This document shows, one piece after another, positions 1-64,000 of a DNA stretch of 64,000 nucleotides. The stretch covers positions 421-64,420 of the forward strand of contig JAGCVQ010000038.1 of the NCBI GenBank assembly GCA_017962275.1, given 5' to 3'. Every line of letters begins with the position of its first letter. Positions within the stretch are counted from its first letter, which is position 1. The stretch comes from Bacteroidales bacterium (GTDB taxonomy: Bacteria; Bacteroidota; Bacteroidia; Bacteroidales; WCHB1-69). The notes under the pieces were generated by a model that did no database searches, was not told the DNA's origin, and saw nothing but the letters and a program-made list of their open reading frames with translations. The position numbers and the translations under genes were made by a program.

Positions 1-3238
<3,238 letters not shown>

Positions 3239-3282
3239 TCCAATTCGGAATTAAGAATGCAGAATAAAGAATTATAATATTC

Positions 3283-3347
3283 CTTGAGCAGCCCCGTAGG
3301 GGCAAGAGCTTGGTAGCCCTACACAAGGCGACAGCCGCAGTGTAGGG
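3283..3347 (+). repeat. REP-like composite two-hairpin element, copy A
   Basis: gagcaGCCCCgtaGGGGCaag ... CCCTACACaaggcgacagccgcaGTGTAGGG. Same architecture as 36487-36548, 30605-30771 (reverse) and 56219-56254 (reverse, first hairpin only). Confidence 0.8.
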
Positions 3348-3370
3348 ATTGTAACGAACCCCAAATCATC

Positions 3371-4117
3371 ATGGAAGAACCCGAAATCATCACCACAGTA
3401 GAAGAGGCCCCTGTTCCCGCTCAGGAGCAGGAGCAACCCACGGTCCCCGCCGATGTCATCTCCTTCAAGCATGTGAACATCGCCCACCGGAAGTTGCGGG
3501 TGCTGTCCGACATCAGCTTCAACATCAAGCAGGGGGAGTTCGTCTATCTCATCGGGAAGACCGGCTCCGGCAAATCCTCCATCCTGAAAACCCTCATCGG
3601 CGAGCTGAAGCCCGAAGGCGAGGAGGCGATGATGATCGGTTACGACCTGCTGAACATGAAAAAGAAGCAGATCCCCGAAATGCGCAAGAAAATCGGGATG
3701 GTGTTCCAAGACTACCAGCTGCTCAAGGACCGCACCGTCATCGAGAACCTGATGTTCGTGCTCCGCGCCACCCAGTGGAAAGACAAGAACATGATGCTCA
3801 ACCGCTGCGAAGAGGTGCTCACCCTTGTCGGACTGGAGACCAAGGACTTCAAACTGCCTTCACAGCTCTCCGGCGGCGAGCAGCAGCGCGTCTGCATCGC
3901 CCGCGCCCTGCTCAACAGTCCCGACCTGATCCTCGCCGACGAGCCCACCGGCAGTCTCGACCCCATCACCGCCGAGGAAATCTTCCAAGTTTTCCACCAC
4001 ATCAACCAAAGCGGCACCACCGTGTTCATGGCCACTCACAATTTCTCTATGATCGACAAGTTCCCCTCACGCGCCATTTGCGTCGAAGACGGGAAACTGA
4101 TTGATTCTTTAGTATGA
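3371..4117 (+). CDS. ftsE: cell-division ABC ATPase FtsE-like
   Basis: Walker [10 protein letters not shown], signature LSGGEQQR, Walker [13 protein letters not shown]. Size and layout match FtsE. It carries an acidic N-terminal extension of about 30 aa. Confidence 0.85.
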
Positions 4118-4190
4118 CGTAAGACGTGAGACGTTGGACGTGTGACAAGACCGTCCCACATCCAACGTCCCACGTCTCACGTCCCACGTC
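4117..4190. repeat. imperfect long inverted repeat built from GTRAGAC words and their complements
   Basis: acgttggacgtgtgac (4131-4146) pairs with gtcccacatccaacgt (4153-4168) with 2 mismatches. It fills the ftsE/GT2 gap and may act as a terminator or attenuator hairpin. Confidence 0.6.
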
Positions 4191-4194
4191 AAAT

Positions 4195-5118
4195 ATGTTA
4201 TCGGTATTAATCCCCACATATAATATCAATTTGCATCCGCTTGTTTCGGAATTACAAGCGCAACTCAATGATGTCCAGATAGAATACGAGATCATCATCG
4301 AAGACGATGCCTCTTCCGACAAGACGACCCAATACCATAATTCGCTGTTGGGTGATCTGGATAATGTCACTTACATCGAGCATTCCGAGAACTTAGGCCG
4401 CTCCAGGTCACGCAACCATCTGGCCGACACGGCACGGTATCCCTATTTGCTTTTCTTAGACTGCGACGCTCGAATCAAAAAGCAGGGCTATATTGCTTAT
4501 TATCTGCACTTTATTTCCGTAAAGAAAGAGCAGACCCCAGAGTTTGCCGTTTCCGGTGGGCTGAGCTACCGTGAAGATCTGCCCGAAAGGTCCAAGCATC
4601 TGCGTTACAAATACGGCATAAAGCGCGAAGTTCGTTCTGCCAAGGAGCGGAATGAGCATCCCTACGACCATTTCACGCCTTTCAACATGCTGATTTCGAA
4701 GTCGGTTTTCGAAAAATGCCGTTTCGACGAATCCTTGACGGATTATGGCTACGAAGACACTTTCTTCGGGATGGCTTTGGAAGGAGCGGAAATCCCGTTG
4801 TATCACATCGATAACGAGCTTTATCATGACGGTTTAGACGAGAACCGTGAATTTCTGGCCAAGACCGAAGAGAGCGTGCGGAACCTCGACAAGCTCTACA
4901 AGTCGGGCAAAATCAGCGACCGATTCATCGCGCAAAGTCACCTCCTGCAGACCTGGAAACGCCTTTCCGAAAAGCGTTCCGGCCGGTTCTTTCTCCGCGG
5001 CCTTCACCTCAGCAAGAATTTCCTCATCACCCTAATGCTGAAATACAACAGCCTGAAAGCCATGGATTTGTACAAACTGCTGTTGCTTGACGAATTACAA
5101 CGAGAGACGGACGAATAA
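4195..5118 (+). CDS. family 2 glycosyltransferase
   Basis: Begins MLSVLIPTYN, then IIEDDASSD and LFLDCD (DxD). The ORF-track start 4126 lies inside the hairpin repeat, so ATG 4195 is preferred. Confidence 0.85.
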   Translation: MLSVLIPTYNINLHPLVSELQAQLNDVQIEYEIIIEDDASSDKTTQYHNSLLGDLDNVTYIEHSENLGRSRSRNHLADTARYPYLLFLDCDARIKKQGYIAYYLHFISVKKEQTPEFAVSGGLSYREDLPERSKHLRYKYGIKREVRSAKERNEHPYDHFTPFNMLISKSVFEKCRFDESLTDYGYEDTFFGMALEGAEIPLYHIDNELYHDGLDENREFLAKTEESVRNLDKLYKSGKISDRFIAQSHLLQTWKRLSEKRSGRFFLRGLHLSKNFLITLMLKYNSLKAMDLYKLLLLDELQRETDE

Positions 5119-5160
5119 TTATTCGCCCCTAATCGTGTAACCATGTAACCAATATTTTTT

Positions 5161-5168
5161 TACTTTTG
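5161..5168 (+). promoter_or_regulatory. -7 box TActTTTG upstream of mscL
   Basis: tacttttg lies 32 nt upstream of ATG 5200. Confidence 0.55.
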
Positions 5169-5199
5169 CGCTTTCAATCATCATTAAAATTTTAACGCT

Positions 5200-5631
5200 A
5201 TGGGATTTTTTAAAGAATTCAAGGAATTTGCGATGAAAGGCAACGTGATGGACATGGCCATTGGTGTGATCATCGGCGGCGCCTTCGGAAAAATCGTCAC
5301 CTCTCTGGTGAATGACATCCTGATGCCGCTGGTCGGTGCGTTGATCGGCAACGTCAACTTCACGACGCTGTCCGTCACCCTCCGCGCCCCGAAGCTCAAC
5401 GAAGCCGGCGAAGTCGTCAGCGAGGCCGTCACCCTGAACTACGGCAACTTCATCCAGGTGACCGTTGACTTTTTGATTGTGGCGCTCTGTATCTTCTGCG
5501 TGATCAAGCTCATCAACAAGGCCACGAGCCTCGTGAAGAAGGAAGAGGAAGCCGCTCCGGCACCCGCTCCCGAGCCCACCGCAGAGGAGAAGCTTCTCAC
5601 CGAGATCCGCGATCTGCTGAAAGAGAAATAG
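5200..5631 (+). CDS. mscL: large-conductance mechanosensitive channel
   Basis: Canonical MscL N-terminus and TM1: [40 protein letters not shown]. Confidence 0.93.
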
Positions 5632-5652
5632 GTCGTTGATTCCTGCCCATTT

Positions 5653-5684
5653 GTAGAGACGCAAAATTTTGCGTCTCTTTTTTT
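5653..5684 (+). terminator. intrinsic terminator (palindrome family copy followed by T-run)
   Basis: gtagagacgcaaaattttgcgtctct followed by tttttt, 22 nt after the mscL stop. Confidence 0.8.
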
Positions 5685-5695
5685 ATGGTTTCAAG

Positions 5696-5725
5696 TGTAG
5701 AGACGCAAAATTTTGCGTCTCTACA
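5696..5725. repeat. 28-30-bp perfect palindrome tGTAGAGACGCAAAATTTTGCGTCTCTACa
   Basis: Second copy, in tandem with the mscL terminator. Family members at 9253, 12760, 14148, 35865, 37149 and 57071. Confidence 0.9.
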
Positions 5726-5768
5726 AGACAGGAATTTGAAACCTGAAACCAGATATCTGCAAAATATG

Positions 5769-5776
5769 TACCTTTG
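5769..5776 (+). promoter_or_regulatory. -7 box TAccTTTG upstream of dcp
   Basis: Context is tgtacctttgcag, 45 nt upstream of ATG 5821. Confidence 0.6.
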
Positions 5777-5820
5777 CAGAATCAAAAATTCTCGTGAGTT
5801 TTTATCAAAAATTCCAAAAT

Positions 5821-7947
5821 ATGAACCGTAAGTTATTCATTATGAGCTTAGTTATGGCATCCGCGATTCTCGGCGGAGCATGCAAGAAAAAAACGTCCGA
5901 AAACGACAACCTGGCCCACAACCCTTTCATGAAAGAGTGGGACACCCCCTACGGCGTGCCTCCCTTCGACCAGATCAAGACCACCGACTACTTGCCGGCT
6001 ATCGAAGAAGGTATCCGGCAGCAGAAGGAGAACATCCAGGCCATCTGCGACAACAGCGAGGAGCCGACCTTCGCCAACACCATCATCCCCTACGAATACA
6101 GTGGTGAACTGCTGACCAAGGTGGCTTCCGTTTTCATGAACCTCGCCGAATGCATGAACAGCCCCGAGATGGAGGCGCTTTCCGACACCATCTTCCCGAT
6201 GCTCACCCGTCACGGCGATGACATCATGCTGAACGCCCAGCTGTTCGACCGCATCAAGACGGTTTACAATAACCGCGACAAGGAGAACCTCAACGACGAG
6301 CAAAAACGTCTGTTGGAGGTCATCTACAAGGATTTCGAGCGCGGCGGTGCCAACGTTCCCGCCGACAAGCAGGCCCGTTTCCGTGAGATTAACGAGAAAC
6401 TGTCGGCCCTCACCCTCAAGTTCGGAAACAACGTGCTCGGCGCCACCAACGGCTACGCCCTCTTCGTGGACAACGAGAACGACCTCAAAGGCTTGACGGA
6501 AAGCCAGTTGGCCGCTGCCAAAGAGGCCGCCGACGGCATGGAAAAAGCCAAAGGGAAGTACGCCTTCACCGTGCACGTGCCCTCCATGGAGCCGTTCCTT
6601 CAGAACTGCCAGAACCGCGAACTGCGTAAGGAACTTTGGACCGCCTACTCCACCCGCTGTCTGAACGGCGAGTACTCCAACTCGAAGATTATCAACGATA
6701 TTGTGAACCTTCGTTTAGAGAAAGCACAGATTCTCGGCTTTGACAATTACGCCAACTACGTGCTTGACGATTGTATGGCCAAGAACGCCGACAACGTCTA
6801 TAACCTGCTGATGAAAGTATGGGAGCCCGCCCTCGCGAAGGCCAAGGAGGAGGCCGCCCTCTACCAGAAGATGATGAACAAGGACGGCATTGCCGGTGCG
6901 CTGCAGCCTTACGACTGGCGTTATTATGCCGAGAGACTGCGCAAAGAGAAATACGATCTCGACGACGAGGCCATCCGGCCCTACCTCGCCCTCGACTCCG
7001 CCCGCAAAGGTCTCTTCTACGTCTGCGAGCGGCTGTACGGCCTCACTTTCAAAGAGAACACCGAAATCCCTGTATATCACAAAGATGTGAAAGCATTCGA
7101 GGTGATTGACCACAATGAAGTGATTGCGGTGGTCTATATGGACTTCTTCCCGCGTGAGAGCAAGCGCAGCGGCGCGTGGATGACGAATTTCCGCGAGCAG
7201 TACTACGACCGCGACGGCGAGAACCACATCCCGGTCGTGTCGCTGGTCTTCAACTTCACGAAGCCCGTCGGCGACAAGCCCTCGATGCTGAACATCGACG
7301 AGACGCAGACGCTCTTCCACGAGTTCGGCCACGCCCTGCACAGCATCCTGTCACGCTGCCACTATCCCACCCTGTCGGGCACCAACGTCCCGCGCGACTT
7401 CGTGGAGATGCCCTCGCAGTTCATGGAGCACTTCGCCTTCGAGCCGGAGGTGCTGAAGGTCTATGCCCACCACTACAAGACCGGAGAGCTGATTCCGGAC
7501 GACCTCCTCAAGAAGATCGAAGCTGCCGCCACCTACGGACAGGGCTTCATCAACACCGAGCTCCTGGCCGCATCTCTTCTCGACATGGACTACCACACCG
7601 TGACAGCATCCGCCACGTTCCAGCAGCCTGACTACGAGAACCAGCAGATGGCCAAGATCGGATTGATCCCGTCCATCATTTCCCGCTATAGAAGTCCGTA
7701 CTTCCAACACATTTTCGCTGGCGGTTACGGCGCAGGCTACTACAGCTACACTTGGGCGGCCGTTCTGGACAACGACGCCTACGAGTGCTTCAAAGAGCAC
7801 GGCATTTTCGACCCGACCACGGCGACCTCGTTCCGCACCAACATTCTGGAACGCGGCAACACCGCGGACGTGCACGACCTGTACCTCGCCTTCCGCGGGC
7901 AGGAACCGTCGATCGAGCCGCTGCTGAAGAACAGGGGGTTGAAGTAA
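5821..7947 (+). CDS. dcp: M3-family peptidyl-dipeptidase (Dcp-like), probable lipoprotein
   Basis: HEFGHALH zinc motif and about 700 aa. The N-terminus MNRKLFIMSLVMASAILGGAC is a lipoprotein-type signal. The GTG at 5794 in the ORF track is less likely to be the start. Confidence 0.9.
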   Translation: MNRKLFIMSLVMASAILGGACKKKTSENDNLAHNPFMKEWDTPYGVPPFDQIKTTDYLPAIEEGIRQQKENIQAICDNSEEPTFANTIIPYEYSGELLTKVASVFMNLAECMNSPEMEALSDTIFPMLTRHGDDIMLNAQLFDRIKTVYNNRDKENLNDEQKRLLEVIYKDFERGGANVPADKQARFREINEKLSALTLKFGNNVLGATNGYALFVDNENDLKGLTESQLAAAKEAADGMEKAKGKYAFTVHVPSMEPFLQNCQNRELRKELWTAYSTRCLNGEYSNSKIINDIVNLRLEKAQILGFDNYANYVLDDCMAKNADNVYNLLMKVWEPALAKAKEEAALYQKMMNKDGIAGALQPYDWRYYAERLRKEKYDLDDEAIRPYLALDSARKGLFYVCERLYGLTFKENTEIPVYHKDVKAFEVIDHNEVIAVVYMDFFPRESKRSGAWMTNFREQYYDRDGENHIPVVSLVFNFTKPVGDKPSMLNIDETQTLFHEFGHALHSILSRCHYPTLSGTNVPRDFVEMPSQFMEHFAFEPEVLKVYAHHYKTGELIPDDLLKKIEAAATYGQGFINTELLAASLLDMDYHTVTASATFQQPDYENQQMAKIGLIPSIISRYRSPYFQHIFAGGYGAGYYSYTWAAVLDNDAYECFKEHGIFDPTTATSFRTNILERGNTADVHDLYLAFRGQEPSIEPLLKNRGLK

Positions 7948-7991
7948 GACGTAAGACGTAAGACGTAAAACGTGAGACACGAGACGTGAGA

Positions 7992-8025
7992 AAAAGAGCC
8001 GTTGCCAATTAGGCGCGGCTCTTTT
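7992..8025. terminator. bidirectional hairpin between convergent dcp and PrsW-like gene
   Basis: aaaagagccg ... cggctctttt: the stem has an A-run on the left and a T-run on the right. Confidence 0.7.
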
Positions 8026-8049
8026 ATTATATTGAAGTCTCGGAAGATT

Positions 8050-8757
8050 TTACTGCCCCGACATCCTGTTCACCCGCTTCGTGGCCGCACGCCAGACAAT
8101 GAAGAAAAAGACGAGGAAAAACACGTAGAGGGCGAGGGACAGGGGGCCAACCTCCTGCATCGTCTCGGCGTCGCCGTTGAGGTTGTTCATGTACATGAGC
8201 ACGAAGTCGTAGGTGCCGTGCAGCAAGACCGGAACAATGTAGGCGAGCGTCATGAATTTCCTGCGCTCAGAATAGCGGAAACGCGCCATGGCGAAGAAAT
8301 AACCCATGAAGATGGCGAAGAAGAAGTGCGCGGGGACGGCAAAGATGCCACGGCTAAAGGCCAATCCCAGACCGCCTTGCAGAATGTAGAGCACATTCTC
8401 CAGCCCTGCAAATCCGAGCCCCACGAACGCCGCGTACTCCAAACCGTCGTAGTATTCGTCGAAATAGGGATTCTTCCAGATGCAGAGATAGAGCATCAGC
8501 AACTTGCAGAATTCCTCGGGGAGGGCCGCACTCACGAACGCGTTGTAGAGCGCGTCCACGAACGGGGTGTCCGCCAGCTTCGGGACGATATGATTCAACG
8601 CGCTGGCGACGAGCATGTCGAGGAATGCAGCCAAAATGCCGAAGCCGAAGGCTTTCATCAGCATCGGCCACGGTTCCTTCTGGAACGTGTCGCGCTTGTA
8701 AATGTAGCCCATTAGAAGGACAACGGGGAGCAGGGAGGCGATGAGGATGATGGACAT
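8050..8757 (-). CDS. PrsW-family intramembrane protease
   Basis: Polytopic membrane protein with the ALPEEFCKLL and LLHGTYDF motifs characteristic of PrsW. The overlapping + ORF 8002-8715 is rejected. Confidence 0.8.
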   Translation of the reverse strand: MSIILIASLLPVVLLMGYIYKRDTFQKEPWPMLMKAFGFGILAAFLDMLVASALNHIVPKLADTPFVDALYNAFVSAALPEEFCKLLMLYLCIWKNPYFDEYYDGLEYAAFVGLGFAGLENVLYILQGGLGLAFSRGIFAVPAHFFFAIFMGYFFAMARFRYSERRKFMTLAYIVPVLLHGTYDFVLMYMNNLNGDAETMQEVGPLSLALYVFFLVFFFIVWRAATKRVNRMSGQ

Positions 8758-8817
8758 TATAATTAAGAATTAAGAATAAAGAATTAAGAATGAAGATTAT
8801 TATGCATTATGCATTCT

Positions 8818-9210
8818 TCATTCTTCATCATCGAAATAGTTCTCTTTGATGAAATCGAGTTGGCGGCGGTCGCGTTTGGTGGGACGGCCGAGACCGTGGG
8901 GACGGAACTCCTGGGTCTTGAGCGTCTTCATGCGGTCGTACTCGCTCTGCGGCGTCAGGTCGGTGCAGTACTGAGGCACCAACGGCGCCCCCACCCTGCT
9001 TTTCGGTGCATCCACGACCTCCACGGTCTTGTGCAGCGAGCCGATATGTACTTCATAGACCTCGCCCCTGCGCACGTCGCGGGAGGGCTTCACGTTGTCG
9101 CCGTTGAGCTTCACCTTTCCGGCGTTGCAGGCCTCCGTGGCGATGGAACGGGTCTTGAACAACCGCACCATCCAGAGCCATTTGTCGATTCGCACGTTTA
9201 GGTTTTCCAT
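8818..9210 (-). CDS. hslR: S4-domain RNA-binding heat-shock protein 15-like
   Basis: RIDKWLWMVRLFKTRSIATEACNAGKVKLNG is the S4 fold signature of Hsp15/HslR. Confidence 0.8.
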   Translation of the reverse strand: MENLNVRIDKWLWMVRLFKTRSIATEACNAGKVKLNGDNVKPSRDVRRGEVYEVHIGSLHKTVEVVDAPKSRVGAPLVPQYCTDLTPQSEYDRMKTLKTQEFRPHGLGRPTKRDRRQLDFIKENYFDDEE

Positions 9211-9252
9211 TGTAAAAGGGTTAAAGGGTTACACGGTTACAGGGTTAGGGGT

Positions 9253-9280
9253 TGTAGAGACGCAAAAATTTGCGTCTCTA
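9253..9280. repeat. 28-bp palindrome family copy (loop variant aaaaattt)
   Basis: gtagagacgcaaaaatttgcgtctctac, 21 nt downstream (minus sense) of the DUF2147 gene stop. Confidence 0.9.
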
Positions 9281-9300
9281 CGATATGTGATTTTGCATCT

Positions 9301-9771
9301 CTACGACAATTTTTTCCAAGTCATTGTTCTGCCGAGGGCGGGCACGCCGATGTAGCCGCGCACGCGCAGGATTTTGTCGCTCTCGAACCACATTTTGCAC
9401 TTGTAGGTTTTGCCGTGTATTGGGTCGTAAATCTCCCCATCGACCCACTGGTTTTTGTTCGCGTCGTACCTGAAATGGAAGACGAGCGGAATCTGGTCGC
9501 CGGGGGTGTTGCGCTTCGCCGGGTCCGGATTCTTGATGTCCCGTTTGAGGGTGCCGTCCTTGAAATAGGGATTCTTCACCCAGATGATACGACCGCTGTA
9601 AGTACCTGACTTGTCCTTCGTTATCTTGACCTTGCAGTCTTCGTCGGAGGTATCGTCCTTGACATAATACGTCCCCAAAATTTTATCTGCGGCCTCCGTT
9701 TGGGCGACCGCAGACAAAACAGGAAGTATAAAAAATGCACAAAAGATTAGAATCGATTTTGATTTTAACAT
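9301..9771 (-). CDS. DUF2147-like secreted protein
   Basis: Signal peptide, then GTYYV...KVKITKDKSGTYSGRIIWVKNP...GKTYKCKMWF...LRVRGYIG, which I recognise as the DUF2147 pattern. Confidence 0.7.
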   Translation of the reverse strand: MLKSKSILIFCAFFILPVLSAVAQTEAADKILGTYYVKDDTSDEDCKVKITKDKSGTYSGRIIWVKNPYFKDGTLKRDIKNPDPAKRNTPGDQIPLVFHFRYDANKNQWVDGEIYDPIHGKTYKCKMWFESDKILRVRGYIGVPALGRTMTWKKLS

Positions 9772-9855
9772 TGACTATTGACTTTGACTATTGACATAGA
9801 CTGTTGACTTTTGACTTAGATTAAAGCCAATGTCAACAGTCAATGTCAAGGTGCA

Positions 9856-12066
9856 TTATGCTTCGGCAGGAGCTTCGGTCTCGGGAGTCTCTGCTGCGGG
9901 GGCTTCCTCAGCGGGAGCCTCGGCGGCGGGAGCCTCTTCCTGCTCAGCAGCCTTGGGGTTGTTCATCATCTTGATTTTGTACTCCAGCTCCGCGACCTCT
10001 TTCTTGGCGGCCTCGATCTTCTTACGGAACTCGGCGGTCAGGATTTCGGCGTTCTTGGAATTGGAGAAGAAACCCAAGTTGTTCTCCCACAGCACGATAT
10101 CGTCTCTCAGGCGGGCAAGCTTGGTGGTCAGGAAGTTCTTCTCCTTGTCGATCAGCTTGTCGGCGTTGGGGTTGCGCATGATGTCGTTGATGCGGGACTG
10201 GTAGCGGCTCTGACGCATGTCGTCGGCGCTGACCTTCAGCTCGGCAAAACGCTTGTTGATGGCGTTGCGGTACTCGGTGTAGATGCGGTCCTTGTCGGCG
10301 CGCGGCACGAAACCGATCTCCAGCCACTCCTTCTGGTAAGCCTTCATCGCGTCGAGGTTGGCGTTGCGGTCCTCACCGAACTCGTAACCCAGAATCTTCT
10401 GGATGAGTTCCTCCTTCTTCTGGAGGTTCTCGTTCTCCTCACCCTGGACGTTGCTGAAGAACTTGGCCTTGGCTTCGAAGAACTTGTCGCAAGCGGCGCG
10501 GAAACGTTTCCAGACCTGGTCGGAGTATTTGCGCGGGGTGGCGCCGATGCTCTTCCACTCGGTTTGCAGCGCGAGGATCTCGTCGGTGGCCTGCTTCCAG
10601 TCGGTGCGGTCGGCGATGCCCTCGGCCTGGATGGCGAGGTTCAGCTTCTGGTTGTAATTCTGCATCTGCACGTCCTTGATCTGCTGGAAGTGTTCCTTCT
10701 TCTGCTGGAAGAATTTGTCGAGGGTCGATTTGAAGCGGTTCCAGATCTCGTCGTTCAGCTTGGCGGGAGCGGGACCGAGGGTCTTCCACAAGGTGAAGAG
10801 TTCGGTCAGCTTGTCGCTAACGGCGTTGTATTCAGAGACTTGCTCCACGGGTTTGGCGACCAGTTCCTCAGCCTGCTCGCACAACACGACCTTGGCGTTG
10901 TAGTTGTTCTGCTCTTCGGCGAACATCTTGTCGTAATGTTCTCTGCGGCGCTGGTTGATCTGGTCGGAAGCGGTTTTGAAGCGTTCCCAAATCTCCTCTT
11001 TTTTGTCATCCGGAACGGGTCCGATCTCCTTCCACTGACGGTGGAGTTCCTGCAACTCGTTGAACGACTGGTTGATGGATTCCTCAAGGAGCAGCGACTC
11101 GGCCTTTTCGCAAAGGAGGAGCTTGCTTTCGAGGTTCTTCTTATAGTCGAGCATGCGCATTTCGCGGTTCATGCGGACAATGTCGAAGAATTTCTCGATA
11201 TAGAAGTGATAGTTCTGCCAGAGGTTGGTGGACTCGCTTTGCGGCACGGGGCCGATGGCCTTCCACTGTTCCTGGAAGGCTTTCACATGGTCGTTGAGGA
11301 CCTTGAGGTTGGTTTCGGTTTCGAGGAGGCGTTTCAGTCCCTCGATGATATTGGATTTTAACTCTAAGTTCTTGGTTTTCTGTTGTTCGAGTTCTTCAAT
11401 GAAGGCGGCCTTGTTGTCCTTGAAGGTCTGGAAGGCGGCGTTGAAGCGGGTCTCCAGCTCATCGGGCTCCATCTTGATTTCGGGAGCGGCGGGAGCCTCT
11501 TGTCCTTCGGGAAGTTCAGCGGCGGCAGCTTCGGCAGCGGCCTTGGCAGCCTCGAACTCGGCCTGGCGGGCACGTCTGCGCTCACGCAGGAACTCTAACG
11601 CTTTGGCGCGGATCACGCCCACGCGCAGCTTGATGAGGTTGAAGTTAGGTTCCGCGACGAGTCTTTCGAGCTCGGCGACGCACTTTTCAAGGTCGAAGTC
11701 GGCATATTCGGCTTCCACCTGTTCCAGCGTTTCCTCGGGTTTCTCGGGTTCCTGGGCCTTGGGTTCCTCCGGCTGTTCGGGAGTCTCGGCAGGGGCTTCC
11801 GTCTCAGCAACGGGTTCCTCAGCGACAGGCTCTTCGGCGGGTTGCTCCACTTCGGGAGCGGGTACTTCCGCAACGGGCTCGGCGACGGGCTCCTCAGCGG
11901 AAGTTTCGGGTTGCGGTTCCGCTACGGGTTCCGCGATTTCTGATTCCACTGCGGATTCGGGAGTTGCCATTTCATTAACGGTCTGGGTCTCTTGGGAGGC
12001 CACGGGGTTCACCTCATTGTTCTGAATCTCAGAATTTTCCGGGTGAAGAAGTTCTTGTGATTCCAT
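9856..12066 (-). CDS. DUF349 repeat protein with acidic low-complexity termini
   Basis: At least six repeats of about 75 aa containing W(K/Q)xIGP(V/A)P...(I/V)WxRF(K/R). The N-terminus is PEPVAE-rich and the C-terminus is EAPA-rich. Confidence 0.85.
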   Translation of the reverse strand: MESQELLHPENSEIQNNEVNPVASQETQTVNEMATPESAVESEIAEPVAEPQPETSAEEPVAEPVAEVPAPEVEQPAEEPVAEEPVAETEAPAETPEQPEEPKAQEPEKPEETLEQVEAEYADFDLEKCVAELERLVAEPNFNLIKLRVGVIRAKALEFLRERRRARQAEFEAAKAAAEAAAAELPEGQEAPAAPEIKMEPDELETRFNAAFQTFKDNKAAFIEELEQQKTKNLELKSNIIEGLKRLLETETNLKVLNDHVKAFQEQWKAIGPVPQSESTNLWQNYHFYIEKFFDIVRMNREMRMLDYKKNLESKLLLCEKAESLLLEESINQSFNELQELHRQWKEIGPVPDDKKEEIWERFKTASDQINQRRREHYDKMFAEEQNNYNAKVVLCEQAEELVAKPVEQVSEYNAVSDKLTELFTLWKTLGPAPAKLNDEIWNRFKSTLDKFFQQKKEHFQQIKDVQMQNYNQKLNLAIQAEGIADRTDWKQATDEILALQTEWKSIGATPRKYSDQVWKRFRAACDKFFEAKAKFFSNVQGEENENLQKKEELIQKILGYEFGEDRNANLDAMKAYQKEWLEIGFVPRADKDRIYTEYRNAINKRFAELKVSADDMRQSRYQSRINDIMRNPNADKLIDKEKNFLTTKLARLRDDIVLWENNLGFFSNSKNAEILTAEFRKKIEAAKKEVAELEYKIKMMNNPKAAEQEEAPAAEAPAEEAPAAETPETEAPAEA

Positions 12067-12104
12067 ACTTTTTGGAGTTTTTTGTGATTAATAGAAAACG
12101 GCCG

Positions 12105-12112
12105 CGAAGATA
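12105..12112 (-). promoter_or_regulatory. -7 box variant TAtcTTCG (context TTGTATCTTCGCGGC) for the DUF349 gene
   Basis: The reverse complement reads ttgtatcttcgcggc, 39 nt upstream of ATG 12066. The same TGTATyTTCGCGGC context recurs at 17792-17808(-), 35095-35112(-) and 36371-36388(+). Confidence 0.5.
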
Positions 12113-12114
12113 CA

Positions 12115-12386
12115 ATTTTTTCGGATGTAGTAATAGCGAGCCTGAATGTCTTTTGTTTCTTCAATGATTCTAACATGATGCGTGAACGGTACTCTAAAGA
12201 AATCCTCTATTGGAAAATCCTTTGATACCGGTATTTGTAAAGAGTGGAAAATATCTATCTTTAATAGACGGCTAACTGTATGCGGTTCACCCCTTTGGAG
12301 GCTTCATACTGTCCTTGGAGAATAGCCTCTTTGATGGTTTCCACTGCATGTCGTAATCCTGCGGATATGTGTTTTTCTTGTTCCAT
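12115..12386 (-). pseudogene. decayed DUF1016 (YhcG-like PDDEXK nuclease) gene remnant
   Basis: An intact TAtcTTTG box and ATG 12386 give MEQEKHISAGLRHAVETIKEAILQGQYEASKGVNRIQLAVY*. Further DUF1016-like pieces lie in two other frames (GIKGFSNRGFL*, FTHHVRIIEETKDIQARYYYIRK). The nuclease-domain two-thirds of the gene is missing. Confidence 0.6.
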
Positions 12387-12466
12387 ACGGTCATTTTGAA
12401 TATCAAGATGCAAAGATATAACAAAACAATGCGAATGATGGGGAAACGCCTCGTCCAACACCGCGC

Positions 12467-12700
12467 AAAAAGAAAGTGGAGCCATCATTCAACAGTCTCC
12501 ACTCGGTAGGGCCTGGACTCCCTGTTAGTAAGATACTGAAGAACAAGCCCCACCTTATTGGCATAAATACTCAATAGGCAAGCTTGATTCCGGGTATCCG
12601 TACTAACTTCTGTAAACTGTCCAGGTTCACCGAGACGGACAAGCGAAACTCGCTTTCTTTTCAATAAAATCCCGTTGCCTCGTCTCGCGACGAAACAACG
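12467..12700 (-). ncRNA. candidate structured small RNA, family not identified (copy 1)
   Basis: On the minus strand, the -7 box tatctttg (12704-12711) is followed by a 14-bp GCGA-capped hairpin, a small hairpin, a rod of about 150 nt, and the terminator AGUGGAG..CUCCACU+UUCUUUUU. The 73-aa ORF here is judged spurious. Confidence 0.55.
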
Positions 12701-12703
12701 GGG

Positions 12704-12711
12704 CAAAGATA
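12704..12711 (-). promoter_or_regulatory. -7 box TAtcTTTG of sRNA copy 1
   Basis: The reverse complement reads ttattatctttgcccc. Confidence 0.55.
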
Positions 12712-12759
12712 ATAAAAAGATGGATTGGTTGTGTGGTTATTTTTCGTTGAGCGCTGGTG

Positions 12760-12787
12760 GTAGAGACGCAAAATTTTGCGTCTCTAC
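12760..12787. repeat. 28-bp palindrome family copy
   Basis: gtagagacgcaaaattttgcgtctctac, inside the 323-bp repeat. Confidence 0.9.
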
Positions 12788-12945
12788 GGTGCGACGACGA
12801 CCGGAAACAACATGGTTTCTTGCGAAATCTTGTTCTAAAAATTAACAATTCACAAAACCAATTGTTAAATCCATCTACGTATTTGTTTGGCCGCCAATTG
12901 GATGCAAAATTTCGCAGATCCCTTGACAAAGGGCATTTCTTGTTG

Positions 12946-12953
12946 TATATTTG
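12946..12953 (+). promoter_or_regulatory. -7 box TAtaTTTG upstream of the RhuM-like gene
   Basis: Context is tgtatatttgcag, 36 nt upstream of ATG 12989. Confidence 0.6.
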
Positions 12954-12988
12954 CAGACGGAAATTCATTAACCTAAAGACGAAAGAAC

Positions 12989-13855
12989 ATGAACCAGAAC
13001 AACGGCGAAATCATCCTCTATCAACCCGACAGCAGCATTCGGTTGGAAGTCCGGATGCAAGAAGAAACAGTGTGGCTGACGCAAGCACAGATGGCCGTGC
13101 TGTTTGGCACACAAAGGGCTGCCATAACAAAGCATCTGAACAACATTTACAATAGTGGTGAAATAGAACGAGAAACCACGTGTTCCAAAATGGAACATGT
13201 GGGCCAAAATGGAACACGTGTATATTCTACAAAATACTACAATCTCGATGCAATACTGTCGGTCGGGTATCGTGTCAACAGCAAAAACGCCACATCTTTC
13301 AGACGTTGGGCAACACATACATTAAAGGAATTTCTGTTACACAGATATAGTTCTGTTCAACATGTTCAATTTGTAGAACAGCGAATCGACAGGCAATTAG
13401 AGGAACATTCAATGAGAATCCTTGCCCTTGAAGACAAGGTCGGTTTCTTTGTCCGTAGCGCACTGCCGCCTGTAGAGGGCATCTTCTACGATGGGCAAAT
13501 CTTTGATGCGTACACTTTCGTGGCGGACTTGATTCGTTCGGCACGGGAACGAGTCATTATTATCGACAACTACGTGGACGACTCCGTTCTGAAGACCCTC
13601 ACCAAACGTAATGACGGAGTTAGCGCCTCCATAATAACGCGGAAGATTTCGGATGAGTTGGCTGTGGACCTCGAGCGTCACAACCAACAGTATCCACCGG
13701 TGGAAATCACCACTTCGGATCGCTATCACGACCGATTTCTCATCATCGACAATACCGTTTACCACCTCGGTGCCTCTGTTAAAGACCTTGGAAAGAAGCT
13801 CTTTGCGTTCAACAGGATGGAGGTGACAGCAGAAGAATTATTAGCTGACAAATGA
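12989..13855 (+). CDS. RhuM-like N-terminal domain fused to a PLD-like C-terminal domain
   Basis: The N-terminal ~110 aa (IILYQPDSSIRLEVRMQEETVWLTQAQMAVLFG...YYNLDAILSVGYRVNSKNATSFRRWAT) matches the RhuM family as I know it. The C-terminus (IFYDGQIFDAYTFVADLIRSARERVIIIDNYVDD...HDRFLIIDNTVYHLGASVKDLGKK) resembles the C-terminal module of Bacteroides ORF6N-type proteins. Confidence 0.75.
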   Translation: MNQNNGEIILYQPDSSIRLEVRMQEETVWLTQAQMAVLFGTQRAAITKHLNNIYNSGEIERETTCSKMEHVGQNGTRVYSTKYYNLDAILSVGYRVNSKNATSFRRWATHTLKEFLLHRYSSVQHVQFVEQRIDRQLEEHSMRILALEDKVGFFVRSALPPVEGIFYDGQIFDAYTFVADLIRSARERVIIIDNYVDDSVLKTLTKRNDGVSASIITRKISDELAVDLERHNQQYPPVEITTSDRYHDRFLIIDNTVYHLGASVKDLGKKLFAFNRMEVTAEELLADK

Positions 13856-14088
13856 AAAAGAAAGTGGAGCCTTCATTCAACAGTCTCCACTCGGTAGGGC
13901 CTGGACTCCCTGTTAGTAAGATACTGAAGAACAAGCCCCACCTTATTGGCATAAACACTCAATAGGCAAGCTTGATTCCGGGTATCCGTACTAACTTCTG
14001 TAAACTGTCCAGGTTCACCGAGACGGACAAGCGAAACTCGCTTTCTTTTCAATAAAATCCCGTTGCCTCGTCTCGCGACGAAACGACG
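13855..14088 (-). ncRNA. candidate structured small RNA, family not identified (copy 2)
   Basis: Same unit as 12467-12700. Its terminator hairpin starts at the last base of the RhuM-like stop codon. Confidence 0.5.
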
Positions 14089-14091
14089 GGG

Positions 14092-14099
14092 CAAAGATA
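14092..14099 (-). promoter_or_regulatory. -7 box TAtcTTTG of sRNA copy 2
   Basis: Same sequence as 12704-12711. Confidence 0.5.
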
Positions 14100-14147
14100 A
14101 TAAAAAGATGGATTGGTTGTGTGGTTATTTTTCGTTGAGCGCTGGTG

Positions 14148-14175
14148 GTAGAGACGCAAAATTTTGCGTCTCTAC
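14148..14175. repeat. 28-bp palindrome family copy
   Basis: gtagagacgcaaaattttgcgtctctac. Confidence 0.9.
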
Positions 14176-14290
14176 GGCGAGACGTATGTCACACCCACAC
14201 ATCATTCACTTCTTCTGCCGGAGGCAGATCCTTTCAGTAACCCCATACGGCAGTATGGGGTGGTGCGCACCGACAGGCCACGGTCGCCCA

Positions 14291-14392
14291 GTATATAGTC
14301 ATCGGCGCTTGCGTATATAGGCATCGGCGCTTGCGTATATAGGCATCGGCGCTTGCGTATATAGGCATCGGTGCTTGCGTATATACTCATCT
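14291..14392. repeat. 22-bp tandem repeat, about 4.6 copies
   Basis: Units of gtatatag(g/t)catcgg(c/t)gcttgc start at 14291, 14313, 14335 and 14357, with a partial unit at 14379. The partial unit contains the stop codon of the gene at 14387-16576. Confidence 0.9.
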
Positions 14393-16576
14393 GCTCTTGA
14401 GTACCTTCCCGACTCCGCCCTCGGTGCGCAAGAAATAGACCCCGGCGGGAAACGACGAAAGGTTAACGATGTGGGAGCAATCCGGCAGGTCATCAATCAT
14501 CAGCACAAGGCGGCCGTAAAGGTCATACACGGCAATCTGCCGCAACGGGAGAACGCTTTCCACGCGGACGAGACCTGCGGCAGGGTTCGGCCAGACACGG
14601 AGTTCCTCGCGCACGTGCGACACGACCGCGCTGTGTTCCGGAGGCACTGTCCCGACGAAAAAAGCCGCACCGCCCGCGTAGTTGCCGAGAAGCAATTCCG
14701 GTTTCCCGTCGCCGGTGAGGTCAGCCACAGCGACAGCAACTCTCCTACCCTCCCGGAACGGCTGCGCAACGCCCTCGACCGTCTCCGCAAGGTTACCCTC
14801 CGCCTTCTCGAAGACCCCGTCCAAATTGCCGTCAACATGCTTGTAATAAGCTACTTCGCCCAACTCTCCGGCGCAAAACAACACCGTGCCGTGCTGCGCG
14901 TCACGATAGAAACAGGGAACGCTGTACCCGAAATAGGACTGCGTGAAATCCCGCATGTCAACACCGCCGAGCGTATCCGTTATCTGCTGAAATTCAGGGA
15001 TATTCGTACTGATGTTACGGTAATAAGACAACAAACCGCGGCGATTTCCGACAATCAAATCCTCGCGCCCGTCGCCATCCAAATCGAAACACTGAGGCGT
15101 GCTGTATTCTCCGACGTCTATGTTCGAAAAGTGCTCCGTAATCGGCCCCTCTCCGGTCTGCAAACGCTGGTGCGGGACAAGGAGCAACGTACCGTCCTCC
15201 AACCCGCAGAGCATATCCACCGCCCCGTCCCCTTCGAAATCCCCGAAAGTGGGATGCAACGCCTTGAACCCGAGACTTTTGAGGTTGCCAAAATCATCGG
15301 TCTGCAAGGTAAAAGCGGGGGTGGTCGCCGTACCCGTATTGCGGTAGTAACGCACCGACGAGGAAAAATAGGCGGTCAGCCAGCCATTCACGGTCTTGGC
15401 ACTGTCGAACGAGCCGTAATTCCCTATAAACAAATCCAATAACCCATCGCCGTCAAAATCGTGCAAGACCGGATGACAGCCACTCCCCACATCCACCATC
15501 TCCCCTTGGAGAAAATCGGTCTGCGAAAGCGTATATTGTTGTAACGAAGCATCATATTCATATACCCACACACTATTCCTGTCCTGAGATTTCGTGAGCG
15601 AAGGGTCCGAGGGCGACACCACCAGCGACGGCGCGTCGTGTCCAGGCAAGGTCACGAAGGAGGCCGCCGGCATCGAGTAGAGCTGGACCGGCATCTGCGG
15701 CGGCCAGCTCGTATCCTGCACCGTCATCCGCGCATCGGAAAGCGTGCCGTGGTTGTACAACATGATATTGTACGGCGAATCCACATCGCCGAGCAGCAGG
15801 TCAGGCAGACCATTGCCATCGAAATCGTGAAGCAACATCGAGGAGCCCGTATGGCGCGTATGGTCGTCGCCCGTTTTATTGTCACAATCCGAAAAGAGTG
15901 TCACCGCATTGTTGTCAGCGGCCTCCTCGAAATGGCCCCAGCACTCATTTTCCAGCCGAAAATCGAAGTCCTCATCTGCATCGGCGTAGTTGCGCAGATG
16001 ATGCACATAACGGCCCATCACCCAGAAGTTCAGGATATCGAGATGGCCGTCGCCGTCAATGTCATCCACCACTATATAATCGTCAGGCGAAGCGTAGATG
16101 TTGGTATAGCCGTTGTAGTAGAAAGCCTCCAGCGGATCCGCCACGAGCTCGAACCGCAAGGTGTCGTCGGAAACGTTCTTGAAAACGCGCACCGAAGCCA
16201 ACCCGTAAGTGAAGATGTCGGCCTTGCCGTCGTGGTCATAGTCGTAAAGGATGACCCAGTCATGTAGATCGGGAAAACGGCGGGCATACTGCGGGGCGTA
16301 CTCGTAACCGCCGCCCACGCGCAGGAAGGGCAGCAGCCGGTTGCCATGCTTCTCAAAGCCAAGCAAGTCGGGTTCACCGTCGAGATCAAGGTCAATTTCA
16401 GAAAAACGGACGGAATTGAGACCACCCGCCCACGGAAGCTCTAACGGCTGCCCATTTCCGACGACAGGTACAGACAGGTCGCGTTCAAAACCAAAGTCGT
16501 AATAGGTACTCTGCGCCGGTGCCGAGACGAGCCACAGCGTAAAAAGAAGAAGACCGATAAGGGGTTTGGGGCTCAT
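14387..16576 (-). CDS. FG-GAP/VCBS-like repeat protein with type A T9SS C-terminal sorting domain
   Basis: Signal peptide and repeated DxDGDGxxD motifs (DLDGEPD, DIDGDGHLD, DFDGNGLPD, DFDGDGLLD, DLDGDGRED). The C-terminus LRVWPNPAAGLVRVES...IAVYDLYGRLV...FPAGVYFLR fits the Por secretion tail. Confidence 0.85.
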   Translation of the reverse strand: MSPKPLIGLLLFTLWLVSAPAQSTYYDFGFERDLSVPVVGNGQPLELPWAGGLNSVRFSEIDLDLDGEPDLLGFEKHGNRLLPFLRVGGGYEYAPQYARRFPDLHDWVILYDYDHDGKADIFTYGLASVRVFKNVSDDTLRFELVADPLEAFYYNGYTNIYASPDDYIVVDDIDGDGHLDILNFWVMGRYVHHLRNYADADEDFDFRLENECWGHFEEAADNNAVTLFSDCDNKTGDDHTRHTGSSMLLHDFDGNGLPDLLLGDVDSPYNIMLYNHGTLSDARMTVQDTSWPPQMPVQLYSMPAASFVTLPGHDAPSLVVSPSDPSLTKSQDRNSVWVYEYDASLQQYTLSQTDFLQGEMVDVGSGCHPVLHDFDGDGLLDLFIGNYGSFDSAKTVNGWLTAYFSSSVRYYRNTGTATTPAFTLQTDDFGNLKSLGFKALHPTFGDFEGDGAVDMLCGLEDGTLLLVPHQRLQTGEGPITEHFSNIDVGEYSTPQCFDLDGDGREDLIVGNRRGLLSYYRNISTNIPEFQQITDTLGGVDMRDFTQSYFGYSVPCFYRDAQHGTVLFCAGELGEVAYYKHVDGNLDGVFEKAEGNLAETVEGVAQPFREGRRVAVAVADLTGDGKPELLLGNYAGGAAFFVGTVPPEHSAVVSHVREELRVWPNPAAGLVRVESVLPLRQIAVYDLYGRLVLMIDDLPDCSHIVNLSSFPAGVYFLRTEGGVGKVLKSR

Positions 16577-16578
16577 GG

Positions 16579-17532
16579 CTACCGCACGCGCAAGCGTTGG
16601 CCCTCGCGGATAAAGTCGCCGCGCAGATGATTGAGCTTCTTAATCTTAGAAACCGTTGTGTGGTATTTGATGGCAATCTTGCCCAAGTTGTCGCCCTTGC
16701 GCACCCTGTAATATTGGGGAGATCCAGAGGGTTTGGAGGTCTGCTGTTGCTGCTGCTGTTGCACCGTCTGCTGGTTCGGATTGGGCACCGAAACCGTGTA
16801 ACCGGAGATGAACAGCGTGTCGTATTTCGTCTTGAAATTCTCGAAATCGATGAGGCGGTTGGGGTTGATATCGTTGCCGAGATAGCGCACCTCGAAATGG
16901 AGGTGAGAACCGTAAGAACGACCGGTGTTGCCGCCAAGACCGATAATATCGCCAGCCTTCACCATCTGGCCGGGATTGACGAGACGGCGGGAGAGGTGGG
17001 CGTAGTAGGTTTCAAGGCCGTTGTCGTGGCGAATGACCACAAGATTGCCGTAACCACCCGTATTGGCCGTACCCTTGGAAATGCGCACGATGCCGTCCCA
17101 CGCAGCCGACACAGGCGTGCCTTCGGGGTACCCAAGATCGACGCCGCGGTGCATCCTGCGGTGACGATAGCCATAGTTGGAGGTGATGCGGTAGTTAGCC
17201 GGATGGTGGTAGCCCGTCAGGTCAATGGTGTCGCGAGCCGCGGAGCCCTGATGACGGTAGTGGATGGTCACGATGTCGAAATTCTGATAGAGATTGTACC
17301 CCGGCATCCAGTTGAAGTAGGTGAACAGCAGGCCGTTGCCATGATCGACGTTGTCGAGGTTGGAGTCGTACATCGAATTGATGAGATTGCCCAAGGAATC
17401 TTCTTCAATGACGGCCTCGATGTGCGCGGTGTCGTTCACCACGTTAAATTGGATATGATTTTCCTGCGCCACGAGTCTCCACGTGAGCGTCAGGCACAAT
17501 AATGCTATGTTGAAAATGCTTTTCTTGTTCAT
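16579..17532 (-). CDS. M23 peptidase with C-terminal LysM domain
   Basis: HRGVDL and HLHFEVR metal motifs. LysM domain: YYRVRKGDNLGKIAIKYHTTVSKIKKLN. The stop is 2 nt from the next start. Confidence 0.9.
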   Translation of the reverse strand: MNKKSIFNIALLCLTLTWRLVAQENHIQFNVVNDTAHIEAVIEEDSLGNLINSMYDSNLDNVDHGNGLLFTYFNWMPGYNLYQNFDIVTIHYRHQGSAARDTIDLTGYHHPANYRITSNYGYRHRRMHRGVDLGYPEGTPVSAAWDGIVRISKGTANTGGYGNLVVIRHDNGLETYYAHLSRRLVNPGQMVKAGDIIGLGGNTGRSYGSHLHFEVRYLGNDINPNRLIDFENFKTKYDTLFISGYTVSVPNPNQQTVQQQQQQQTSKPSGSPQYYRVRKGDNLGKIAIKYHTTVSKIKKLNHLRGDFIREGQRLRVR

Positions 17533-17544
17533 GCCGCTCTTGGT

Positions 17545-17781
17545 CTATCGTTTGATTTTCTTACTGTCGTGACTCTTCCGGGTTGAGTTTTTCTTGATGT
17601 AATAGGTGGTGCTTTGCGAAGTGGTGGAGTTCCATTTAGGGGTATGGCGGGTGCGCGTCTTCTGATATTTCGAAGGCTTATGCACCTGGTTTTGGGAAGA
17701 CTGGCAGGAGCCGAAGGCAAAAATCAGCACTGCACAGAACAGAAAAACAACAAACTTCCAATATTTTTTATTCGTAATCAT
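17545..17781 (-). CDS. small basic lipoprotein, unknown function
   Basis: The lipobox is FAFGSC. It sits 12 nt upstream of the M23 gene and a promoter-like TTGTATTTTCGCGGC lies upstream. The K/R/S/T-rich tail is low complexity, so the coding call is moderate. Confidence 0.55.
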   Translation of the reverse strand: MITNKKYWKFVVFLFCAVLIFAFGSCQSSQNQVHKPSKYQKTRTRHTPKWNSTTSQSTTYYIKKNSTRKSHDSKKIKR

Positions 17782-17983
17782 TTCTCAAAATTTAAGCCGC
17801 GAAAATACAATTTTTTAGGATAGGCTCGGACGATATTTCCATTTTCACAACCATCTCAATGATAATCAACCTGTTACAAAAAGAGAATACTAATAAGTCA
17901 TCTTTTGTGTAACGAAATGGTCGTATGAGGCTACTAATTCAACGAGGGAATAATTACGTCCCTCCATCATTCAAAAAAAAATG

Positions 17984-17991
17984 TATCTTTG
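17984..17991 (+). promoter_or_regulatory. -7 box TAtcTTTG preceded by an A9 tract
   Basis: Context is aaaaaaaaatgtatctttgcag, 25 nt upstream of ATG 18016. Confidence 0.6.
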
Positions 17992-18015
17992 CAGGATTAA
18001 AAAAGGATATTTATT

Positions 18016-20727
18016 ATGCAGTCATACTCAAGTTCAAACCCGATGAACAACGTCAAGAAGCTGTTATTCAGCCTCCTGATGTCCATTTTGTTCTCTGTTC
18101 CTCTACCGGCACAGATCGACAACATCTTCTGGTTCGCCGCACCGGATATTTCCCCCAACCATGCGCACAATCCCATCACCTTCTGTTTCACTTCGTTCAG
18201 CAGTCCGGCCACCGTCACGATTTCGCAGCCGGCCAACCCGGCCTTCACGCCTGTGACCGTGAACCTCAACCCCTACAGCTACTACGCCTTGGATGTCACC
18301 AGCCAGGAGAGCACCGTCTCCACCGCGCCGGTGAACACCGTCTGCAACTACGGCTTCAAGATCGTCTCCACCGCCAACATCACCACCTACTACCAGTTGG
18401 GTGCCAACAACAGCGAAATCTACACGCTGAAGGGCCGCAACGCCTTGGGCACCGACTTCACCGTCCCGATGCAGAACTACCTGCTCGACGGACCGCCCTC
18501 GGATGCCAAGAACAGCATCGAAATCGTGGCCACCGAAAACAACACCACCGTCACCATCATCCCGTCGCAACCGATTGAAGGCGGCATCGCAGCGGGGACA
18601 CCCATCACCATCACCCTGAACCAAGGTCAGTCGTACTGCATCAAGTCGGCCTCGCAGACCGCTGCGGGACATCTCACCAACACGCGCATCGTCTCCGACA
18701 AGCCCATTGCGGTGAACTCCACTGACGACTCGGCTGCCAGCAACCAGGTTTCCGGCTATTCCGGCCAGGACCTTGTGGGCGAGCAATTGGTCCCCGACGA
18801 TTATGCCGGCGACTTTTTCATCGCCATGTACAACAACCGTTTGTTCGAGAACATCAACATCATCCCCATACAGGACAACACCAACGTTTATATCAACGGC
18901 AGCACCACCCCGACAACAACGCTCAACCAGGGACAGAGCTACACCTATCTGCCCAGCAACTCCCCAACCGCCGCCACGATGATCACCTCCGACAAGCCGA
19001 TCCACGTGTTCCAACTTACCGGTTCGGACGGCGAAGCAGGCGGCACGCAACTCCCCGCATTGGGCTGCACCGGCTCCATGGAGGTCGTCTATGCGCGTCC
19101 CTCCTACTCCACCCACCTGCGTCTCTCCATCGTGGTGCCCACCGCCTACATCAACGGCTTCACCATGACCGTGGGCAACAACAACGTGCCCGTGCCGGCC
19201 TCCTACTTCACCACCCTGCCCTACAACAACAACTGGTCGTACTGTTACCGCGACTTCGCCTCCTCCGTGCCCACCCAGCAAGTGATGATCCTGCAAAATT
19301 CCATCGGGCCGTTCCACCTCGGCATCCTCGACTACTACTCCGGCATGTCGTCCTCGCTCGGCTACTTCAGCGACTACAGCAGCGTAGGCCGTATCGACAT
19401 CTATATGAAGGAGTTATACTGCTTGCACGATACCGTGACCTTCAACTACCTGACCGAAAATATCGACACCGTGCATCTCGTCACGCCCACCGGCGACACG
19501 CTCACGCAGGAACCATACGTCATCACCGACCTCACCTTGGCCGACACTGGCTGGTACTATCTACTGGCTCACAGCGAGATAGGCTGCGAGGACACGTGGG
19601 TAAAGGACAGCATCAACATCCAGTTGGTGAACTCCTATAAACCCGACCTCGGCCCCGACATCTACCTCTGCACCGGCGAGGTGGCCGTACTGCACGCCAA
19701 TTACGCCGCCGACGGGGTGGAATACTATTGGAACACCGGTGACACAGGCGATTCTATCGAGGTCATCACCTCCGGGGATTACATCCTCAACGTTTCTTTG
19801 GACGACCCCAACGCCACTTTCACCTGCGAAAGCTCCGACACCGTGAAGGTCTATTTCTACCCGCTGCCGCACGCCGATTTCGAAGCCGACATCACCTCCG
19901 GCTGCACCCCGCTCTCCATCCGCTTCACCGACATCTCGACACCGGAAGTGGATAGTCTGACCACCGAATGGATCGTTTTTGACGAAAATCTCACCATCGT
20001 TAACTATTCCAGCGAGGACAACCCCGTGTTCGACTTCAACGACGCGGGTTCCTACTCCGTAAAGTTAGTCATCACCACGCCCGAAGGTTGCAAGGACTCC
20101 ATCACCAAATGGAATTACATCACCACGGCTGCACAGCCGACCATAGACTTCATCGCCAACCCGGAAATCTCGATGCTGAGCGAAAACGGCGGCAATGTGG
20201 ATTTCACCGCATTTTTGTCCGAGAATGTGGCCGGCAACCCCACCAACAACCTGGTCTGGGACTTCGGTGACGGCGAGACGACAGAAGGGGCTGAGACCTC
20301 CGTTTCGCATATTTATACGGAATGGGGCGACTATGTGGTGACGCTGACCTTAGTGACGGGCGGCGGCTGCGGAGACTCGATAAGCCATACTGTGGTCATT
20401 GAAGACGACCTCTTCTTCCCGAATGTCATCACGCCCAACGGCGACGGCATCAACGATGTGTGGGCCATCGAGAACCTCAACACCGACATCGATCCGGAGG
20501 ATCCGGACGAGTACCGCCACAACGAGCTGCGCATCAGCGACCGCTACGGCAAGGTGGTGTTCCATGTCAAGAACTACGACACGTATGCCAAAAACGGGGA
20601 GATTTTCCCGGGGCAGCACCCCTTCAACGGTGAAAACCTCAGCGACGGCGTCTATTATTTCGTCTTCTCCTACAAAGGAAAGGCCAAGACCTTCCAATGG
20701 CACGGGTCAATCACGATTATACGTTGA
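18016..20727 (+). CDS. large secreted protein with two PKD domains and type B T9SS (gliding-motility-associated) C-terminal domain
   Basis: Signal peptide and PKD signature (WDFGDGETTEG, GxYxVxL). The C-terminus FFPNVITPNGDGINDVWAIENL...ISDRYGKVVF...GVYYFVFSY is the type B sorting domain. The N-terminal ~400 aa may be IgGFc-binding-like (low confidence). Confidence 0.85.
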   Translation: MQSYSSSNPMNNVKKLLFSLLMSILFSVPLPAQIDNIFWFAAPDISPNHAHNPITFCFTSFSSPATVTISQPANPAFTPVTVNLNPYSYYALDVTSQESTVSTAPVNTVCNYGFKIVSTANITTYYQLGANNSEIYTLKGRNALGTDFTVPMQNYLLDGPPSDAKNSIEIVATENNTTVTIIPSQPIEGGIAAGTPITITLNQGQSYCIKSASQTAAGHLTNTRIVSDKPIAVNSTDDSAASNQVSGYSGQDLVGEQLVPDDYAGDFFIAMYNNRLFENINIIPIQDNTNVYINGSTTPTTTLNQGQSYTYLPSNSPTAATMITSDKPIHVFQLTGSDGEAGGTQLPALGCTGSMEVVYARPSYSTHLRLSIVVPTAYINGFTMTVGNNNVPVPASYFTTLPYNNNWSYCYRDFASSVPTQQVMILQNSIGPFHLGILDYYSGMSSSLGYFSDYSSVGRIDIYMKELYCLHDTVTFNYLTENIDTVHLVTPTGDTLTQEPYVITDLTLADTGWYYLLAHSEIGCEDTWVKDSINIQLVNSYKPDLGPDIYLCTGEVAVLHANYAADGVEYYWNTGDTGDSIEVITSGDYILNVSLDDPNATFTCESSDTVKVYFYPLPHADFEADITSGCTPLSIRFTDISTPEVDSLTTEWIVFDENLTIVNYSSEDNPVFDFNDAGSYSVKLVITTPEGCKDSITKWNYITTAAQPTIDFIANPEISMLSENGGNVDFTAFLSENVAGNPTNNLVWDFGDGETTEGAETSVSHIYTEWGDYVVTLTLVTGGGCGDSISHTVVIEDDLFFPNVITPNGDGINDVWAIENLNTDIDPEDPDEYRHNELRISDRYGKVVFHVKNYDTYAKNGEIFPGQHPFNGENLSDGVYYFVFSYKGKAKTFQWHGSITIIR

Positions 20728-20809
20728 TCTGCGTAATCTTTCCCTTTTGTTGCTCATCATAGGGATATTTCCTTTGTTGAAACGCAGGACGATGAGACTG
20801 GGCGTATGA

Positions 20810-20842
20810 AAAAAGGCAGGGACGTATGAAACGCCCCTGCCT
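20810..20842. terminator. hairpin between convergent genes
   Basis: aaaaaGGCAGGGaCG..CGcCCCTGCC. The A-run on the left serves as a U-run for the minus-strand YitT gene. Confidence 0.5.
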
Positions 20843-20875
20843 ATAACCATGTAACCCTTTAACCGTGTAACCCTT

Positions 20876-21814
20876 TTATCTCAGTTCCGCGTGCTGTTTC
20901 ACGCGTTTCTTGTCCTTGAACCAGAGGCCGTAAACCTCGCTCACGTTGCCGGCGGTGATGAACGCCTTGATCTCCTGCTTCCCGATGAATTCCATCAGCT
21001 TGGAGAACTCATCCTTGGTCAGCAAAGTTTCCAGTTCAATGGATTTCTCGTTGGTGTAGCCGCCGATGACCTCGTAAAGCGTGCAACCGCGTACCAGCTC
21101 GTCGATGATATAGCGGCGGATTCGATCCCAATCCTTGGAAACAACACAGACACGTTTCCGGTTGTTGAGGTTGGCGGTGAAATAATCGACCACCAAACCG
21201 TTGATCCACGTGCCGATGAGGCCGATGACGACCATACGGAAGGGGTTGATGGCAAAGGCCGTGCAGCAGATGCAGGCACCCGCGATGGTCACCGACTTGC
21301 CGATGTCGAAATGCAGGTACTTGTTGACGATCTTGGCCAAGATGTCCAGACCGCCGGTGGAGGCGTTGATGGAGAAGAGCACCGCCTGCGATGCGCTCAG
21401 CAAGAGCACGAAACAGCAGAGGTCGAACCAGATGTCGCCCATCACCGAGGTAGAACCCTCCGCCACGAAATTCGTGTAGGGCAAGAACTTTTCCAGCAAG
21501 GCCATCAGCGGTCCGAGAATCAACGCCGTATAGACCGTTTTGGTACCGAACTCCTTGCCAATCAAGAAGTAAGCCAGCACCAAGAGGATGGCATTGACCA
21601 CCAAAATGACGGTGGATACCGGCAGCGCGACCCCAAACAACTGTTCGGAGACCCCGCTGATCACGATGGACAAACCGGAAATGGTGCCGATGATCAGCTT
21701 GCTCGGCACCAGGAAGTAATAAACTGCAATGGCCGTGAACAGCATACCCACGGTCATAATCAGAAGTTCTACCCAGAACTTCTTGGATTTTAACACATTA
21801 AGGATTTTTTCCAT
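20876..21814 (-). CDS. YitT-family membrane protein (C-terminal DUF2179)
   Basis: Multi-TM N-terminal part plus a soluble C-terminal domain (VSKDWDRIRRYIIDELVRGCTLYEVIGGYT). The ORF-track start 21955 overlaps rpoN, so ATG 21814 (MEKILNVLK) is chosen. Confidence 0.8.
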   Translation of the reverse strand: MEKILNVLKSKKFWVELLIMTVGMLFTAIAVYYFLVPSKLIIGTISGLSIVISGVSEQLFGVALPVSTVILVVNAILLVLAYFLIGKEFGTKTVYTALILGPLMALLEKFLPYTNFVAEGSTSVMGDIWFDLCCFVLLLSASQAVLFSINASTGGLDILAKIVNKYLHFDIGKSVTIAGACICCTAFAINPFRMVVIGLIGTWINGLVVDYFTANLNNRKRVCVVSKDWDRIRRYIIDELVRGCTLYEVIGGYTNEKSIELETLLTKDEFSKLMEFIGKQEIKAFITAGNVSEVYGLWFKDKKRVKQHAELR

Positions 21815-21863
21815 ATCTCTTAGATTGAAAAATGACAATTTATAACGACTATAGCCCGTTGCC

Positions 21864-23381
21864 TTACAACTCCTTCCGGAGTCGCGCCACGGGAATCCCC
21901 ATCTGCTCGCGATACTTCGCCACGGTCCGGCGGGCGATGTTGTAGCCCTTCTCATTCAGCAGAGCGCAGATCTTGTCATCCGAAAGCGGTTTTTTCTTGT
22001 CTTCCGCTTCCACTAAGTCGCCAAGAATCTGCTTGATCTCCTTGGAAGAGACATCATCGTCGTTCACCGCCTCGGAAAAGAGGTGCTTAAGCGGGATGAT
22101 GCCGAAGTCGGTCTGCACGTACTTGCTGTTCGAGACACGGGAGATGGTGGAGATGTCGGCCCCGACCTCCTGCGCGATCGTCTTGAGAATCATCGGTTTG
22201 AGGTCTTTGTTGTCGCCGGAAAGGAAATAGTCGCGCTGGTGCTGCATGATGGCGTACATGGTGTTGTACAACAGCATCTCGCGCAACGACAGCGTCTTGA
22301 TGAACTGCTGCCCGTCATCAACGTATTTCTTGATGAACTTTTCGGCCTCCGCGCTGCGACGTTCGTACTCCTCCTTCGACAGGAAACGGTACTCGTTGCT
22401 GAACGCCTTGTTAATCCGCACTTTAGGGACGTACTGGTTGTTCAGCGTCAGGGTCAGCTTGCCATCGCTGTTGGTGATGGTGAAGTCGGGAATGATGGTC
22501 TCGGCATTCTTCTGCATCGGGGTCTCCTGCGAGGCCGGACGCGGGTCAAGCTTCTGAACCACATCCAACGCGGCCTTCAGCTCGTCGTTGCTGATCATCA
22601 ACAGTGAGAGTATCTTATCGTAGTGCCTTTTCGTCAGCAAATCAAAATATTGCGAGATCAGCACTCTTGCGAGCTGGTGCGCGGGCGTGGGATCGGGAAT
22701 GCGGTCGAGCTGCAACAGCAGACACTCTTGCAGATTGCGGGCACCGGTGCCGGGCGGGTCGAGCTCCTGCACGAAATGCGTCAGCACATACTCTACCTCG
22801 GCAATGTCCGTCTGGATGTATTCGGTATAGAGCAGCTCGTTCACAATAGCCTGTAAATCAGCATGTAAATAACCTGCGTCATCGAGCGTGCCCATCAGAT
22901 AGGTGGCGATCTGCGACTGACGTTCGGTCATCTCCATCTCGTCCAACTGCCACTGCCACTGCTCGCGCATCGACTCGTAATAGACATCGGACTTGGGGTT
23001 GCGACGCTGCTCGTCAGGCGCGTTGACCTTGGCGATGTAATTCTCCAACTGCGCATCCGAAAAGCCCTCGTCATAGTCGTCGCTATCACGGTAATAGTCT
23101 TCCTTAAAGATTTCATCCTCAGGAAGTTGATCATTCGACAACTCCAGTGGATCGCCGTTGGCATCGTATTCTTCCCGCGACACTTCCTCATGGGTTTCCT
23201 GTTCGGCAGCATCGTCGTCGTAAATCTCCAAGGCGGGATTATCCTCCACGGCGTTGCGCACCTCCTGTTCCAACGAGGCGTAGGGCAGCTCTACCAGATG
23301 CATCAGTTGAACCGTCAACGGCAGACCAACCTGCCGTTGAACGTTCTTCTGCTCTAATCCGATTTTATTCTGTGAAGACAT
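21864..23381 (-). CDS. rpoN: RNA polymerase sigma-54 factor
   Basis: Leu/Gln-rich N-terminal region, acidic linker, and the C-terminal RpoN box ARRTVAKYR. Confidence 0.93.
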   Translation of the reverse strand: MSSQNKIGLEQKNVQRQVGLPLTVQLMHLVELPYASLEQEVRNAVEDNPALEIYDDDAAEQETHEEVSREEYDANGDPLELSNDQLPEDEIFKEDYYRDSDDYDEGFSDAQLENYIAKVNAPDEQRRNPKSDVYYESMREQWQWQLDEMEMTERQSQIATYLMGTLDDAGYLHADLQAIVNELLYTEYIQTDIAEVEYVLTHFVQELDPPGTGARNLQECLLLQLDRIPDPTPAHQLARVLISQYFDLLTKRHYDKILSLLMISNDELKAALDVVQKLDPRPASQETPMQKNAETIIPDFTITNSDGKLTLTLNNQYVPKVRINKAFSNEYRFLSKEEYERRSAEAEKFIKKYVDDGQQFIKTLSLREMLLYNTMYAIMQHQRDYFLSGDNKDLKPMILKTIAQEVGADISTISRVSNSKYVQTDFGIIPLKHLFSEAVNDDDVSSKEIKQILGDLVEAEDKKKPLSDDKICALLNEKGYNIARRTVAKYREQMGIPVARLRKEL

Positions 23382-23389
23382 TTAATCAA

Positions 23390-24787
23390 TTAAAATTCAG
23401 CGTTTTGCGGAGTACGCGGGAACGGAATCACGTCGCGGATATTGGTCATGCCGGTGACGAACAGCAGCAGTCGCTCGAAACCGAGACCGAAACCGGAGTG
23501 TGGAGCGGAACCGAAGCGGCGTGTGTCGAAATACCACCAGTATTGTTCCTCGGTCATGCCCAGTTCATGCACGCGGGTGAGCAGTTTCTGATAGTCGGCC
23601 TCACGCTCGGAGCCACCGATGATTTCGCCGATGGTCGGGAAAAGCACGTCCATGGCACGGACCGTCTTGCCATCGTCGTTCTGCTTCATGTAGAACGCCT
23701 TGATCTCCTTCGGATAATCCGTCAGGATGACCGGCTTCTTGAAGTGGTTCTCCACGAGATAACGCTCGTGCTCAGACTGCAGGTCGATGCCCCATTTCAC
23801 GGGATACTCGAACTTTTTCTTAGCCTGCAGCAGGATGTCGATGGCCTCAGTGTAGCCCAAGCGCACGAACTCGACCTTCGTGACGGATTCCAGACGGGAA
23901 ATCAACTCCTTGTCGAACATGTCGTTGAGGAACTTGAGGTCGTCCATGTTGTTGTCCAACGCATACTGCACGAGGTATTTGATAAAGTCCTCAGCGAGAT
24001 CCATGTTATCCTTGATGTCGTAGAAGGCCATTTCCGGCTCAATCATCCAGAACTCGGCCAAGTGGCGCGGCGTGTTGCTGTTCTCGGCGCGGAATGTGGG
24101 TCCGAAGGTGTAGATGTTGCCGAGCGCCATGGCACCAAGCTCACCCTCCAACTGTCCGGAAACCGTCAGGTTGGTGTGCTTGCCGAAGAAGTCCTGCTTG
24201 AAATCAACTTTGCCTTCCTCCGTGCGGGGAATGTTGTTGAGGTCGAAGGTGGTGACGTTGAACATCTCGCCGGCACCCTCCGCATCGGAAGCGGTGATCA
24301 ACGGGGTGTGGAGGTAGAAGAAACCTCTGTCGTTGAAGTATTTATGGATGGCGAAAGCCATGGCGTGGCGAAGACGCAGCACACAGCCGAAATAGTTGGT
24401 ACGCGGACGCAGGTGGGCGATCTCACGCAGGAACTCCATCGAGTGACCCTTCTTCTGCAACGGATAGGATTCGGGGTCGGCAGAACCGTAAACCTCGATA
24501 GTATCCGCCTGAACCTCAACGGTCTGACCCTTACCTTGGGACTCCACCAACGTGCCGGTCACGTGGATACACGAGCCAGTGGTAATCTGCTTCATCAGGG
24601 CCTCGTCGAACTTGGCCGTGTCCGCCACCACCTGTAGGTTGGTGACGATGGAGCCATCGTTGAGGGCGATGAACTGCACAAAGTTGTTGCCGCGGCGGGA
24701 ACGCACCCAGCCTTTCACGTCCACGGGGTTGCCAATACCGACCACCTCGGGCGTCTTGATGATATCTTTCAGTCTTAATTTATTCAT
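23390..24787 (-). CDS. asnS: asparagine--tRNA ligase
   Basis: OB-fold N-terminus ([23 protein letters not shown]), class II core, and C-terminus [29 protein letters not shown]. Confidence 0.93.
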
Positions 24788-24878
24788 GTTCTATTCTAAT
24801 TTACATTTATTGCTTATATTCTCCAAGAATATTTGGCTATTAACTGTTGGCTAAAAGCAAATAGCTAATAACTAATCG

Positions 24879-25742
24879 CTAAAGATAAGATTGCAACGCC
24901 TTGCACTTCGCGTTGTGGCGGAGGCGGCGGATGGCCTTCTCCTTGATTTGGCGTACGCGCTCGCGGGAGAGGTCAAATTTCTCACCGATCTCATCGAGAG
25001 TGAGCGGGTGCTTGCTGCCAAGACCGTAGAAGAGCTTCAGAATCTCCGCCTCGCGCTCCGGCAGCGTGTCAATGACCGTACCGAGCTCCTGTTGCAGCGA
25101 CTCGTAAATCAGCTCCCTGTCGGGCGGAGCGATGTTCTCGTTGCGCATCACATCGTACATATTGGTGTCATCGTCGGAGGTCAGACTGGCATCCATCGAG
25201 AGGTGCCGCGGGGAGTTCTTCATCGAATCCTTGACCTCGTCCTCGGTCATGCCCATGCGCTCGGCAATCTCAGAGATCTTGGGTTCGCGCTGAAGCTCCT
25301 GCTCCAGAATACCCATCGTCTTGTATATTTTGTTGATGACGCCGACCTTGTTCATGGGCAGACGCACGATACGCGACTGTTCGGCGATGGCCTGCAGGAT
25401 GGCCTGACGGATCCACCACACGGCGAACGAGATGAACTTGAAACCCTTGGTCTCGTCGAAGCGGTGCGCCGCCTTGATGAGGCCGAGGTTGCCTTCGTTA
25501 ATCAAATCGGAAAGGGTAATGCCCTGATTCTGATACTGTTTTGCGACAGAAACGACAAACCGGAGGTTGGCGTTCGTCAATTTCTCCAACGCGTCCTCGT
25601 CGCCGTTCTTGATACGGCGCGCCAACTCCGCCTCCTCGTCAGCGGTCAGCAAGGGTACCTTTCCTATATCATGCAGGTACTTGTCCAACGACGGCGTCTC
25701 GCTACGGTTGGTAACCTGCTTTGTAATTCTTAATTGTCTCAT
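24879..25742 (-). CDS. rpoD: primary sigma-70 factor (short Bacteroidota form)
   Basis: Region 2 (FISFAVWWIRQAI) and region 4.2 (LTLDEIGEKFDLSRERVRQIKEKAIRRL). At 287 aa it has the length typical of Bacteroidota SigA. Confidence 0.9.
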   Translation of the reverse strand: MRQLRITKQVTNRSETPSLDKYLHDIGKVPLLTADEEAELARRIKNGDEDALEKLTNANLRFVVSVAKQYQNQGITLSDLINEGNLGLIKAAHRFDETKGFKFISFAVWWIRQAILQAIAEQSRIVRLPMNKVGVINKIYKTMGILEQELQREPKISEIAERMGMTEDEVKDSMKNSPRHLSMDASLTSDDDTNMYDVMRNENIAPPDRELIYESLQQELGTVIDTLPEREAEILKLFYGLGSKHPLTLDEIGEKFDLSRERVRQIKEKAIRRLRHNAKCKALQSYL

Positions 25743-25826
25743 TTTCAGTAAATAAAGAGCCTGTTTTGTTAATATTTGCTATTGGCTTTTGGCTGTTAGC
25801 CTTTTGCCTATTGCCTTTTGCCTAAA

Positions 25827-26852
25827 TTAGAAGCTATAGCCGATGCCTAAACCGACCACTTCCTTGAACTGCACACGGGCACGCGGGCCTGCATCGTATT
25901 TGCCCCAAGCGGGACCGTCAATCATCACCTTGTCGTAATACTTCAAGGAGGTCATCAAGCTGACGCTGAACACTTTGAGGAAGTTGTACGTAACGGCGAC
26001 ATCCCAATCCACGTCGAAGTTGCCGAACTTCTGGCCGTTTTCATCATGAATACGAGCCGTGTAAGGCGTAAAGAGCGTGATCGTGGAGATGATCTTCAGG
26101 TTCTTCACGAGGGTGTAGTTGATACCGCCGTTGATACGGAGACCCATGTTCAGGGTGATAGGCTTGTATGTGCCGTCACTGCGCATCGACATGCCGTAGT
26201 TGGGACGGAGAGATTCTTCCAGACAGGTGGTCATACGACCGGCAACCGGATACACACCGACGCAGAAGATGTCGTTCGGACGCCACTCGACACCAAGTGC
26301 CAAGTCCGTGTAGGACGGGGAGAGCCATTTTGAAATCAACGTAGGCTCAACGGGATTGCCATTCTCATCCACTTCGCCTGCATCCACGGCCTTATAATCC
26401 TTGCCGGGTGCGTACTGGGAGCGGAAACTGCCCAACAGGGAGAGGTACCACTGCGGGTGCATCTGATAACCCACCTTGGTCATAAAGTTGAGTTTGTCAT
26501 TGGCTTTTCTCCAACGATAGCGCTGGTAATCGCTGGAATACATCTCACCCAGCTCGGTGTCCAAGTTGGAATCCCAAGTCCATTTGTCCTTCTTGTAAGA
26601 CAGCGTCAGGTTGGCGAAAACGAAACCGGTTACGTTGTTATTACCACCGGCAGCCCAGTTGAAAAGAGCAGTCTGGGCGGCGTTCAAACCGGTCACACCC
26701 GTGAATTTCCAGTGCTTCGCGCTGTCAATCTCGGCCGACTTCACTTTGGTCTTCAACGCCTCATCAGCCGCGGTTTTCTCGTCCACCTGTGCATTGGCGA
26801 ACACAAACGCCACCGCACAAACACAAAACAGTAAAACTTTCTTCATAATCAA
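25827..26852 (-). CDS. DUF3078-like outer-membrane beta-barrel protein
   Basis: Signal peptide, NWAAGGNNNV motif, alternating beta-strand pattern, and a terminal aromatic residue (GIGYSF). Confidence 0.7.
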   Translation of the reverse strand: MIMKKVLLFCVCAVAFVFANAQVDEKTAADEALKTKVKSAEIDSAKHWKFTGVTGLNAAQTALFNWAAGGNNNVTGFVFANLTLSYKKDKWTWDSNLDTELGEMYSSDYQRYRWRKANDKLNFMTKVGYQMHPQWYLSLLGSFRSQYAPGKDYKAVDAGEVDENGNPVEPTLISKWLSPSYTDLALGVEWRPNDIFCVGVYPVAGRMTTCLEESLRPNYGMSMRSDGTYKPITLNMGLRINGGINYTLVKNLKIISTITLFTPYTARIHDENGQKFGNFDVDWDVAVTYNFLKVFSVSLMTSLKYYDKVMIDGPAWGKYDAGPRARVQFKEVVGLGIGYSF

Positions 26853-26900
26853 TATATTTTATTAAACTTAAACTCTAAACTTTGAACCTTGAACTTCGAA

Positions 26901-28076
26901 CTAAGGATTCACCTTATGGTACGTCCTCCACCACCTGTCCGAAATCTTGTCCTCACAGGCAAGATCGTAGTCGCGTTTGGAACAAGGCAGGTAGTAATGC
27001 TGCACCCTATCCTTATCTTTCTGATACATAGGCACCAACACCCACCAACGGTCGGACTTCTTGCTATGGAAGAAAACCAGCTCGTCCAAGGCACCGGTAA
27101 CGGAAATATTGAACTGGCGGTAGTCCTCCTTGTTCTTGAACTGCCCGTCGTTCTGGCGGAAGATGAAGCCCTCCACAAAATACCAGAGAATATGGGCGAT
27201 GAGCTGCGAGGTCTGGTTGTTGAAATCAAGGGTCGGGTCGTACTCGTAAATCCCGAAAGAGGAAAGTTTGTCGCTGAGACCCACATACTTGGCAATCTGG
27301 CAAATCTCCTCTCCGTAGAATCCGTTGGAGGAGCTGTGCGGACAGCCGGGAGCGTCGGGACGGCGCACGGCAGAGATGTCGAGCGACACCATGTCGGCGT
27401 TGCGGACCACCGGTTCCACCTCTTCCAAATTGCGACGCATGAAGCCCACGCGGTAGGTCTCGAAGAAGAGCTCTTCCATCATGCCCAACGATTCGGGACT
27501 GTTCATATAGCTCTGGTAGCCGATGTTAGCGTAATTCAACAGGAAATTGGGTTGCTGAAGCACCATCTTGTTGACGTACGCGTCGGAGCGGATCGGCTTG
27601 TTCTCATGCCCGAGGTCGAAACAGGAGTCGATAGCGACCACATTGGCCACGCGTTCCATCAGTTCGTAAGCGCGGTAATTGGCGTAAGCGAGGTCATTGC
27701 TGCCTCCCAAGATAATCGGAACCACCTTGTTCTCAATAAGATGCGCCAACACTTCGGAAACGGCGGAATAGGTATCCTCCACAGAATTCCCGACACGCAG
27801 GTTGCCCAGATCAAGGATGCGCACCTTGCGGCGCCATGCGTACAGCTGGTAAAACTGCCGGCGAATCTCGTCAGGTGCGAGCGAGCACGAGGGATTGCGG
27901 TAGGCGTTACGCGATTCCGGCACCCCGATGATGGCGATGTCCGCTTCGCTGATGTCCAACGACGACGAAGGGTCGTAGAACATCACCGTGTGCAGCAGAC
28001 GGTCATTCAGCTCCTCGGCATCCGGCAGATGGAGCGAATCCACCGAGACCGGTTCGAAATACAGTGACAAATCCAT
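26901..28076 (-). CDS. arginase/formiminoglutamase-fold protein with degenerate metal-ligand motifs
   Basis: The three ureohydrolase motifs are recognisable but altered: ILGGSNDLAY (for GGDHS), VVAIDSCFDL (for DAHxD), MVSLDISAVRRPDAPG (for SxDxDxxDP). There is a C-terminal extension of about 90 aa. Confidence 0.75.
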   Translation of the reverse strand: MDLSLYFEPVSVDSLHLPDAEELNDRLLHTVMFYDPSSSLDISEADIAIIGVPESRNAYRNPSCSLAPDEIRRQFYQLYAWRRKVRILDLGNLRVGNSVEDTYSAVSEVLAHLIENKVVPIILGGSNDLAYANYRAYELMERVANVVAIDSCFDLGHENKPIRSDAYVNKMVLQQPNFLLNYANIGYQSYMNSPESLGMMEELFFETYRVGFMRRNLEEVEPVVRNADMVSLDISAVRRPDAPGCPHSSSNGFYGEEICQIAKYVGLSDKLSSFGIYEYDPTLDFNNQTSQLIAHILWYFVEGFIFRQNDGQFKNKEDYRQFNISVTGALDELVFFHSKKSDRWWVLVPMYQKDKDRVQHYYLPCSKRDYDLACEDKISDRWWRTYHKVNP

Positions 28077-28081
28077 AGTCC

Positions 28082-30577
28082 TTACTTTCTTTTTCTCGAC
28101 ACAGCACGTTTTTTGGCGGTCGGGGCCGTCTCCTGCATAATCTTCACACAGTCTTGATAGGTCAGCTTGTTGGCCGGTATCTCTTTGGGTATCTTGAAAT
28201 TGTCAGTTCCGTTGGTGATATAGGGACCGTAGCGACCGTTCATCACCTTCAGGTTGGCATCTTCACTGAACGACAGCAGCACGTTGCGGGTCTCCTTGTT
28301 CTTGATGAAGTCGATAGCCTGCTCCTCTGTCAGGGCATTCACATCCGTGCCTTTGTCGAGGGTAATATTCTTGCCATCATATTTAATATAAGGACCGTAG
28401 CGACCGGCGGCGGCGAGAATCTCCTTGCCATCAAGATAGCCCACAACATGCGGGGCACGGTCAGCGGTCTTCTTCATCTTATTCTCTATCAGTTCAATAC
28501 AGCGTTCCAACGAAATGGAATAGGGATCGTCGGTCTTCGGGATGGACTCGAACGTACCGTCGTAGCGCACATACGGACCGAACCGTCCCACACCCACGGA
28601 AACCTCCTTGCCGTTCCATTCACCCACAGTACGGGGCAGACGGAACAGGTCGAGGGCCTCCTCCAAAGTGATGGTATCGATGAACTGGTCAGCCTGCAGA
28701 CGGGCGTAACGCGGTTTCTCGTCGGCGTAGGATTCCCCAATCTGCACCATGGGACCGTACTTGCCCAATTTGGCGAAGACCTTCTCGTTGGTCTTGGGAT
28801 CGTAACCCAACAGCCGCTCGCCGCTCGCCTTGGTCGAATAGTTGATAGCGGTATCGACCTGCTGGTGGAAGTCGCCGTAGAAACGGTGCATCATCTCCTG
28901 CCAGTTGGCCTTGCCTTCGGCGATGTCATCGAATTCCTTCTCCACATCGGCGGTGAAGCCGTAGTCCATGATGTCCTTGAAGTTCTCCTGCAGGTAATCG
29001 TTGACCACAATGCCCACGTCGGTGGGGATGAGTTTGTCCTTCTCGTAGCCGTATTTCTCCTTCTTGGTCTCCTCTTTGATGCCGTCGGGGGTGAGGGTAA
29101 GGCAGACATACTGCCGCTCCTTGCCCTGGCGGGTAGCCTTGCGCACATATTCGCGTTTCTGGATGGTGGAGATGGTGGGCGCGTAAGTGGAAGGACGACC
29201 GATGCCGAGCTCCTCGAGCTTCTTCACAAGGCTCGCCTCCGTGTAACGCACCGGCGGCTGGGCATAACGCTGCGTGGCCGAAATCTGACGGGCGCTCAAC
29301 GCCTCATCCAGCTCCATGGCCGGCAACATACCCTTAATTTCCTCATTATCTTCATCTTTCGATTCCGTATAGACCTTCAGGAAGCCGGGGAAGAGAATCA
29401 CCTCACCGGTGGCCACGAACTTCTCCGAACGTCCCTCCACGGGGATGGAAATCGTCGTCTTCTCGGTCTTCGCATCGCTCATCTGGGAGGCGATGGTGCG
29501 CTTCCAAATCAGCTCGTAGAGGTTCTTGGCGAAAGTGTCTCCGGGGATGGTCTCCCGGGCGATGTTCGTCGGACGGATGGCCTCGTGCGCCTCCTGTGCC
29601 CCCTTCGACTTGGTGACATACTTGCGGGTCTTGGCGTACTCCTCACCGTATTTCTCGGCGATGACGTTATGCGCAACCCCGAGGGCCATGTTCGACAGGT
29701 TCACAGAGTCGGTACGCATATAGGTGATGTAACCAGCTTCGTAGAGCTGCTGGGCCACCACCATCGTCCGCGACACGGAAAGTCCGAGCTTGCGGGCGGC
29801 CTCCTGTTGTAGCGTGGAGGTGGTGAACGGCGGCGCTGGAGTCTTCTTGCCGGGGGATTTCTCAATGGCCGCGACCTTGAAGTTGGCGTTGCGGCAGTGC
29901 TCGAGGAATGCGGTGGCATCCTCCTGGGTGGTGAAGCGCTTGTTCAGTTCCGCGCTCAGCTCGATTTTCGCGTCGCGCAGGGGCGTGAAGAGACCATCGA
30001 CACGGAACGAAGAGGTGCTGTTGAACTTCTCGATCTCATGCTCGCGCTCCACGATAAGCTTCACCGCCACCGACTGCACACGACCCGCCGACAACGACGG
30101 ACGCACCTTGCGCCAGAGCACGGGTGACAACTCAAAGCCCACCAACCGGTCAAGGACACGGCGGGCCTGCTGCGCGTTCACCAAATCGACATTCAGCGTG
30201 CGCGGGTTGGCCAAGGCCTCCTCGATAGCGGATTTTGTAATTTCGTGGAATACAATACGTTTCACCTTTTCAGGATCCATCTGGGTCACCTCCATCAGGT
30301 GCCAGGAGATAGCTTCACCTTCGCGGTCATCATCGGTTGCGAGCCAGATGGTGTCCGCCTCGGCCGCCTTTTTCTTGATGTCGTTGATGAGTGCCTTCTT
30401 GTCATCCAGAACCTCGTACTGAGGTTCGAAATCATGGGCGATATCAATGCCCATGCCCTTGGCGGGGAGGTCGCGCACGTGACCCTTACTCGAGATCACG
30501 GTGTAGTCCTTGCCGATGAACTTCTGGATGGTTTTCGCCTTCGCCGGAGACTCGACGATGATTAGATTTTTGCTCAT
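28082..30577 (-). CDS. topA: DNA topoisomerase I
   Basis: TOPRIM start MSKNLIIVESPAKAKTIQKF, active-site region GYITYMRTDS, and C-terminal GR(F/Y)GPY(V/I) repeats. The in-frame upstream extension to 30736 is a translated repeat element and is rejected. Confidence 0.95.
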   Translation of the reverse strand: MSKNLIIVESPAKAKTIQKFIGKDYTVISSKGHVRDLPAKGMGIDIAHDFEPQYEVLDDKKALINDIKKKAAEADTIWLATDDDREGEAISWHLMEVTQMDPEKVKRIVFHEITKSAIEEALANPRTLNVDLVNAQQARRVLDRLVGFELSPVLWRKVRPSLSAGRVQSVAVKLIVEREHEIEKFNSTSSFRVDGLFTPLRDAKIELSAELNKRFTTQEDATAFLEHCRNANFKVAAIEKSPGKKTPAPPFTTSTLQQEAARKLGLSVSRTMVVAQQLYEAGYITYMRTDSVNLSNMALGVAHNVIAEKYGEEYAKTRKYVTKSKGAQEAHEAIRPTNIARETIPGDTFAKNLYELIWKRTIASQMSDAKTEKTTISIPVEGRSEKFVATGEVILFPGFLKVYTESKDEDNEEIKGMLPAMELDEALSARQISATQRYAQPPVRYTEASLVKKLEELGIGRPSTYAPTISTIQKREYVRKATRQGKERQYVCLTLTPDGIKEETKKEKYGYEKDKLIPTDVGIVVNDYLQENFKDIMDYGFTADVEKEFDDIAEGKANWQEMMHRFYGDFHQQVDTAINYSTKASGERLLGYDPKTNEKVFAKLGKYGPMVQIGESYADEKPRYARLQADQFIDTITLEEALDLFRLPRTVGEWNGKEVSVGVGRFGPYVRYDGTFESIPKTDDPYSISLERCIELIENKMKKTADRAPHVVGYLDGKEILAAAGRYGPYIKYDGKNITLDKGTDVNALTEEQAIDFIKNKETRNVLLSFSEDANLKVMNGRYGPYITNGTDNFKIPKEIPANKLTYQDCVKIMQETAPTAKKRAVSRKRK

Positions 30578-30604
30578 ATAGTTATTATGTTTACTTTTTC
30601 TTGT

Positions 30605-30771
30605 CCCCACACTGCGGCTATCGCCTTGTGTGGTCTTCCTTTCCCAAGCCCCCCACACTGCGGCTACCGCCTTGTGTGGTCTTCCTTTCCCATGCCCCCA
30701 CACTGCGGCTACCGCCTTGTGTGGGGTTAATTGCACTTCGTGCGTTTTGTCCCTTCGGGACTGCTCAATGA
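30605..30771 (-). repeat. REP-like composite element with its second hairpin triplicated (periods 46 and 45 bp)
   Basis: Three copies of ccccacactgcggcta(t/c)cgccttgtgtgg(gg) start near 30605, 30649 and 30695, followed by ttgtcccttcgggactgctcaatg (30748-30771). This is the reverse complement of the architecture at 36487-36548. Confidence 0.9.
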
Positions 30772-30825
30772 TAATAGTCTTTTTTCTATTGGGCTCCTAT
30801 ATTTCCCATTACTAATTACTAATTA

Positions 30826-31401
30826 CTAATTACTAATTGAATAGTTGTAGCCGAGCATCGCATCGACCGTTTCCCAATCCTTGCGGCGGATGTGGTCGCG
30901 GATGACGGCGGAGTGGACGCCGGCGGAATGCCACATCTCCTCGGGGATGTCCACCACCTGGAGGTTATGGTCGCGGCAATATTCCTTGATGCTGTCGTGA
31001 TGACCTTCGCGATGACGGCCGAACGCGTGGTTCGGGCCCATCACCAGCGTGTGCGCATGAAGCGTGCCCATGATGACGTCGCGGATGAACTGCTGATAGG
31101 TCATTTGGGAAAACTCCATGGTGAACGGCAACACGATAGCGACGTCAACACCCTGTTTCTCAATCAACTGCAGATTCTGTTCCAACGGATTGATGGTGAA
31201 GAAATCCGAATCCGGACGGAGGACCGTACGCGGATGCGGATCGAAGGTCATCACCACACTCGTGCCGTCAACCCGCTCCGCCTGCTCACACAGGAAGCGC
31301 AGGATGCGGACATGCCCGAGATGGACGCCGTCGAACGCGCCGACCGCGACCACCGGATTCCGGAATTCCGGCAAATGATCTGTTCCGTTGAAAATCTGCA
31401 T
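30826..31401 (-). CDS. stand-alone FAD synthetase (FMN adenylyltransferase) domain protein
   Basis: VVAVGAFDGVHLGHVRIL nucleotidyltransferase motif and similarity to the RibF N-terminal half. At 191 aa it has no riboflavin kinase half. Confidence 0.75.
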   Translation of the reverse strand: MQIFNGTDHLPEFRNPVVAVGAFDGVHLGHVRILRFLCEQAERVDGTSVVMTFDPHPRTVLRPDSDFFTINPLEQNLQLIEKQGVDVAIVLPFTMEFSQMTYQQFIRDVIMGTLHAHTLVMGPNHAFGRHREGHHDSIKEYCRDHNLQVVDIPEEMWHSAGVHSAVIRDHIRRKDWETVDAMLGYNYSISN

Positions 31402-31424
31402 GTTAATCCTAATGACGAGATAAA

Positions 31425-33893
31425 TTAACGCAGTTTCGCACCCGCTTCACGCTCGTAAGCGGCAATCAGCTTGTTCATCACCTTGTTGATTTCCTCGTCG
31501 GTGAGGGTCTTGTCCGCGCTCTGCAGCACGAAGTTGAGGGCGTAAGACTTCTTGCCCTCCCCTACTCCCGCGCCTTCATAGACGTCGAACAGGGTCACCT
31601 GGCGCAGCAGTTTGGAGGCGTACTTGCGGGCAATCCGCTCCAACATGTCGTAGCTCACCCCCTGGTCCACCACCAAAGCCAAGTCACGGCTCACGGCGGG
31701 GAAAGTGTTGATGGTCTGGTAGGACACGGAACGGCCTTGGATCAGCTCGTTGAGCATCCGCACGTCGATTTCAGCGTAATAGACCGGCTTCTTCAGGTCG
31801 AAGTAGCGGAGGATGTCGCCGCGAAGGACACCGACCTGCACCGGAGCCTGCTCACCGACTTTGTAGGTGAGGTGCTGCGCGAACATGCGCGGCTCGCCGT
31901 CGGTAACTAACTGCACCTTCTCCAACGGGAAGTTGATCTTCAGCAGGAAATTGTCGATCATGTTGCGCAGATAGAAGAAGTCGGCAGGAGCGGACTTGCC
32001 CTCCCAATTGTCTTCGCCCAACTTGCCAGTGACAAACATCGACATTCTGTCGCGCTCTTGATAGCGGACGGTAACATCGTCGCCCACAGCAGTTTCCGGG
32101 TTGAAATGGTAGGTCTTGCCAAATTCGAAAAGACGCAGGTCGGCCGCTTTGTTGTTGACGTTGCGCGCCACATTCTCCAAACCGGAGAAGAGCAGCGTCT
32201 GACGCATGGCGTTGAGCTCGCTGCTCAGCGGATTGAGCAGTTTCACCGTCTCACGCTCATCGAGGAAGTCGAACTTCTCGGCATACTCGGCTTTAGTCAG
32301 CGAATTGTTCATCACTTCGAAGAAGCCATTGTCGGCCAGATACTTGGAGATGGTCATCTGCATCTGATAGGCACTGTCGTTCTGCCGCAGACACGACATG
32401 TCGTAGGTCAGCGTGGTCGGGATTTCAATATTGTTGTAGCCGTAGATACGCAAAATTTCCTCAATGAGGTCGATGGGGCGCGTCACGTCGGCCTTGTTCT
32501 GGGGCACTGTCACGATGAGCTTGTCGTCACCGGCGGGTTTCACCTCCATGTCGAGCAGCATCAGAATCTTCGTAACCGTCTGCTTGTCAATCACTTTACC
32601 CGCAACATTATTCACATCCTCATAGTAGAGCGTGACTTGGACGGGCTCGATTTCGCTGGGATAGCGGTCCACGATGTTCATCACGGGATAGCCGCCGGCG
32701 AGCTCGGTCACGAGTTCCACGGCGCGTTTGAGAGCATAGACCGTGATGGAGGGGTCGCAACCACGCTCGTAACGGAAGGAAGCGTCGGTCTTGAGTCCGT
32801 GCCGTTTGGCCGTCTTACGGATGCTCACGGGATTGAAGTAAGCGCTCTCAAGGAAAAGACGGGTGGTGTTCTCGGTGATACCGGAGTGCAGACCGCCATA
32901 GACACCAGCGATGCACATGCCCTCTTTCTCGTTGCAAATCATCAGGTCGGCGGCGCTAAGCTTGACCTCGTTGCCGTCGAGGGTCACGAAGGGGGTACCT
33001 TCGGGCAGATTCTTGACGATCACCTTGTTGCCCTCGATCTTGTCGGCATCGAAAGCGTGCATGGGCTGGCCAAGTTCCAGCATGATGTATTGGGTGATGT
33101 CCACGATGTTGTTGATGGGACGCACGCCAACGGAGCGGAGCTTGGTCTGCAACCACTCGGGAGACTCCTTCACCGTGATGCCTTCAAGCAGCACGCCGGA
33201 GTAGCGGGGGCAATCCTTGGTGTTCTCAATGACGATGTCCACGCGGGCATGAACGCCGGCCACAGGTTGCACCTCGCGGGCGTTGCGGCGCACAAGCGTG
33301 GAGCAGGGAATGCCGCGTTGGGAAAGGGCGGCATAGAGGTCGCGGGCCACGCCGAAGTGACAGATGGCATCGCAACGGTTGGGGGTGAGACCGATCTCGA
33401 AGACGGTATCGGACTCTACCTGGAAGTACTCCGCGGCGGGAGTGCCGGGGACGGCCTCGTCGGGCAGCACAATGATGCCGTCGTGGGAAGCGCCCAGTCC
33501 GATTTCGTCCTCCGCGCAGATCATGCCCTCGGAGGGCTCGCCGCGCAGTTTGGACTTCTTGATGGTGAAAGACTCGTCACCGCTGTAGAGCACGGTGCCG
33601 ATGGTGGCGACCACCACCTTCTGTCCGGCCGCGACATTGGGAGCGCCGCAGACGATGTGGAGGGGCTCCTCGCCGCCCACATTGACGGTGGTCACGTGAA
33701 GATGGTCTGAGTTGGGGTGGGGCTCGCAGGTGAGCACCTCGCCGATGACGATGCCGCGCAGACCGCCGCGCACCGTCTCGAAGGTCTCCATGCCCTCGAC
33801 CTCAAGGCCGCAGTCGGTGAGGCAGGCCGCCGTCTCCTCCGCCGTAAGGTTAAAATTCAGCAAATCTTTCAGCCACTTGTACGAAATCTTCAT
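31425..33893 (-). CDS. pheT: phenylalanine--tRNA ligase beta subunit
   Basis: MKISYKWLKD start, N-terminal tRNA-binding OB domain, B3/4 and B5 regions, C-terminal FDX-ACB-like domain; 822 aa. Confidence 0.93.
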   Translation of the reverse strand: MKISYKWLKDLLNFNLTAEETAACLTDCGLEVEGMETFETVRGGLRGIVIGEVLTCEPHPNSDHLHVTTVNVGGEEPLHIVCGAPNVAAGQKVVVATIGTVLYSGDESFTIKKSKLRGEPSEGMICAEDEIGLGASHDGIIVLPDEAVPGTPAAEYFQVESDTVFEIGLTPNRCDAICHFGVARDLYAALSQRGIPCSTLVRRNAREVQPVAGVHARVDIVIENTKDCPRYSGVLLEGITVKESPEWLQTKLRSVGVRPINNIVDITQYIMLELGQPMHAFDADKIEGNKVIVKNLPEGTPFVTLDGNEVKLSAADLMICNEKEGMCIAGVYGGLHSGITENTTRLFLESAYFNPVSIRKTAKRHGLKTDASFRYERGCDPSITVYALKRAVELVTELAGGYPVMNIVDRYPSEIEPVQVTLYYEDVNNVAGKVIDKQTVTKILMLLDMEVKPAGDDKLIVTVPQNKADVTRPIDLIEEILRIYGYNNIEIPTTLTYDMSCLRQNDSAYQMQMTISKYLADNGFFEVMNNSLTKAEYAEKFDFLDERETVKLLNPLSSELNAMRQTLLFSGLENVARNVNNKAADLRLFEFGKTYHFNPETAVGDDVTVRYQERDRMSMFVTGKLGEDNWEGKSAPADFFYLRNMIDNFLLKINFPLEKVQLVTDGEPRMFAQHLTYKVGEQAPVQVGVLRGDILRYFDLKKPVYYAEIDVRMLNELIQGRSVSYQTINTFPAVSRDLALVVDQGVSYDMLERIARKYASKLLRQVTLFDVYEGAGVGEGKKSYALNFVLQSADKTLTDEEINKVMNKLIAAYEREAGAKLR

Positions 33894-34041
33894 ATATCTA
33901 ACTTTTTAATTATAAACAAGTTATTGCAAAATATCCAATATTTTTTTGCGGCTGCAAATATAATATATATCAATATAATGTCGGTGGCCAAATGGATTTT
34001 TTTTTAAACGTCGTTTTTCCGCTTCCGGACATGAATTTTTG

Positions 34042-34049
34042 TATCTTTG
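34042..34049 (+). promoter_or_regulatory. -7 box TAtcTTTG upstream of the SPFH gene
   Basis: Context is tgtatctttgccg, only 10 nt before ATG 34059. The mRNA is therefore nearly leaderless, or the start is ATG 34089. Confidence 0.55.
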
Positions 34050-34058
34050 CCGTTCGAA

Positions 34059-34886
34059 ATGAATATTCAAAAAAACAATCATAACAATATGAACAATAAC
34101 CTTAATCCTTCCAAAAAAATTGTTAAATGGACAATTTACGGTTTCCTGGGGCTGCTTGCGCTCATCACGCTTTTCAGTTCCTTCTACACCGTGAAATCGA
34201 CGGAGCGCGGCGTGCTCTCCACCTTCGGGAAAATCCATGACAAGGCCGTGAGCGACGGTCTGCACCTCAAGATCCCGTTCATCCAGACCATACAGAAGGT
34301 GAACGTGCAGCAGAAGAAGTTCGACGGCACGGAAGATTCCTACACACGTGACGTGCAGACCTCCGAGGTGTCGTACACCATCAACTACGACCTGGTGCGG
34401 GAGAATGTCAGTCTGCTCATCAAGAACGTGGGCGCGGACTACCACACACGGATTGTGGAGCCGTACATCCGCAGCGCGGTGAAGAGCAGCTTCGGCAACT
34501 TCAACGCCACGCAGATTGTGGAGAACCGCGACAAAGTGCGCCACGAAATCGAAGACAAACTGCGCCAGACCCTCGACAACCGCTACTTCACGAACATCCA
34601 TTTCCAGCTGGTGAACATCGACTTCGACGACCAGTTCGAAACGGCCATCAAGGAGAAGCAGGTAGCGGAACAAAACGCGCTGAAAGCCAAAAACGTGACC
34701 ATCCAGATCGAGGAGCAGGCGAAACAGACGAAAATCAAGGCGGAAGCCGAGGCCGAAGCCATCCGCATCAAGGCCAACGCATTGGAGAAAAACCCCCGAT
34801 TAGTGGAATACGAGGCGGTGCAGAAATGGGACGGCCAGCTGCCGGAATACACAGGCGGCGCCATTCCCTTCCTCAACATCAAGTGA
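34059..34886 (+). CDS. SPFH/band-7 (prohibitin-like) membrane protein
   Basis: One N-terminal TM helix, an SPFH core (ERGVLSTFGKIHDKAVSDGLHLKIPFIQ) and a coiled-coil tail. The TTG at 34047 lies in the promoter box. Confidence 0.85.
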   Translation: MNIQKNNHNNMNNNLNPSKKIVKWTIYGFLGLLALITLFSSFYTVKSTERGVLSTFGKIHDKAVSDGLHLKIPFIQTIQKVNVQQKKFDGTEDSYTRDVQTSEVSYTINYDLVRENVSLLIKNVGADYHTRIVEPYIRSAVKSSFGNFNATQIVENRDKVRHEIEDKLRQTLDNRYFTNIHFQLVNIDFDDQFETAIKEKQVAEQNALKAKNVTIQIEEQAKQTKIKAEAEAEAIRIKANALEKNPRLVEYEAVQKWDGQLPEYTGGAIPFLNIK

Positions 34887-34955
34887 TGAACGGATAGCTA
34901 TTGGCTGTTAGCGGTTGGCAGTAGAAATACAGAATTAAGGATTACGTGAAAAAAG

Positions 34956-34997
34956 AAAGCGGTTAACGAACCTTCGAGGATGTTAACCGCTTTTTTT
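34956..34997 (+). terminator. intrinsic terminator of the SPFH gene
   Basis: aaagcggttaac ... gttaaccgcttt followed by a T-run. It ends 2 nt from the 3' end of the tRNA on the opposite strand. Confidence 0.8.
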
Positions 34998-34998
34998 G

Positions 34999-35073
34999 TA
35001 CCGGGTAGGGGATTCGAACCCCTGATTTTAAGAATGAAAATCTTACGTCCTAGGCCGACTAGACGAACCCGGC
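34999..35073 (-). tRNA. tRNA-Glu (anticodon UUC)
   Basis: The reverse complement is GCCGGGT TC GTCT AGTCGGCCT AGGAC G TAAGA TTTTCAT TCTTA AAATC AGGGG TTCGAAT CCCCT ACCCGGT A. It folds as a cloverleaf with a TTC anticodon. The D-arm is typical of tRNA-Glu, and CCA is not encoded. Confidence 0.9.
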
Positions 35074-35096
35074 ATTGGTGTCAAAATTTGACGCCG

Positions 35097-35104
35097 CGAA
35101 AATA
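35097..35104 (-). promoter_or_regulatory. -7 box variant TAttTTCG (GTGTATTTTCGCGGC) upstream of tRNA-Glu
   Basis: The reverse complement reads gtgtattttcgcggcg, 24 nt before the mature tRNA 5' end. Confidence 0.45.
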
Positions 35105-35149
35105 CACTTTTTTTGATATGCGCCGACAAATCCGGAAAAATATTTTTTC

Positions 35150-35824
35150 CTACTCGTTTTTGTCTTGTTCAAACCTGAATCCCAGGCGTTTACCAGTCCG
35201 AAGAAGGTTCGTTTGTTCCTCCAATTGCAGGATATCGTTCACCGTGATGATCTTCATATCCTCATAATTTGGCACCAAAAGGTCAAAATTCAGCGTATAT
35301 CGGATGGCCGAAGCGAGGATTTCCTTGACGGCTTCGGGTGAAATTTCGTTCGTGCTGAAGTTGTTGATCACCTGCGCCAGCTCACGCTTGCCCTCGATGT
35401 AGTAGTGGCCCTCCTTGTTGATGAAGATACGGCCGATCATGTAGCCGAGGTCGTTCACGCGGTCATACTTCAGAGAATCGCCCAAGAAGTTGAAAATCTG
35501 GATCATACCGCAGTACGAGCGGTCCTTGTCCTCCTTGATGTAGGGGGTGCGCATCACCTCGTGGTCGCGGGAAAACTCGAATATGTTAGTGTGCATCAGG
35601 AAGATGAGCACATCGCCGCCGAACTTGAGCATGAACTGGTACTGGTTCTTGTTGGTGAAGAGCACCGGGATGTTGTCGTGGTCGTCGGCATAATGGTCAC
35701 GATAGTGTTCCTCGAAGCCCTTGGCGGCATCTTTGAAGAGCTGCATGGTCTCCAAGGTGACGGTGAAGATGTTTTGTTTCAATTCACCTTTGGTAATCAA
35801 TAAGTTACACAGACTGTCATCCAT
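35150..35824 (-). CDS. hypothetical cytoplasmic protein
   Basis: Clean 224-aa ORF starting at MDDSLCNLL, with TTGTATCTTTGCCGC upstream. No family recognised. Confidence 0.7.
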   Translation of the reverse strand: MDDSLCNLLITKGELKQNIFTVTLETMQLFKDAAKGFEEHYRDHYADDHDNIPVLFTNKNQYQFMLKFGGDVLIFLMHTNIFEFSRDHEVMRTPYIKEDKDRSYCGMIQIFNFLGDSLKYDRVNDLGYMIGRIFINKEGHYYIEGKRELAQVINNFSTNEISPEAVKEILASAIRYTLNFDLLVPNYEDMKIITVNDILQLEEQTNLLRTGKRLGFRFEQDKNE

Positions 35825-35864
35825 ATTATTTCCTAATAAAATTGAGCGGCAAAGATACAAAAAT

Positions 35865-35894
35865 TGTAGAGACGCAAAATTTTGCGTCTCTACA
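35865..35894. repeat. 30-bp palindrome family copy; likely terminator of the DUF4332 gene
   Basis: tgtagagacgcaaaattttgcgtctctaca lies 7 nt downstream (minus sense) of the stop at 35901. It is followed on the minus strand by aatttttg. Confidence 0.85.
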
Positions 35895-35900
35895 ATAGAA

Positions 35901-36308
35901 TTAGTACTCCATCATCGGGTCAAGTTCCTTGGCCTGGTCGATCATCTTCTGAAGTTCGCCGGCGGTGGGAACGCGGCCCACAAGGTGCTTCTGTTCGTTG
36001 ACCTCGTTCATTTTGGCGACGAGGTTCTCAGCCACGCGATTGCGGAACTCTTTCACCGTATCGACGCCAGCGGCCTCGAGAAGTTCGGAGAACTGCGGAC
36101 CGACACCGTTGATGCGCATCAGGTCAGCATGGTTGGCCCAGGTGAGGACCAATTTCGGGGAGATACCGGTCTTTTCGGCCAATGCGGCACGACCTGCGGG
36201 TTTCTTCGCGGCTTCGAGCAGTTCTTCCACCGTGTTGATACCGGCTTCCGACAATTTTCCGGCGTAAACATCGCCGATTCCTTCCACGTCAATAATCTTG
36301 TAACTCAT
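35901..36308 (-). CDS. DUF4332-like helix-hairpin-helix protein
   Basis: IEGIGDVYAGKLSEAGINTVEELL and INGVGPQFSELLEAAGVDTVKEF form two HhH-like units, as in DUF4332. Confidence 0.7.
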   Translation of the reverse strand: MSYKIIDVEGIGDVYAGKLSEAGINTVEELLEAAKKPAGRAALAEKTGISPKLVLTWANHADLMRINGVGPQFSELLEAAGVDTVKEFRNRVAENLVAKMNEVNEQKHLVGRVPTAGELQKMIDQAKELDPMMEY

Positions 36309-36388
36309 AATCTTGGATTTTAAGGATTTGAAACGGCAAAGATAACATTTTTCACGACGTCACGTAAAAAAATGTATTTTCGCGGCCA

Positions 36389-36453
36389 GTTTCAAAGTTA
36401 AAAGTTCAAAGTTCAAAGTTCAAGGTTCAAAGGTCAAGGTTCAAAGGTCCAAA
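36389..36453 (+). repeat. degenerate heptamer array GTTCAAR
   Basis: gtttcaaagttaaaagttcaaagttcaaagttcaaggttcaaaggtcaaggttcaaaggtccaaag lies between a promoter-like TGTATTTTCGCGGC (36371) and the thioesterase gene. Confidence 0.85.
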
Positions 36454-36486
36454 GCAACAGACAACCACATAATATATATATTCATC

Positions 36487-36548
36487 GAGCAGTCCCGAAG
36501 GGACAACATCTTAATAACCCCACACAAGGCGACAGCCGCAGTGTGGGG
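36487..36548 (+). repeat. REP-like composite two-hairpin element, copy D
   Basis: gagcaGTCCCgaaGGGACaac ... CCCCACACaaggcgacagccgcaGTGTGGGG, 19 nt before ATG 36567. Confidence 0.85.
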
Positions 36549-36566
36549 ATCTGAAACAAAAAAAAC

Positions 36567-37079
36567 ATGAAGCGAATCATCAACCCCTGGGTGGGAAATA
36601 CAAAAGGTTACAACTGCTTCGGGTGCTGTCCCGACAACCCGAGCGGTGCGCACATGAACTTTTTCTGGGACGGCGAACAGGTGGTGTCGGTCTGGAAGGC
36701 GAACCCGAACTTCGTGAGCTGGATCGACACGCTGCACGGCGGCCTCCAGGCGACCCTGTTGGACGAAATCTGCGGGTGGGTGGTCTTCTACCAGCTGCAG
36801 ACCTCCGGCGTGACGGCCAAGATGGAGATGCGTTACCGCAAGCCGGTGAGCACGCTGTGGCCTTACATCCGGCTGAACGGCAGGCTGGTAGAGCAACGAC
36901 ACAACGTGGCGGTGGTGCACGGCGAAATCCTCAGTCCCGACGGAGTCTGCTGCGCCGAGTGCACCTGCACCTACTTCGTCTTCACCGACGAGAAATCCCG
37001 CGAGATGGGCTACATGCCCGCCGTCCTCGACGACGTGGAACTCACATTGGACGAAGCCGTCGTGCTGCTGGGACGATAA
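36567..37079 (+). CDS. PaaI/hotdog-fold thioesterase
   Basis: LHGGLQATLLDEICGW core motif. The size (170 aa) and N-terminal CxxC are typical of this family. The antisense ORF 36441-37094 and the Arg-rich ORF 36623-37309 are rejected. Confidence 0.8.
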   Translation: MKRIINPWVGNTKGYNCFGCCPDNPSGAHMNFFWDGEQVVSVWKANPNFVSWIDTLHGGLQATLLDEICGWVVFYQLQTSGVTAKMEMRYRKPVSTLWPYIRLNGRLVEQRHNVAVVHGEILSPDGVCCAECTCTYFVFTDEKSREMGYMPAVLDDVELTLDEAVVLLGR

Positions 37080-37081
37080 GA

Positions 37082-37137
37082 GTTCAAGGTTCAAAGTTCA
37101 AAGTTCAAAGTTCAAGGTTCAAGGTTCAAGGTTCAAT
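37082..37137 (+). repeat. degenerate heptamer array GTTCAAR
   Basis: gttcaag gttcaaa gttcaaa gttcaaa gttcaag gttcaag gttcaag gttcaat, starting 3 nt after the thioesterase stop. Confidence 0.9.
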
Positions 37138-37148
37138 AATGACGGAAA

Positions 37149-37176
37149 GTAGAGACGCAAAATCTTGCGTCTCTAC
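37149..37176. terminator. 28-bp palindrome family copy followed by tttt
   Basis: gtagagacgcaaaatcttgcgtctctac + ttttg. Confidence 0.75.
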
Positions 37177-37330
37177 TTTTGTCTTAATTAACAACCGCCT
37201 GTTCGTTTCCCGCTGGATACAGCTCTCTTCGCGCATTGATTTAACGAAAATTAACACTCCTATTTTTCTGATTATTAGTTTATTGAAGCAGAAAGAATAC
37301 GATTTCTGACCGAGCGTCCAAGAAATTTTG

Positions 37331-37338
37331 TACTTTTG
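37331..37338 (+). promoter_or_regulatory. -7 box TActTTTG upstream of the giant gene
   Basis: Context is tgtacttttgccgccg, followed directly by a T10 tract (37345-37354), 92 nt before ATG 37430. Confidence 0.55.
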
Positions 37339-37429
37339 CCGCCGTTTTTTTTTTGCCGGCAAATATATTCGGCAACAGAATCGGATTTTGCGAATCCGAA
37401 TTATATAAGGAATAAATAAAGTTAAAGAT

Positions 37430-40400
37430 ATGAAGAAATTTACGATTTTTTGTGCGCTGCTGTTCTTGACGGCAAGCATGGTGAACGGTCAAACCATTAC
37501 CCAGACCAACACCCAGTTCCCGAACCCGGGGTTCGAGAAATGGACAAACCACACTGGAGCAGATGTGTATCAAGGAACCTCCTATGTTCCTGACAATTGG
37601 CATACTTTTGATGAAGTCTTATGCCAAACTACACTCAATATCGGTTGTGGCGAAGCGGTGAAAACCAGTCATGAGCGATTATCAGGAAGTGACGCACTAA
37701 GCGGTTCTTATTCTTTAGACTTATTGACCCATAGGGCTGCAGGTATTGCCAGGGCTAACGGAACGATAACATCCGGCCGTACGCGTGTGGGAAGCATAAC
37801 CGTAACTAACTATCAAAATTACAATTATTCAGACCTATCTAATAGCAGTTCATACGGAAACGGGCATTTCTACTGGCCTTTTATTGGCTGTCCCGATTCC
37901 ATGTCTTTCTATTATAAAACAAACTGGTCAAGTTCATCAAACCAACCGCTTATCAAGGTATATTTGCACAAAGGAGCATGGTATGATCACGCCAATGGGG
38001 CTGTGAACGCCAGCGCATCTAGTAGCTCTTCTGACTTGAACAATACCAACCTAATAGCTTACTGTCAAACAGCATTCTCCCCCTCCACATCTTGGGCACG
38101 ATTTGCTGATAAGTTCATCCACTATTCCAATAATTCAGCTAACAATGACAACGACTACTCTACCATCACCCGTCCTCAATACATCTTGGCTTCTTTCTCA
38201 ACCAACGAATCAGCCGGTGGTGGCACCGATAATGATAGACTAGCCCTTGATAACCTTTGGTGCATTTACGACAAAGGACTCTCCTCCGTATCCATCGGCG
38301 GCACGGCGAACAGCGCCGCTTTGAACGCTTTCAATGCAGCAGAGTTCGCCACACACGAGCCTGCATGCGCCTACGATGCCAGTGGGAATCCTATCTTCAA
38401 CAACAGCGGAAGCACGACCTTCAACTACCCCACCCCGGTTGCTTGTAACAACATTCCGCAAGTAGCTGCGCAACCCAAATCGAAGCTCATCACCGCGTTC
38501 ACCGTCACGCAGGCCAACGCTGACAACGGCTACAAAGCCACCATCCACGTGGTGCATAACGACAACTCCACCTTCGATTACTACATCCAGTTCGCGGTGG
38601 ACCTCCCCACGTTGACCGCCACGGCCACCCCTCAGGTCGTTTGTGAGGGTGCTTCGGCCACGCTGAACGTGACGGGGGCCAACACCTACAGCTGGAGCAC
38701 CGGTCAATCCGGTTCCTCCATCACCGTGACCCCGACCCAGCAACACACCACCTACACGGTCACCGGCACAGCCTCCAACGGCTGCTCCAACACAGCCTCC
38801 GTTTCCGTGGAGATGCAACCTCAACCGACGGTCTCCATCTCCGGCAGCACTTCGATTTGTGCCGGCCTTGCCACCACCCTGACGGGTACTGGCGCAGCAA
38901 GCTACGTTTGGTCGAACGGCAGCCATGACAGTTACATCCAAGTGACGACCGGCGGTTCCTACACCGTGACCGGCAGTACCAGCTACGGCTGTACCGCCAC
39001 GGCCACCGTGACTGTCACCGCTCACGACGCGCCTACCGTCACCATCGACGGTCCGACCTTCCTGTGCAGCGGCACCACGGCCACGCTGACCGCCTCCGGA
39101 CTGAGCAACTACACCTGGAGCGGCAGTGCTCAAGGCAATGACAATCCGCTGACCATCACCTCCGGCGGCACCTACACCGTGAGCGGCACCGATGCCAACG
39201 GTTGCAGCGGCAGCACCACCAAGAGTGTCACGGGAAAGACCACCCCGACGGTCACCATCAGCGGCACCACCGCCCTCTGTGACGGGGCAACGGGCACGTT
39301 AACAGCCAACGTCACCCCGGCAAATTCCACCCTCACTTGGAACAACGGCAGCACGAGCAGCAGTCTGGACATCACCTCAGCAGACACCTACACCGTGACG
39401 GCCTCGTTGGACGGCTGCGAAAGTTCTGTCAGTGTGACCGTCACCTCGGCAGCGTCCCCGACAGCGCCCACCGCGAACAACGGTTCCCGCTGCGGCGAGG
39501 GCACGGTGGAGCTTTCTGTCAACAACCCCGTCGATGGCTACACCTACCACTGGTACACCCAGCAGTCGGGAGGATCAGAAGCTGGCAACGGCACCACCTT
39601 CACCACGACTAACCTCGTAAACCCGAACACATACAACTACTACGTGAGCGCACAGAACGAGGGTGGATGCTTCTCTCCCCGCACACAAGTGACCGCCACC
39701 GTCAACGCAGTCCCTGCGAATCCCGGTGTCGACGGCATGAGCGTTTGCGGTGCAAGCGACATCACCCTGACGGCCACCTCCGCTAACACGGTAAAATGGT
39801 ACTCCGATGCTGCCGGCAACAATGAGATCACGGCCGCACAGCACGTCACGGGCGATGCCACTTTCTATGCCGCTGCCATCAGCAGCAACGGTTGTCGCAG
39901 CGCACTTGTCCCGTTGACCGTCACGGTGAACGAGATTCCCGCCGCGCCTGTCGTCACCACGACCCCGGCCTCCCCGATTTGCTCCAACAACAGCGTGAGC
40001 GTGCAGCTCAACGTCCCCCAATTGACCGGTTACAACGTAAAATGGTACAACAGCGAAATGCAGTATGAAGGTCAGGGTTTCCAAATGACGAGGACGGTGA
40101 ACGGAATCACCACATACTATGCTACCATCACCAACAGCAACACCCAGTGTGTGAGCGCGGAAACGCCGGTCGAAATCGTCATCAACCCGCTGCCCACCGC
40201 TCCCAGCGACGTCACTAACGCCAGTGTTTGTGGATCGGGCGACATCACCCTCACGAACCAGTCCACCTCCGCGACGAACTGGTATTCCGACCCCAATGGG
40301 GAAACCGAAGCTGCTGTAAACCAACATATCACTTCGAACACCACCTTCTATGCCGCCGTTGTTGACCAGAACAACTGCCGCAGTTCCCTCGTCCCGATGA

Positions 40401-43400
40401 CCGTGACAGTGAATCCCGTCTATGCGCAAACGGACGATTACCAGACTGCTTGCGGTTCCTACACCTGGCAAGGCGAGACCTACACCACTTCGGGTGACAT
40501 CACGAAAACCATCTCCAGCAGTCTCGGCTGCGACAGCACCGTGACGCTGCACCTGACCATCAACAACGGCTACAATGTCTCCTTCGACACCACCGTTTGC
40601 AATGCGTTCACGTGGCTGGGTGAAACGTACACCACCTCCCAGACTATTGAAAAGAACCTGCAGAGTGTGAGCGGCTGCGACAGCATCGTCACTTGCCACC
40701 TGACCGTGAAGCACAGCTCGACCTCCACGCAAACGATTACGGTTTGCAACAACGAGATACCCTTCATGTTTGCAGGCACGGAAATCACCTCAGCCGGTAC
40801 CCAAACCATCACGTTACCCAACGCCAACGCCGACGGCTGTGACAGCATCATCACGTTGACCGTGAATGTGAACCCGACGCCGGGCACTCCAACCCTCAAT
40901 TCCACCGTTCTCTCCAGATGCGGTGCCGGAACTCTCAACCTGAATGTTTCCAAGGGCAGCAACAGTGACGGTTGCCGCTGGTATGCAACGCAAACTGGCG
41001 GAGAGCCGATCCACACCGGCCTTAGCTATACACCCGAGCTGACGGAAAGCACCACTTTCTACGTGTCGAGCTACAGCAACGCCGGCTGCGAAAGCGACCG
41101 CATTGAGGTGGCTGTCACCGTGAATGAGGTTCCGGGCGACCCGCAGATTACCACCGCCGAGGACACCCGCTGCGGTGCAGGTGATGTCATTCTTTCCGCC
41201 GCTGTGGGCGAGAACGGCACGCAATGCCGCTGGTATGGCAACAACAATCCGAACAACACTACGGTACTGAGCACGGAGAGCACTTACACCGTGACCTTCA
41301 ACAACAACCAAAACACCACCCGTACTTTCTACGTGGAGAGCTACAACGTAGCCACTGGCTGTAAAAGCGCGACCCGTGTGGCTGCTGTGGCCACGGAGAA
41401 CGCTGTTCCCGCCGCCCCGCAGGTAACTGACGCAACGAATTGCGGACCGCTCACCGCCGACCTCGCCGAATATGTAAACACTTCCGCAGACCTCTTCCGC
41501 TGGTACGACAGCGATGAAACCCAACTGGCCGAGAACGCCCATTACAACACAACCGTCAATGAATCAACCAATTTCTTAGTCAGCGTGTACAACAGCGAGA
41601 CCACCTGCGAGAGCCCGAAGTCAACCTTGACGGTGACTATCCGTCCGACCTACGAACCGCAATCCATCCACGACACCATCTGCCAGAATGTCCCCTACCA
41701 GAACTACGGCATCGCCCAGACCTTCACCACTGCTGGCGAAAAGAGCTTTGTGCTCAACACCGTCACCGCCAATGGCTGCGACAGTCTGGTTACATTATAT
41801 GTATATGTCAAACCGCAGGTGACCAATACCATCACGGCCGAAGCTTGCAACGAGTATGTTTGGAACGGAGAGACTTTCTCGGAATCAAACACTTATGTAA
41901 GAACGCTCACAGCTGCGAACGGATGCGACAGCGTGGTGACCCTGAACCTGACCATCAACACCGCCCAGCATCAAGATGTGTACGAAACCGCTTGCGACAG
42001 CTACGAATGGAACGGCGAGACTTACACCGCGTCGGGCGATCACACGATGACCTTCACATCGGCCAACAGCTGCGATTCTGTCGTGACGCTGCACCTGACC
42101 ATCAACTCGTCCACCTCATACACCGACGTCCACGATGTTTGCAACAGCTTCACCTGGATTGACGGCAACACTTACACCGAGAGCAACAACACCGCTACCT
42201 TCACGATGCCCAATGCCGCCGGTTGCGATTCCGTAATCACCCTGAACCTCACCGTCAGAAAGGCCACGGCCTACACCGACGTCCACGACGTTTGCGACAG
42301 CTACACCTGGATTGACGGCACCACCTACACCGAGAGCAACCACACGGCCACCTATACCACGACCAACGCTGCAGGCTGTGATTCCGTGATCACCCTGGAC
42401 CTCACCGTCAGAAAGGCCACGGCCTTCACGGATGTCCAAGAGGCCTGCAGCAGCTACACCTGGATTGACGGCATCACCTACACCGAGAGCAACCACACGG
42501 CCACCTTCACCACGACCAACGCCGCGGGCTGCGATTCCGTAGTGACCCTCGACCTCTCCATCCACCAACCTGTCGTCAAGAATTTGACCGACACGGTCTG
42601 CCAAGGCACCCCATACAACCGCCACGGCTTCCAGCTCGCCACGGATGTGCCGGGAACATACACCGAGACCCATAATTTGACGACCGTCTTCGGTTGTGAC
42701 AGCACCGTCACCCTCGAGCTCACCGTGAATCCCGCGCATCAGGTGCAACTTGCCGATACCATCTGCATCGGGGAGCCCTACACGGAAAATGGCTTCAACA
42801 TTCCCGCCGCCACGCAACCGGGTACCTTCCCCCACACCCTTTCCCTTCAGAACGCATACGGCTGCGACAGCACCGTCATGTTGAGCCTCACCGTGGCTCC
42901 CACCCAGTACATCGTGCTGAACGATATGGTATGCGCAGGTGAGCATTACACTAACTACGGTTTCGACACCACCCTCAGAGTGGCGGGCACCTACACGCTG
43001 ACCCACAACGACCTGACGGTCTTCGGATGCGACAGCACCACCACGCTGTCCCTCGTTGTGACACCCACCTACCAGACTCACCGGTACGACACCCTCTGCT
43101 TCAATGGAAGCATTTTCTTCAACGGCCAAACCTTAACGGCACCGGGCATTTATAGGGACACCCTTCCCTCCGTCCACGGCTGCGACAGTATCGTCATCCT
43201 GCACCTGAGTGTCCGTCCGGAGAAACGTCGGGACATTGTGGCGCACATCTGCAACGGCAGCGACTACACCGAGAACGGATTTAACATCACAGGCGCTACC
43301 GAAACTGACGACTACGAAAACAACAACCTCGATGTGAACGGCTGCGACAGCACGACCACGCTGCACCTTTTCGTCCATGACCCGGTCATCACGGAGCTGT

Positions 43401-46400
43401 CCGACACGGTTTGCCAAGGCACTGCCTACAACCGCTACGGATTCCAGTTTGACGCCGATGAGGCCGGCATCGTCACCCTGACGCAGGAGTTAGAGACCTC
43501 TTTCCACTGTGACAGCATCGTCATCCTGACGCTGACCGTGAACCCCTCGCACGACCTGACCTATGATGTTGACGGTTGTGTCAACGAACCCGTCTCTGCC
43601 TACGGTTTCGACACCACGTTCAACAAAGCCGGCCACTACACGCTGGTGCACCAAGGACTGAATGTTTACGACTGCGACAGCGTGACCACCCTGAACGTCC
43701 ACATCTACGCAAAACCGCAAACTTACCTCAACGCCACCATCTGCTACAACGACGAGTATGATTTCCATGGCGTGATGCTCACCGAAGAAGGTCTTTACAC
43801 GGACACTCTGACCTCTGCGCACGGTTGCGACAGCATCGTGAGACTCTACCTGACCCAATATCCCGAGAAGAGCCGCAGTTATGAGGCGCACACCTGCTAC
43901 GGGGAGGAATACAACGGTTACGGTTTCAGCATTCCGAACCCGACAGTTACTGACGATTACGTGAATAACGACTCCGACGTGAACGGCTGCGACAGCATCA
44001 CCACGCTGCACCTGATCGTGCATGAGCCCGTCACCACCATGCTCGAAGAGACTCTTTGCGTGGGCGAGGTTTACAACCAGAACGGCTTCCACATCCCGGT
44101 CATGTCCGCCATCGACACCATATACACCCAAAACCTGCAGACCGTGTTCGGTTGTGACAGTGTTGTCAACCTGCACCTTATCGCCAACCCGGTCCATTAC
44201 ATTGAACTGACCGACGATGTTTGCGCAGGTGTTCCCTACAACGACTATGGTTTCGACACCACATTCGCCAACGCAAACACCTACACCCTGATGAACATCG
44301 ACCAGAATGTCTATGGCTGCGACAGCGTCACTGTCCTGTACCTGAACGTTCACCCCAACTATAACATCAATATCTCCACCACCATCTGCGCCAACACCAG
44401 CTACAATTTCAACGGCAACGAGCTGACCGTTTCCGGTGTTTACACGGCGGAGCTGAGCACGGTTCACGGCTGCGACAGCATTGTCACCTTGACCCTCAAC
44501 GTGGGTGCGGAATTCCGTGACACCATCACCGACCACATCTGCGAAGGCGCTTCCTACGACAAGTACGGATTCACGATCGAGTCCCCGGAGACCGGTTTCT
44601 ACGACCAACATCTGACTTCCCAGAGCGGTTGCGACAGCTTTGTGGTGTTGCATCTTTATGTCCATGAGCTGAACACCACCGAATTGTTCGACACCATTTG
44701 CGAAGGAAATCCATACACGCTTTACGGCTTCAACATTCCCACCCCCGTCCTTGGTTCCCAAACCATCACCCGCACCGTCCAAACCGCCTACAGCTGCGAC
44801 AGCGTGGTGGTGTTGAATCTGGAAGTGCTTCCCGTGCATCATTTCGAATATGAGGACGATATCTGCGTCAACGGGCATTACAGCGGTCATGGATTTGACA
44901 CGGTGATCACGCAACCCGGTACCCACACCCTAATCCACTCCGAGGAGAACATCCACGGCTGCGACAGCACCGTCACGCTGCAACTTCGCGTCCACCCCGC
45001 CTACGACCAGACCATCAACGCCGCCATCTGCTACGGGGAGACCTACACCTTTGACGGCATGACCCTGAGTGAAACCGGCACCCACACAGCCGAATACACG
45101 ACGGATTTCGGCTGCGACAGCATCGTCACGCTGAATCTGACCGTCTATCCTGAATACCGCAAGGACATCGAGGCGCACATCTGCTTGGGTGAATCCTATT
45201 ACGCCAACGGCTTCACTATCGATAGCCCGACCGAGACCGACTACTACACCCGCACCACACAGCTTGCCAACGGCTGCGACAGCATCACCTATCTGCATCT
45301 GTTCGTGCACGAGCCTGTCGTCACCGAACTGTACGACACCCTCTGTGGTCAGGGCGCATACTCCGGTTACGGATTCATCATTGCCAACACGACCATCGGC
45401 ACCAATCTCTACACCCGCCATCTCGAGTCCGCCTATGAATGCGACAGCACGGTCAACCTGCATCTGACGGTGAATCCGGTGCACCACATCGTGGTGGACA
45501 CCCTCCTCTGCGCTGGCGAGCCGTTCACAAAGTTCGGGTTCGACACCACCTTCGCTGAAACCGGCAGCTACACGTTGGCTTACGAAGGGCTGAACAACTA
45601 CGGTTGCGACAGCACTTTCACCGTGAACATCGCCGTTCACCCCGTGTTCCAGCATGAAATCGAGGCAGCCATCTGCCATAACGAGACCTACCTGTTCAAC
45701 GGTGTGGCGTTAGCGGAGACCGGCAATTATACCGATACGCTGGCCACCATTTACGGCTGCGACAGCATCGTCACGCTGCACCTGACCGTCTATCCGGAGA
45801 AGCGCGACACCCTTGAGGTGGCAATCTGCGAAGGCGAGAGCTACACCGAGAACGATTTCGAGATTTTCTCTCCTTCTGAGACCAAGTATTACAGCCACGC
45901 GACGACCGATGTTAACGGATGTGACAGCACCACGGTTCTGCACCTCATCGTGAATCCGCGTGCCTACACCAATTTCACCCAGACGCTCTGTGTCGGTGAG
46001 AGCTATACCGAGAATGGCTTCAATGTCTTGGCTTCCGTGCCCGGCACGTTCACCCACACACAGCATCTGCAGACCACCAACGGTTGCGACAGCATGGTCA
46101 CGTTGCAGATCACGGTGAACCCCACGCATCAGATGGTGTTCAACGACACCGCTTGCGCCGGAAGTGCCTACACACAGCACGGCTTCGACACCACTTTCAA
46201 CGAGGCCGGCCTCTACACGCTGATCCACAGCGAGCCGAACGTTTACGGTTGCGACAGCACCATCACGCTGCATCTGCGCGTATGGCCGTCCTACCATTAC
46301 AGCATCTCGACGATGATCTGCGAGAACGGCAGCTACGAATTCAACGGGGAGACCTATACGGAAGCGGGCAGCTACACCGCCGAACTGCAGACCTCGCACG

Positions 46401-49400
46401 GCTGCGACAGCATCGTGATACTGAACTTGTCAGTCGGTGCCGAATACCGCGACACCATCGTGGCACATGTCTGTGAAGGCAGTGATTATACCGAGAATAA
46501 TTTCAATCTTACCAATGTCACCGAATCCGGCTACCACACCCAGCAAGGCTTGGCCCAGAACGGCTGCGACAGCATCACCGTGCTGCACCTCATCGTCCAT
46601 GGGCTGAACACCACAGAGCTGAACGCCACTGTGTGCTTAGGCGAGAGCTACCAGCTGAACGGTTTCGACGTGACACCCACGACCGCTGGCGACACCACCT
46701 GCACTCGCATAGTGCCCACCGAATACAACTGCGACAGCACGATTGTGCTCCACCTCACAGTGAATCCGACCAACGCTGTGGCGTTGACGGATGAGGTCTG
46801 TGCCGGCATCCACTATCAGGCCAACGGCTTCGACACCACGTTTGCCGAGGCGGGCATTTATACGCTCACGAACACCGGTCTGAACATCTATGGTTGCGAC
46901 AGCATCACAACGATGACCCTGACCGTGTGGCCGAACCTGCAGTCCGAATACTATGACACCATCTGCCACAACACCACCTACGATTTCCACGGCACTATCC
47001 TCGCGGAGGCCGGTGATCATACCGTCACACTCCAAAGCGAACACGGATGCGACAGCGTGGTGACCCTGCATTTGGCCATCCGTCCCGAGGTGATTTCCGA
47101 ATTTGCCGAAACCGCCTGCACGAGTTACACTTGGAACGACTCCGTCTATACAACCTCTGGCGATTATGTGCAACACTTCCAGGATGTTAACGGTTGCGAC
47201 AGCACCGTGACGCTGCACCTGACCATCCATACCGCCGATGCTGTCCAAATCACCGCTACCGCTTGCGTGAACTTCACGTGGAATGACACCATCTACACGG
47301 AATCCGGCGATTACACCCAGTTGTTCCAGAATGCCAACGGTTGCGACAGCCTTGTGACGTTGCATCTGACTATCAACCCGGTCTATAACATCAACCTGCA
47401 CGACACCATCTGTCTCGGCACGCATTACGCTGCCAACGGCTTCGACACGCTGCCGACCGACGCAGGCACCTACGTCCTCGTGCATGAAAGCCAGAGCATC
47501 CACGGCTGCGACAGCACTACCACGCTGCACCTGACCGTCAACCCGACCTACAGCATCGACACCACCGTCAACATCTGTGACGTGGAAGTGCCTTACATTT
47601 GGGACAACGAGCAGTACTGGGAAACCGGTGACTTTGACATCCCCTACTCTACTGTCAACGGCTGCGACAGCATCGTCCATCTGCATCTGAACGTCAACCC
47701 AACTTACAGCTTCAACGTGTCGGCGACGGTCTGCCAAGGTGCGCTGCCTTACTGGTTCGACGAGGAGCACAGTTTCAGCCAAGGCGGAGACCACACCATC
47801 ACCCTGACGACGGTGAACGGTTGCGACAGCGTATGTCATCTGCATCTCACCGTCATCCCGAACAGCGAGCACTACGTGACACATACCATCTGTGCTTCCG
47901 AACTGCCCCACACCTTCATGGACAGCACCTTCACTGAAGCCGGCGAGTACGAAATTGTGGTGGCGGACATCGACAACTGCCTCACCATCACGCACTTCAC
48001 GCTGAATGTCAACGACACCTACCATCACTATGACACCGTGACCGTGTGCGAGGAGACCCTGCCTTACACCTATGGCACTACCTCGCTGAACACCACAGGC
48101 GACTACGACATTCTCTTCAGCACTGTCAACAGCTGTGACAGTTTAGTCTCCGTCCACTTCACGGTGATCCCGACTGCGCACGGTGTTGAGGAACAGTACG
48201 TCTGCGCCAGCGACTTCCCGATGGTTTACGGCGGCAACACCTTCACGCAGGAGGGCACTTACGAGGTGGTCTTCCAACGCGACGGCCTCTGCGACAGCAT
48301 CGTGACCTTCACGCTGCACCAGGCTCAGGAGTACCTGATTCCCGAAACCGCCGAGGTTTGCGACCACAGCCTGCCGTACGAATGGCGTGGAATGCAGTTC
48401 AACGAGAGCGGTATCTATTACGATTCGTTGACCACCGGCCACGGCTGTGACAGCGTCTATAAGCTCACGCTGACCGTCAACCCGACCGTGGTGATCACCG
48501 ACAATCCCATCGTGCTGTGCGCAGGCGGAAGCGAGATTTGGCGCGGCATGACCCTCACGGAGAGCGGCACTTACCGTGACACCGCGAACAGCGTGACTAC
48601 GGGCTGCTACGAAATCCACGAGGTGACCGTCACCGTCAACCCGACCTACCATATTTACGACACCGTGACCATCTGTAGTGACGAGCTGCCGTATCTGTGG
48701 CACGGCTTGACGCTGAACAGCGCCGGCTCACGCGAAGACTACCACCAGACCGTCAACTTCTGCGACAGCATTTACTACCTCACGTTGTTCGTCAACCCGT
48801 CGTATCACGCCACGGAGACCGCCTCCGCCTGCGACTACGACCTGCCGTATCTGTGGCACGGCCAGACGATTACCGCCAGCGGCATCTACTACGACACGCT
48901 GACCACCGCCAACGGCTGCGACAGCACCTTCATGCTCACCTTCACGGTGAACACCTCGAGCTACGTGACCGAAACCGAGACAATCTGCAACACCAGCCTG
49001 CCGTATCTGTGGCGCGGCTACACGCTCACAGCTGCCGGCACCTACTACGACACGGTGCCCAACACCTTCGGCTGCAACGACGTGTATGAGCTGCAACTCA
49101 CGGTGAACCAGAGCGATGTAATCACCATCCACGACACCATCTGCCAAGGCGGTTATTACACGCTGAACGGTTTCGACACGCTTGCGGCACAACCCGGCAC
49201 GCTCTATGACCAGTTAACGCTCACCAACACCAACGGCTGCGACAGCACGGTGAACCTCATCCTGCAGGTGATGCCGACCTATCTGTTCGAGACCACGGCG
49301 TCCACCTGTGAGAACGTGCCCTACGAATGGCACGGCGGCAGCTACAGCGTCGAGGGCGACTACTACGACAGCCTGACCACCGTTTACGGCTGCGACAGCG

Positions 49401-49861
49401 TCTATGTGCTGCACCTCTCCCTCAACCCGATTTACGACATCTACGTGACCGATACGGCCATCCGCGAGCACGAATACGTCAACGGCAGCTTCGTAATCAC
49501 CCCTGCTGACAGCGGCACGTTCGAATACGACATCCAGTACTTCACGTTAGTCGGCTGCGACAGTATCGTCCACCTGACCCTCTATGTGGCCTTCAACGAC
49601 GGTGTTGAGGAGTTCACGATGGAGCCGGAGTTCTCGTTCTATCCGAACCCGACGAGCGTGATGTTGAACATCCGCGGCGAGCGCATGAAGAGCGTGGCGG
49701 TCTTCAACATGGCCGGCAAACTGCTCAACCAGCAAGACGCCGACACGCCCGACTTCACGCAGATTGACGTAATCAACCTCCCGACCGGCCACTACTTGGT
49801 GAAAGTGACCTTGGACGACGGCAAGACGGTGACCGGAAAGATCATCGTGAGCCGGCGGTAA
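37430..49861 (+). CDS. giant (4143 aa) T9SS type A cargo protein built of Ig-like repeats and about 50 two-cysteine GCDS modules
   Basis: One uninterrupted 12.4-kb ORF. Order of parts: signal peptide; an N-terminal ~280 aa possibly PCMD-like (FPNPGFEKW...); Ig-like repeats (CxGxxATL..., RCGxGTVxLxA...WY); about 50 modules ending GCDSxVTLxLTV; C-terminus FYPNPTSVMLNI...VAVFNMAGKLL...LPTGHYLVKV (Por secretion tail). Confidence 0.9.
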   Translation: MKKFTIFCALLFLTASMVNGQTITQTNTQFPNPGFEKWTNHTGADVYQGTSYVPDNWHTFDEVLCQTTLNIGCGEAVKTSHERLSGSDALSGSYSLDLLTHRAAGIARANGTITSGRTRVGSITVTNYQNYNYSDLSNSSSYGNGHFYWPFIGCPDSMSFYYKTNWSSSSNQPLIKVYLHKGAWYDHANGAVNASASSSSSDLNNTNLIAYCQTAFSPSTSWARFADKFIHYSNNSANNDNDYSTITRPQYILASFSTNESAGGGTDNDRLALDNLWCIYDKGLSSVSIGGTANSAALNAFNAAEFATHEPACAYDASGNPIFNNSGSTTFNYPTPVACNNIPQVAAQPKSKLITAFTVTQANADNGYKATIHVVHNDNSTFDYYIQFAVDLPTLTATATPQVVCEGASATLNVTGANTYSWSTGQSGSSITVTPTQQHTTYTVTGTASNGCSNTASVSVEMQPQPTVSISGSTSICAGLATTLTGTGAASYVWSNGSHDSYIQVTTGGSYTVTGSTSYGCTATATVTVTAHDAPTVTIDGPTFLCSGTTATLTASGLSNYTWSGSAQGNDNPLTITSGGTYTVSGTDANGCSGSTTKSVTGKTTPTVTISGTTALCDGATGTLTANVTPANSTLTWNNGSTSSSLDITSADTYTVTASLDGCESSVSVTVTSAASPTAPTANNGSRCGEGTVELSVNNPVDGYTYHWYTQQSGGSEAGNGTTFTTTNLVNPNTYNYYVSAQNEGGCFSPRTQVTATVNAVPANPGVDGMSVCGASDITLTATSANTVKWYSDAAGNNEITAAQHVTGDATFYAAAISSNGCRSALVPLTVTVNEIPAAPVVTTTPASPICSNNSVSVQLNVPQLTGYNVKWYNSEMQYEGQGFQMTRTVNGITTYYATITNSNTQCVSAETPVEIVINPLPTAPSDVTNASVCGSGDITLTNQSTSATNWYSDPNGETEAAVNQHITSNTTFYAAVVDQNNCRSSLVPMTVTVNPVYAQTDDYQTACGSYTWQGETYTTSGDITKTISSSLGCDSTVTLHLTINNGYNVSFDTTVCNAFTWLGETYTTSQTIEKNLQSVSGCDSIVTCHLTVKHSSTSTQTITVCNNEIPFMFAGTEITSAGTQTITLPNANADGCDSIITLTVNVNPTPGTPTLNSTVLSRCGAGTLNLNVSKGSNSDGCRWYATQTGGEPIHTGLSYTPELTESTTFYVSSYSNAGCESDRIEVAVTVNEVPGDPQITTAEDTRCGAGDVILSAAVGENGTQCRWYGNNNPNNTTVLSTESTYTVTFNNNQNTTRTFYVESYNVATGCKSATRVAAVATENAVPAAPQVTDATNCGPLTADLAEYVNTSADLFRWYDSDETQLAENAHYNTTVNESTNFLVSVYNSETTCESPKSTLTVTIRPTYEPQSIHDTICQNVPYQNYGIAQTFTTAGEKSFVLNTVTANGCDSLVTLYVYVKPQVTNTITAEACNEYVWNGETFSESNTYVRTLTAANGCDSVVTLNLTINTAQHQDVYETACDSYEWNGETYTASGDHTMTFTSANSCDSVVTLHLTINSSTSYTDVHDVCNSFTWIDGNTYTESNNTATFTMPNAAGCDSVITLNLTVRKATAYTDVHDVCDSYTWIDGTTYTESNHTATYTTTNAAGCDSVITLDLTVRKATAFTDVQEACSSYTWIDGITYTESNHTATFTTTNAAGCDSVVTLDLSIHQPVVKNLTDTVCQGTPYNRHGFQLATDVPGTYTETHNLTTVFGCDSTVTLELTVNPAHQVQLADTICIGEPYTENGFNIPAATQPGTFPHTLSLQNAYGCDSTVMLSLTVAPTQYIVLNDMVCAGEHYTNYGFDTTLRVAGTYTLTHNDLTVFGCDSTTTLSLVVTPTYQTHRYDTLCFNGSIFFNGQTLTAPGIYRDTLPSVHGCDSIVILHLSVRPEKRRDIVAHICNGSDYTENGFNITGATETDDYENNNLDVNGCDSTTTLHLFVHDPVITELSDTVCQGTAYNRYGFQFDADEAGIVTLTQELETSFHCDSIVILTLTVNPSHDLTYDVDGCVNEPVSAYGFDTTFNKAGHYTLVHQGLNVYDCDSVTTLNVHIYAKPQTYLNATICYNDEYDFHGVMLTEEGLYTDTLTSAHGCDSIVRLYLTQYPEKSRSYEAHTCYGEEYNGYGFSIPNPTVTDDYVNNDSDVNGCDSITTLHLIVHEPVTTMLEETLCVGEVYNQNGFHIPVMSAIDTIYTQNLQTVFGCDSVVNLHLIANPVHYIELTDDVCAGVPYNDYGFDTTFANANTYTLMNIDQNVYGCDSVTVLYLNVHPNYNINISTTICANTSYNFNGNELTVSGVYTAELSTVHGCDSIVTLTLNVGAEFRDTITDHICEGASYDKYGFTIESPETGFYDQHLTSQSGCDSFVVLHLYVHELNTTELFDTICEGNPYTLYGFNIPTPVLGSQTITRTVQTAYSCDSVVVLNLEVLPVHHFEYEDDICVNGHYSGHGFDTVITQPGTHTLIHSEENIHGCDSTVTLQLRVHPAYDQTINAAICYGETYTFDGMTLSETGTHTAEYTTDFGCDSIVTLNLTVYPEYRKDIEAHICLGESYYANGFTIDSPTETDYYTRTTQLANGCDSITYLHLFVHEPVVTELYDTLCGQGAYSGYGFIIANTTIGTNLYTRHLESAYECDSTVNLHLTVNPVHHIVVDTLLCAGEPFTKFGFDTTFAETGSYTLAYEGLNNYGCDSTFTVNIAVHPVFQHEIEAAICHNETYLFNGVALAETGNYTDTLATIYGCDSIVTLHLTVYPEKRDTLEVAICEGESYTENDFEIFSPSETKYYSHATTDVNGCDSTTVLHLIVNPRAYTNFTQTLCVGESYTENGFNVLASVPGTFTHTQHLQTTNGCDSMVTLQITVNPTHQMVFNDTACAGSAYTQHGFDTTFNEAGLYTLIHSEPNVYGCDSTITLHLRVWPSYHYSISTMICENGSYEFNGETYTEAGSYTAELQTSHGCDSIVILNLSVGAEYRDTIVAHVCEGSDYTENNFNLTNVTESGYHTQQGLAQNGCDSITVLHLIVHGLNTTELNATVCLGESYQLNGFDVTPTTAGDTTCTRIVPTEYNCDSTIVLHLTVNPTNAVALTDEVCAGIHYQANGFDTTFAEAGIYTLTNTGLNIYGCDSITTMTLTVWPNLQSEYYDTICHNTTYDFHGTILAEAGDHTVTLQSEHGCDSVVTLHLAIRPEVISEFAETACTSYTWNDSVYTTSGDYVQHFQDVNGCDSTVTLHLTIHTADAVQITATACVNFTWNDTIYTESGDYTQLFQNANGCDSLVTLHLTINPVYNINLHDTICLGTHYAANGFDTLPTDAGTYVLVHESQSIHGCDSTTTLHLTVNPTYSIDTTVNICDVEVPYIWDNEQYWETGDFDIPYSTVNGCDSIVHLHLNVNPTYSFNVSATVCQGALPYWFDEEHSFSQGGDHTITLTTVNGCDSVCHLHLTVIPNSEHYVTHTICASELPHTFMDSTFTEAGEYEIVVADIDNCLTITHFTLNVNDTYHHYDTVTVCEETLPYTYGTTSLNTTGDYDILFSTVNSCDSLVSVHFTVIPTAHGVEEQYVCASDFPMVYGGNTFTQEGTYEVVFQRDGLCDSIVTFTLHQAQEYLIPETAEVCDHSLPYEWRGMQFNESGIYYDSLTTGHGCDSVYKLTLTVNPTVVITDNPIVLCAGGSEIWRGMTLTESGTYRDTANSVTTGCYEIHEVTVTVNPTYHIYDTVTICSDELPYLWHGLTLNSAGSREDYHQTVNFCDSIYYLTLFVNPSYHATETASACDYDLPYLWHGQTITASGIYYDTLTTANGCDSTFMLTFTVNTSSYVTETETICNTSLPYLWRGYTLTAAGTYYDTVPNTFGCNDVYELQLTVNQSDVITIHDTICQGGYYTLNGFDTLAAQPGTLYDQLTLTNTNGCDSTVNLILQVMPTYLFETTASTCENVPYEWHGGSYSVEGDYYDSLTTVYGCDSVYVLHLSLNPIYDIYVTDTAIREHEYVNGSFVITPADSGTFEYDIQYFTLVGCDSIVHLTLYVAFNDGVEEFTMEPEFSFYPNPTSVMLNIRGERMKSVAVFNMAGKLLNQQDADTPDFTQIDVINLPTGHYLVKVTLDDGKTVTGKIIVSRR

Positions 49862-49883
49862 ACTATGATACCATAACGTTTTT

Positions 49884-49917
49884 GTAGGGGCGGATAAATA
49901 TTCGCCCCTACGTTTTT
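49884..49917 (+). terminator. intrinsic terminator of the giant gene
   Basis: gtaggggcg gataaatatt cgcccctac followed by gttttt. Confidence 0.8.
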
Positions 49918-49945
49918 ATAAGCTATCACATTCATCCAAAAAACG

Positions 49946-49953
49946 TATCTTTG
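49946..49953 (+). promoter_or_regulatory. -7 box TAtcTTTG upstream of the CPBP protease gene
   Basis: Context is cgtatctttgccgccg. The octamer array lies between it and ATG 50066. Confidence 0.55.
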
Positions 49954-49970
49954 CCGCCGAAACTTTGAAC

Positions 49971-50050
49971 CGTGTAACCGTGTAACCGTGTAACCGTGTA
50001 ACCGTGTAACCGTGTAACCGTGTAACCGTGTAACCGTGTAACCGTGTAAC
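49971..50050 (+). repeat. perfect tandem octamer (CGTGTAAC)x10
   Basis: Ten uninterrupted identical 8-bp units, counted base by base. Confidence 0.95.
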
Positions 50051-50065
50051 CATAAACCTTCTACA

Positions 50066-50968
50066 ATGAGACTACGTGAAAAACCCTACTGGATCCAACT
50101 TATCGTGCTGGCGCTCTTCATGCTCGGCGGGATGCTGGTGTTCTCGTCGCTGGGGACGCTGATCGTCATGCTCCTCTACCACACACCGAACATGTTAGAG
50201 GCATCCGACCCTGTGACCGCCATCCGCATCACGCAGGCGCTGACCACCATCGGGGCGTTCCTCGTGCCCGCGCTGCTGTTCGCCTACTGCCAGAACCGGC
50301 AGTGGTTCGACTACAACGCCGCCACCCGGCGCCCGAACCAGACAATGGTGAACATGGTGCTGATTTTGTCCGTCACCTTGCTGCCCGTGGTGGGTGTGCT
50401 GTCGGCGTTCAACCAGAGCATCATGCCGCAAGAAGGCTCCGTGGCCGAATTCATGCGCGACATGGAAGAAGCCGCCAACCACATTCTGGAGCTCGTGACC
50501 TCGCAGCGCAGCAGCTGGGATCTCATCTCCAACATCCTGGTATTCGCTGTGTTAGCCGGCATCTGCGAGGAGTTCTTCTTCCAAGGTTCCCTGCAGCCGC
50601 TGCTGATGAACTGGACGAAGAACCCGCACGTCGGCATCCTGCTCACCGCCCTGATATTCAGTGCACTGCACTTCCAGTTCTACGGATTCATCCCGCGGTT
50701 CCTCTTAGGGGTCTATCTCGGCTACCTCTTCTACTGGAGCCGGTCGCTGTGGCTGCCCATCCTGGCGCACGTGCTGCACAATGCGCTCTCCATCATGGTG
50801 GACTACACCCTTCAGGGACGCGGCATCGACACCGACAACATGCAGTACACCGACGTGCACGGTTCGCTGCCCACAGCCGCCGCCTGCGCCCTCATTAGCG
50901 CAATGGCGATTGTCTATATCTGGCGGATTTACCGTGACGAGACGGAAGACGTGAGACGTGAGAGGTGA
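50066..50968 (+). CDS. CPBP-family (CAAX-type) intramembrane glutamic endopeptidase
   Basis: Polytopic protein with the motifs CEEFFFQG, FSALHF and HVLHNA. The last 8 codons (EDVRRER*) are encoded by a GTRAGAC-type word array. Confidence 0.85.
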   Translation: MRLREKPYWIQLIVLALFMLGGMLVFSSLGTLIVMLLYHTPNMLEASDPVTAIRITQALTTIGAFLVPALLFAYCQNRQWFDYNAATRRPNQTMVNMVLILSVTLLPVVGVLSAFNQSIMPQEGSVAEFMRDMEEAANHILELVTSQRSSWDLISNILVFAVLAGICEEFFFQGSLQPLLMNWTKNPHVGILLTALIFSALHFQFYGFIPRFLLGVYLGYLFYWSRSLWLPILAHVLHNALSIMVDYTLQGRGIDTDNMQYTDVHGSLPTAAACALISAMAIVYIWRIYRDETEDVRRER

Positions 50969-51017
50969 GAGGTGAGAGGTGAGATGTAAGAAGTAAGACG
51001 ATACAAAAACACCAAAT

Positions 51018-52670
51018 ATGAACAAGTATTGGTCATGGATAGGAATAGTAGCCGTTCTGCTGCTGGGACTGATGACATGCTGCAAGCCACGGGAGCACGC
51101 GCAGCCGAAGCCGCACTGGTTCAAGCATTACACCCAATTCCACGAGAAAGAGTACATCCAATTCATTGAAAGTCAAATCGACAACGACCGCGATTCGACT
51201 CTAAGAGCGGCTATGGTCCGCGATTTCTACCGCAGCCGCCACTTCCAGCCGTTTTGGACGCAGAAAGGGTTGCAGGAGGCGTTTACCGACTCACTGCTCA
51301 CCACCCTCGCCAACGCCTACCCGCAGCACGGCATCCCCGCCGAATACTTCCAGCTCGACAGCATCCGGCACGCCATCAGCCAGTTGGTGGAGCATGAGAT
51401 TCCCAACAACGAAGAGCTATACCCGCATCTCTACCGCCTCGAACGGCAGCTCACCGACCAGTATCTCCGCTACGCCTGCGCCCTGCGTTACGGCGCAGTG
51501 AACCCGAAAGCCGTCCACGGCAGCAAATGGTACTACGAGACCCTCTCCCCAGACAGCGCTTTCCTCTTGACCGCCCTCGACAACATGCACCGTTTCGCCG
51601 ACTACCTTCCGGAACTTTATCCGCAATCCGCTGACTACAAAATCCTTCAGAAGGAATGGAGGAAGCTGTTAGCAGAACCGGACAGCGTTGCCATCATGGA
51701 TACGACCCTGCTTCCGCTGCAATTCCGTCGCGATGCCATGGTCGCCAACCTCGAACGCTTGCGCTGGCAAACGCGGCACCGCAAAGAGGACGACACCATC
51801 TACATCGCCGTCAACATTCCCGACTACACGCTCTGCGTGGTGCAAAAGGACACCGTGGTGATGCGCAACCGGATTTGCTGCGGCAGGACCCAGAGCCCAG
51901 AGAAGGTGCCGGCCCGTCACAAAAACGGTCTTATCACCCCTTACAAGGCCGAGACCCCGCTGATGTACAGCCAGATACGCACCCTTGTGCTCAATCCCGA
52001 GTGGAACATCCCTTATGACATCATCAAGGACGAATACTACCCGAAGCTCGTCCGCAGCAATACGGCGGTGGTCAAACGCGAGCACCTCTACATCCGCGAC
52101 AGCCGCAACGGAAAGTATGTCATCCCCGACTCCATTGACTGGAACCGTGTGAACCGCGGCAACATCCCCTACCGGCTGCACCAGACCTCCGGCCGCTATA
52201 ACGCGCTGGGGCTCTACAAGTTCGTGTTCGCAAACTCCGAGTCGGTCTATCTGCACGACACCAACAACAAAGGGGCGTTCAAGCGGAACAAACGGGCCCT
52301 GAGCCACGGCTGCGTGCGCGTGCAGCATCCCGACAGCGTGGCCGAATGGGTCTATGCCGTCAACCGGTTCGACACCAACTACATCGAACAGTTGCACATC
52401 ATCTCCGGCGCGGAACCGACCACCGAAAAGGGCGAGGAGTTCCTGGAGAAAAAGCACGAGAAAGACTCCCTCTATTACGAAAACCTCAGCGACTGGGACA
52501 AGCTGTTCTACCGCGAGCTACGTCCCAGCAGCGTCACCCTGCGCAAGCCCATCCCGCTCTTCATCGAGTACTACACCTGCTTCGTAGGCGACGACGGCAC
52601 CGTGCAATACCGCGAGGATGTCTATTACAAGGACGGGAATATCCTGTATCTGATGAAGAACCCCAATTAA
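51018..52670 (+). CDS. L,D-transpeptidase (YcbB/LdtD-like)
   Basis: YkuD catalytic motif HDTNNKGAFKRNKRALSHGCVRV. The N-terminal region FYRSRHFQPFWT is typical of YcbB-type enzymes. Confidence 0.88.
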   Translation: MNKYWSWIGIVAVLLLGLMTCCKPREHAQPKPHWFKHYTQFHEKEYIQFIESQIDNDRDSTLRAAMVRDFYRSRHFQPFWTQKGLQEAFTDSLLTTLANAYPQHGIPAEYFQLDSIRHAISQLVEHEIPNNEELYPHLYRLERQLTDQYLRYACALRYGAVNPKAVHGSKWYYETLSPDSAFLLTALDNMHRFADYLPELYPQSADYKILQKEWRKLLAEPDSVAIMDTTLLPLQFRRDAMVANLERLRWQTRHRKEDDTIYIAVNIPDYTLCVVQKDTVVMRNRICCGRTQSPEKVPARHKNGLITPYKAETPLMYSQIRTLVLNPEWNIPYDIIKDEYYPKLVRSNTAVVKREHLYIRDSRNGKYVIPDSIDWNRVNRGNIPYRLHQTSGRYNALGLYKFVFANSESVYLHDTNNKGAFKRNKRALSHGCVRVQHPDSVAEWVYAVNRFDTNYIEQLHIISGAEPTTEKGEEFLEKKHEKDSLYYENLSDWDKLFYRELRPSSVTLRKPIPLFIEYYTCFVGDDGTVQYREDVYYKDGNILYLMKNPN

Positions 52671-52682
52671 AAGGATTTTTTG

Positions 52683-52690
52683 TACCTTTG
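52683..52690 (+). promoter_or_regulatory. -7 box TAccTTTG upstream of nadE
   Basis: Context is tgtacctttgccgc, 22 nt upstream of ATG 52712. Confidence 0.6.
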
Positions 52691-52711
52691 CCGCTCATAA
52701 AACCTTTCACA

Positions 52712-53542
52712 ATGATCAGACCCGACAAACCCTATTTCCCGTTCCTCGCCGGCGAGGAGAGTATGCGGAAGCTGGCCGACGGCATCCGCGAAAGGATGTA
52801 TAACTACGTATCGACAAGCAAGTTGCAATCGCTGGTGCTCGGCATTTCCGGCGGCATCGACAGCACTTTGTGCGCCGCGTTGCTGCGACCCGTGTGCGAC
52901 CGTCTCAACATCCCGCTCATTGGCCGATCCATCACCATCGAGACCAACAAGGCCGATGAGATTGCCCGATCCATCGCGGTGGGCGAGGCTTTCTGCCACG
53001 ATTTCGAGCACCTCGACCTCACCGAGACCTTCTACGCCAACAAGAAGCTCCTCATCCGCTTCGATGATTCGATGCTCTCGAAACTGCGTCAGGGCAACAT
53101 GAAGGCCCGCATGCGGATGATGGTCCTTTTCGACCTCGCCCAGCTCAACCACGGCATGGTCATCAGCACCGACAACTACACCGAATACCTCACCGGCTTC
53201 TGGACGCTGCACGGCGATGTGGGCGATTATGCTCCCGTACAACATCTCTGGAAAACAGAGATTTACAACCTTGCCACCTATCTTCTCGGCGAAGAGAACG
53301 AGCAGCAGAAGGCCGCCATGCAGTCGTGCATCGACGCCACGCCGGTCGATGGGCTCGGCATCAGCTCGTGCGACTGCGAACAGCTCGGCGTGGAAAACTA
53401 TTTCGAGGCCGACCGCATCTTCGCCGCCTACTTCCAAGGCGACGAATCGCTGCGCGAACACACCCTCATCAAACGCTACTACAGCTCCGAATACAAACGG
53501 CACAACCCGGCGTGTCTGTCCCGCGAAGAGCTGATAAGTTAG
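52712..53542 (+). CDS. nadE: ammonia-dependent NAD+ synthetase
   Basis: PP-loop LGISGGIDS, followed by a NadE-like core. The ORF-track start 52346 overlaps the previous gene, so ATG 52712 after the promoter is preferred. Confidence 0.88.
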   Translation: MIRPDKPYFPFLAGEESMRKLADGIRERMYNYVSTSKLQSLVLGISGGIDSTLCAALLRPVCDRLNIPLIGRSITIETNKADEIARSIAVGEAFCHDFEHLDLTETFYANKKLLIRFDDSMLSKLRQGNMKARMRMMVLFDLAQLNHGMVISTDNYTEYLTGFWTLHGDVGDYAPVQHLWKTEIYNLATYLLGEENEQQKAAMQSCIDATPVDGLGISSCDCEQLGVENYFEADRIFAAYFQGDESLREHTLIKRYYSSEYKRHNPACLSREELIS

Positions 53543-53575
53543 CAGTTAGCAGTTAATCGTTAACGACAGATTGAT

Positions 53576-54442
53576 ATGGATTTTTCCCCACATAACGCGC
53601 ATCTGCTGGTAGATGCGGGGGCCACCAAAACCACTTTCGCGGTGGTGGACGGTACTTGCGAGCCTTTTCGTTGCCAGTGCGCGGGCATCAACGCCAACTA
53701 CACGCCCGAGGCGGACATTCTGCGCATCTTGGCGGAAGCGGTTTCGCAATTCCCGAAAGAGGTAAAAATCAACAAGATAGACTATTACGGTGCCGGTTGT
53801 GCGACTCCGCAGAACGCATTGCGTATGGAGGGCTATCTCCGCATGTACTTCCCAATGGCCGACATCCGGGTCTGGTCCGACCTGATGGCCGCCTGTCACG
53901 CGTTGGCGGGCGGGCGCGAGGCCATTGTCTGCATCCTCGGCACCGGCGCGGCCTCCTGTCACTACAACGGACAGGAGATGATTCACCGCGCTCCCTCCCT
54001 GGGCTGGATGCTCGGCGACGAGGGCAGCGGCACCAACCTCGGTAAACATCTGATTACCGCTTACTTATCCGAAACGCTCCCCCATCCTATCAAGGACAAG
54101 TTAGAGGAGCAATATCACCTCAACCGCGAGCTCGTGTTACATAAGCTCTATCAGGAACCGCAGCCCAATCTGTTCATGTCGCAGTTCGCCCCGTTCCTGC
54201 GGGAGAATCTTTCAGAGCCGTCTGTGCGACAAATCGTCTCCAATGCTTTCTCCACCTTCTTCGCCAAGCAGAAGAGCTACTATCCCGGCTGCGACGACCT
54301 TCCGTGGCATTTCACGGGCTCTGTCGCCGCGCATTTCGAGGAGGTGCTGCGCGAGGCGGCAGGAAATGCAGGGTGCAAGATCGGGGAGATTGCAGGGGAC
54401 CCGATGGAGCAGTTGATTGGGTTAGAGAGGTTAAAGGGTTAG
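53576..54442 (+). CDS. BadF/BadG/BcrA/BcrD-type ATPase (N-acetylglucosamine kinase-like)
   Basis: LLVDAGATKTTFAVVDG phosphate-1 motif, then ILGTGAAS and GWMLGDEGSG. The last codons lie in a GGTTANNN array. Confidence 0.8.
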   Translation: MDFSPHNAHLLVDAGATKTTFAVVDGTCEPFRCQCAGINANYTPEADILRILAEAVSQFPKEVKINKIDYYGAGCATPQNALRMEGYLRMYFPMADIRVWSDLMAACHALAGGREAIVCILGTGAASCHYNGQEMIHRAPSLGWMLGDEGSGTNLGKHLITAYLSETLPHPIKDKLEEQYHLNRELVLHKLYQEPQPNLFMSQFAPFLRENLSEPSVRQIVSNAFSTFFAKQKSYYPGCDDLPWHFTGSVAAHFEEVLREAAGNAGCKIGEIAGDPMEQLIGLERLKG

Positions 54443-54501
54443 GAGGTTAGAGGGTTAAAAGTGTAACCTTTTGGTTTTTTTGCGTCATATTATAAAAACA
54501 G

Positions 54502-54509
54502 TATCTTTG
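54502..54509 (+). promoter_or_regulatory. -7 box TAtcTTTG
   Basis: Context is agtatctttgctgcg, 29 nt upstream of ATG 54538. Confidence 0.55.
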
Positions 54510-54537
54510 CTGCGTATTTCATCTAAATCCAACCGTC

Positions 54538-55704
54538 ATGAAAAAGAGCACAATCACACATTATCTGCCCGTTTTTGTCGGGTTGTTCCTGATGGTTTGT
54601 CTTGCGGCGTGCACACACGGTCCCATCGAACCGCTGCCCACGGATCCGCAGCCCATTGTCTACACTCCCGAAGAGCAGGAACCTATCATCAACGACTTCA
54701 CCCTAATCAAGGCCTGCATTGGCAAATCGCATTCGGAGGCCGCCGCGCTGTTGACCGACCATGGCTTCACCGCCGTAGAGGACAACAAATTCACGAAAAC
54801 GGAAAATGGTGTCACGAAGGAGGCTAAAATCTATTCCACAGGAAATGTCTGCTTGACCTTACGTAACAGTGATTTCGACATCCTAAAAACCGGATTCATC
54901 CAATGGCTAACCGAGGCTCGAAATTCGGTGGCTTATACCCATTTAGTCCGCTCCAGTCTCGAACTTAGCACTGGCTGGGGCAACGGATACCAATCTTTTA
55001 ATACACCCGAAGAGCTCATAGCGGCTCTCATTCCAACACCACAGGCTGACGGCATGGAGGCCTCGTTCGACGGGAACGATTATTACGCCAATCAATACAG
55101 TTTGGTGATGATGCCTTATCTCAACGGCGTTTTCATGCAAATCACCAACCCACGTGCCGGACAGCCTTCCGACGACTTCACCGAAAGCGACCTCGAGACC
55201 GCCGACCTGCAAAAGCACATCCTGATTTCCAAGGTGGACTATCTGACCTTCCGCTACAAGGGTTTTTATGCGCTCAATGTCAGCAACAAGCAAAACTCCG
55301 GCGATGAAATTCCCTTTTTAGCGGAATACCGTTCGCCGGGCGATTTCGGGTACATCAAGCTGTTCTACCGCAACACCGACAATCTTCTGATGGACGGCAC
55401 CATCATCTGGAGCGGCTGCGGCGAGCTCAGTTTCCCCGACCATTTCCGTGCCGGTCTGCCGATGGACAACGGTCTGCCCTACCCAGGGCAAAGCTGCATC
55501 GCTTTCATCAACAATTCGGGACAATACGTAACCGTCACCGACGAAAATGAGCTGAAGTACATCTGGCAGAGCGTTTCCCGCCAAAAAGAATTCCAGCACT
55601 ACTACAACAACTCCCACAAAAAGGTGGCGGTTTATCTTTACACCCCCAGCGTGGGTATCGGCAATCCCGCGGATGCCTACTATCTGGTGTTCACGGAGCA
55701 ATAG
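54538..55704 (+). CDS. hypothetical lipoprotein
   Basis: Lipobox LAAC after a hydrophobic signal; 388 aa; no family recognised. Confidence 0.75.
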   Translation: MKKSTITHYLPVFVGLFLMVCLAACTHGPIEPLPTDPQPIVYTPEEQEPIINDFTLIKACIGKSHSEAAALLTDHGFTAVEDNKFTKTENGVTKEAKIYSTGNVCLTLRNSDFDILKTGFIQWLTEARNSVAYTHLVRSSLELSTGWGNGYQSFNTPEELIAALIPTPQADGMEASFDGNDYYANQYSLVMMPYLNGVFMQITNPRAGQPSDDFTESDLETADLQKHILISKVDYLTFRYKGFYALNVSNKQNSGDEIPFLAEYRSPGDFGYIKLFYRNTDNLLMDGTIIWSGCGELSFPDHFRAGLPMDNGLPYPGQSCIAFINNSGQYVTVTDENELKYIWQSVSRQKEFQHYYNNSHKKVAVYLYTPSVGIGNPADAYYLVFTEQ

Positions 55705-55741
55705 ATTGTTTTTCCCAGTCGGTGCGTATTCGAATTTTATG

Positions 55742-55749
55742 TATGTTTG
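55742..55749 (+). promoter_or_regulatory. -7 box TAtgTTTG upstream of tsaE
   Basis: Context is tgtatgtttgcg, 41 nt upstream of ATG 55790. Confidence 0.5.
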
Positions 55750-55789
55750 CGAATCAAAAAGGAATGGATAACAACCTATCCTTAACTAT

Positions 55790-56203
55790 ATGATTCACAA
55801 AATGATAGCAACAGAATCGGAATTATCCGCAGTGGCGCAAGCACTTTTGGAGGCGCACCCGCAGGAGCGTGTGTTCGGCTTCTTCGGCGAGATGGGCACC
55901 GGCAAGACCACCCTCATCAAGGAGATCTGCCGGCAGCTCGGCGTGACCGGCGGCATGACCTCCCCCACCTTCGCCATCGTCAATGAATATTGGACCCGCG
56001 ACGGCGAACCGCTTTACCATTTCGACTTCTACCGCATCGACGACCCCGATGACGCCACCCGCATCGGCTTCCAAGACTACCTCTACAGCGGCAGCTACTG
56101 CTTCATCGAATGGACCGACAAGGTGGAATCCCTCCTCCGCGGCGAATACACCCCCGTCTATATCGAACGTATCGACGACCAAACCCGTAAATTCACCTTT
56201 TAA
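55790..56203 (+). CDS. tsaE: tRNA t6A biosynthesis ATPase TsaE
   Basis: P-loop GEMGTGKTT, SPTFAIVNEY and HFDFYR motifs; 137 aa. Confidence 0.9.
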   Translation: MIHKMIATESELSAVAQALLEAHPQERVFGFFGEMGTGKTTLIKEICRQLGVTGGMTSPTFAIVNEYWTRDGEPLYHFDFYRIDDPDDATRIGFQDYLYSGSYCFIEWTDKVESLLRGEYTPVYIERIDDQTRKFTF

Positions 56204-56218
56204 CCGTTACCCATAGCT

Positions 56219-56254
56219 CTACCAAGCTCTTGCCCCTGACGGGGCTGCTCAAGG
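56219..56254 (-). repeat. REP-like element, first hairpin only (copy C)
   Basis: ctaccaagctcttGCCCCtgacGGGGCtgctcaagg is the near-exact reverse complement of 3283-3316. Confidence 0.8.
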
Positions 56255-56306
56255 AAAACCTCTTGTCATATAACCCTTTAACCCTCTAACCTCTAAACCC
56301 TAAACT

Positions 56307-57023
56307 ATGAGCTCCGAATACATCATCCTCCAAGACACCCCGCACGTGGAGACCCAAGCTTGGGAAGCCGCTGTGGAAACGCCCACACGCAAGCTCACGC
56401 TCGCGTTAGCAAAGCCCGAGGCCGCGCATCCCGACAGCGGGTTCCTCACCCCGAACGCCGTAAGCAACCTCACCGACGAGCAAGTCAAGGTGTTCGCGCA
56501 GTTCGGTTTCGCGAACCACAACCCCTTCTCCGACACCGACTACGCCGACGCAGGGGTGGAGTTCACCCAGCGTTATGCCGATTTGTCAATGCTGAGCAAC
56601 CTCATCCTCAAATTCGATGCTTTCACGCTTGACCAGATTGCCTTGTCGAAGGAGAATCAGATTCTGGTCTCCATACTCCCGCCCGCAGAGCTGTCGCAAG
56701 AGTACATCGAGGCCGTCAACGGAAAGAAAATCACGCTGTTGTGCATCGATTTGCTGCGGAATGACGAAGGTTGCTCCGTGACGGAAAAAATCCGCAAGGC
56801 GACCCTCTCGGAGGCCGGCTTCCAGATCGCCCTCTCGAACTTCGTGTTCCCGCTGGCCGACACGCTCGTCCATGCACCCTCGATCCCCTACGCCCTGCAA
56901 CGCGCCCCCGAGCTCACACAGGCCGTCATCTGCCACAACGGCACCCTATGCCATCAACCCACCGCCGAACGGCTGCACTTGCCCTGGCGGGATGTCATTT
57001 CGCTCTGCTGGGACTTGAACTGA
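56307..57023 (+). CDS. alanine dehydrogenase/PNT N-terminal-domain-like protein (no NAD-binding domain seen)
   Basis: The pattern FLTPNAVSNL...FSDTDYADAGVEF...LILKFDAF...ENQILVSILPP resembles the AlaDH/PNT N-domain. I see no GxGxxG motif. The functional call is weak. Confidence 0.6.
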   Translation: MSSEYIILQDTPHVETQAWEAAVETPTRKLTLALAKPEAAHPDSGFLTPNAVSNLTDEQVKVFAQFGFANHNPFSDTDYADAGVEFTQRYADLSMLSNLILKFDAFTLDQIALSKENQILVSILPPAELSQEYIEAVNGKKITLLCIDLLRNDEGCSVTEKIRKATLSEAGFQIALSNFVFPLADTLVHAPSIPYALQRAPELTQAVICHNGTLCHQPTAERLHLPWRDVISLCWDLN

Positions 57024-57070
57024 GAGTTCAAAGTTCAAAGTTTAAGGTTCAAAGTTCAATATTTCGGGAA

Positions 57071-57098
57071 GTAGAGACGCAAAATTTTGCGTCTCTAC
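57071..57098. repeat. 28-bp palindrome family copy between convergent genes
   Basis: gtagagacgcaaaattttgcgtctctac, preceded by a GTTCAAR array (57025-57060). Confidence 0.9.
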
Positions 57099-57187
57099 TG
57101 TTACCTTTTGCCTTTTGCCTATTGCCTAAAAAAACAGGAACGGAATAATCGTCCCGTCCCTGTCTTATTGCATGAAGCAAACGAGTA

Positions 57188-58549
57188 TTACATCTCGCAG
57201 AAATGCTCGTAGAAATGGGTGATAACCTCGATGCCGCGGCGGAAGTGTTCGAGTTTGTAGTTCTCGTTCGGGGAGTGGATGTTGTCCTCGGCGAGACCGA
57301 AGCCGCAGAGGATGGACTTCACGCCGAGCGCCTTCTCGAAATGCGCCACGATCGGGATACTGCCGCCGCTGTAGGTCGGGATCGGACGCTTGCCATACAC
57401 GTCCATGTACGCCTTTTCGGCTGCCTGATAGGCGGGCACGTCCATGCCGCAACGGTAAGCCTCTCCGCCGTGCGCGGGAATCACCTCCACCTTCACGTAG
57501 TCGGGCGCGATGTTCTCGAAATGTTTCTGGAACAGTTCCGCAATCTTGTGCGAATCCTGGTTGGCGACCAAGCGCATGGAGATGTTGGCGGAAGCGGTGG
57601 CGGGCAATACGGTCTTGAAGCCCTCGCCGGTGTAGCCGCCTTCAATGCCGCACACGCCCAAGTTCGGACGAATGCCCGTACGCTCGATAGTGCTGTAACC
57701 CTCTTCGCCGTACAATTCCTTGACATCCAACGATTTCTTGTACTCTTCCTCATTGAACGGGGCTTGTGCGATGAGTTCGCGTTCCTCTTTGGTGAGCACC
57801 ACCACATCGTCGTAAAAGCCCGGAATGGTGACTTCGCCCTTGTCGTTGATGAGACCGGAAATGAGATCGCAGAGCACGTTGATGGGATTGGCGACGGCAC
57901 CGCCGAAAATACCGGAATGGAGGTCTCGGTTCGGGCCGGTGACCTTCACAATCATGTTGCAGAGACCGCGCAGACCGGCCGTGATAGAGGGTGTGTCGGT
58001 AGCGATCATGCCCGTGTCTGAGACGAGAATCACGTCGCACTTGAGCAGGTCGGTATGCTGCGTGCAGAAATCGTAGAGCTGCGTGCTGCCGATCTCCTCC
58101 TCGCCTTCCAGCATGAACTTGACGTTGCACTTGAGGTTGCCGGATTTCACCATATATTCGAACGCCTTGGCATGCATGAACGACTGTCCTTTGTCGTCGT
58201 CGGCACCGCGTCCCCAAATCTTGCCGTCTTTGATAACGGGCTCGAAAGGCTCTGTGTTCCAGAGTTCTATGGGATCCACGGGCATCACGTCATAGTGACC
58301 ATAGACGAGTACAGTCTTGGCATTGGGATCAACGATTTTCTGACCCACCACGATGGGGTTGCCCTCGGTGGGATAGACTTCGCACTTGTCGGCGCCGGCG
58401 GCCATGATAAGCTCTTTCCAACGCTCGGCGCAGCGCACCATGTCGTCCTTGTGCTCACTCTGCGAGCTGATGGACGGGATGCGCAGCAGGCTGAACAGTT
58501 CGTCCAGGAATCGGGGTTCATTCTCTTGAATGTAGTTTTTGATGTTCAT
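57188..58549 (-). CDS. M20-family dipeptidase
   Basis: HYDVMP, GRGADDDKG and EGEEEIGS metal and catalytic motifs; 453 aa. Confidence 0.88.
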   Translation of the reverse strand: MNIKNYIQENEPRFLDELFSLLRIPSISSQSEHKDDMVRCAERWKELIMAAGADKCEVYPTEGNPIVVGQKIVDPNAKTVLVYGHYDVMPVDPIELWNTEPFEPVIKDGKIWGRGADDDKGQSFMHAKAFEYMVKSGNLKCNVKFMLEGEEEIGSTQLYDFCTQHTDLLKCDVILVSDTGMIATDTPSITAGLRGLCNMIVKVTGPNRDLHSGIFGGAVANPINVLCDLISGLINDKGEVTIPGFYDDVVVLTKEERELIAQAPFNEEEYKKSLDVKELYGEEGYSTIERTGIRPNLGVCGIEGGYTGEGFKTVLPATASANISMRLVANQDSHKIAELFQKHFENIAPDYVKVEVIPAHGGEAYRCGMDVPAYQAAEKAYMDVYGKRPIPTYSGGSIPIVAHFEKALGVKSILCGFGLAEDNIHSPNENYKLEHFRRGIEVITHFYEHFCEM

Positions 58550-58566
58550 ATTGTTTGGTTTAAGGA

Positions 58567-58650
58567 TTATACGGTTAAGGGGTTACACGGTTAGTGGGTT
58601 AAAGGGTTACACGGTTACACGGTTACACGGTTAGAGGGTTAGAGGTTATT
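58567..58650 (+). repeat. degenerate octamer array GGTTANNN
   Basis: ggttacac ggttagtg ggttaaag ggttacac ggttacac ggttacac ggttagag ggttagag. It lies in the 5' leader (minus sense) of the dipeptidase gene, between its TGTACCTTTGCCG promoter (about 58655-58670) and ATG 58549. Confidence 0.9.
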
Positions 58651-58748
58651 GAGGACGGCAAAGGTACATTTTTTTTGGAATGGGCGTGAAAAGATAATTC
58701 GTGCGAGACTTGGCAACACTATCATTCCTTTCATATCCGTATTTTATA

Positions 58749-58756
58749 TACCTTTG
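58749..58756 (+). promoter_or_regulatory. -7 box TAccTTTG
   Basis: Context is tatacctttgccgcg, 20 nt upstream of ATG 58776. Confidence 0.6.
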
Positions 58757-58775
58757 CCGCGTAAAGTTCTACGTC

Positions 58776-61700
58776 ATGATCCCCGGATGCAAACGACACT
58801 TCTTATTGAAACGCCTCACGTGCCTGACCGCCGCCGCGATCTCTTGTCTGCTCTCTTTCGCCCAGCAACAGGGGTTCCCCTACACGGTGGTCGTTGACAC
58901 GGTGGTGGGCGATTGTTTCAACAACTGTCAGGCCGTCGTCTCGCTGTATGACGCACAGGGGCATCTCATCCAGACCAATGACTCGCTGCTGCATCCGGTC
59001 GATTCTGTCGCGTATCCCATCACCAATCTGCAATACCATTACAAGAACCAGCTTTACAACAGCGTCTTCTATAGCGACAGCCATGTCCTGACCATGGACG
59101 TGGGCACGTATGACATCGGTGTTTCTGGAATGATGATGGTGCAAGTGGGTTCCAGCCTTGTGCCTGTGCCAGTGGACACCACGCTGCACGGAATCACACT
59201 CACAAGTACCTACAACCTCTTTTCCGCGTCGATGCTGGCGGGAATAGCCGGGAACAACAACTTGGTGAACGGGTTGATGCGCGAGCAGTGCGGCAACCGG
59301 CATGCTCTGCCCTGCGGCAACCGGGGACGTGTGCAAATGAAGCTCACTGATGGCAAGTTCCCCTACACGGTGATCTTCACCGATGAACAGGAGGACACGA
59401 TCCGTTTCGTGGTTTTCGATCAACCGCAACACACCGGGGACGACTCCCTGTATGCCGATTACAAGGACTATTACACGTTCGACAGTCTGCCCGCCGGGAC
59501 TTACCGCATTGAGGCCCACGATGCGTGCACCTATACCTTGGTATTCCACCATACGGTCGAATTGAACGACGTGCATGTCAACTACCTCTATTACAAGACA
59601 AGCCCGAACAACCCTTCCGATTCCAACACCGTAAGGTTCACGGCGCAGTATTCCTGTCCAAAAGGTGCCTATAACTACGATTATGCGTTTTTCGAGACCA
59701 TTTTCGAGTATCGTTTCATTCACACTACCGACTCCGGACTTGTTGACACGTCGTCGTGGCATCCAATTGACGGATCTTCATTGAATTACATGTACAACGG
59801 CATCTACTGCGACACTTTAAGCTTTGCCAGCCGGTATTGCGATATGTATGGGCACACCATCCGATTCGAAGTGCGCGACCTGTGTCACCAAGACACCCTC
59901 TTTCGTGCCCTGACGTTGACCCCTCCCGACACCACCTGCTACTTCACCGACACGGAAGACGATGGTTACTGTATGGGGCAAATGGTCCTCGACACTTGTT
60001 CCTTGACATGCGATTTGGCGGTGAACTATACAAAATGGTACCGCATCTGGTATGGCTGCGGCCACAACAGCGGCTATTCTTCCTCCAGTTACCCCCAACT
60101 CTACTACTACACCTACCCGCTGCATTGGATTTACACGGACTCTGCAACCGGACAGGTGATCAAAACGGAAGCAGTGAATGAGATCACTTCGATTTCCACG
60201 CTGACGTACACGGATGTGGAGAACGTTTATGGCACCTACTCCTACCTCCCGCTACCGGTTATCCGCACCCTCGTCGATGCACATGGCTGCGTGATTGTGA
60301 GCCGTTTCGACACGCTGCTGTTTGTACGGGACACGACACCGGCCGAGGCTCCTTACGAATGGTTCGTAGAATCCAATTTTGACTACAACTACTACTCCCG
60401 GTGTTTCAGTTCGAACCGCACCATTAGAGTGTATGAGGACTTGACTCCCTACCCTTCCTTCCGGGATTCGACCGTGGTGCGGTTAATCACAAGCCCCCTC
60501 TACAACAAATACAACTTCACCGCCACCTACGCCAACGGAGGATGGACCATTGTGGAAGAGGATTCGGTGAACAACGACGCGAGTATCGTGGGATCAGGTA
60601 TGAGCGTCACCATCAGCGACAACCATCTGTCAGGAGGGCTCTACGTCTTCGTGTGCGAAACGCCATGCGGTATTGACACACTGCAAATTATCATTAACGG
60701 CATCTTCTACGACAGCTGGGAGTGGATTGAATATCCCGCCTACGAGTCGGAGCAGGAATGCAACGACTTGCTCGTCCGTCCCATTTCCGGGAAATACAGG
60801 CGCTACACCTATTGCATTGATGCTCAGGTGAGCAATGACGAGCCCGTCGTCACGACGTATGACTATAGCCCGAACATCATTTTGGTGTCAGGGGAGGTTG
60901 GGGGGTATTCGACCACCACGACCTACATGAATACGCCGTTCCGATTCACCATTCCCGGCGATTATGTCATAAAAATGTATTTTTGGGGGTGCAGTGACGA
61001 ATATTTCCAAATCGACACCATCCATTTCGTGCGTGTCAGGGTGGATTTCGAGAAGGCCTACGGGGTGGTATGCGACTCTACAGCGAGCACAGGGACCGTC
61101 ATCGCACGCGCCATCGACGGATCCGAGCCTTATACGTACAAACTGTACAGCCAGCCGGACCTGCACGGCAACTTGTTAGGGACCAGCCAAGACGGTCTGT
61201 TCTACAATGTCCCCATGCACTTGGGGCAGGAATTATCCGTTTTGGTAATCGATTCCTGCGAAAACAGCTTCTCCATCAACATTGTCGCCATGTCCATTGA
61301 ACAGAGTCAGCTGTTGTGGTTCGAGGGGGACGCACCTGACCCAGGACTATGCGTTGGAGACACGATCACGTTGTCAGCGCTTCCGTTCAACAGCTTCATC
61401 ACCTATTCTTGGCACGGACCGGAGAATTTCACTTCGACAAGCGAGCAGGTCAATTACTATGCTGCCGACACCACGTCGAAAGGCTGGTTGGTGGTTGAGC
61501 TGTTGAACACGGGCTGCCCGGTTCCGGTCAAGGACAGCCTCTATATAAACGTGCTTTACCGACCGCAAATATTTGTCAGTGCGATAGATACGGTTTGCGC
61601 CGGCGACACCGTGCAAGTGGACATCACCGCATTGGGAACCGGCACCGTCTATTTCAATCTCGGCCGCACCTTCGCAGGAACCCAGTCCAGTCTGGCTTTG

Positions 61701-63302
61701 TCGGTTGAGTCTGAAGACACCCTTTCGCTCTTCTTCCCCATCGAAACGAACAACTATTTCTGGGTCAGCGAACCTACTGACCTCTACTGCCCTGGTATTC
61801 AGCAATCCGACACCATCCAAGTGTCGCCCTATCCGGTTTCCATGGCGGTGGATTCCTTCCCGATTTCCGCCGAGGACTTGCTGGTATGCTTTGGCAGTGA
61901 CGCCACGCTGCCCGTCACATCCGACATCGCCGCCCCCTGCATCCTGAATTGGTATGACGACATCTTGCAAAGTACCATGTTACAACAAGATACACTTAAT
62001 CCTGCAGGCTCGATTTCAACCTATACGATTCCGCAACTTGTTGTGGACACTACCCTGCAAGTGGCCGTCTGGTACCAGAACAACTGTCCTGCCCATATCG
62101 GGCGAATGGACTTTTGGCTGAATATGCAGAACGGGACAACGGTGATCCAGCCGGGACAAGGAGTGCGTTTCTACGATTCCGGAGGCGATGAAACCCCTTA
62201 CGCGAACAACGAGACGTTCACCCATACGTTCCAATCTCCCGACTGCGGACTCCTTCTGGTACGTTTCAACAGTCTTGAGATAGACGAAGGGGACACGCTG
62301 TTCTTGTATTCTGCCGATGGCACTCTTGTAGATTCCTATACAGGCTCGGCATCTCCCACAGACATCACGTTATCAAGCACTTCCGTCACATTCCATTTCG
62401 TTTCCAATCCGTCAGACACCGCTTCAGGATGGAGTATTGACATTCTCACCCCGTCAGCTTTGACCACGGTCAGTGCCAGTGTGGTCCATTTCTTTGACAC
62501 ACTCAACACGTCCATCTGCCAGACTGACGAGCCATTCTCCTTTTCGCCTTTCTCCCAAATTGACATTTCGGACACAGGGGTGTTACAATTGGATACGACC
62601 CTGTTCTCCATCATGGGTTGTGACAGTGCTGTCACGTTAATCATCAATGTATTACCAGTCAAAAGCAATTCTTTGGATACGGTAATCTGTCAAGGGCGCG
62701 AACTCATGATAGGCAACCACCATTATACGGAAGAAGGTTCATATCTCTGCCATCTCACGGCGGAGAATGGTTGCGACAGTGTCGTCGCGCTTCAATTGGG
62801 CGTTATCGGAAGTGCTACGGCGATTGTTTCGTCGGAAGAGGATTTTTGCGAGTATAACAGCACGTTCTTGTCCGTGATGGATGCCGGGGACGATTACCTT
62901 TGGAGCACGGGCGAGGAGACATCTTCCATTGAGGCTGTCGCGCCGGGAACCTACACCGTGACGACCCATCTCCAAGGGTGCGAAATCACGACCGCCTACA
63001 TCATCAAACCTTGCGAATGGGAATTGTATCTCCCCAACGTCATCACGCCGTGCAAATCCGACGGCTTGAACGATGCTTTCTATCTCTCCGAAAAGCAGAA
63101 AAGCTGGATTCAAGAGTTTGAACTGTACATCTACAACCGATGGGGTGATCTGGTTTACACCGCGCGGGACAAGAATTTCCGGTGGGACGGATCGGTCAAC
63201 GGCAAGATTTTCCCGAACAACATATACAACTACGTCATTCATTTAAAAGACATTTATGGGAAGCCACGTTTCTATCAAGGCACCATAATCGTATTAGGGT
63301 AG
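58776..63302 (+). CDS. large (1508 aa) secreted protein with CUB-like domain, GCDS modules and type B T9SS C-terminal domain
   Basis: The N-terminus MIPGCKRHFLLKRLTCLTAAAISCLLSFAQQ is a signal peptide. The C-terminus LYLPNVITPCKSDGLNDAFYL...IYNRWGDLVY...RWDG...NNIYNYVIHL is a type B sorting domain. The ORF-track start 58701 precedes the promoter. Confidence 0.85.
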   Translation: MIPGCKRHFLLKRLTCLTAAAISCLLSFAQQQGFPYTVVVDTVVGDCFNNCQAVVSLYDAQGHLIQTNDSLLHPVDSVAYPITNLQYHYKNQLYNSVFYSDSHVLTMDVGTYDIGVSGMMMVQVGSSLVPVPVDTTLHGITLTSTYNLFSASMLAGIAGNNNLVNGLMREQCGNRHALPCGNRGRVQMKLTDGKFPYTVIFTDEQEDTIRFVVFDQPQHTGDDSLYADYKDYYTFDSLPAGTYRIEAHDACTYTLVFHHTVELNDVHVNYLYYKTSPNNPSDSNTVRFTAQYSCPKGAYNYDYAFFETIFEYRFIHTTDSGLVDTSSWHPIDGSSLNYMYNGIYCDTLSFASRYCDMYGHTIRFEVRDLCHQDTLFRALTLTPPDTTCYFTDTEDDGYCMGQMVLDTCSLTCDLAVNYTKWYRIWYGCGHNSGYSSSSYPQLYYYTYPLHWIYTDSATGQVIKTEAVNEITSISTLTYTDVENVYGTYSYLPLPVIRTLVDAHGCVIVSRFDTLLFVRDTTPAEAPYEWFVESNFDYNYYSRCFSSNRTIRVYEDLTPYPSFRDSTVVRLITSPLYNKYNFTATYANGGWTIVEEDSVNNDASIVGSGMSVTISDNHLSGGLYVFVCETPCGIDTLQIIINGIFYDSWEWIEYPAYESEQECNDLLVRPISGKYRRYTYCIDAQVSNDEPVVTTYDYSPNIILVSGEVGGYSTTTTYMNTPFRFTIPGDYVIKMYFWGCSDEYFQIDTIHFVRVRVDFEKAYGVVCDSTASTGTVIARAIDGSEPYTYKLYSQPDLHGNLLGTSQDGLFYNVPMHLGQELSVLVIDSCENSFSINIVAMSIEQSQLLWFEGDAPDPGLCVGDTITLSALPFNSFITYSWHGPENFTSTSEQVNYYAADTTSKGWLVVELLNTGCPVPVKDSLYINVLYRPQIFVSAIDTVCAGDTVQVDITALGTGTVYFNLGRTFAGTQSSLALSVESEDTLSLFFPIETNNYFWVSEPTDLYCPGIQQSDTIQVSPYPVSMAVDSFPISAEDLLVCFGSDATLPVTSDIAAPCILNWYDDILQSTMLQQDTLNPAGSISTYTIPQLVVDTTLQVAVWYQNNCPAHIGRMDFWLNMQNGTTVIQPGQGVRFYDSGGDETPYANNETFTHTFQSPDCGLLLVRFNSLEIDEGDTLFLYSADGTLVDSYTGSASPTDITLSSTSVTFHFVSNPSDTASGWSIDILTPSALTTVSASVVHFFDTLNTSICQTDEPFSFSPFSQIDISDTGVLQLDTTLFSIMGCDSAVTLIINVLPVKSNSLDTVICQGRELMIGNHHYTEEGSYLCHLTAENGCDSVVALQLGVIGSATAIVSSEEDFCEYNSTFLSVMDAGDDYLWSTGEETSSIEAVAPGTYTVTTHLQGCEITTAYIIKPCEWELYLPNVITPCKSDGLNDAFYLSEKQKSWIQEFELYIYNRWGDLVYTARDKNFRWDGSVNGKIFPNNIYNYVIHLKDIYGKPRFYQGTIIVLG

Positions 63303-63368
63303 AGGCAACATGCACATCGTTACTACAAGTGTGACAATTCTACATTCTGCATGTATTCTAATTTTATG

Positions 63369-63376
63369 TACCTTTG
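63369..63376 (+). promoter_or_regulatory. -7 box TAccTTTG
   Basis: Context is tgtacctttgccg, 92 nt upstream of ATG 63468. Confidence 0.5.
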
Positions 63377-63467
63377 CCGTTCTGTTATACTCGTCCTAAA
63401 CAACAAGTGCAACTCATTATAAACAAGAACCTTATAAATCACCGAAATAATAAAAACAACAACCAAT

Positions 63468-64000
63468 ATGAGAAAAAACTTTATCCTTTTTATTGCCGTG
63501 ATGCTGACCGCCGGTGCAATCATCGTATCCTGCAAAGGCAAGAAAGCTGAAATGAAGCCCGTGAAGGGCGTACTGGAAGAAGCTGTCCGTGAGGGTTCCG
63601 CTTCCGAACAGGTCAATGCAACGATGGAACGGCACATCCTCGACCAGAATTTCGAGATGATTCTCAAAGACACGGTCAACAATGTCCACGTGTGGAGTTT
63701 GGTGAGCTGCGATTCCACCACCTCTTCCGACGGATTCGGTCTCGTGATCGCCAAGGACGGCCGCGCCACTATCTTCGCTGACATCCGCCATGGCAGCACC
63801 CCCGCCGCCCGCTACGATGCAGCCTCGGGAACCCTTTGGCTCACCGGTGTCTCCATTGAAGGAACGGGCACCCACGTGGAGCGGTTCTACAAGATCGGCT
63901 TCCACGAGGACGGTCCCCACTACATCGCCGCCACCATTGACCCTTACGAGATGCAGGAAGCCCTCTGCAAAGAATTGGGATACACCATCAAGGGCGATGT
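63468..64000 (+). CDS. hypothetical lipoprotein (3' end outside window; absent from ORF track)
   Basis: I translated ATG 63468 to the window end and found no stop. The product begins MRKNFILFIAVMLTAGAIIVSCKGKK (lipobox), then EAVREGSASEQV...GTLWLTGVSIEGTGTHVERFYKIGFHEDG. Third positions are GC-rich, like the other genes. The two minus-strand ORFs here are antisense shadows. Confidence 0.7.
   Translation, partial: MRKNFILFIAVMLTAGAIIVSCKGKKAEMKPVKGVLEEAVREGSASEQVNATMERHILDQNFEMILKDTVNNVHVWSLVSCDSTTSSDGFGLVIAKDGRATIFADIRHGSTPAARYDAASGTLWLTGVSIEGTGTHVERFYKIGFHEDGPHYIAATIDPYEMQEALCKELGYTIKGD

What the first reader, a model, noticed from the sequence alone, without database searches (positions are those of the whole stretch)
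12467..14177. R-U-R structure: two 323-bp near-identical complete transcription units bracket one RhuM-like gene
Positions 12467-12789 and 13855-14177 align at a constant offset of 1388 bp with no indels. I compared every base and found only three mismatches (12484/13872, 12568/13956, 12697/14085). Read on the minus strand, each copy contains the 28-bp palindrome, a TAtcTTTG box, about 230 nt of highly self-complementary sequence, and a hairpin plus U-run. The 1065 bp between the copies carry one gene with its own promoter. The right repeat starts at the last base of that gene's stop codon. The left flank is a decayed DUF1016 nuclease gene. R-U-R without a second U is the footprint expected from single-crossover (Campbell-type) insertion of a ~1.4-kb circle, or from unequal crossing-over. 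There is no integrase or transposase in the window. Recombination between the repeats would delete or amplify the gene precisely.
Basis: partly seen in the sequence, partly recalled or inferred. Interest (0 to 1): 0.7.

Follow-up and report, generated by a model that had tools for sequence, protein, structure and literature searches.

The report
Twin structured-RNA genes bracket a defence gene
The two near-identical 323-bp repeats are real copies of a previously uncatalogued, highly conserved structured RNA of rumen Bacteroidales that flank a candidate anti-phage gene; the arrangement is old and kept identical by gene conversion, not the scar of a recent circle insertion.

Summary
Positions 12467-12789 and 13855-14177 are direct repeats at an offset of 1388 bp with exactly three mismatches. 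An independent 33-kb assembly carries the same R-U-R structure.

Each repeat (R) holds one gene for a ~235-245-nt structured RNA. It has a Bacteroidetes -7 box, eight helices supported by covariation, and an intrinsic terminator. Rfam has no match. About 50 homologues exist in rumen Bacteroidales. In 32 of 42 distinct loci the RNA sits 12-126 nt upstream of a co-oriented gene, often a small Xre-type HTH regulator, so it looks like a 5' leader or attenuator. Both window copies lack such a gene.

The gene between the repeats (U) encodes a DNA-binding domain, a long helix and a PLD-like domain. It matches the PADLOC phage-defence candidate PDC-S05.

The block 12125-14386 is a small variable island between the FG-GAP and DUF349 genes. 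A relative has these two genes only 69 nt apart, with no R. A sister lineage has R-U-R at the same site, but its copies are only 91% identical. The architecture is therefore ancestral, and the 99% identity in the window is later homogenisation. A recent Campbell insertion at this site is refuted. R-mediated cassette exchange between loci remains plausible.

The parts
12125..14386 (.). Variable island inserted between the DUF349 gene (promoter ends about 12124) and the FG-GAP/T9SS gene (stop codon 14387-14389)
   Evidence: L076 has FG-GAP, then 69 nt, then DUF349, with homology to the window resuming at 12124. L069 and L072-74 carry different contents at the same site.
12261..12386 (-). Remnant of a DUF1016-like (PADLOC PDC-S02 type) gene: about 41 N-terminal codons then a stop. 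Its own TATCTTTG box lies at 12411-12418.
   Evidence: tblastn against the L026 DUF1016_N protein gives 57% over 28 aa, E = 9e-6. Pfam finds no hit on the fragment.
12467..12789 (-). R-left: the 323-bp repeat copy, made of the RNA gene, its promoter, a spacer and the REP-like palindrome
12467..12703 (-). Structured RNA gene (R RNA), left copy. U-tract 12467-12476, terminator hairpin 12477-12502, 5' hairpin P1 12671-12702. The start site is inferred a few nt downstream of the -7 box at 12704-12711.
   Evidence: Covariance model score 269.8 bits. Eight-helix fold: 98.3% of cells paired, 15 pairs with compensatory changes, 0 of 500 shuffles reach this. z = -7.8.
12760..12787 (.). 28-bp perfect palindrome GTAGAGACGCAAAATTTTGCGTCTCTAC, a dispersed REP-like element and not part of the RNA family
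   Evidence: 8 copies in the window. Absent upstream of most R homologues and of L069 R-right.
12842..12868 (.). Operator-like inverted repeat TTAACAATT-N9-AATTGTTAA in the shared cassette leader
   Evidence: Unique in the window, 0 expected by chance. The surrounding ~90-nt leader recurs upstream of the ORF6N, RhuM and DUF1016 genes in L026.
12946..12953 (+). TATATTTG -7 box of U's own promoter, with TTGACA at 12923-12928
   Evidence: Read directly from the sequence and found by the promoter scan
12989..13855 (+). U: 288-aa protein with a RhuM-type DNA-binding N-domain, a long helix and a PLD-like C-domain (HDRFLIID...GAS.KD). Candidate anti-phage gene PDC-S05.
   Evidence: Pfam RhuM 64.4 bits against a cut-off of 33.7. 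PADLOC PDC-S05 1e-117 over the full length. Foldseek: TrmBL2 1e-6, PLD2/NucT/Zucchini about 1e-3.
13855..14177 (-). R-right: second repeat copy. RNA gene about 13855-14091, -7 box 14092-14099, palindrome 14148-14175. Its terminator end abuts U's stop codon, so any read-through would be antisense to U.
   Evidence: Covariance model score 262.9 bits.
14291..14400 (.). 22-bp tandem repeat (5-6 units) at the right edge of the island, overlapping the FG-GAP stop codon. Copy number differs between strains.
   Evidence: L011 has one unit fewer.

Best explanation
R is a gene for a ~235-245-nt structured RNA of a family found in rumen Bacteroidales and not catalogued in Rfam.

In most family members the RNA is the 5' leader of a co-oriented gene. 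This is most often a small Xre-type HTH regulator, and otherwise a secreted or membrane protein. The RNA ends in an intrinsic terminator. It therefore most likely works as a transcription attenuator. The helix that closes the folded domain could extend (UCCG+CUCGG pairing with CCGAG+UGGA), and that extension would sequester the 5' arm of the terminator (GUGGAG/CUCCAC). The signal that would decide between the two states is unknown.

R modules often lie back-to-back with candidate anti-phage cassettes (RhuM-PLD and ORF6N-PLD, both PDC-S05; DUF1016, PDC-S02). These cassettes share one promoter/operator leader.

The window holds a degraded 2.26-kb island of this kind between the FG-GAP and DUF349 genes. 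It contains a DUF1016 stump, R, the leader plus U, and a second R. Both R copies have lost their downstream gene.

The R-U-R layout predates the split from a sister lineage. The 323-bp, 99% identity arose later in the window's lineage, either by gene conversion or by unequal crossing-over followed by deletion.

Shown: the repeat, the RNA fold, the family and its gene neighbourhoods, the empty site, and the diverged sister copies. Inferred: transcription, the attenuator mechanism, the defence role of U, and which homogenising process acted.
For: Repeat and independent assemblies.

Sharp conservation from the -7 box to the U-run across 12 and then 38 distinct homologues (79-92% identical to the window copy).

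Fold: 61 pairs, 98.3% of cells paired, 15 pairs with changes on both sides, 0 of 500 shuffles reach the observed values, and slid controls pair only 37-46%. RNAalifold finds the same core helices.

Not coding: the window copies carry a 1-nt deletion relative to all other homologues, and indels elsewhere are not multiples of three.

No Rfam family at the gathering threshold or at E <= 10.

Leader position: 32 of 42 distinct loci have a co-oriented ORF starting 12-126 nt after the terminator, and none has a TAnnTTTG box in between.

Cassette array with a shared leader, and a 100% identical 300-nt stretch between two RhuM genes in L026.

U.

Empty site L076.

Sister R-U-R with 90.8% copy identity, and L069 R-left 97.5% identical to window R-left against 88% for U and FG-GAP.

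Only two R copies in the window.
Against: - No expression data exist. The start site, termination and read-through are inferred from motifs only.
- The proposed antiterminator pairs never vary, so covariation cannot test them.
- P1 followed by a U-run looks like a terminator right at the 5' end of the RNA, which is odd for a leader.
- Both window copies lack a downstream gene, yet R-left is more conserved than its surroundings. This fits a trans-acting role, or ongoing conversion from other R copies, at least as well as a cis role.
- The direction of the exchange is not resolved. L069 R-right could be the replaced copy. If the ancestor of R-right lacked the palindrome, simple gene conversion cannot explain how the palindrome got into window R-right.
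- U is only a candidate defence gene. PDC families are association-based.
Confidence: 0.65

Rival explanations
1. One reading: a ~1.4-kb circle carrying one R plus U recently integrated by a single homologous crossover into a resident R at this site, creating R-U-R.
For: - Direct repeats of 99% identity bracket one gene, with no recombinase gene nearby.
- A 1529-nt closed-loop contig (1388 + k = 141) exists in sample ERZ28018878.
- At a different locus, L031 has a single R upstream of a 1482-aa gene. L068 has R-U-R there, with a U 100% identical to the U at the FG-GAP locus of L069.
Against: - The sister lineage L069 has R-U-R at the same site with copies only 90.8% identical and the same U/R junction, so the layout is older than about 12% nucleotide divergence.
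- The empty site (L076) has no resident R.
- L072-74 carry another RhuM allele at this site with no R next to FG-GAP.
- A loop contig is also what a de Bruijn assembler produces from R-U-R when the copies are locally identical. It starts exactly after SNP site 12568.
Confidence: 0.1
2. The identity arose by re-duplication rather than gene conversion. Unequal crossing-over between the old R-left and R-right gave R-U-R-U-R. A deletion then removed the second U and the old R-right, leaving a young copy of R-left, with its palindrome, on the right.
For: - The identical tract includes 82 nt of promoter-upstream sequence and the palindrome, both of which L069 R-right lacks.
- The sequence between R-right and the 22-bp repeats is not homologous between window and L069: 208 nt against 88 nt.
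- Tandem or duplicated cassettes occur in relatives (L032 has two RhuM genes; L026 is an array; L041 has tandem R copies).
Against: It needs two events. No intermediate (R-U-R-U-R) was seen in any contig, and the three copy-specific SNPs are stable between strains.
Confidence: 0.2
3. R is a stand-alone, trans-acting small RNA. R-right may also act as a convergent antisense regulator of U. On this view the nearby co-oriented genes are incidental.
For: - A complete promoter and a strong terminator are present.
- The sequence is extremely conserved, with long invariant single-stranded stretches.
- The window copies and several others (L039, L040, L051) have no downstream gene, yet remain intact.
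- R-right's terminator abuts U's stop codon.
Against: 76% of loci have a co-oriented ORF within 126 nt and no intervening promoter box. The gene classes downstream vary while the position stays constant.
Confidence: 0.2
4. Assembly artefact: a single R was duplicated by the assembler.
For: Many contigs break inside R.
Against: - Three copy-specific SNPs make every 141-mer in R copy-specific.
- An independent 33-kb contig, and contigs from several other samples, reproduce the junctions.
- A sister lineage has the same layout with diverged copies.
Confidence: 0.02

Closest known systems
Structured 5' leader RNAs with a terminator expression platform (riboswitches, T-box, protein-dependent attenuators; orphan riboswitch candidates found by comparative genomics)
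   Same: - A multi-helix domain supported by covariation, with long invariant joining regions.
- It lies directly upstream of co-oriented genes and ends in an intrinsic terminator.
- The terminator's 5' arm can alternatively pair into an extended closing helix.
   Different: - No match to any Rfam 15 family, and the ligand or factor is unknown.
- The downstream genes are heterogeneous (Xre-type HTH, lipoproteins, large membrane proteins).
- A terminator-like hairpin sits at the very 5' end.
- Both window copies control no gene.
Concerted evolution of repeated genes by gene conversion (for example rRNA operons and tufA/tufB in bacteria)
   Same: Two paralogous copies within one genome are far more alike (98.8%) than orthologous copies between lineages (about 90-96%), and their neutral flanks are also identical.
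   Different: The copies are only 1.1 kb apart in direct orientation and bracket a dispensable gene. The same recombination could therefore delete or amplify that gene.
IS26-type translocatable units and Campbell-type integration (repeat-gene-repeat)
   Same: - The R-U-R layout.
- The same U, flanked by R, occurs at two different R-bearing loci.
- A closed 1388-bp unit is conceivable.
   Different: R encodes no recombinase, so any movement would depend on RecA. At this locus the layout is ancestral and the empty site has no R.
Integron gene-cassette arrays
   Same: Arrays of single, unrelated accessory or defence genes are separated by a recurring structured module (L026).
   Different: - No IntI lies nearby.
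- Each cassette carries its own promoter and leader.
- The recurring module is a 245-nt RNA gene with its own promoter and terminator, not an attC site.
RhuM family (PF13310) / PADLOC phage-defence candidate PDC-S05
   Same: U matches the PDC-S05 model over its full length (1e-117) and the N-terminal part of the RhuM model. RhuM and DUF1016 genes are known neighbours of R-M and BREX loci (PMC9881135). PDC-S05 and PDC-S02 are abundant in rumen MAGs (PMC13356809).
   Different: Only the first 60 of 252 RhuM model positions match. The C-terminal half is a PLD-like domain with HxR(x)4D in place of HxK(x)4D. No defence phenotype has been tested.
REP (repetitive extragenic palindrome) elements
   Same: The 28-bp perfect palindrome is dispersed in intergenic DNA (8 copies in 64 kb) and is identical in several related species.
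   Different: It is often adjacent to 8-mer or 14-mer microsatellites. No RAYT transposase was looked for.

Membership tests
Campbell-type / single-crossover insertion footprint (R-U-R) | Near-identical direct repeats flank one unique segment | tested here: met
   323 bp, 3 mismatches, offset 1388
Campbell-type / single-crossover insertion footprint (R-U-R) | The empty site in relatives carries exactly one R | tested here: not met
   L076 has FG-GAP and DUF349 69 nt apart with no R. A single-R versus R-U-R pair exists only at another locus (L031 versus L068).
Campbell-type / single-crossover insertion footprint (R-U-R) | The repeats are identical because the duplication is recent, so relatives should lack the second copy | tested here: not met
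   Sister lineage L069 has both copies at the same junctions, 90.8% identical to each other
Campbell-type / single-crossover insertion footprint (R-U-R) | A circular form or excision junction is detectable | tested here: inconclusive
   L004 is a 1388+141 loop contig, but this is equally expected from repeat collapse in a de Bruijn graph. No single-R deletion contig was seen among the few spanning contigs.
Structured non-coding RNA gene | Base pairs are maintained by compensatory changes across homologues | tested here: met
   15 of 61 pairs show changes on both sides, 98.3% of cells are paired, 0 of 500 shuffles reach the observed values, and slid controls stay at or below 46%
Structured non-coding RNA gene | A discrete transcription unit (promoter and terminator) that is actually transcribed | not testable with these tools
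   The -7 box TAnnTTTG and the hairpin plus U-run are conserved, and they mark where conservation starts and stops. No RNA-seq data are available.
Any Rfam 15 family | The covariance model score reaches the gathering threshold | tested here: not met
   tRNA is the only hit in the window. At E <= 10 only chance hits appear.
Cis-regulatory leader / riboswitch-like attenuator | Located in the 5' UTR of a co-oriented gene | tested here: not met
   Not met by the two window copies. Met in 32 of 42 homologous loci, with start codons 12-126 nt after the terminator and no promoter box between.
Cis-regulatory leader / riboswitch-like attenuator | Mutually exclusive terminator and antiterminator pairings | tested here: inconclusive
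   The alternative pairing 75-78 with 224-227 exists, but those columns never vary
Cis-regulatory leader / riboswitch-like attenuator | A defined ligand or trans factor | not testable with these tools
   The downstream genes are heterogeneous and give no metabolic clue
RhuM family (PF13310) / PADLOC PDC-S05 | Profile match above the cut-off | tested here: met
   Pfam 64.4 bits against a cut-off of 33.7, N-terminal 60 positions only. PDC-S05 PDLC04879 matches at 1e-117 over 3-282 of 285 positions.
RhuM family (PF13310) / PADLOC PDC-S05 | Confers protection against phage | not testable with these tools
   PDC families are candidates defined by association
PLD (HKD) superfamily | PLD fold plus the HxK(x)4D(x)6GSxN motif | tested here: inconclusive
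   Foldseek hits PLD2, NucT, Zucchini and PLD3 at about 1e-3 (TM on target up to 0.49), from a model with mean pLDDT 73. The motif reads H247-D-R-F-L-I-I-D254...G261-A-S-x-K, with R where K is expected. H247, D248, R249 and D254 are invariant in 36 homologues.
Integron cassette array | An IntI integrase and attC sites, with promoterless cassettes | tested here: not met
   No integrase lies within about 10 kb. The cassettes carry their own conserved promoter and leader. attC sites were not searched for separately.

The most novel reading that the evidence does not exclude
The conserved R leader modules are dispersed at many loci in these genomes. They may serve as integrase-free landing pads for defence cassettes. 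A PDC-S05, ORF6N or DUF1016 gene with its shared leader would be excised as an R+U circle by R x R recombination. It would then be captured at any other R by RecA-dependent recombination, in the same or another genome. This would leave R-U-R footprints that gene conversion keeps recombination-competent. The result would be a homology-driven analogue of integron or IS26 cassette traffic, built on a regulatory RNA gene. A separate possibility is that R is a new riboswitch-like RNA class controlling Xre regulators of such cassettes.
Probability: 0.2. Interest if true: 0.7.

Novelty: new member of a known kind. Interest (0 to 1): 0.5.

Why it matters
Taken alone, the R-U-R repeat is an ordinary product of homologous recombination. 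It marks a gene that can be lost or amplified precisely.

The more useful result is what R is. It is a sharply bounded, strongly conserved, covariation-supported ~240-nt RNA with no entry in Rfam. About 50 examples were recovered from rumen Bacteroidales, usually just upstream of small Xre-type regulators and next to candidate anti-phage genes. This gives RNA biologists a new candidate regulatory RNA to test.

It also gives phage-defence researchers two things. One is a recurrent regulatory module (RNA, HTH gene and operator-bearing leader) around the abundant but untested PDC-S05 and PDC-S02 genes. The other is a concrete case of concerted evolution and cassette turnover inside a miniature defence island.

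Tried and rejected
- Rfam at the gathering threshold and at E <= 10: nothing relevant.
- BLAST of R plus the leader against the phage and plasmid collections: no match. Only one IMG/VR contig carries the 20-mer. R is therefore not typically phage- or plasmid-borne.
- Search for the partner HTH gene in the window: absent.
- Coding potential of the 73-aa ORF inside R: rejected, because of frame-breaking indels among homologues and because substitutions are compensatory in stems.
- Homology of R-right's outer flank to the cassette leader, which would have made R-right the stump of a neighbouring cassette: not significant (67 of 1000 shuffles score as well), so dropped.
- An apparent truncation of U in L011 (called as 147 aa): a gene-calling artefact, since the ORF is intact.
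- A pseudoknot between AGGG and CCCU around the GUCCAG segment: the co-variation seen in five sequences is equally explained by two wobble changes in the nested model, so it is not claimed.
- Integron, MITE or transposon readings: no integrase or transposase nearby, and cassettes with their own promoters. Terminal inverted repeats and target duplications at the island ends were not specifically searched for.
- FopS and other published Bacteroides sRNAs: nothing relevant turned up in the literature searches; no sequence comparison was made.
- The last contig look-up (P0122) ended 68 nt after FG-GAP and added nothing.
Full report
**1.

Positions 12467-12789 and 13855-14177 are direct repeats at a constant offset of 1388 bp with no indels. 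Identity stops abruptly at both ends, and the sequences just outside the repeat are no more alike than shuffled sequence.

U's stop codon is at 13853-13855, so the right repeat does begin on its last base.

The structure is not an assembly artefact.
- A 33-kb MEGAHIT contig from another sample (L011/L018) spans flank-R-U-R-flank at 99.8% identity to the window. Its R copies differ from the window's opposite copies to the same degree (5 mismatches in 330 nt).
- Other contigs cross single junctions.
- Many short contigs break inside R, as expected for a repeat.
- One contig, L004, is a closed loop of 1388 + 141 nt.

**2. What R is**

R has no Rfam family, either at the gathering threshold or at E <= 10. 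Its minus strand folds much better than shuffled sequence (z = -7.8).

Exact-word scans with conserved R segments recovered two sets of loci.
- Seven loci in rumen and goat Bacteroidales MAGs: RUG182, RUG125, RUG538, RGIG1517 and others.
- Thirty-four metagenome loci.

Together with relatives reached through the U protein, this gave about 50 copies. They are 79-92% identical to the window copy, and 38 are distinct full-length sequences.

In these alignments, conservation begins at the Bacteroidetes -7 box (TAnnTTTG; 12704-12711 in the window, minus strand) and ends at the terminator U-run. Sequence outside that span is unrelated between loci.

A nested model of eight helices and 61 pairs is well supported.

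| Measure | Result |
|---|---|
| Cells paired | 98.3% |
| Pairs with changes on both sides | 15 |
| Shuffles reaching the observed values | 0 of 500 |
| Cells paired when partners are slid by 1-3 columns | 37-46% |

RNAalifold finds the same core helices.

R is not protein-coding. Frame-breaking indels occur among homologues, including a 1-nt deletion specific to the window copies.

A covariance model built from the alignment finds exactly two copies in the window, at 270 and 263 bits.

The 28-bp palindrome inside the repeat is not part of this RNA family. It occurs eight times in the window. It is also missing upstream of most homologues.

**3. How R most likely works**

In 32 of 42 distinct loci, a co-oriented ORF starts 12-126 nt after R's terminator. 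In none of these is there a TAnnTTTG box in between.

About half of these ORFs are small Xre-type HTH proteins of several diverged subfamilies. The rest are signal-peptide or lipoproteins and very large membrane or surface proteins.

The RNA is more conserved than the genes that follow it. This is the signature of a cis-acting 5' leader with a terminator, that is, an attenuator or riboswitch-like element.

A plausible switch exists. The helix that closes the folded domain (CUCGG/CCGAG, which has compensatory changes) can extend through UCCG/UGGA. That extension would occupy the 5' arm of the terminator hairpin GUGGAG/CUCCAC. These positions never vary, however, so covariation cannot test the idea.

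I rate the cis-leader reading as the most likely mechanism, at roughly 45-50%. A stand-alone trans-acting sRNA is the main alternative. Neither can be decided without expression data.

**4. What U and the neighbourhood are**

U (12989-13855) matches the following.
- The N-terminal part of Pfam RhuM.
- The PADLOC phage-defence candidate PDC-S05 over its full length, at 1e-117.

An AlphaFold model (mean pLDDT 73) shows a DNA-binding N-domain, a long helix and a C-domain. Foldseek relates the whole protein to TrmBL2 at 1e-6. It relates the C-domain to PLD-fold proteins (PLD2, NucT, Zucchini, PLD3) at about 1e-3.

The invariant motif H247-D-R-F-L-I-I-D254...GAS.KD is an HKD-like motif with R in place of K.

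In relatives, R modules sit back-to-back with such genes. L026 carries this array:

HTH(-) R(-) | ORF6N-PLD(+) RhuM-PLD(+) | HTH(-) R(-) | DUF1016_N(+) | partial R | RhuM(+)

Each plus-strand gene in that array is preceded by the same ~90-nt leader. The leader contains an operator-like inverted repeat, which is TTAACAATT-N9-AATTGTTAA at 12842-12868 in the window. Two RhuM genes in the array share 300 nt at 100% identity, which is direct evidence of gene conversion.

The ORF6N protein shares U's C-domain. DUF1016 matches PDC-S02.

Published work supports the defence context. RhuM and DUF1016 genes are enriched next to R-M and BREX loci (PMC9881135). PDC-S05 and PDC-S02 are among the most abundant candidate defence genes in rumen MAGs (PMC13356809).

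**5. History of this locus**

A relative whose FG-GAP protein is 79% identical (L076) has FG-GAP followed after 69 nt by DUF349, with the same downstream synteny and no R. The window segment 12125-14386 is therefore an island.

Its left part is a promoter plus about 41 codons of a DUF1016-like gene. R-left still carries the ~25-nt post-terminator sequence that precedes the HTH gene in other loci. The HTH gene itself is gone.

A sister lineage (L069) is 87.7% identical to the window in U and 88.3% in the FG-GAP 3' end. It has R-U-R at the same site with the same U-stop/R junction, but its two copies are only 90.8% identical. Its R-right has a different P1, a longer variable hairpin and no palindrome.

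Another sister lineage (L072-74) has a different RhuM allele abutting FG-GAP, with no R between them.

Within the window, the 82 nt upstream of the RNA are identical between the two copies. The same 82 nt differ at 9 positions between window and L069.

Two conclusions follow.
- The R-U-R architecture predates the lineage split.
- The 99% identity is younger than the split, so the copies have been homogenised.

The homogenising process was either gene conversion or unequal crossing-over followed by deletion. The second would better explain how the palindrome reached R-right. I cannot tell which lineage was overwritten.

**6.

The description of each repeat as a complete transcription unit is supported by comparative evidence. 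So is the absence of integrase or transposase genes nearby.

One part of the idea survives at another locus. L031 has a single R upstream of a 1482-aa gene. L068 has R-U-R at that locus, homologous to L031 from R's promoter onward at 91.5% identity. The U in L068 is 100% identical to the U at the FG-GAP locus of L069, whereas the adjacent R-left regions differ by 4%.

That pattern is what recombination within R or the leader would produce if cassettes move between R-bearing loci. The loop contig L004 is compatible with a circle or an amplified array. Repeat collapse explains it equally well: the contig starts exactly after SNP site 12568, and in that strain site 12697/14085 is homogenised.

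**7. Novelty and interest**

The repeat itself is ordinary recombination biology, and U belongs to a known candidate-defence family.

The new element is the R RNA family, which is not in Rfam and did not turn up in the literature I could search. It is strongly conserved, covariation-supported, linked to Xre-type regulators and defence cassettes, and apparently a substrate for concerted evolution and cassette exchange.

I file it as a new member of a known kind (structured leader or small RNAs). Interest is moderate, at 0.5.

The most novel reading still open is that R modules act as integrase-free landing pads for defence cassettes. I give this about 0.2 probability.

Noticed in passing
window 5653-5680, 5697-5724, 9254-9281, 12760-12787, 14148-14175, 35866-35893, 37149-37176, 57071-57098: The 28-bp perfect palindrome GTAGAGACGCAAAATTTTGCGTCTCTAC is a dispersed REP-like element and is identical in several related species (L021, L026, L068, L069). 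Several copies sit directly beside short tandem repeats: 8-mers of the GGTTACAC type at 9196-9247, and 14-mers GTTCAAAGTTCAAG at 37055-37150 and 56999-57080.
   Followed up: partly
window 49952-50071 and 58542-58649: Arrays of the 8-mer AACCGTGT and its complement form long imperfect inverted repeats (up to 92 nt, 80% complementary) 8.5 kb apart. They may flank an invertible or mobile segment.
   Followed up: no
window 14291-14400: A 22-bp tandem repeat (GTATATAGGCATCGGCGCTTGC, 5-6 units). Its last, degenerate unit overlaps the stop codon and final codons of the FG-GAP/T9SS gene. One unit fewer is present in the independent assembly L011, so copy number is polymorphic.
   Followed up: partly
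window about 38900-49600: A very long coding region built from about 30 diverged repeats with periods of roughly 159, 318 and 645 nt around the conserved core GGCTGCGACAGC. It is probably a giant Cys-containing repeat surface protein.
   Followed up: no
L004 (ERZ28018878 k141_348216), equivalent to window 12569-14097: A closed-loop contig of 1529 nt (1388 + k-mer 141), made of one R plus U. In the same sample the right-flank contig L012 stops only 16 nt into R-right. This hints at strain mixtures, or at excess coverage of the R+U unit relative to the flanks.
   Followed up: partly
L026 5454-5753 and 8121-8420: Two RhuM-type genes in one array share 300 nt at 100% identity in their C-terminal halves, while their N-terminal parts are only about 76% identical. 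This indicates recent gene conversion between cassettes.
   Followed up: partly
L041 7861-8412; L028 2126-5905: R, in tandem duplicate in L041, is followed by the 96-aa HTH gene and then by a ClpB/ClpV-like AAA+ ATPase of about 813-854 aa. In some genomes the R-HTH module may head a secretion-system-like or stress operon.
   Followed up: no
L033 723-1100 and L067 (downstream of R): R is followed first by a decayed N-terminal fragment of the HTH gene and then, about 380 nt downstream, by an intact copy. This suggests local duplication or replacement of the regulator gene.
   Followed up: no
L072-L074 9175-10011 (orthologous site): A different RhuM-PLD allele (79% nt identity in the C-terminal half) lies 27 nt from the FG-GAP stop with no R in between. 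The same insertion site therefore holds different cassette configurations in different lineages.
   Followed up: partly
window 34999-35073 (-): A single tRNA gene, the only Rfam hit in the window.
   Followed up: no

What the first reader, a model, noticed from the sequence alone, without database searches (positions are those of the whole stretch)
37430..49861. 12.4-kb gene for a 4143-aa T9SS cargo built from about 50 copies of an unnamed two-cysteine GCDS module
After the signal peptide, an N-terminal ~280-aa domain and two blocks of Ig-like repeats, the protein is almost entirely short modules. Each module starts near a Cys (for example ACxSYTWxGETYTxSG, DTxCxGxxYxxxGF, or C...LPYxWxG) and ends 35-45 residues later in [G/N/S]CDSx[V/T/I]xLxLTV(N/H)P. 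I count roughly 50 such endings plus 3 degenerate ones (NCLTITHFTLNVN, GCYEIHEVTVTVN, GCNDVYELQLTVN). At least three length classes occur: about 40 aa (YTW type), about 54 aa, and about 65-70 aa (LPYxW type). Two conserved Cys per module in an exported protein suggests one disulfide per module. I cannot assign this module to any named domain family. The C-terminal ~75 aa is a type A T9SS sorting domain, so the product is predicted to be surface-attached or secreted. It is one of four T9SS cargo genes in this 64-kb window.
Basis: partly seen in the sequence, partly recalled or inferred. Interest (0 to 1): 0.7.

Follow-up and report, generated by a model that had tools for sequence, protein, structure and literature searches.

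The report
Disulfide-stapled mini-Ig stalk of giant adhesin
This 12.4-kb gene encodes a giant Bacteroidota surface protein whose stalk is 53 copies of a common but unnamed ~52-residue mini Ig-like module, and cysteine co-loss across relatives indicates that each module is disulfide-bonded to the next one rather than within itself.

Summary
ORF 37430-49861 (+) encodes 4143 aa with 53 contiguous modules: 50 end in CDS and 3 are degenerate. It has a type A T9SS C-terminal domain, and the window holds three other T9SS cargo genes.

No Pfam, NCBIfam or PDB sequence match covers the module. The family is nevertheless large (33,044 representative proteins at E<=1e-3) and spans Bacteroidota orders.

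New points:
- The module is a shortened relative of the protein's own 70-aa Ig-like repeats (hhalign 90%).
- Across 5,248 modules in 120 homologues, Cys1 of module i and Cys2 of module i+1 are lost together 67 times and alone 4 times (p=4e-145). The two Cys of one module are never lost together. The disulfide therefore staples each junction, as seen by cryoEM in GhpA, the best fold match.
- The conserved D-S-[I/V/T] after Cys2 matches the Bacteroidota O-glycosylation sequon in 90% of modules.
- The N-terminal head is a CBM/PCMD-like jelly roll. It is 51% identical in a strain whose stalk is 98% identical.

Independent assemblies overlay without indels, so this is not an assembly artefact. My reading: a fibrillar adhesin with a rigid, probably glycosylated stalk and a variable tip.

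The parts
37430..37489 (+). Sec-type signal peptide (aa 1-20, MKKFTIFCALLFLTASMVNG)
   Evidence: Read directly from the translation. The same N-terminus is present in the full-length ORF of an independent strain. Homologues align from their residue 22-23 onwards. No signal-peptide predictor was available.
37490..38278 (+). N-terminal head: CBM/PCMD-like beta jelly roll (aa 21-283), the putative ligand-binding tip
   Evidence: AF2 model of aa 21-400: pLDDT 84, pTM 0.84. Foldseek best hits are 3s30 BVU_0247 (E=1.5e-7) and CBM16 (E=3e-5 to 5e-4). One homologue hits Pfam PCMD PF13201 at E=1e-9. The head is only 51% identical in a strain whose stalk is 98.2% identical.
38279..38614 (+). Small beta-sandwich domain between head and stalk (aa 284-395)
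   Evidence: AF2 strands at model residues 264-371, with pLDDT mostly above 90. No family was assigned.
38615..39463 (+). Four ~70-aa two-Cys Ig-like repeats (aa 396-678)
   Evidence: Alignment A5. hhalign to the GCDS module gives probability 90%, E=1.6e-6.
39464..40417 (+). Four Ig_7 (PF19081) domains (aa 679-996)
   Evidence: Pfam Ig_7 E=9.9e-61, 9 stretches in the protein, best at aa 677-759. Alignment A4.
40418..40876 (+). GCDS module block 1: 3 modules (aa 997-1149)
40877..41650 (+). Three Ig_7 domains (aa 1150-1407)
41651..49594 (+). GCDS module block 2: 50 contiguous modules of 49-56 aa (aa 1408-4055). Consensus: x8-T-x-C-x4-Y-x-W-x-G-x6-G-x-Y-x8-G-C-D-S-x-V-T-L-x-L-T-V-x-P
   Evidence: Module list and alignment A1. 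AF2 of 4 modules gives pLDDT 94.1. Cys1(i)-Cys2(i+1) co-loss. O-glycosylation sequon directly after Cys2 in 49 modules.
42569..47086 (+). 4-module (215 aa / 645 nt) super-repeat, about 7 copies (aa 1714-3219)
   Evidence: Module identity is 45% at lags 4, 8 and 12, against 32% at other lags. DNA repeat families D3, D4 and D6 have 645-nt spacing at 61-74% identity.
42119..42556 (+). Youngest duplication: 153-nt unit x 2.9 (modules 7-9), 86% nt matches
   Evidence: Tandem Repeats Finder.
49640..49858 (+). Type A T9SS C-terminal sorting domain (aa 4071-4143)
   Evidence: PF18962 E=1.2e-11. TIGR04183 E=9.2e-11, above its cut-off.

Best explanation
The gene encodes a T9SS-exported, cell-surface-anchored fibrillar adhesin.

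Architecture, from the distal tip to the cell:
- signal peptide;
- a CBM/PCMD-like jelly-roll head (the ligand-binding tip, probably glycan-binding);
- a small beta-sandwich;
- a stalk of 11 Ig-like domains and 53 copies of a ~52-aa mini-module;
- a type A C-terminal domain.

The module is a shortened Ig-like repeat with three long strands. Strand b1 ends at Cys1. Strands b2 and b3 form a hairpin, and Cys2 sits at the start of b3. An aromatic Y-x-W/GF loop lies between b1 and b2.

Modules stack head to tail. Cys1 at the top of module i bonds Cys2 at the bottom of module i+1. Every junction then has two covalent links, the peptide chain and a disulfide, which gives an overlapping chain of disulfide loops along the stalk.

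The invariant D-S-[I/V/T] after Cys2 is a Bacteroidota O-glycosylation sequon, so each junction probably also carries a glycan.

Inferred pathway:
1. Sec export to the periplasm.
2. Oxidation and O-glycosylation in the periplasm.
3. T9SS translocation.
4. Removal of the CTD and attachment to anionic LPS.

The result would be a stiff, protease-resistant rod of roughly 150-200 nm that presents a variable head.

Shown here: the anatomy, the fold confidence, the family size, the Cys coupling, the sequon conservation and the head/stalk mosaicism.

Inferred, not shown: the actual bonds, the glycans, the rod length, the ligand and the anchoring.
For: Architecture.

Module fold: AF2 of 4 modules with a 69-sequence alignment gives pLDDT 94.1. 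Each module shows the same pattern of 3 long and 2 short strands.

Closest solved structure: the GhpA neck (9flp_A), from a T9SS-secreted fibre, at E=9e-9. All other hits have E>1e-5 and are generic tandem beta-domains. The GhpA paper reports disulfides between neighbouring Ig-like domains (Cys2988-Cys3140) and glycan densities on all its Ig-like domains (10.1101/2024.01.29.577165).

Inter-module disulfide:
- The 2x2 table for Cys1(i) against Cys2(i+1) is 4578 both present, 1 and 3 lost alone, 67 lost together. Fisher p=4e-145, in 29 distinct sequence clusters.
- Intra-module co-loss is 0 of 320 losses. Cys2(i)/Cys1(i+1) show no association.
- Last-in-array modules lack Cys1 in 28% of cases, against 1.6% for internal modules. 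This protein's module 53 is one of them.
- Mutual information with APC correction on 4,325 module pairs ranks A11-B39 and A50-B37 as the top inter-module couplings. It also recovers a b2/b3 hairpin ladder.

Ig-like origin: hhalign of the module against the protein's own 70-aa Ig-like repeats gives probability 90%, E=1.6e-6.

Glycosylation sequon:
- D(S/T)(A/I/L/V/M/T) follows Cys2 in 89.6% of 5,226 modules.
- The module region holds 87 sequons, against 15.6 +/- 3.7 in shuffles.
- The motif is taken from PMC8550257 and PMC8729774.

Head: Foldseek to 3s30 and CBM16. The head is 51% identical where the stalk is 98.2% identical.

CTD.
Against: - The tools do not return model coordinates, so no Cys-Cys distance was measured. 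The pairing rests on covariation alone.
- First-in-array modules keep Cys2 in 96% of cases. That requires an upstream partner Cys, which I could not show. Cys parity of the head region is 12 odd and 12 even across homologues.
- D-S-[IVT] sits at the start of a beta-strand, where I, V and T are favoured anyway. It could therefore be conserved for structural reasons.
- In P. gingivalis, abundant T9SS cargo proteins are biased against O-glycosylation (PMC8729774).
- No ligand, no expression data and no T9SS machinery genes are in the window.
- The window's own head sequence does not reach Pfam PCMD.
Confidence: 0.68

Rival explanations
1. Each module is an autonomous two-Cys mini-domain closed by its own internal Cys1-Cys2 disulfide, like beads on a string.
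For: 49 of 53 modules have exactly two Cys, spaced 26-33 aa apart. Both terminal modules of block 1 and the first module of block 2 keep both Cys.
Against: In 5,248 modules the two Cys of one module are never lost together (0 of 320 losses). Cys1(i) and Cys2(i+1) are lost together 67 times and separately 4 times. Couplings and DSSP place Cys1 at the C-terminal end of b1 and Cys2 at the N-terminal start of b3. The register couplings (3-44, 9-50) suggest b1 and b3 run parallel, which would put the two Cys at opposite ends of the module.
Confidence: 0.06
2. The modules are not only a spacer. Each is a low-affinity binding unit, for example for polysaccharide through the conserved Y-x-W/GF aromatic loop, so the array acts as a multivalent lectin.
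For: Y16, W18 and G20 are conserved (76%, 54% and 68% in 5,248 modules). Distinct loop subtypes (YxW, LPYxW, YxxxGF) are kept in a fixed 4-module order. The family is attached to many different N-terminal domains and to both CTD types.
Against: In a ~50-aa domain the aromatic residues are more likely the hydrophobic core. The strain comparison shows the stalk to be nearly invariant (98.2%) and the head to be variable (51%), which points to the head as the specificity determinant. There are no fold matches to lectins.
Confidence: 0.15
3. It is a GhpA-like multimeric 'grappling hook': several protomers align side by side to form a hollow rigid fibre.
For: The best structural match is the GhpA neck at E=9e-9. 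It shares giant size, T9SS export, inter-domain disulfides and probable glycans.
Against: Module profiles find no sequence similarity to any PDB chain, 9flp included. TMq is only 0.37. No PorP/PorE-like ghpB/C genes lie next to the gene; the neighbours are a CAAX protease, YkuD and NAD synthase. The head is a jelly roll, not the hook-like adhesin domain the paper describes. Oligomerisation cannot be tested here.
Confidence: 0.08
4. The ORF is a collapsed or chimeric assembly of repeats.
For: It is a long repeat array. One 153-nt unit is repeated 2.9 times at 86% matches.
Against: All other DNA copies are 60-80% identical. Assemblies from other samples at 98.2%, 99.2% and 99.4% identity overlay with no indel. 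Flanking synteny is conserved and a full-length ORF is present in the other strain.
Confidence: 0.02

Closest known systems
Ig_7 (PF19081, 'Ig-like domain CHU_C associated') and the ~70-aa two-Cys Ig-like repeats of T9SS cargo proteins
   Same: They occur in the same protein and in the same class of giant T9SS cargos. The motif order is shared: Cys, then aromatic-x-W, then G-x-Y-T-V, then G-C-x-S, then V-x-V-x-V. hhalign of the module against the 70-aa repeats gives probability 90%, E=1.6e-6 over 38 columns.
   Different: The module is 49-56 aa, against 70-85 aa. It lacks roughly the strand-B segment and has the near-invariant G-C-D-S motif. The Pfam Ig_7 model does not detect it, and hhalign to this protein's Ig_7 copies gives only 31% probability.
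GhpA grappling-hook protein of Aureispira (PDB 9flp; 10.1101/2024.01.29.577165)
   Same: It is a giant T9SS substrate with a stalk of about 52 small beta-repeats, disulfides between neighbouring repeats, glycans on every repeat and an N-terminal binding module at the distal end. It is the best Foldseek hit, E=9e-9.
   Different: No sequence-level homology was found. GhpA repeats are described as full Ig-like domains (52 repeats), not ~52-aa modules. GhpA is a heptamer with adjacent ghpB/C anchor genes. Here there are no such neighbours, and the head fold differs.
Fibrillar adhesins with tandem stalk domains (for example the RTX adhesins MpAFP and FrhA, or Rib/SasG-type stalks)
   Same: An anchor, a long rod of tandem beta-domains and a terminal ligand-binding domain. 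Tandem Rib and RTX-adhesin repeats appear among the weaker fold matches.
   Different: Those stalks are stiffened by Ca2+ or by domain interfaces rather than by a disulfide at every junction. They use other secretion and anchoring systems.
PCMD domain (PF13201; PDB 3s30 BVU_0247) and CBM16-type carbohydrate-binding modules
   Same: The N-terminal head has the same jelly-roll fold (Foldseek E=1.5e-7 and 3e-5). A homologous head hits PF13201 at E=1e-9.
   Different: The window's own head does not reach any Pfam threshold. Sequence identity to the structures is 10-14%. No binding-site residues were checked.

Membership tests
T9SS type A cargo protein | C-terminal type A sorting domain (PF18962 / TIGR04183) | tested here: met
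   PF18962 E=1.2e-11 at aa 4071-4140. TIGR04183 scores 41.6 bits against a cut-off of 23.
T9SS type A cargo protein | N-terminal Sec signal peptide | tested here: inconclusive
   MKKFTIFCALLFLTASMVNG-Q has the expected basic, hydrophobic and small-residue layout and is conserved in the sister strain. No predictor was run.
T9SS type A cargo protein | T9SS machinery (SprA/Sov, PorU, PorV and others) in the genome; secretion, CTD cleavage and A-LPS attachment | not testable with these tools
   No machinery genes were found among the ORFs I scanned in the 64-kb window. Three other CTD-bearing genes are present.
Pfam Ig_7 (PF19081) | Match to the family HMM above the gathering score | tested here: not met
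   This applies to the modules. Among single-module scans, 1 of 53 modules hits Ig_7, at E=0.046. hhalign to this protein's Ig_7 copies gives probability 31%. The feature is met for the 7 Ig_7 domains outside the module blocks.
Two-Cys ~70-aa Ig-like repeat of the same protein (distant homology) | Significant profile-profile match | tested here: met
   hhalign probability 90%, E=1.6e-6. Module columns 13-50 align to repeat columns 22-65. The repeat profile has only 4 sequences, so this is moderate evidence.
GhpA-like grappling hook | Fold similarity of stalk repeats | tested here: met
   Foldseek 9flp_A E=9e-9, probability 1.00, TMq 0.37.
GhpA-like grappling hook | Sequence homology to GhpA | tested here: not met
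   Module profiles A1 and A2 find no PDB chain related to GhpA at E<=10.
GhpA-like grappling hook | Adjacent PorP/PorE-like anchor genes (ghpB/C) | tested here: not met
   The downstream genes are an Rce1-like protease, a YkuD transpeptidase and NAD synthase, in two strains.
GhpA-like grappling hook | Heptameric hollow fibre | not testable with these tools
   This needs cryo-EM or cryo-ET.
SprB-type gliding adhesin | SprB repeats (PF13573) and a type B CTD (PF13585) | tested here: not met
   Neither family is hit. The CTD is type A.
PCMD / CBM-like jelly roll (N-terminal head) | Jelly-roll fold matching PCMD or CBM structures | tested here: met
   3s30 E=1.5e-7 and CBM16 E=3e-5, using a model with pLDDT 84.
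PCMD / CBM-like jelly roll (N-terminal head) | Pfam PF13201 match, or demonstrated sugar binding | tested here: inconclusive
   The window sequence has no hit. One of 24 homologous heads hits at E=1e-9. Binding is not testable here.
Bacteroidota general O-glycosylation substrate | Sequon D(S/T)(A/I/L/V/M/T) on a Sec-exported protein | tested here: met
   The protein has 92 sequons, 49 of them directly after Cys2. The sequon is present in 89.6% of 5,226 homologous modules, and the module region is 5.6-fold enriched over shuffles.
Bacteroidota general O-glycosylation substrate | Glycan actually attached | not testable with these tools
   This needs glycoproteomics.

The most novel reading that the evidence does not exclude
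The GCDS module is an undescribed, phylum-wide domain family with about 33,000 representative proteins. It would build extracellular rods on a principle not described for bacterial fibres: every inter-domain junction is covalently doubled by a staggered Cys1(i)-Cys2(i+1) disulfide and capped by an O-glycan on the adjacent conserved Ser. The whole 50-module stalk would then be one continuous chain of overlapping disulfide loops.
Probability: 0.5. Interest if true: 0.7.

Novelty: new variant of a known kind. Interest (0 to 1): 0.58.

Why it matters
- A repeat that makes up most of tens of thousands of giant Bacteroidota surface proteins in gut, rumen, soil and aquatic lineages has no family model. 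These proteins are therefore annotated only by their ends ('T9SS type A sorting domain-containing protein').
- Defining the module and its phase gives correct domain boundaries for annotation and for structure work.
- It predicts a testable mechanical design: a junction-stapled, glycan-capped rod.
- It links the one solved T9SS fibre (GhpA) to a much larger class.
- The contrast between a conserved stalk and a swapped head points to tip variation as the way these adhesins diversify.
- Database gene calls for this protein start at internal codons. They lose the signal peptide and part of the head.

Tried and rejected
- The search for homologous proteins with the single-module profile returned only fragments under 100 aa, so it gave no architectures.
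I replaced it with a degenerate DNA pattern scan.
- PDB sequence searches with single-module and 4-module profiles and with the head found nothing meaningful.
- A Cys co-loss test on the Ig_7 and 70-aa Ig-like repeats had too few Cys losses to tell which pairing applies there.
- I looked at Cys parity of the head region as a test for a partner of the first stalk Cys2. It was 12 odd and 12 even, so it is uninformative.
- A second sequon before Cys1 (D-T-[ILV]-C) is present in only 11 of 52 modules here and 12% of homologous modules, so it is not a conserved feature.
- Literature searches for the module (GCDS motif; T9SS with cysteine repeat; SprB with Ig-like and disulfide) found no description. 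Only the GhpA paper is relevant.
- The tools do not return model coordinates, so Cys-Cys distances could not be measured.
Full report
**Observation**

The window has a single ORF at 37430..49861 (+) of 4143 aa. 'CDS' occurs 52 times. 50 of these close a module and 2 lie at module starts. They form two blocks: aa 997-1149 (3 modules) and aa 1408-4055 (50 modules). 49 of the 53 modules have exactly two Cys.

Module periods are 49-56 aa (49: 5 modules; 51-53: 22; 54-56: 25). Cys1-to-Cys2 spacing within a module is 26-33 aa.

From aa 1714 to 3219 the modules form a 4-module, 215-aa (645-nt) super-repeat of about 7 copies. Module identity is 45% at lags 4, 8 and 12, against 32% at other lags. DNA repeat families show 645-nt spacing.

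Pfam finds Ig_7 in 9 stretches and the type A CTD at aa 4071-4140. NCBIfam TIGR04183 agrees on the CTD. The claim of four T9SS cargo genes in the window is correct: 14387-16576(-), 18016-20727(+), this gene, and 58701-63302(+).

**Not an assembly artefact**

- DNA copies of the module are 60-80% identical. The only young duplication is a 153-nt unit repeated 2.9 times at 86% matches.
- The 90% cluster of this protein holds versions from other assemblies. Three non-identical ones (98.2%, 99.2% and 99.4% identity) overlay on the window protein without a single indel over 2856-3986 aa.
- One of these contigs has the same downstream genes and an intact full-length ORF with the same signal peptide.
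- Database gene calls start at internal codons (aa 158, 179 and 276). They drop the signal peptide and part of the head.

**Is the module a named family?**

No Pfam-A or NCBIfam model hits it, either in the whole protein or module by module at E<=10. Profiles of one module (A1) and of four modules (A2) find no PDB chain of any relevance. Literature searches found no description of it.

The family is nevertheless very large:
- A search with the module region returned more than 5,600 proteins. Most are giants of 2,000-4,600 aa carrying 16-77 modules each. They have many different N-terminal domains and both type A and type B CTDs.
- The 4-module profile, scored against 1.84 billion representative proteins, gives 33,044 proteins at E<=1e-3, 22,074 at E<=1e-10 and 10,175 at E<=1e-30.
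- A degenerate DNA pattern for GCDSx[VIM]TLxLT[VIM] finds the module in Bacteroidales, Marinilabiliales, Flavobacteriales, Chitinophagales (including Saprospiraceae), Cytophagales and Sphingobacteriales.

**What the module is**

AF2 on four consecutive modules (aa 2575-2789), with a 69-sequence alignment of units from homologues, gives pLDDT 94.1 and pTM 0.64. Every module shows the same pattern:
- a 10-residue strand b1 that ends at Cys1;
- two short strands in the aromatic loop;
- strand b2;
- an 11-residue strand b3 that starts right after Cys2.

Profile-profile comparison aligns module columns 13-50 with columns 22-65 of the protein's own 70-aa two-Cys Ig-like repeats (probability 90%, E=1.6e-6). 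The match to this protein's Ig_7 copies is weak (31%). I read the module as an Ig-like repeat that has lost roughly one strand.

The best solved-structure match is the neck of GhpA (9flp_A, E=9e-9). GhpA is the T9SS-secreted grappling-hook fibre of Aureispira. All other hits are generic tandem beta-domains with E>1e-5.

**Disulfide pairing**

The tools do not return model coordinates, so I used evolution instead. I aligned 5,248 modules from 120 homologues to the module HMM and tabulated Cys presence.

| Pair tested | Both present | Lost alone | Lost together | Result |
|---|---|---|---|---|
| Cys1(i) / Cys2(i), same module | 4728 | 189 (Cys1) and 131 (Cys2) | 0 | never co-lost |
| Cys2(i) / Cys1(i+1) | 4471 | 120 (Cys2) and 149 (Cys1) | 4 | no association |
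| Cys1(i) / Cys2(i+1) | 4578 | 3 (Cys1) and 1 (Cys2) | 67 | Fisher p=4e-145 |

The 67 co-losses fall in 29 distinct sequence clusters from several protein lineages. The sequences are cleanly aligned; for example, GVDS, GYDS and GADS replace GCDS in these modules.

Last-in-array modules lack Cys1 in 28% of cases, against 1.6% for internal modules. This protein's last module (Ile in place of Cys1) is one of them.

An independent mutual-information analysis with APC correction on 4,325 module pairs supports the same geometry:
- It recovers the b2/b3 hairpin ladder (33-43, 30-44, 28-46).
- It recovers a b1/b3 register (3-44, 9-50).
- Its strongest inter-module couplings are A11-B39 (the two Cys) and A50-B37.

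These couplings place the end of b1 and the end of b3 of module i against the b2-b3 turn of module i+1. The disulfide therefore staples each junction. The disulfide loops overlap along the array.

The GhpA paper reports the same kind of bond by cryoEM, between neighbouring Ig-like domains (Cys2988-Cys3140). It also reports glycan densities on every Ig-like domain.

**Glycosylation sequon**

The near-invariant D-S after Cys2 (91-92% conserved) is followed by I, V, T, L, M or A in 98.6% of cases. This matches the Bacteroidota O-glycosylation motif D(S/T)(A/I/L/V/M/T) (PMC8550257, PMC8729774).
- The sequon is present in 89.6% of 5,226 modules.
- In this protein it follows Cys2 in 49 modules.
- The module region holds 87 sequons, against 15.6 +/- 3.7 in shuffles.

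This is a prediction, not a demonstration. The position starts a beta-strand, where I, V and T are favoured anyway. In P. gingivalis, abundant T9SS cargo proteins avoid the motif.

**The head**

AF2 of aa 21-400 (pLDDT 84, pTM 0.84) gives a jelly roll followed by a small beta-sandwich. Foldseek matches 3s30 (BVU_0247, E=1.5e-7) and CBM16 modules. One homologous head hits Pfam PCMD at E=1e-9.

In the strain whose stalk is 98.2% identical, the head is only 51% identical. This mosaic is what I would expect if the head is the specificity-determining tip.

**Mechanism**

Shown here: the architecture, the confident module fold, the Ig-like ancestry, the junction Cys coupling, the sequon conservation, the CBM-like head, the head/stalk mosaicism and the CTD.

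Inferred from what is established for T9SS type A cargo and Bacteroidota O-glycosylation:
1. Sec export.
2. Periplasmic oxidation and glycosylation.
3. T9SS translocation.
4. CTD removal and attachment to anionic LPS, which makes the C-terminus cell-proximal and the head distal.

At about 3.3 nm per module plus about 4 nm per Ig-like domain, the stalk would be roughly 150-200 nm long. This is my estimate, not a measurement.

Neighbouring genes are housekeeping genes (pheT and topA upstream; CAAX protease, YkuD and NAD synthase downstream). The context adds no functional partner.

**Rivals**

- Intra-module disulfide beads are disfavoured by the co-loss data.
- A multivalent lectin role for the aromatic loops cannot be excluded.
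- A GhpA-like heptamer is possible but lacks the ghpB/C neighbours and any sequence homology.
- An assembly artefact is excluded for practical purposes.

**Novelty and score**

This is a fibrillar-adhesin stalk repeat of Ig-like descent, so the kind is known. The module itself is unnamed despite its abundance. The junction-stapling disulfide topology, with a conserved sequon beside it, is a distinct variant that has experimental precedent only in GhpA. I rate it 'new variant of a known kind', with interest 0.58.

Noticed in passing
window 62493-62810 (inside ORF 58701-63302, +): The type B (CHU_C) T9SS cargo gene at the end of the window also carries two GCDS modules (aa 1266-1371, domain E-values 2e-6 and 7e-8) just upstream of its CTD. 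The module is therefore shared between type A and type B cargos in one genome.
   Followed up: partly
window 37430-38278 versus L121 2230-3060: The head domain is 51% identical between two strains whose stalks are 98.2% identical and indel-free. This looks like head replacement by recombination at about aa 276-283 (the conserved CIYDKG motif).
   Followed up: partly
window 37430-38260: Public gene calls for this protein start at internal codons (aa 158, 179 and 276). They omit the signal peptide and part of the head. The full ORF with a signal peptide is intact in both strains.
   Followed up: yes
window 40973-40975 and 41225-41227 (Cys1182 and Cys1266): Ig_7 domains 5 and 6 each carry one extra Cys in the motif [GQ]-C-R-W-Y, 84 aa apart (one domain period). 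They may form an additional inter-domain disulfide.
   Followed up: no
L043 (MAG labelled Thalassovita sp.) and L051 (MAG labelled Bifidobacterium sp.): The module DNA pattern also matched contigs in two MAGs labelled as non-Bacteroidota. This is probably mis-binning; L051 has a single match, which could be chance. I did not examine them.
   Followed up: no
window 12001-14000: There is a low-GC stretch (0.44, against about 0.55 elsewhere) that holds a RhuM-family gene (12989-13855). It may be a small mobile or foreign insert.
   Followed up: no
window 38001-50000: GC skew is strongly negative (-0.13 to -0.21) and AT skew positive across the whole gene. I assume this reflects the Thr/Asn/His-rich, C-rich codon usage of the repeats rather than replication.
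   Followed up: no
homologues P0145, P0125, P0140, P0147, P0158: In some lineages many junctions have lost the Cys1(i)/Cys2(i+1) pair while keeping the D-S that follows (GYDS, GNDS, GADS). The D-S motif is therefore retained independently of the disulfide.
   Followed up: partly
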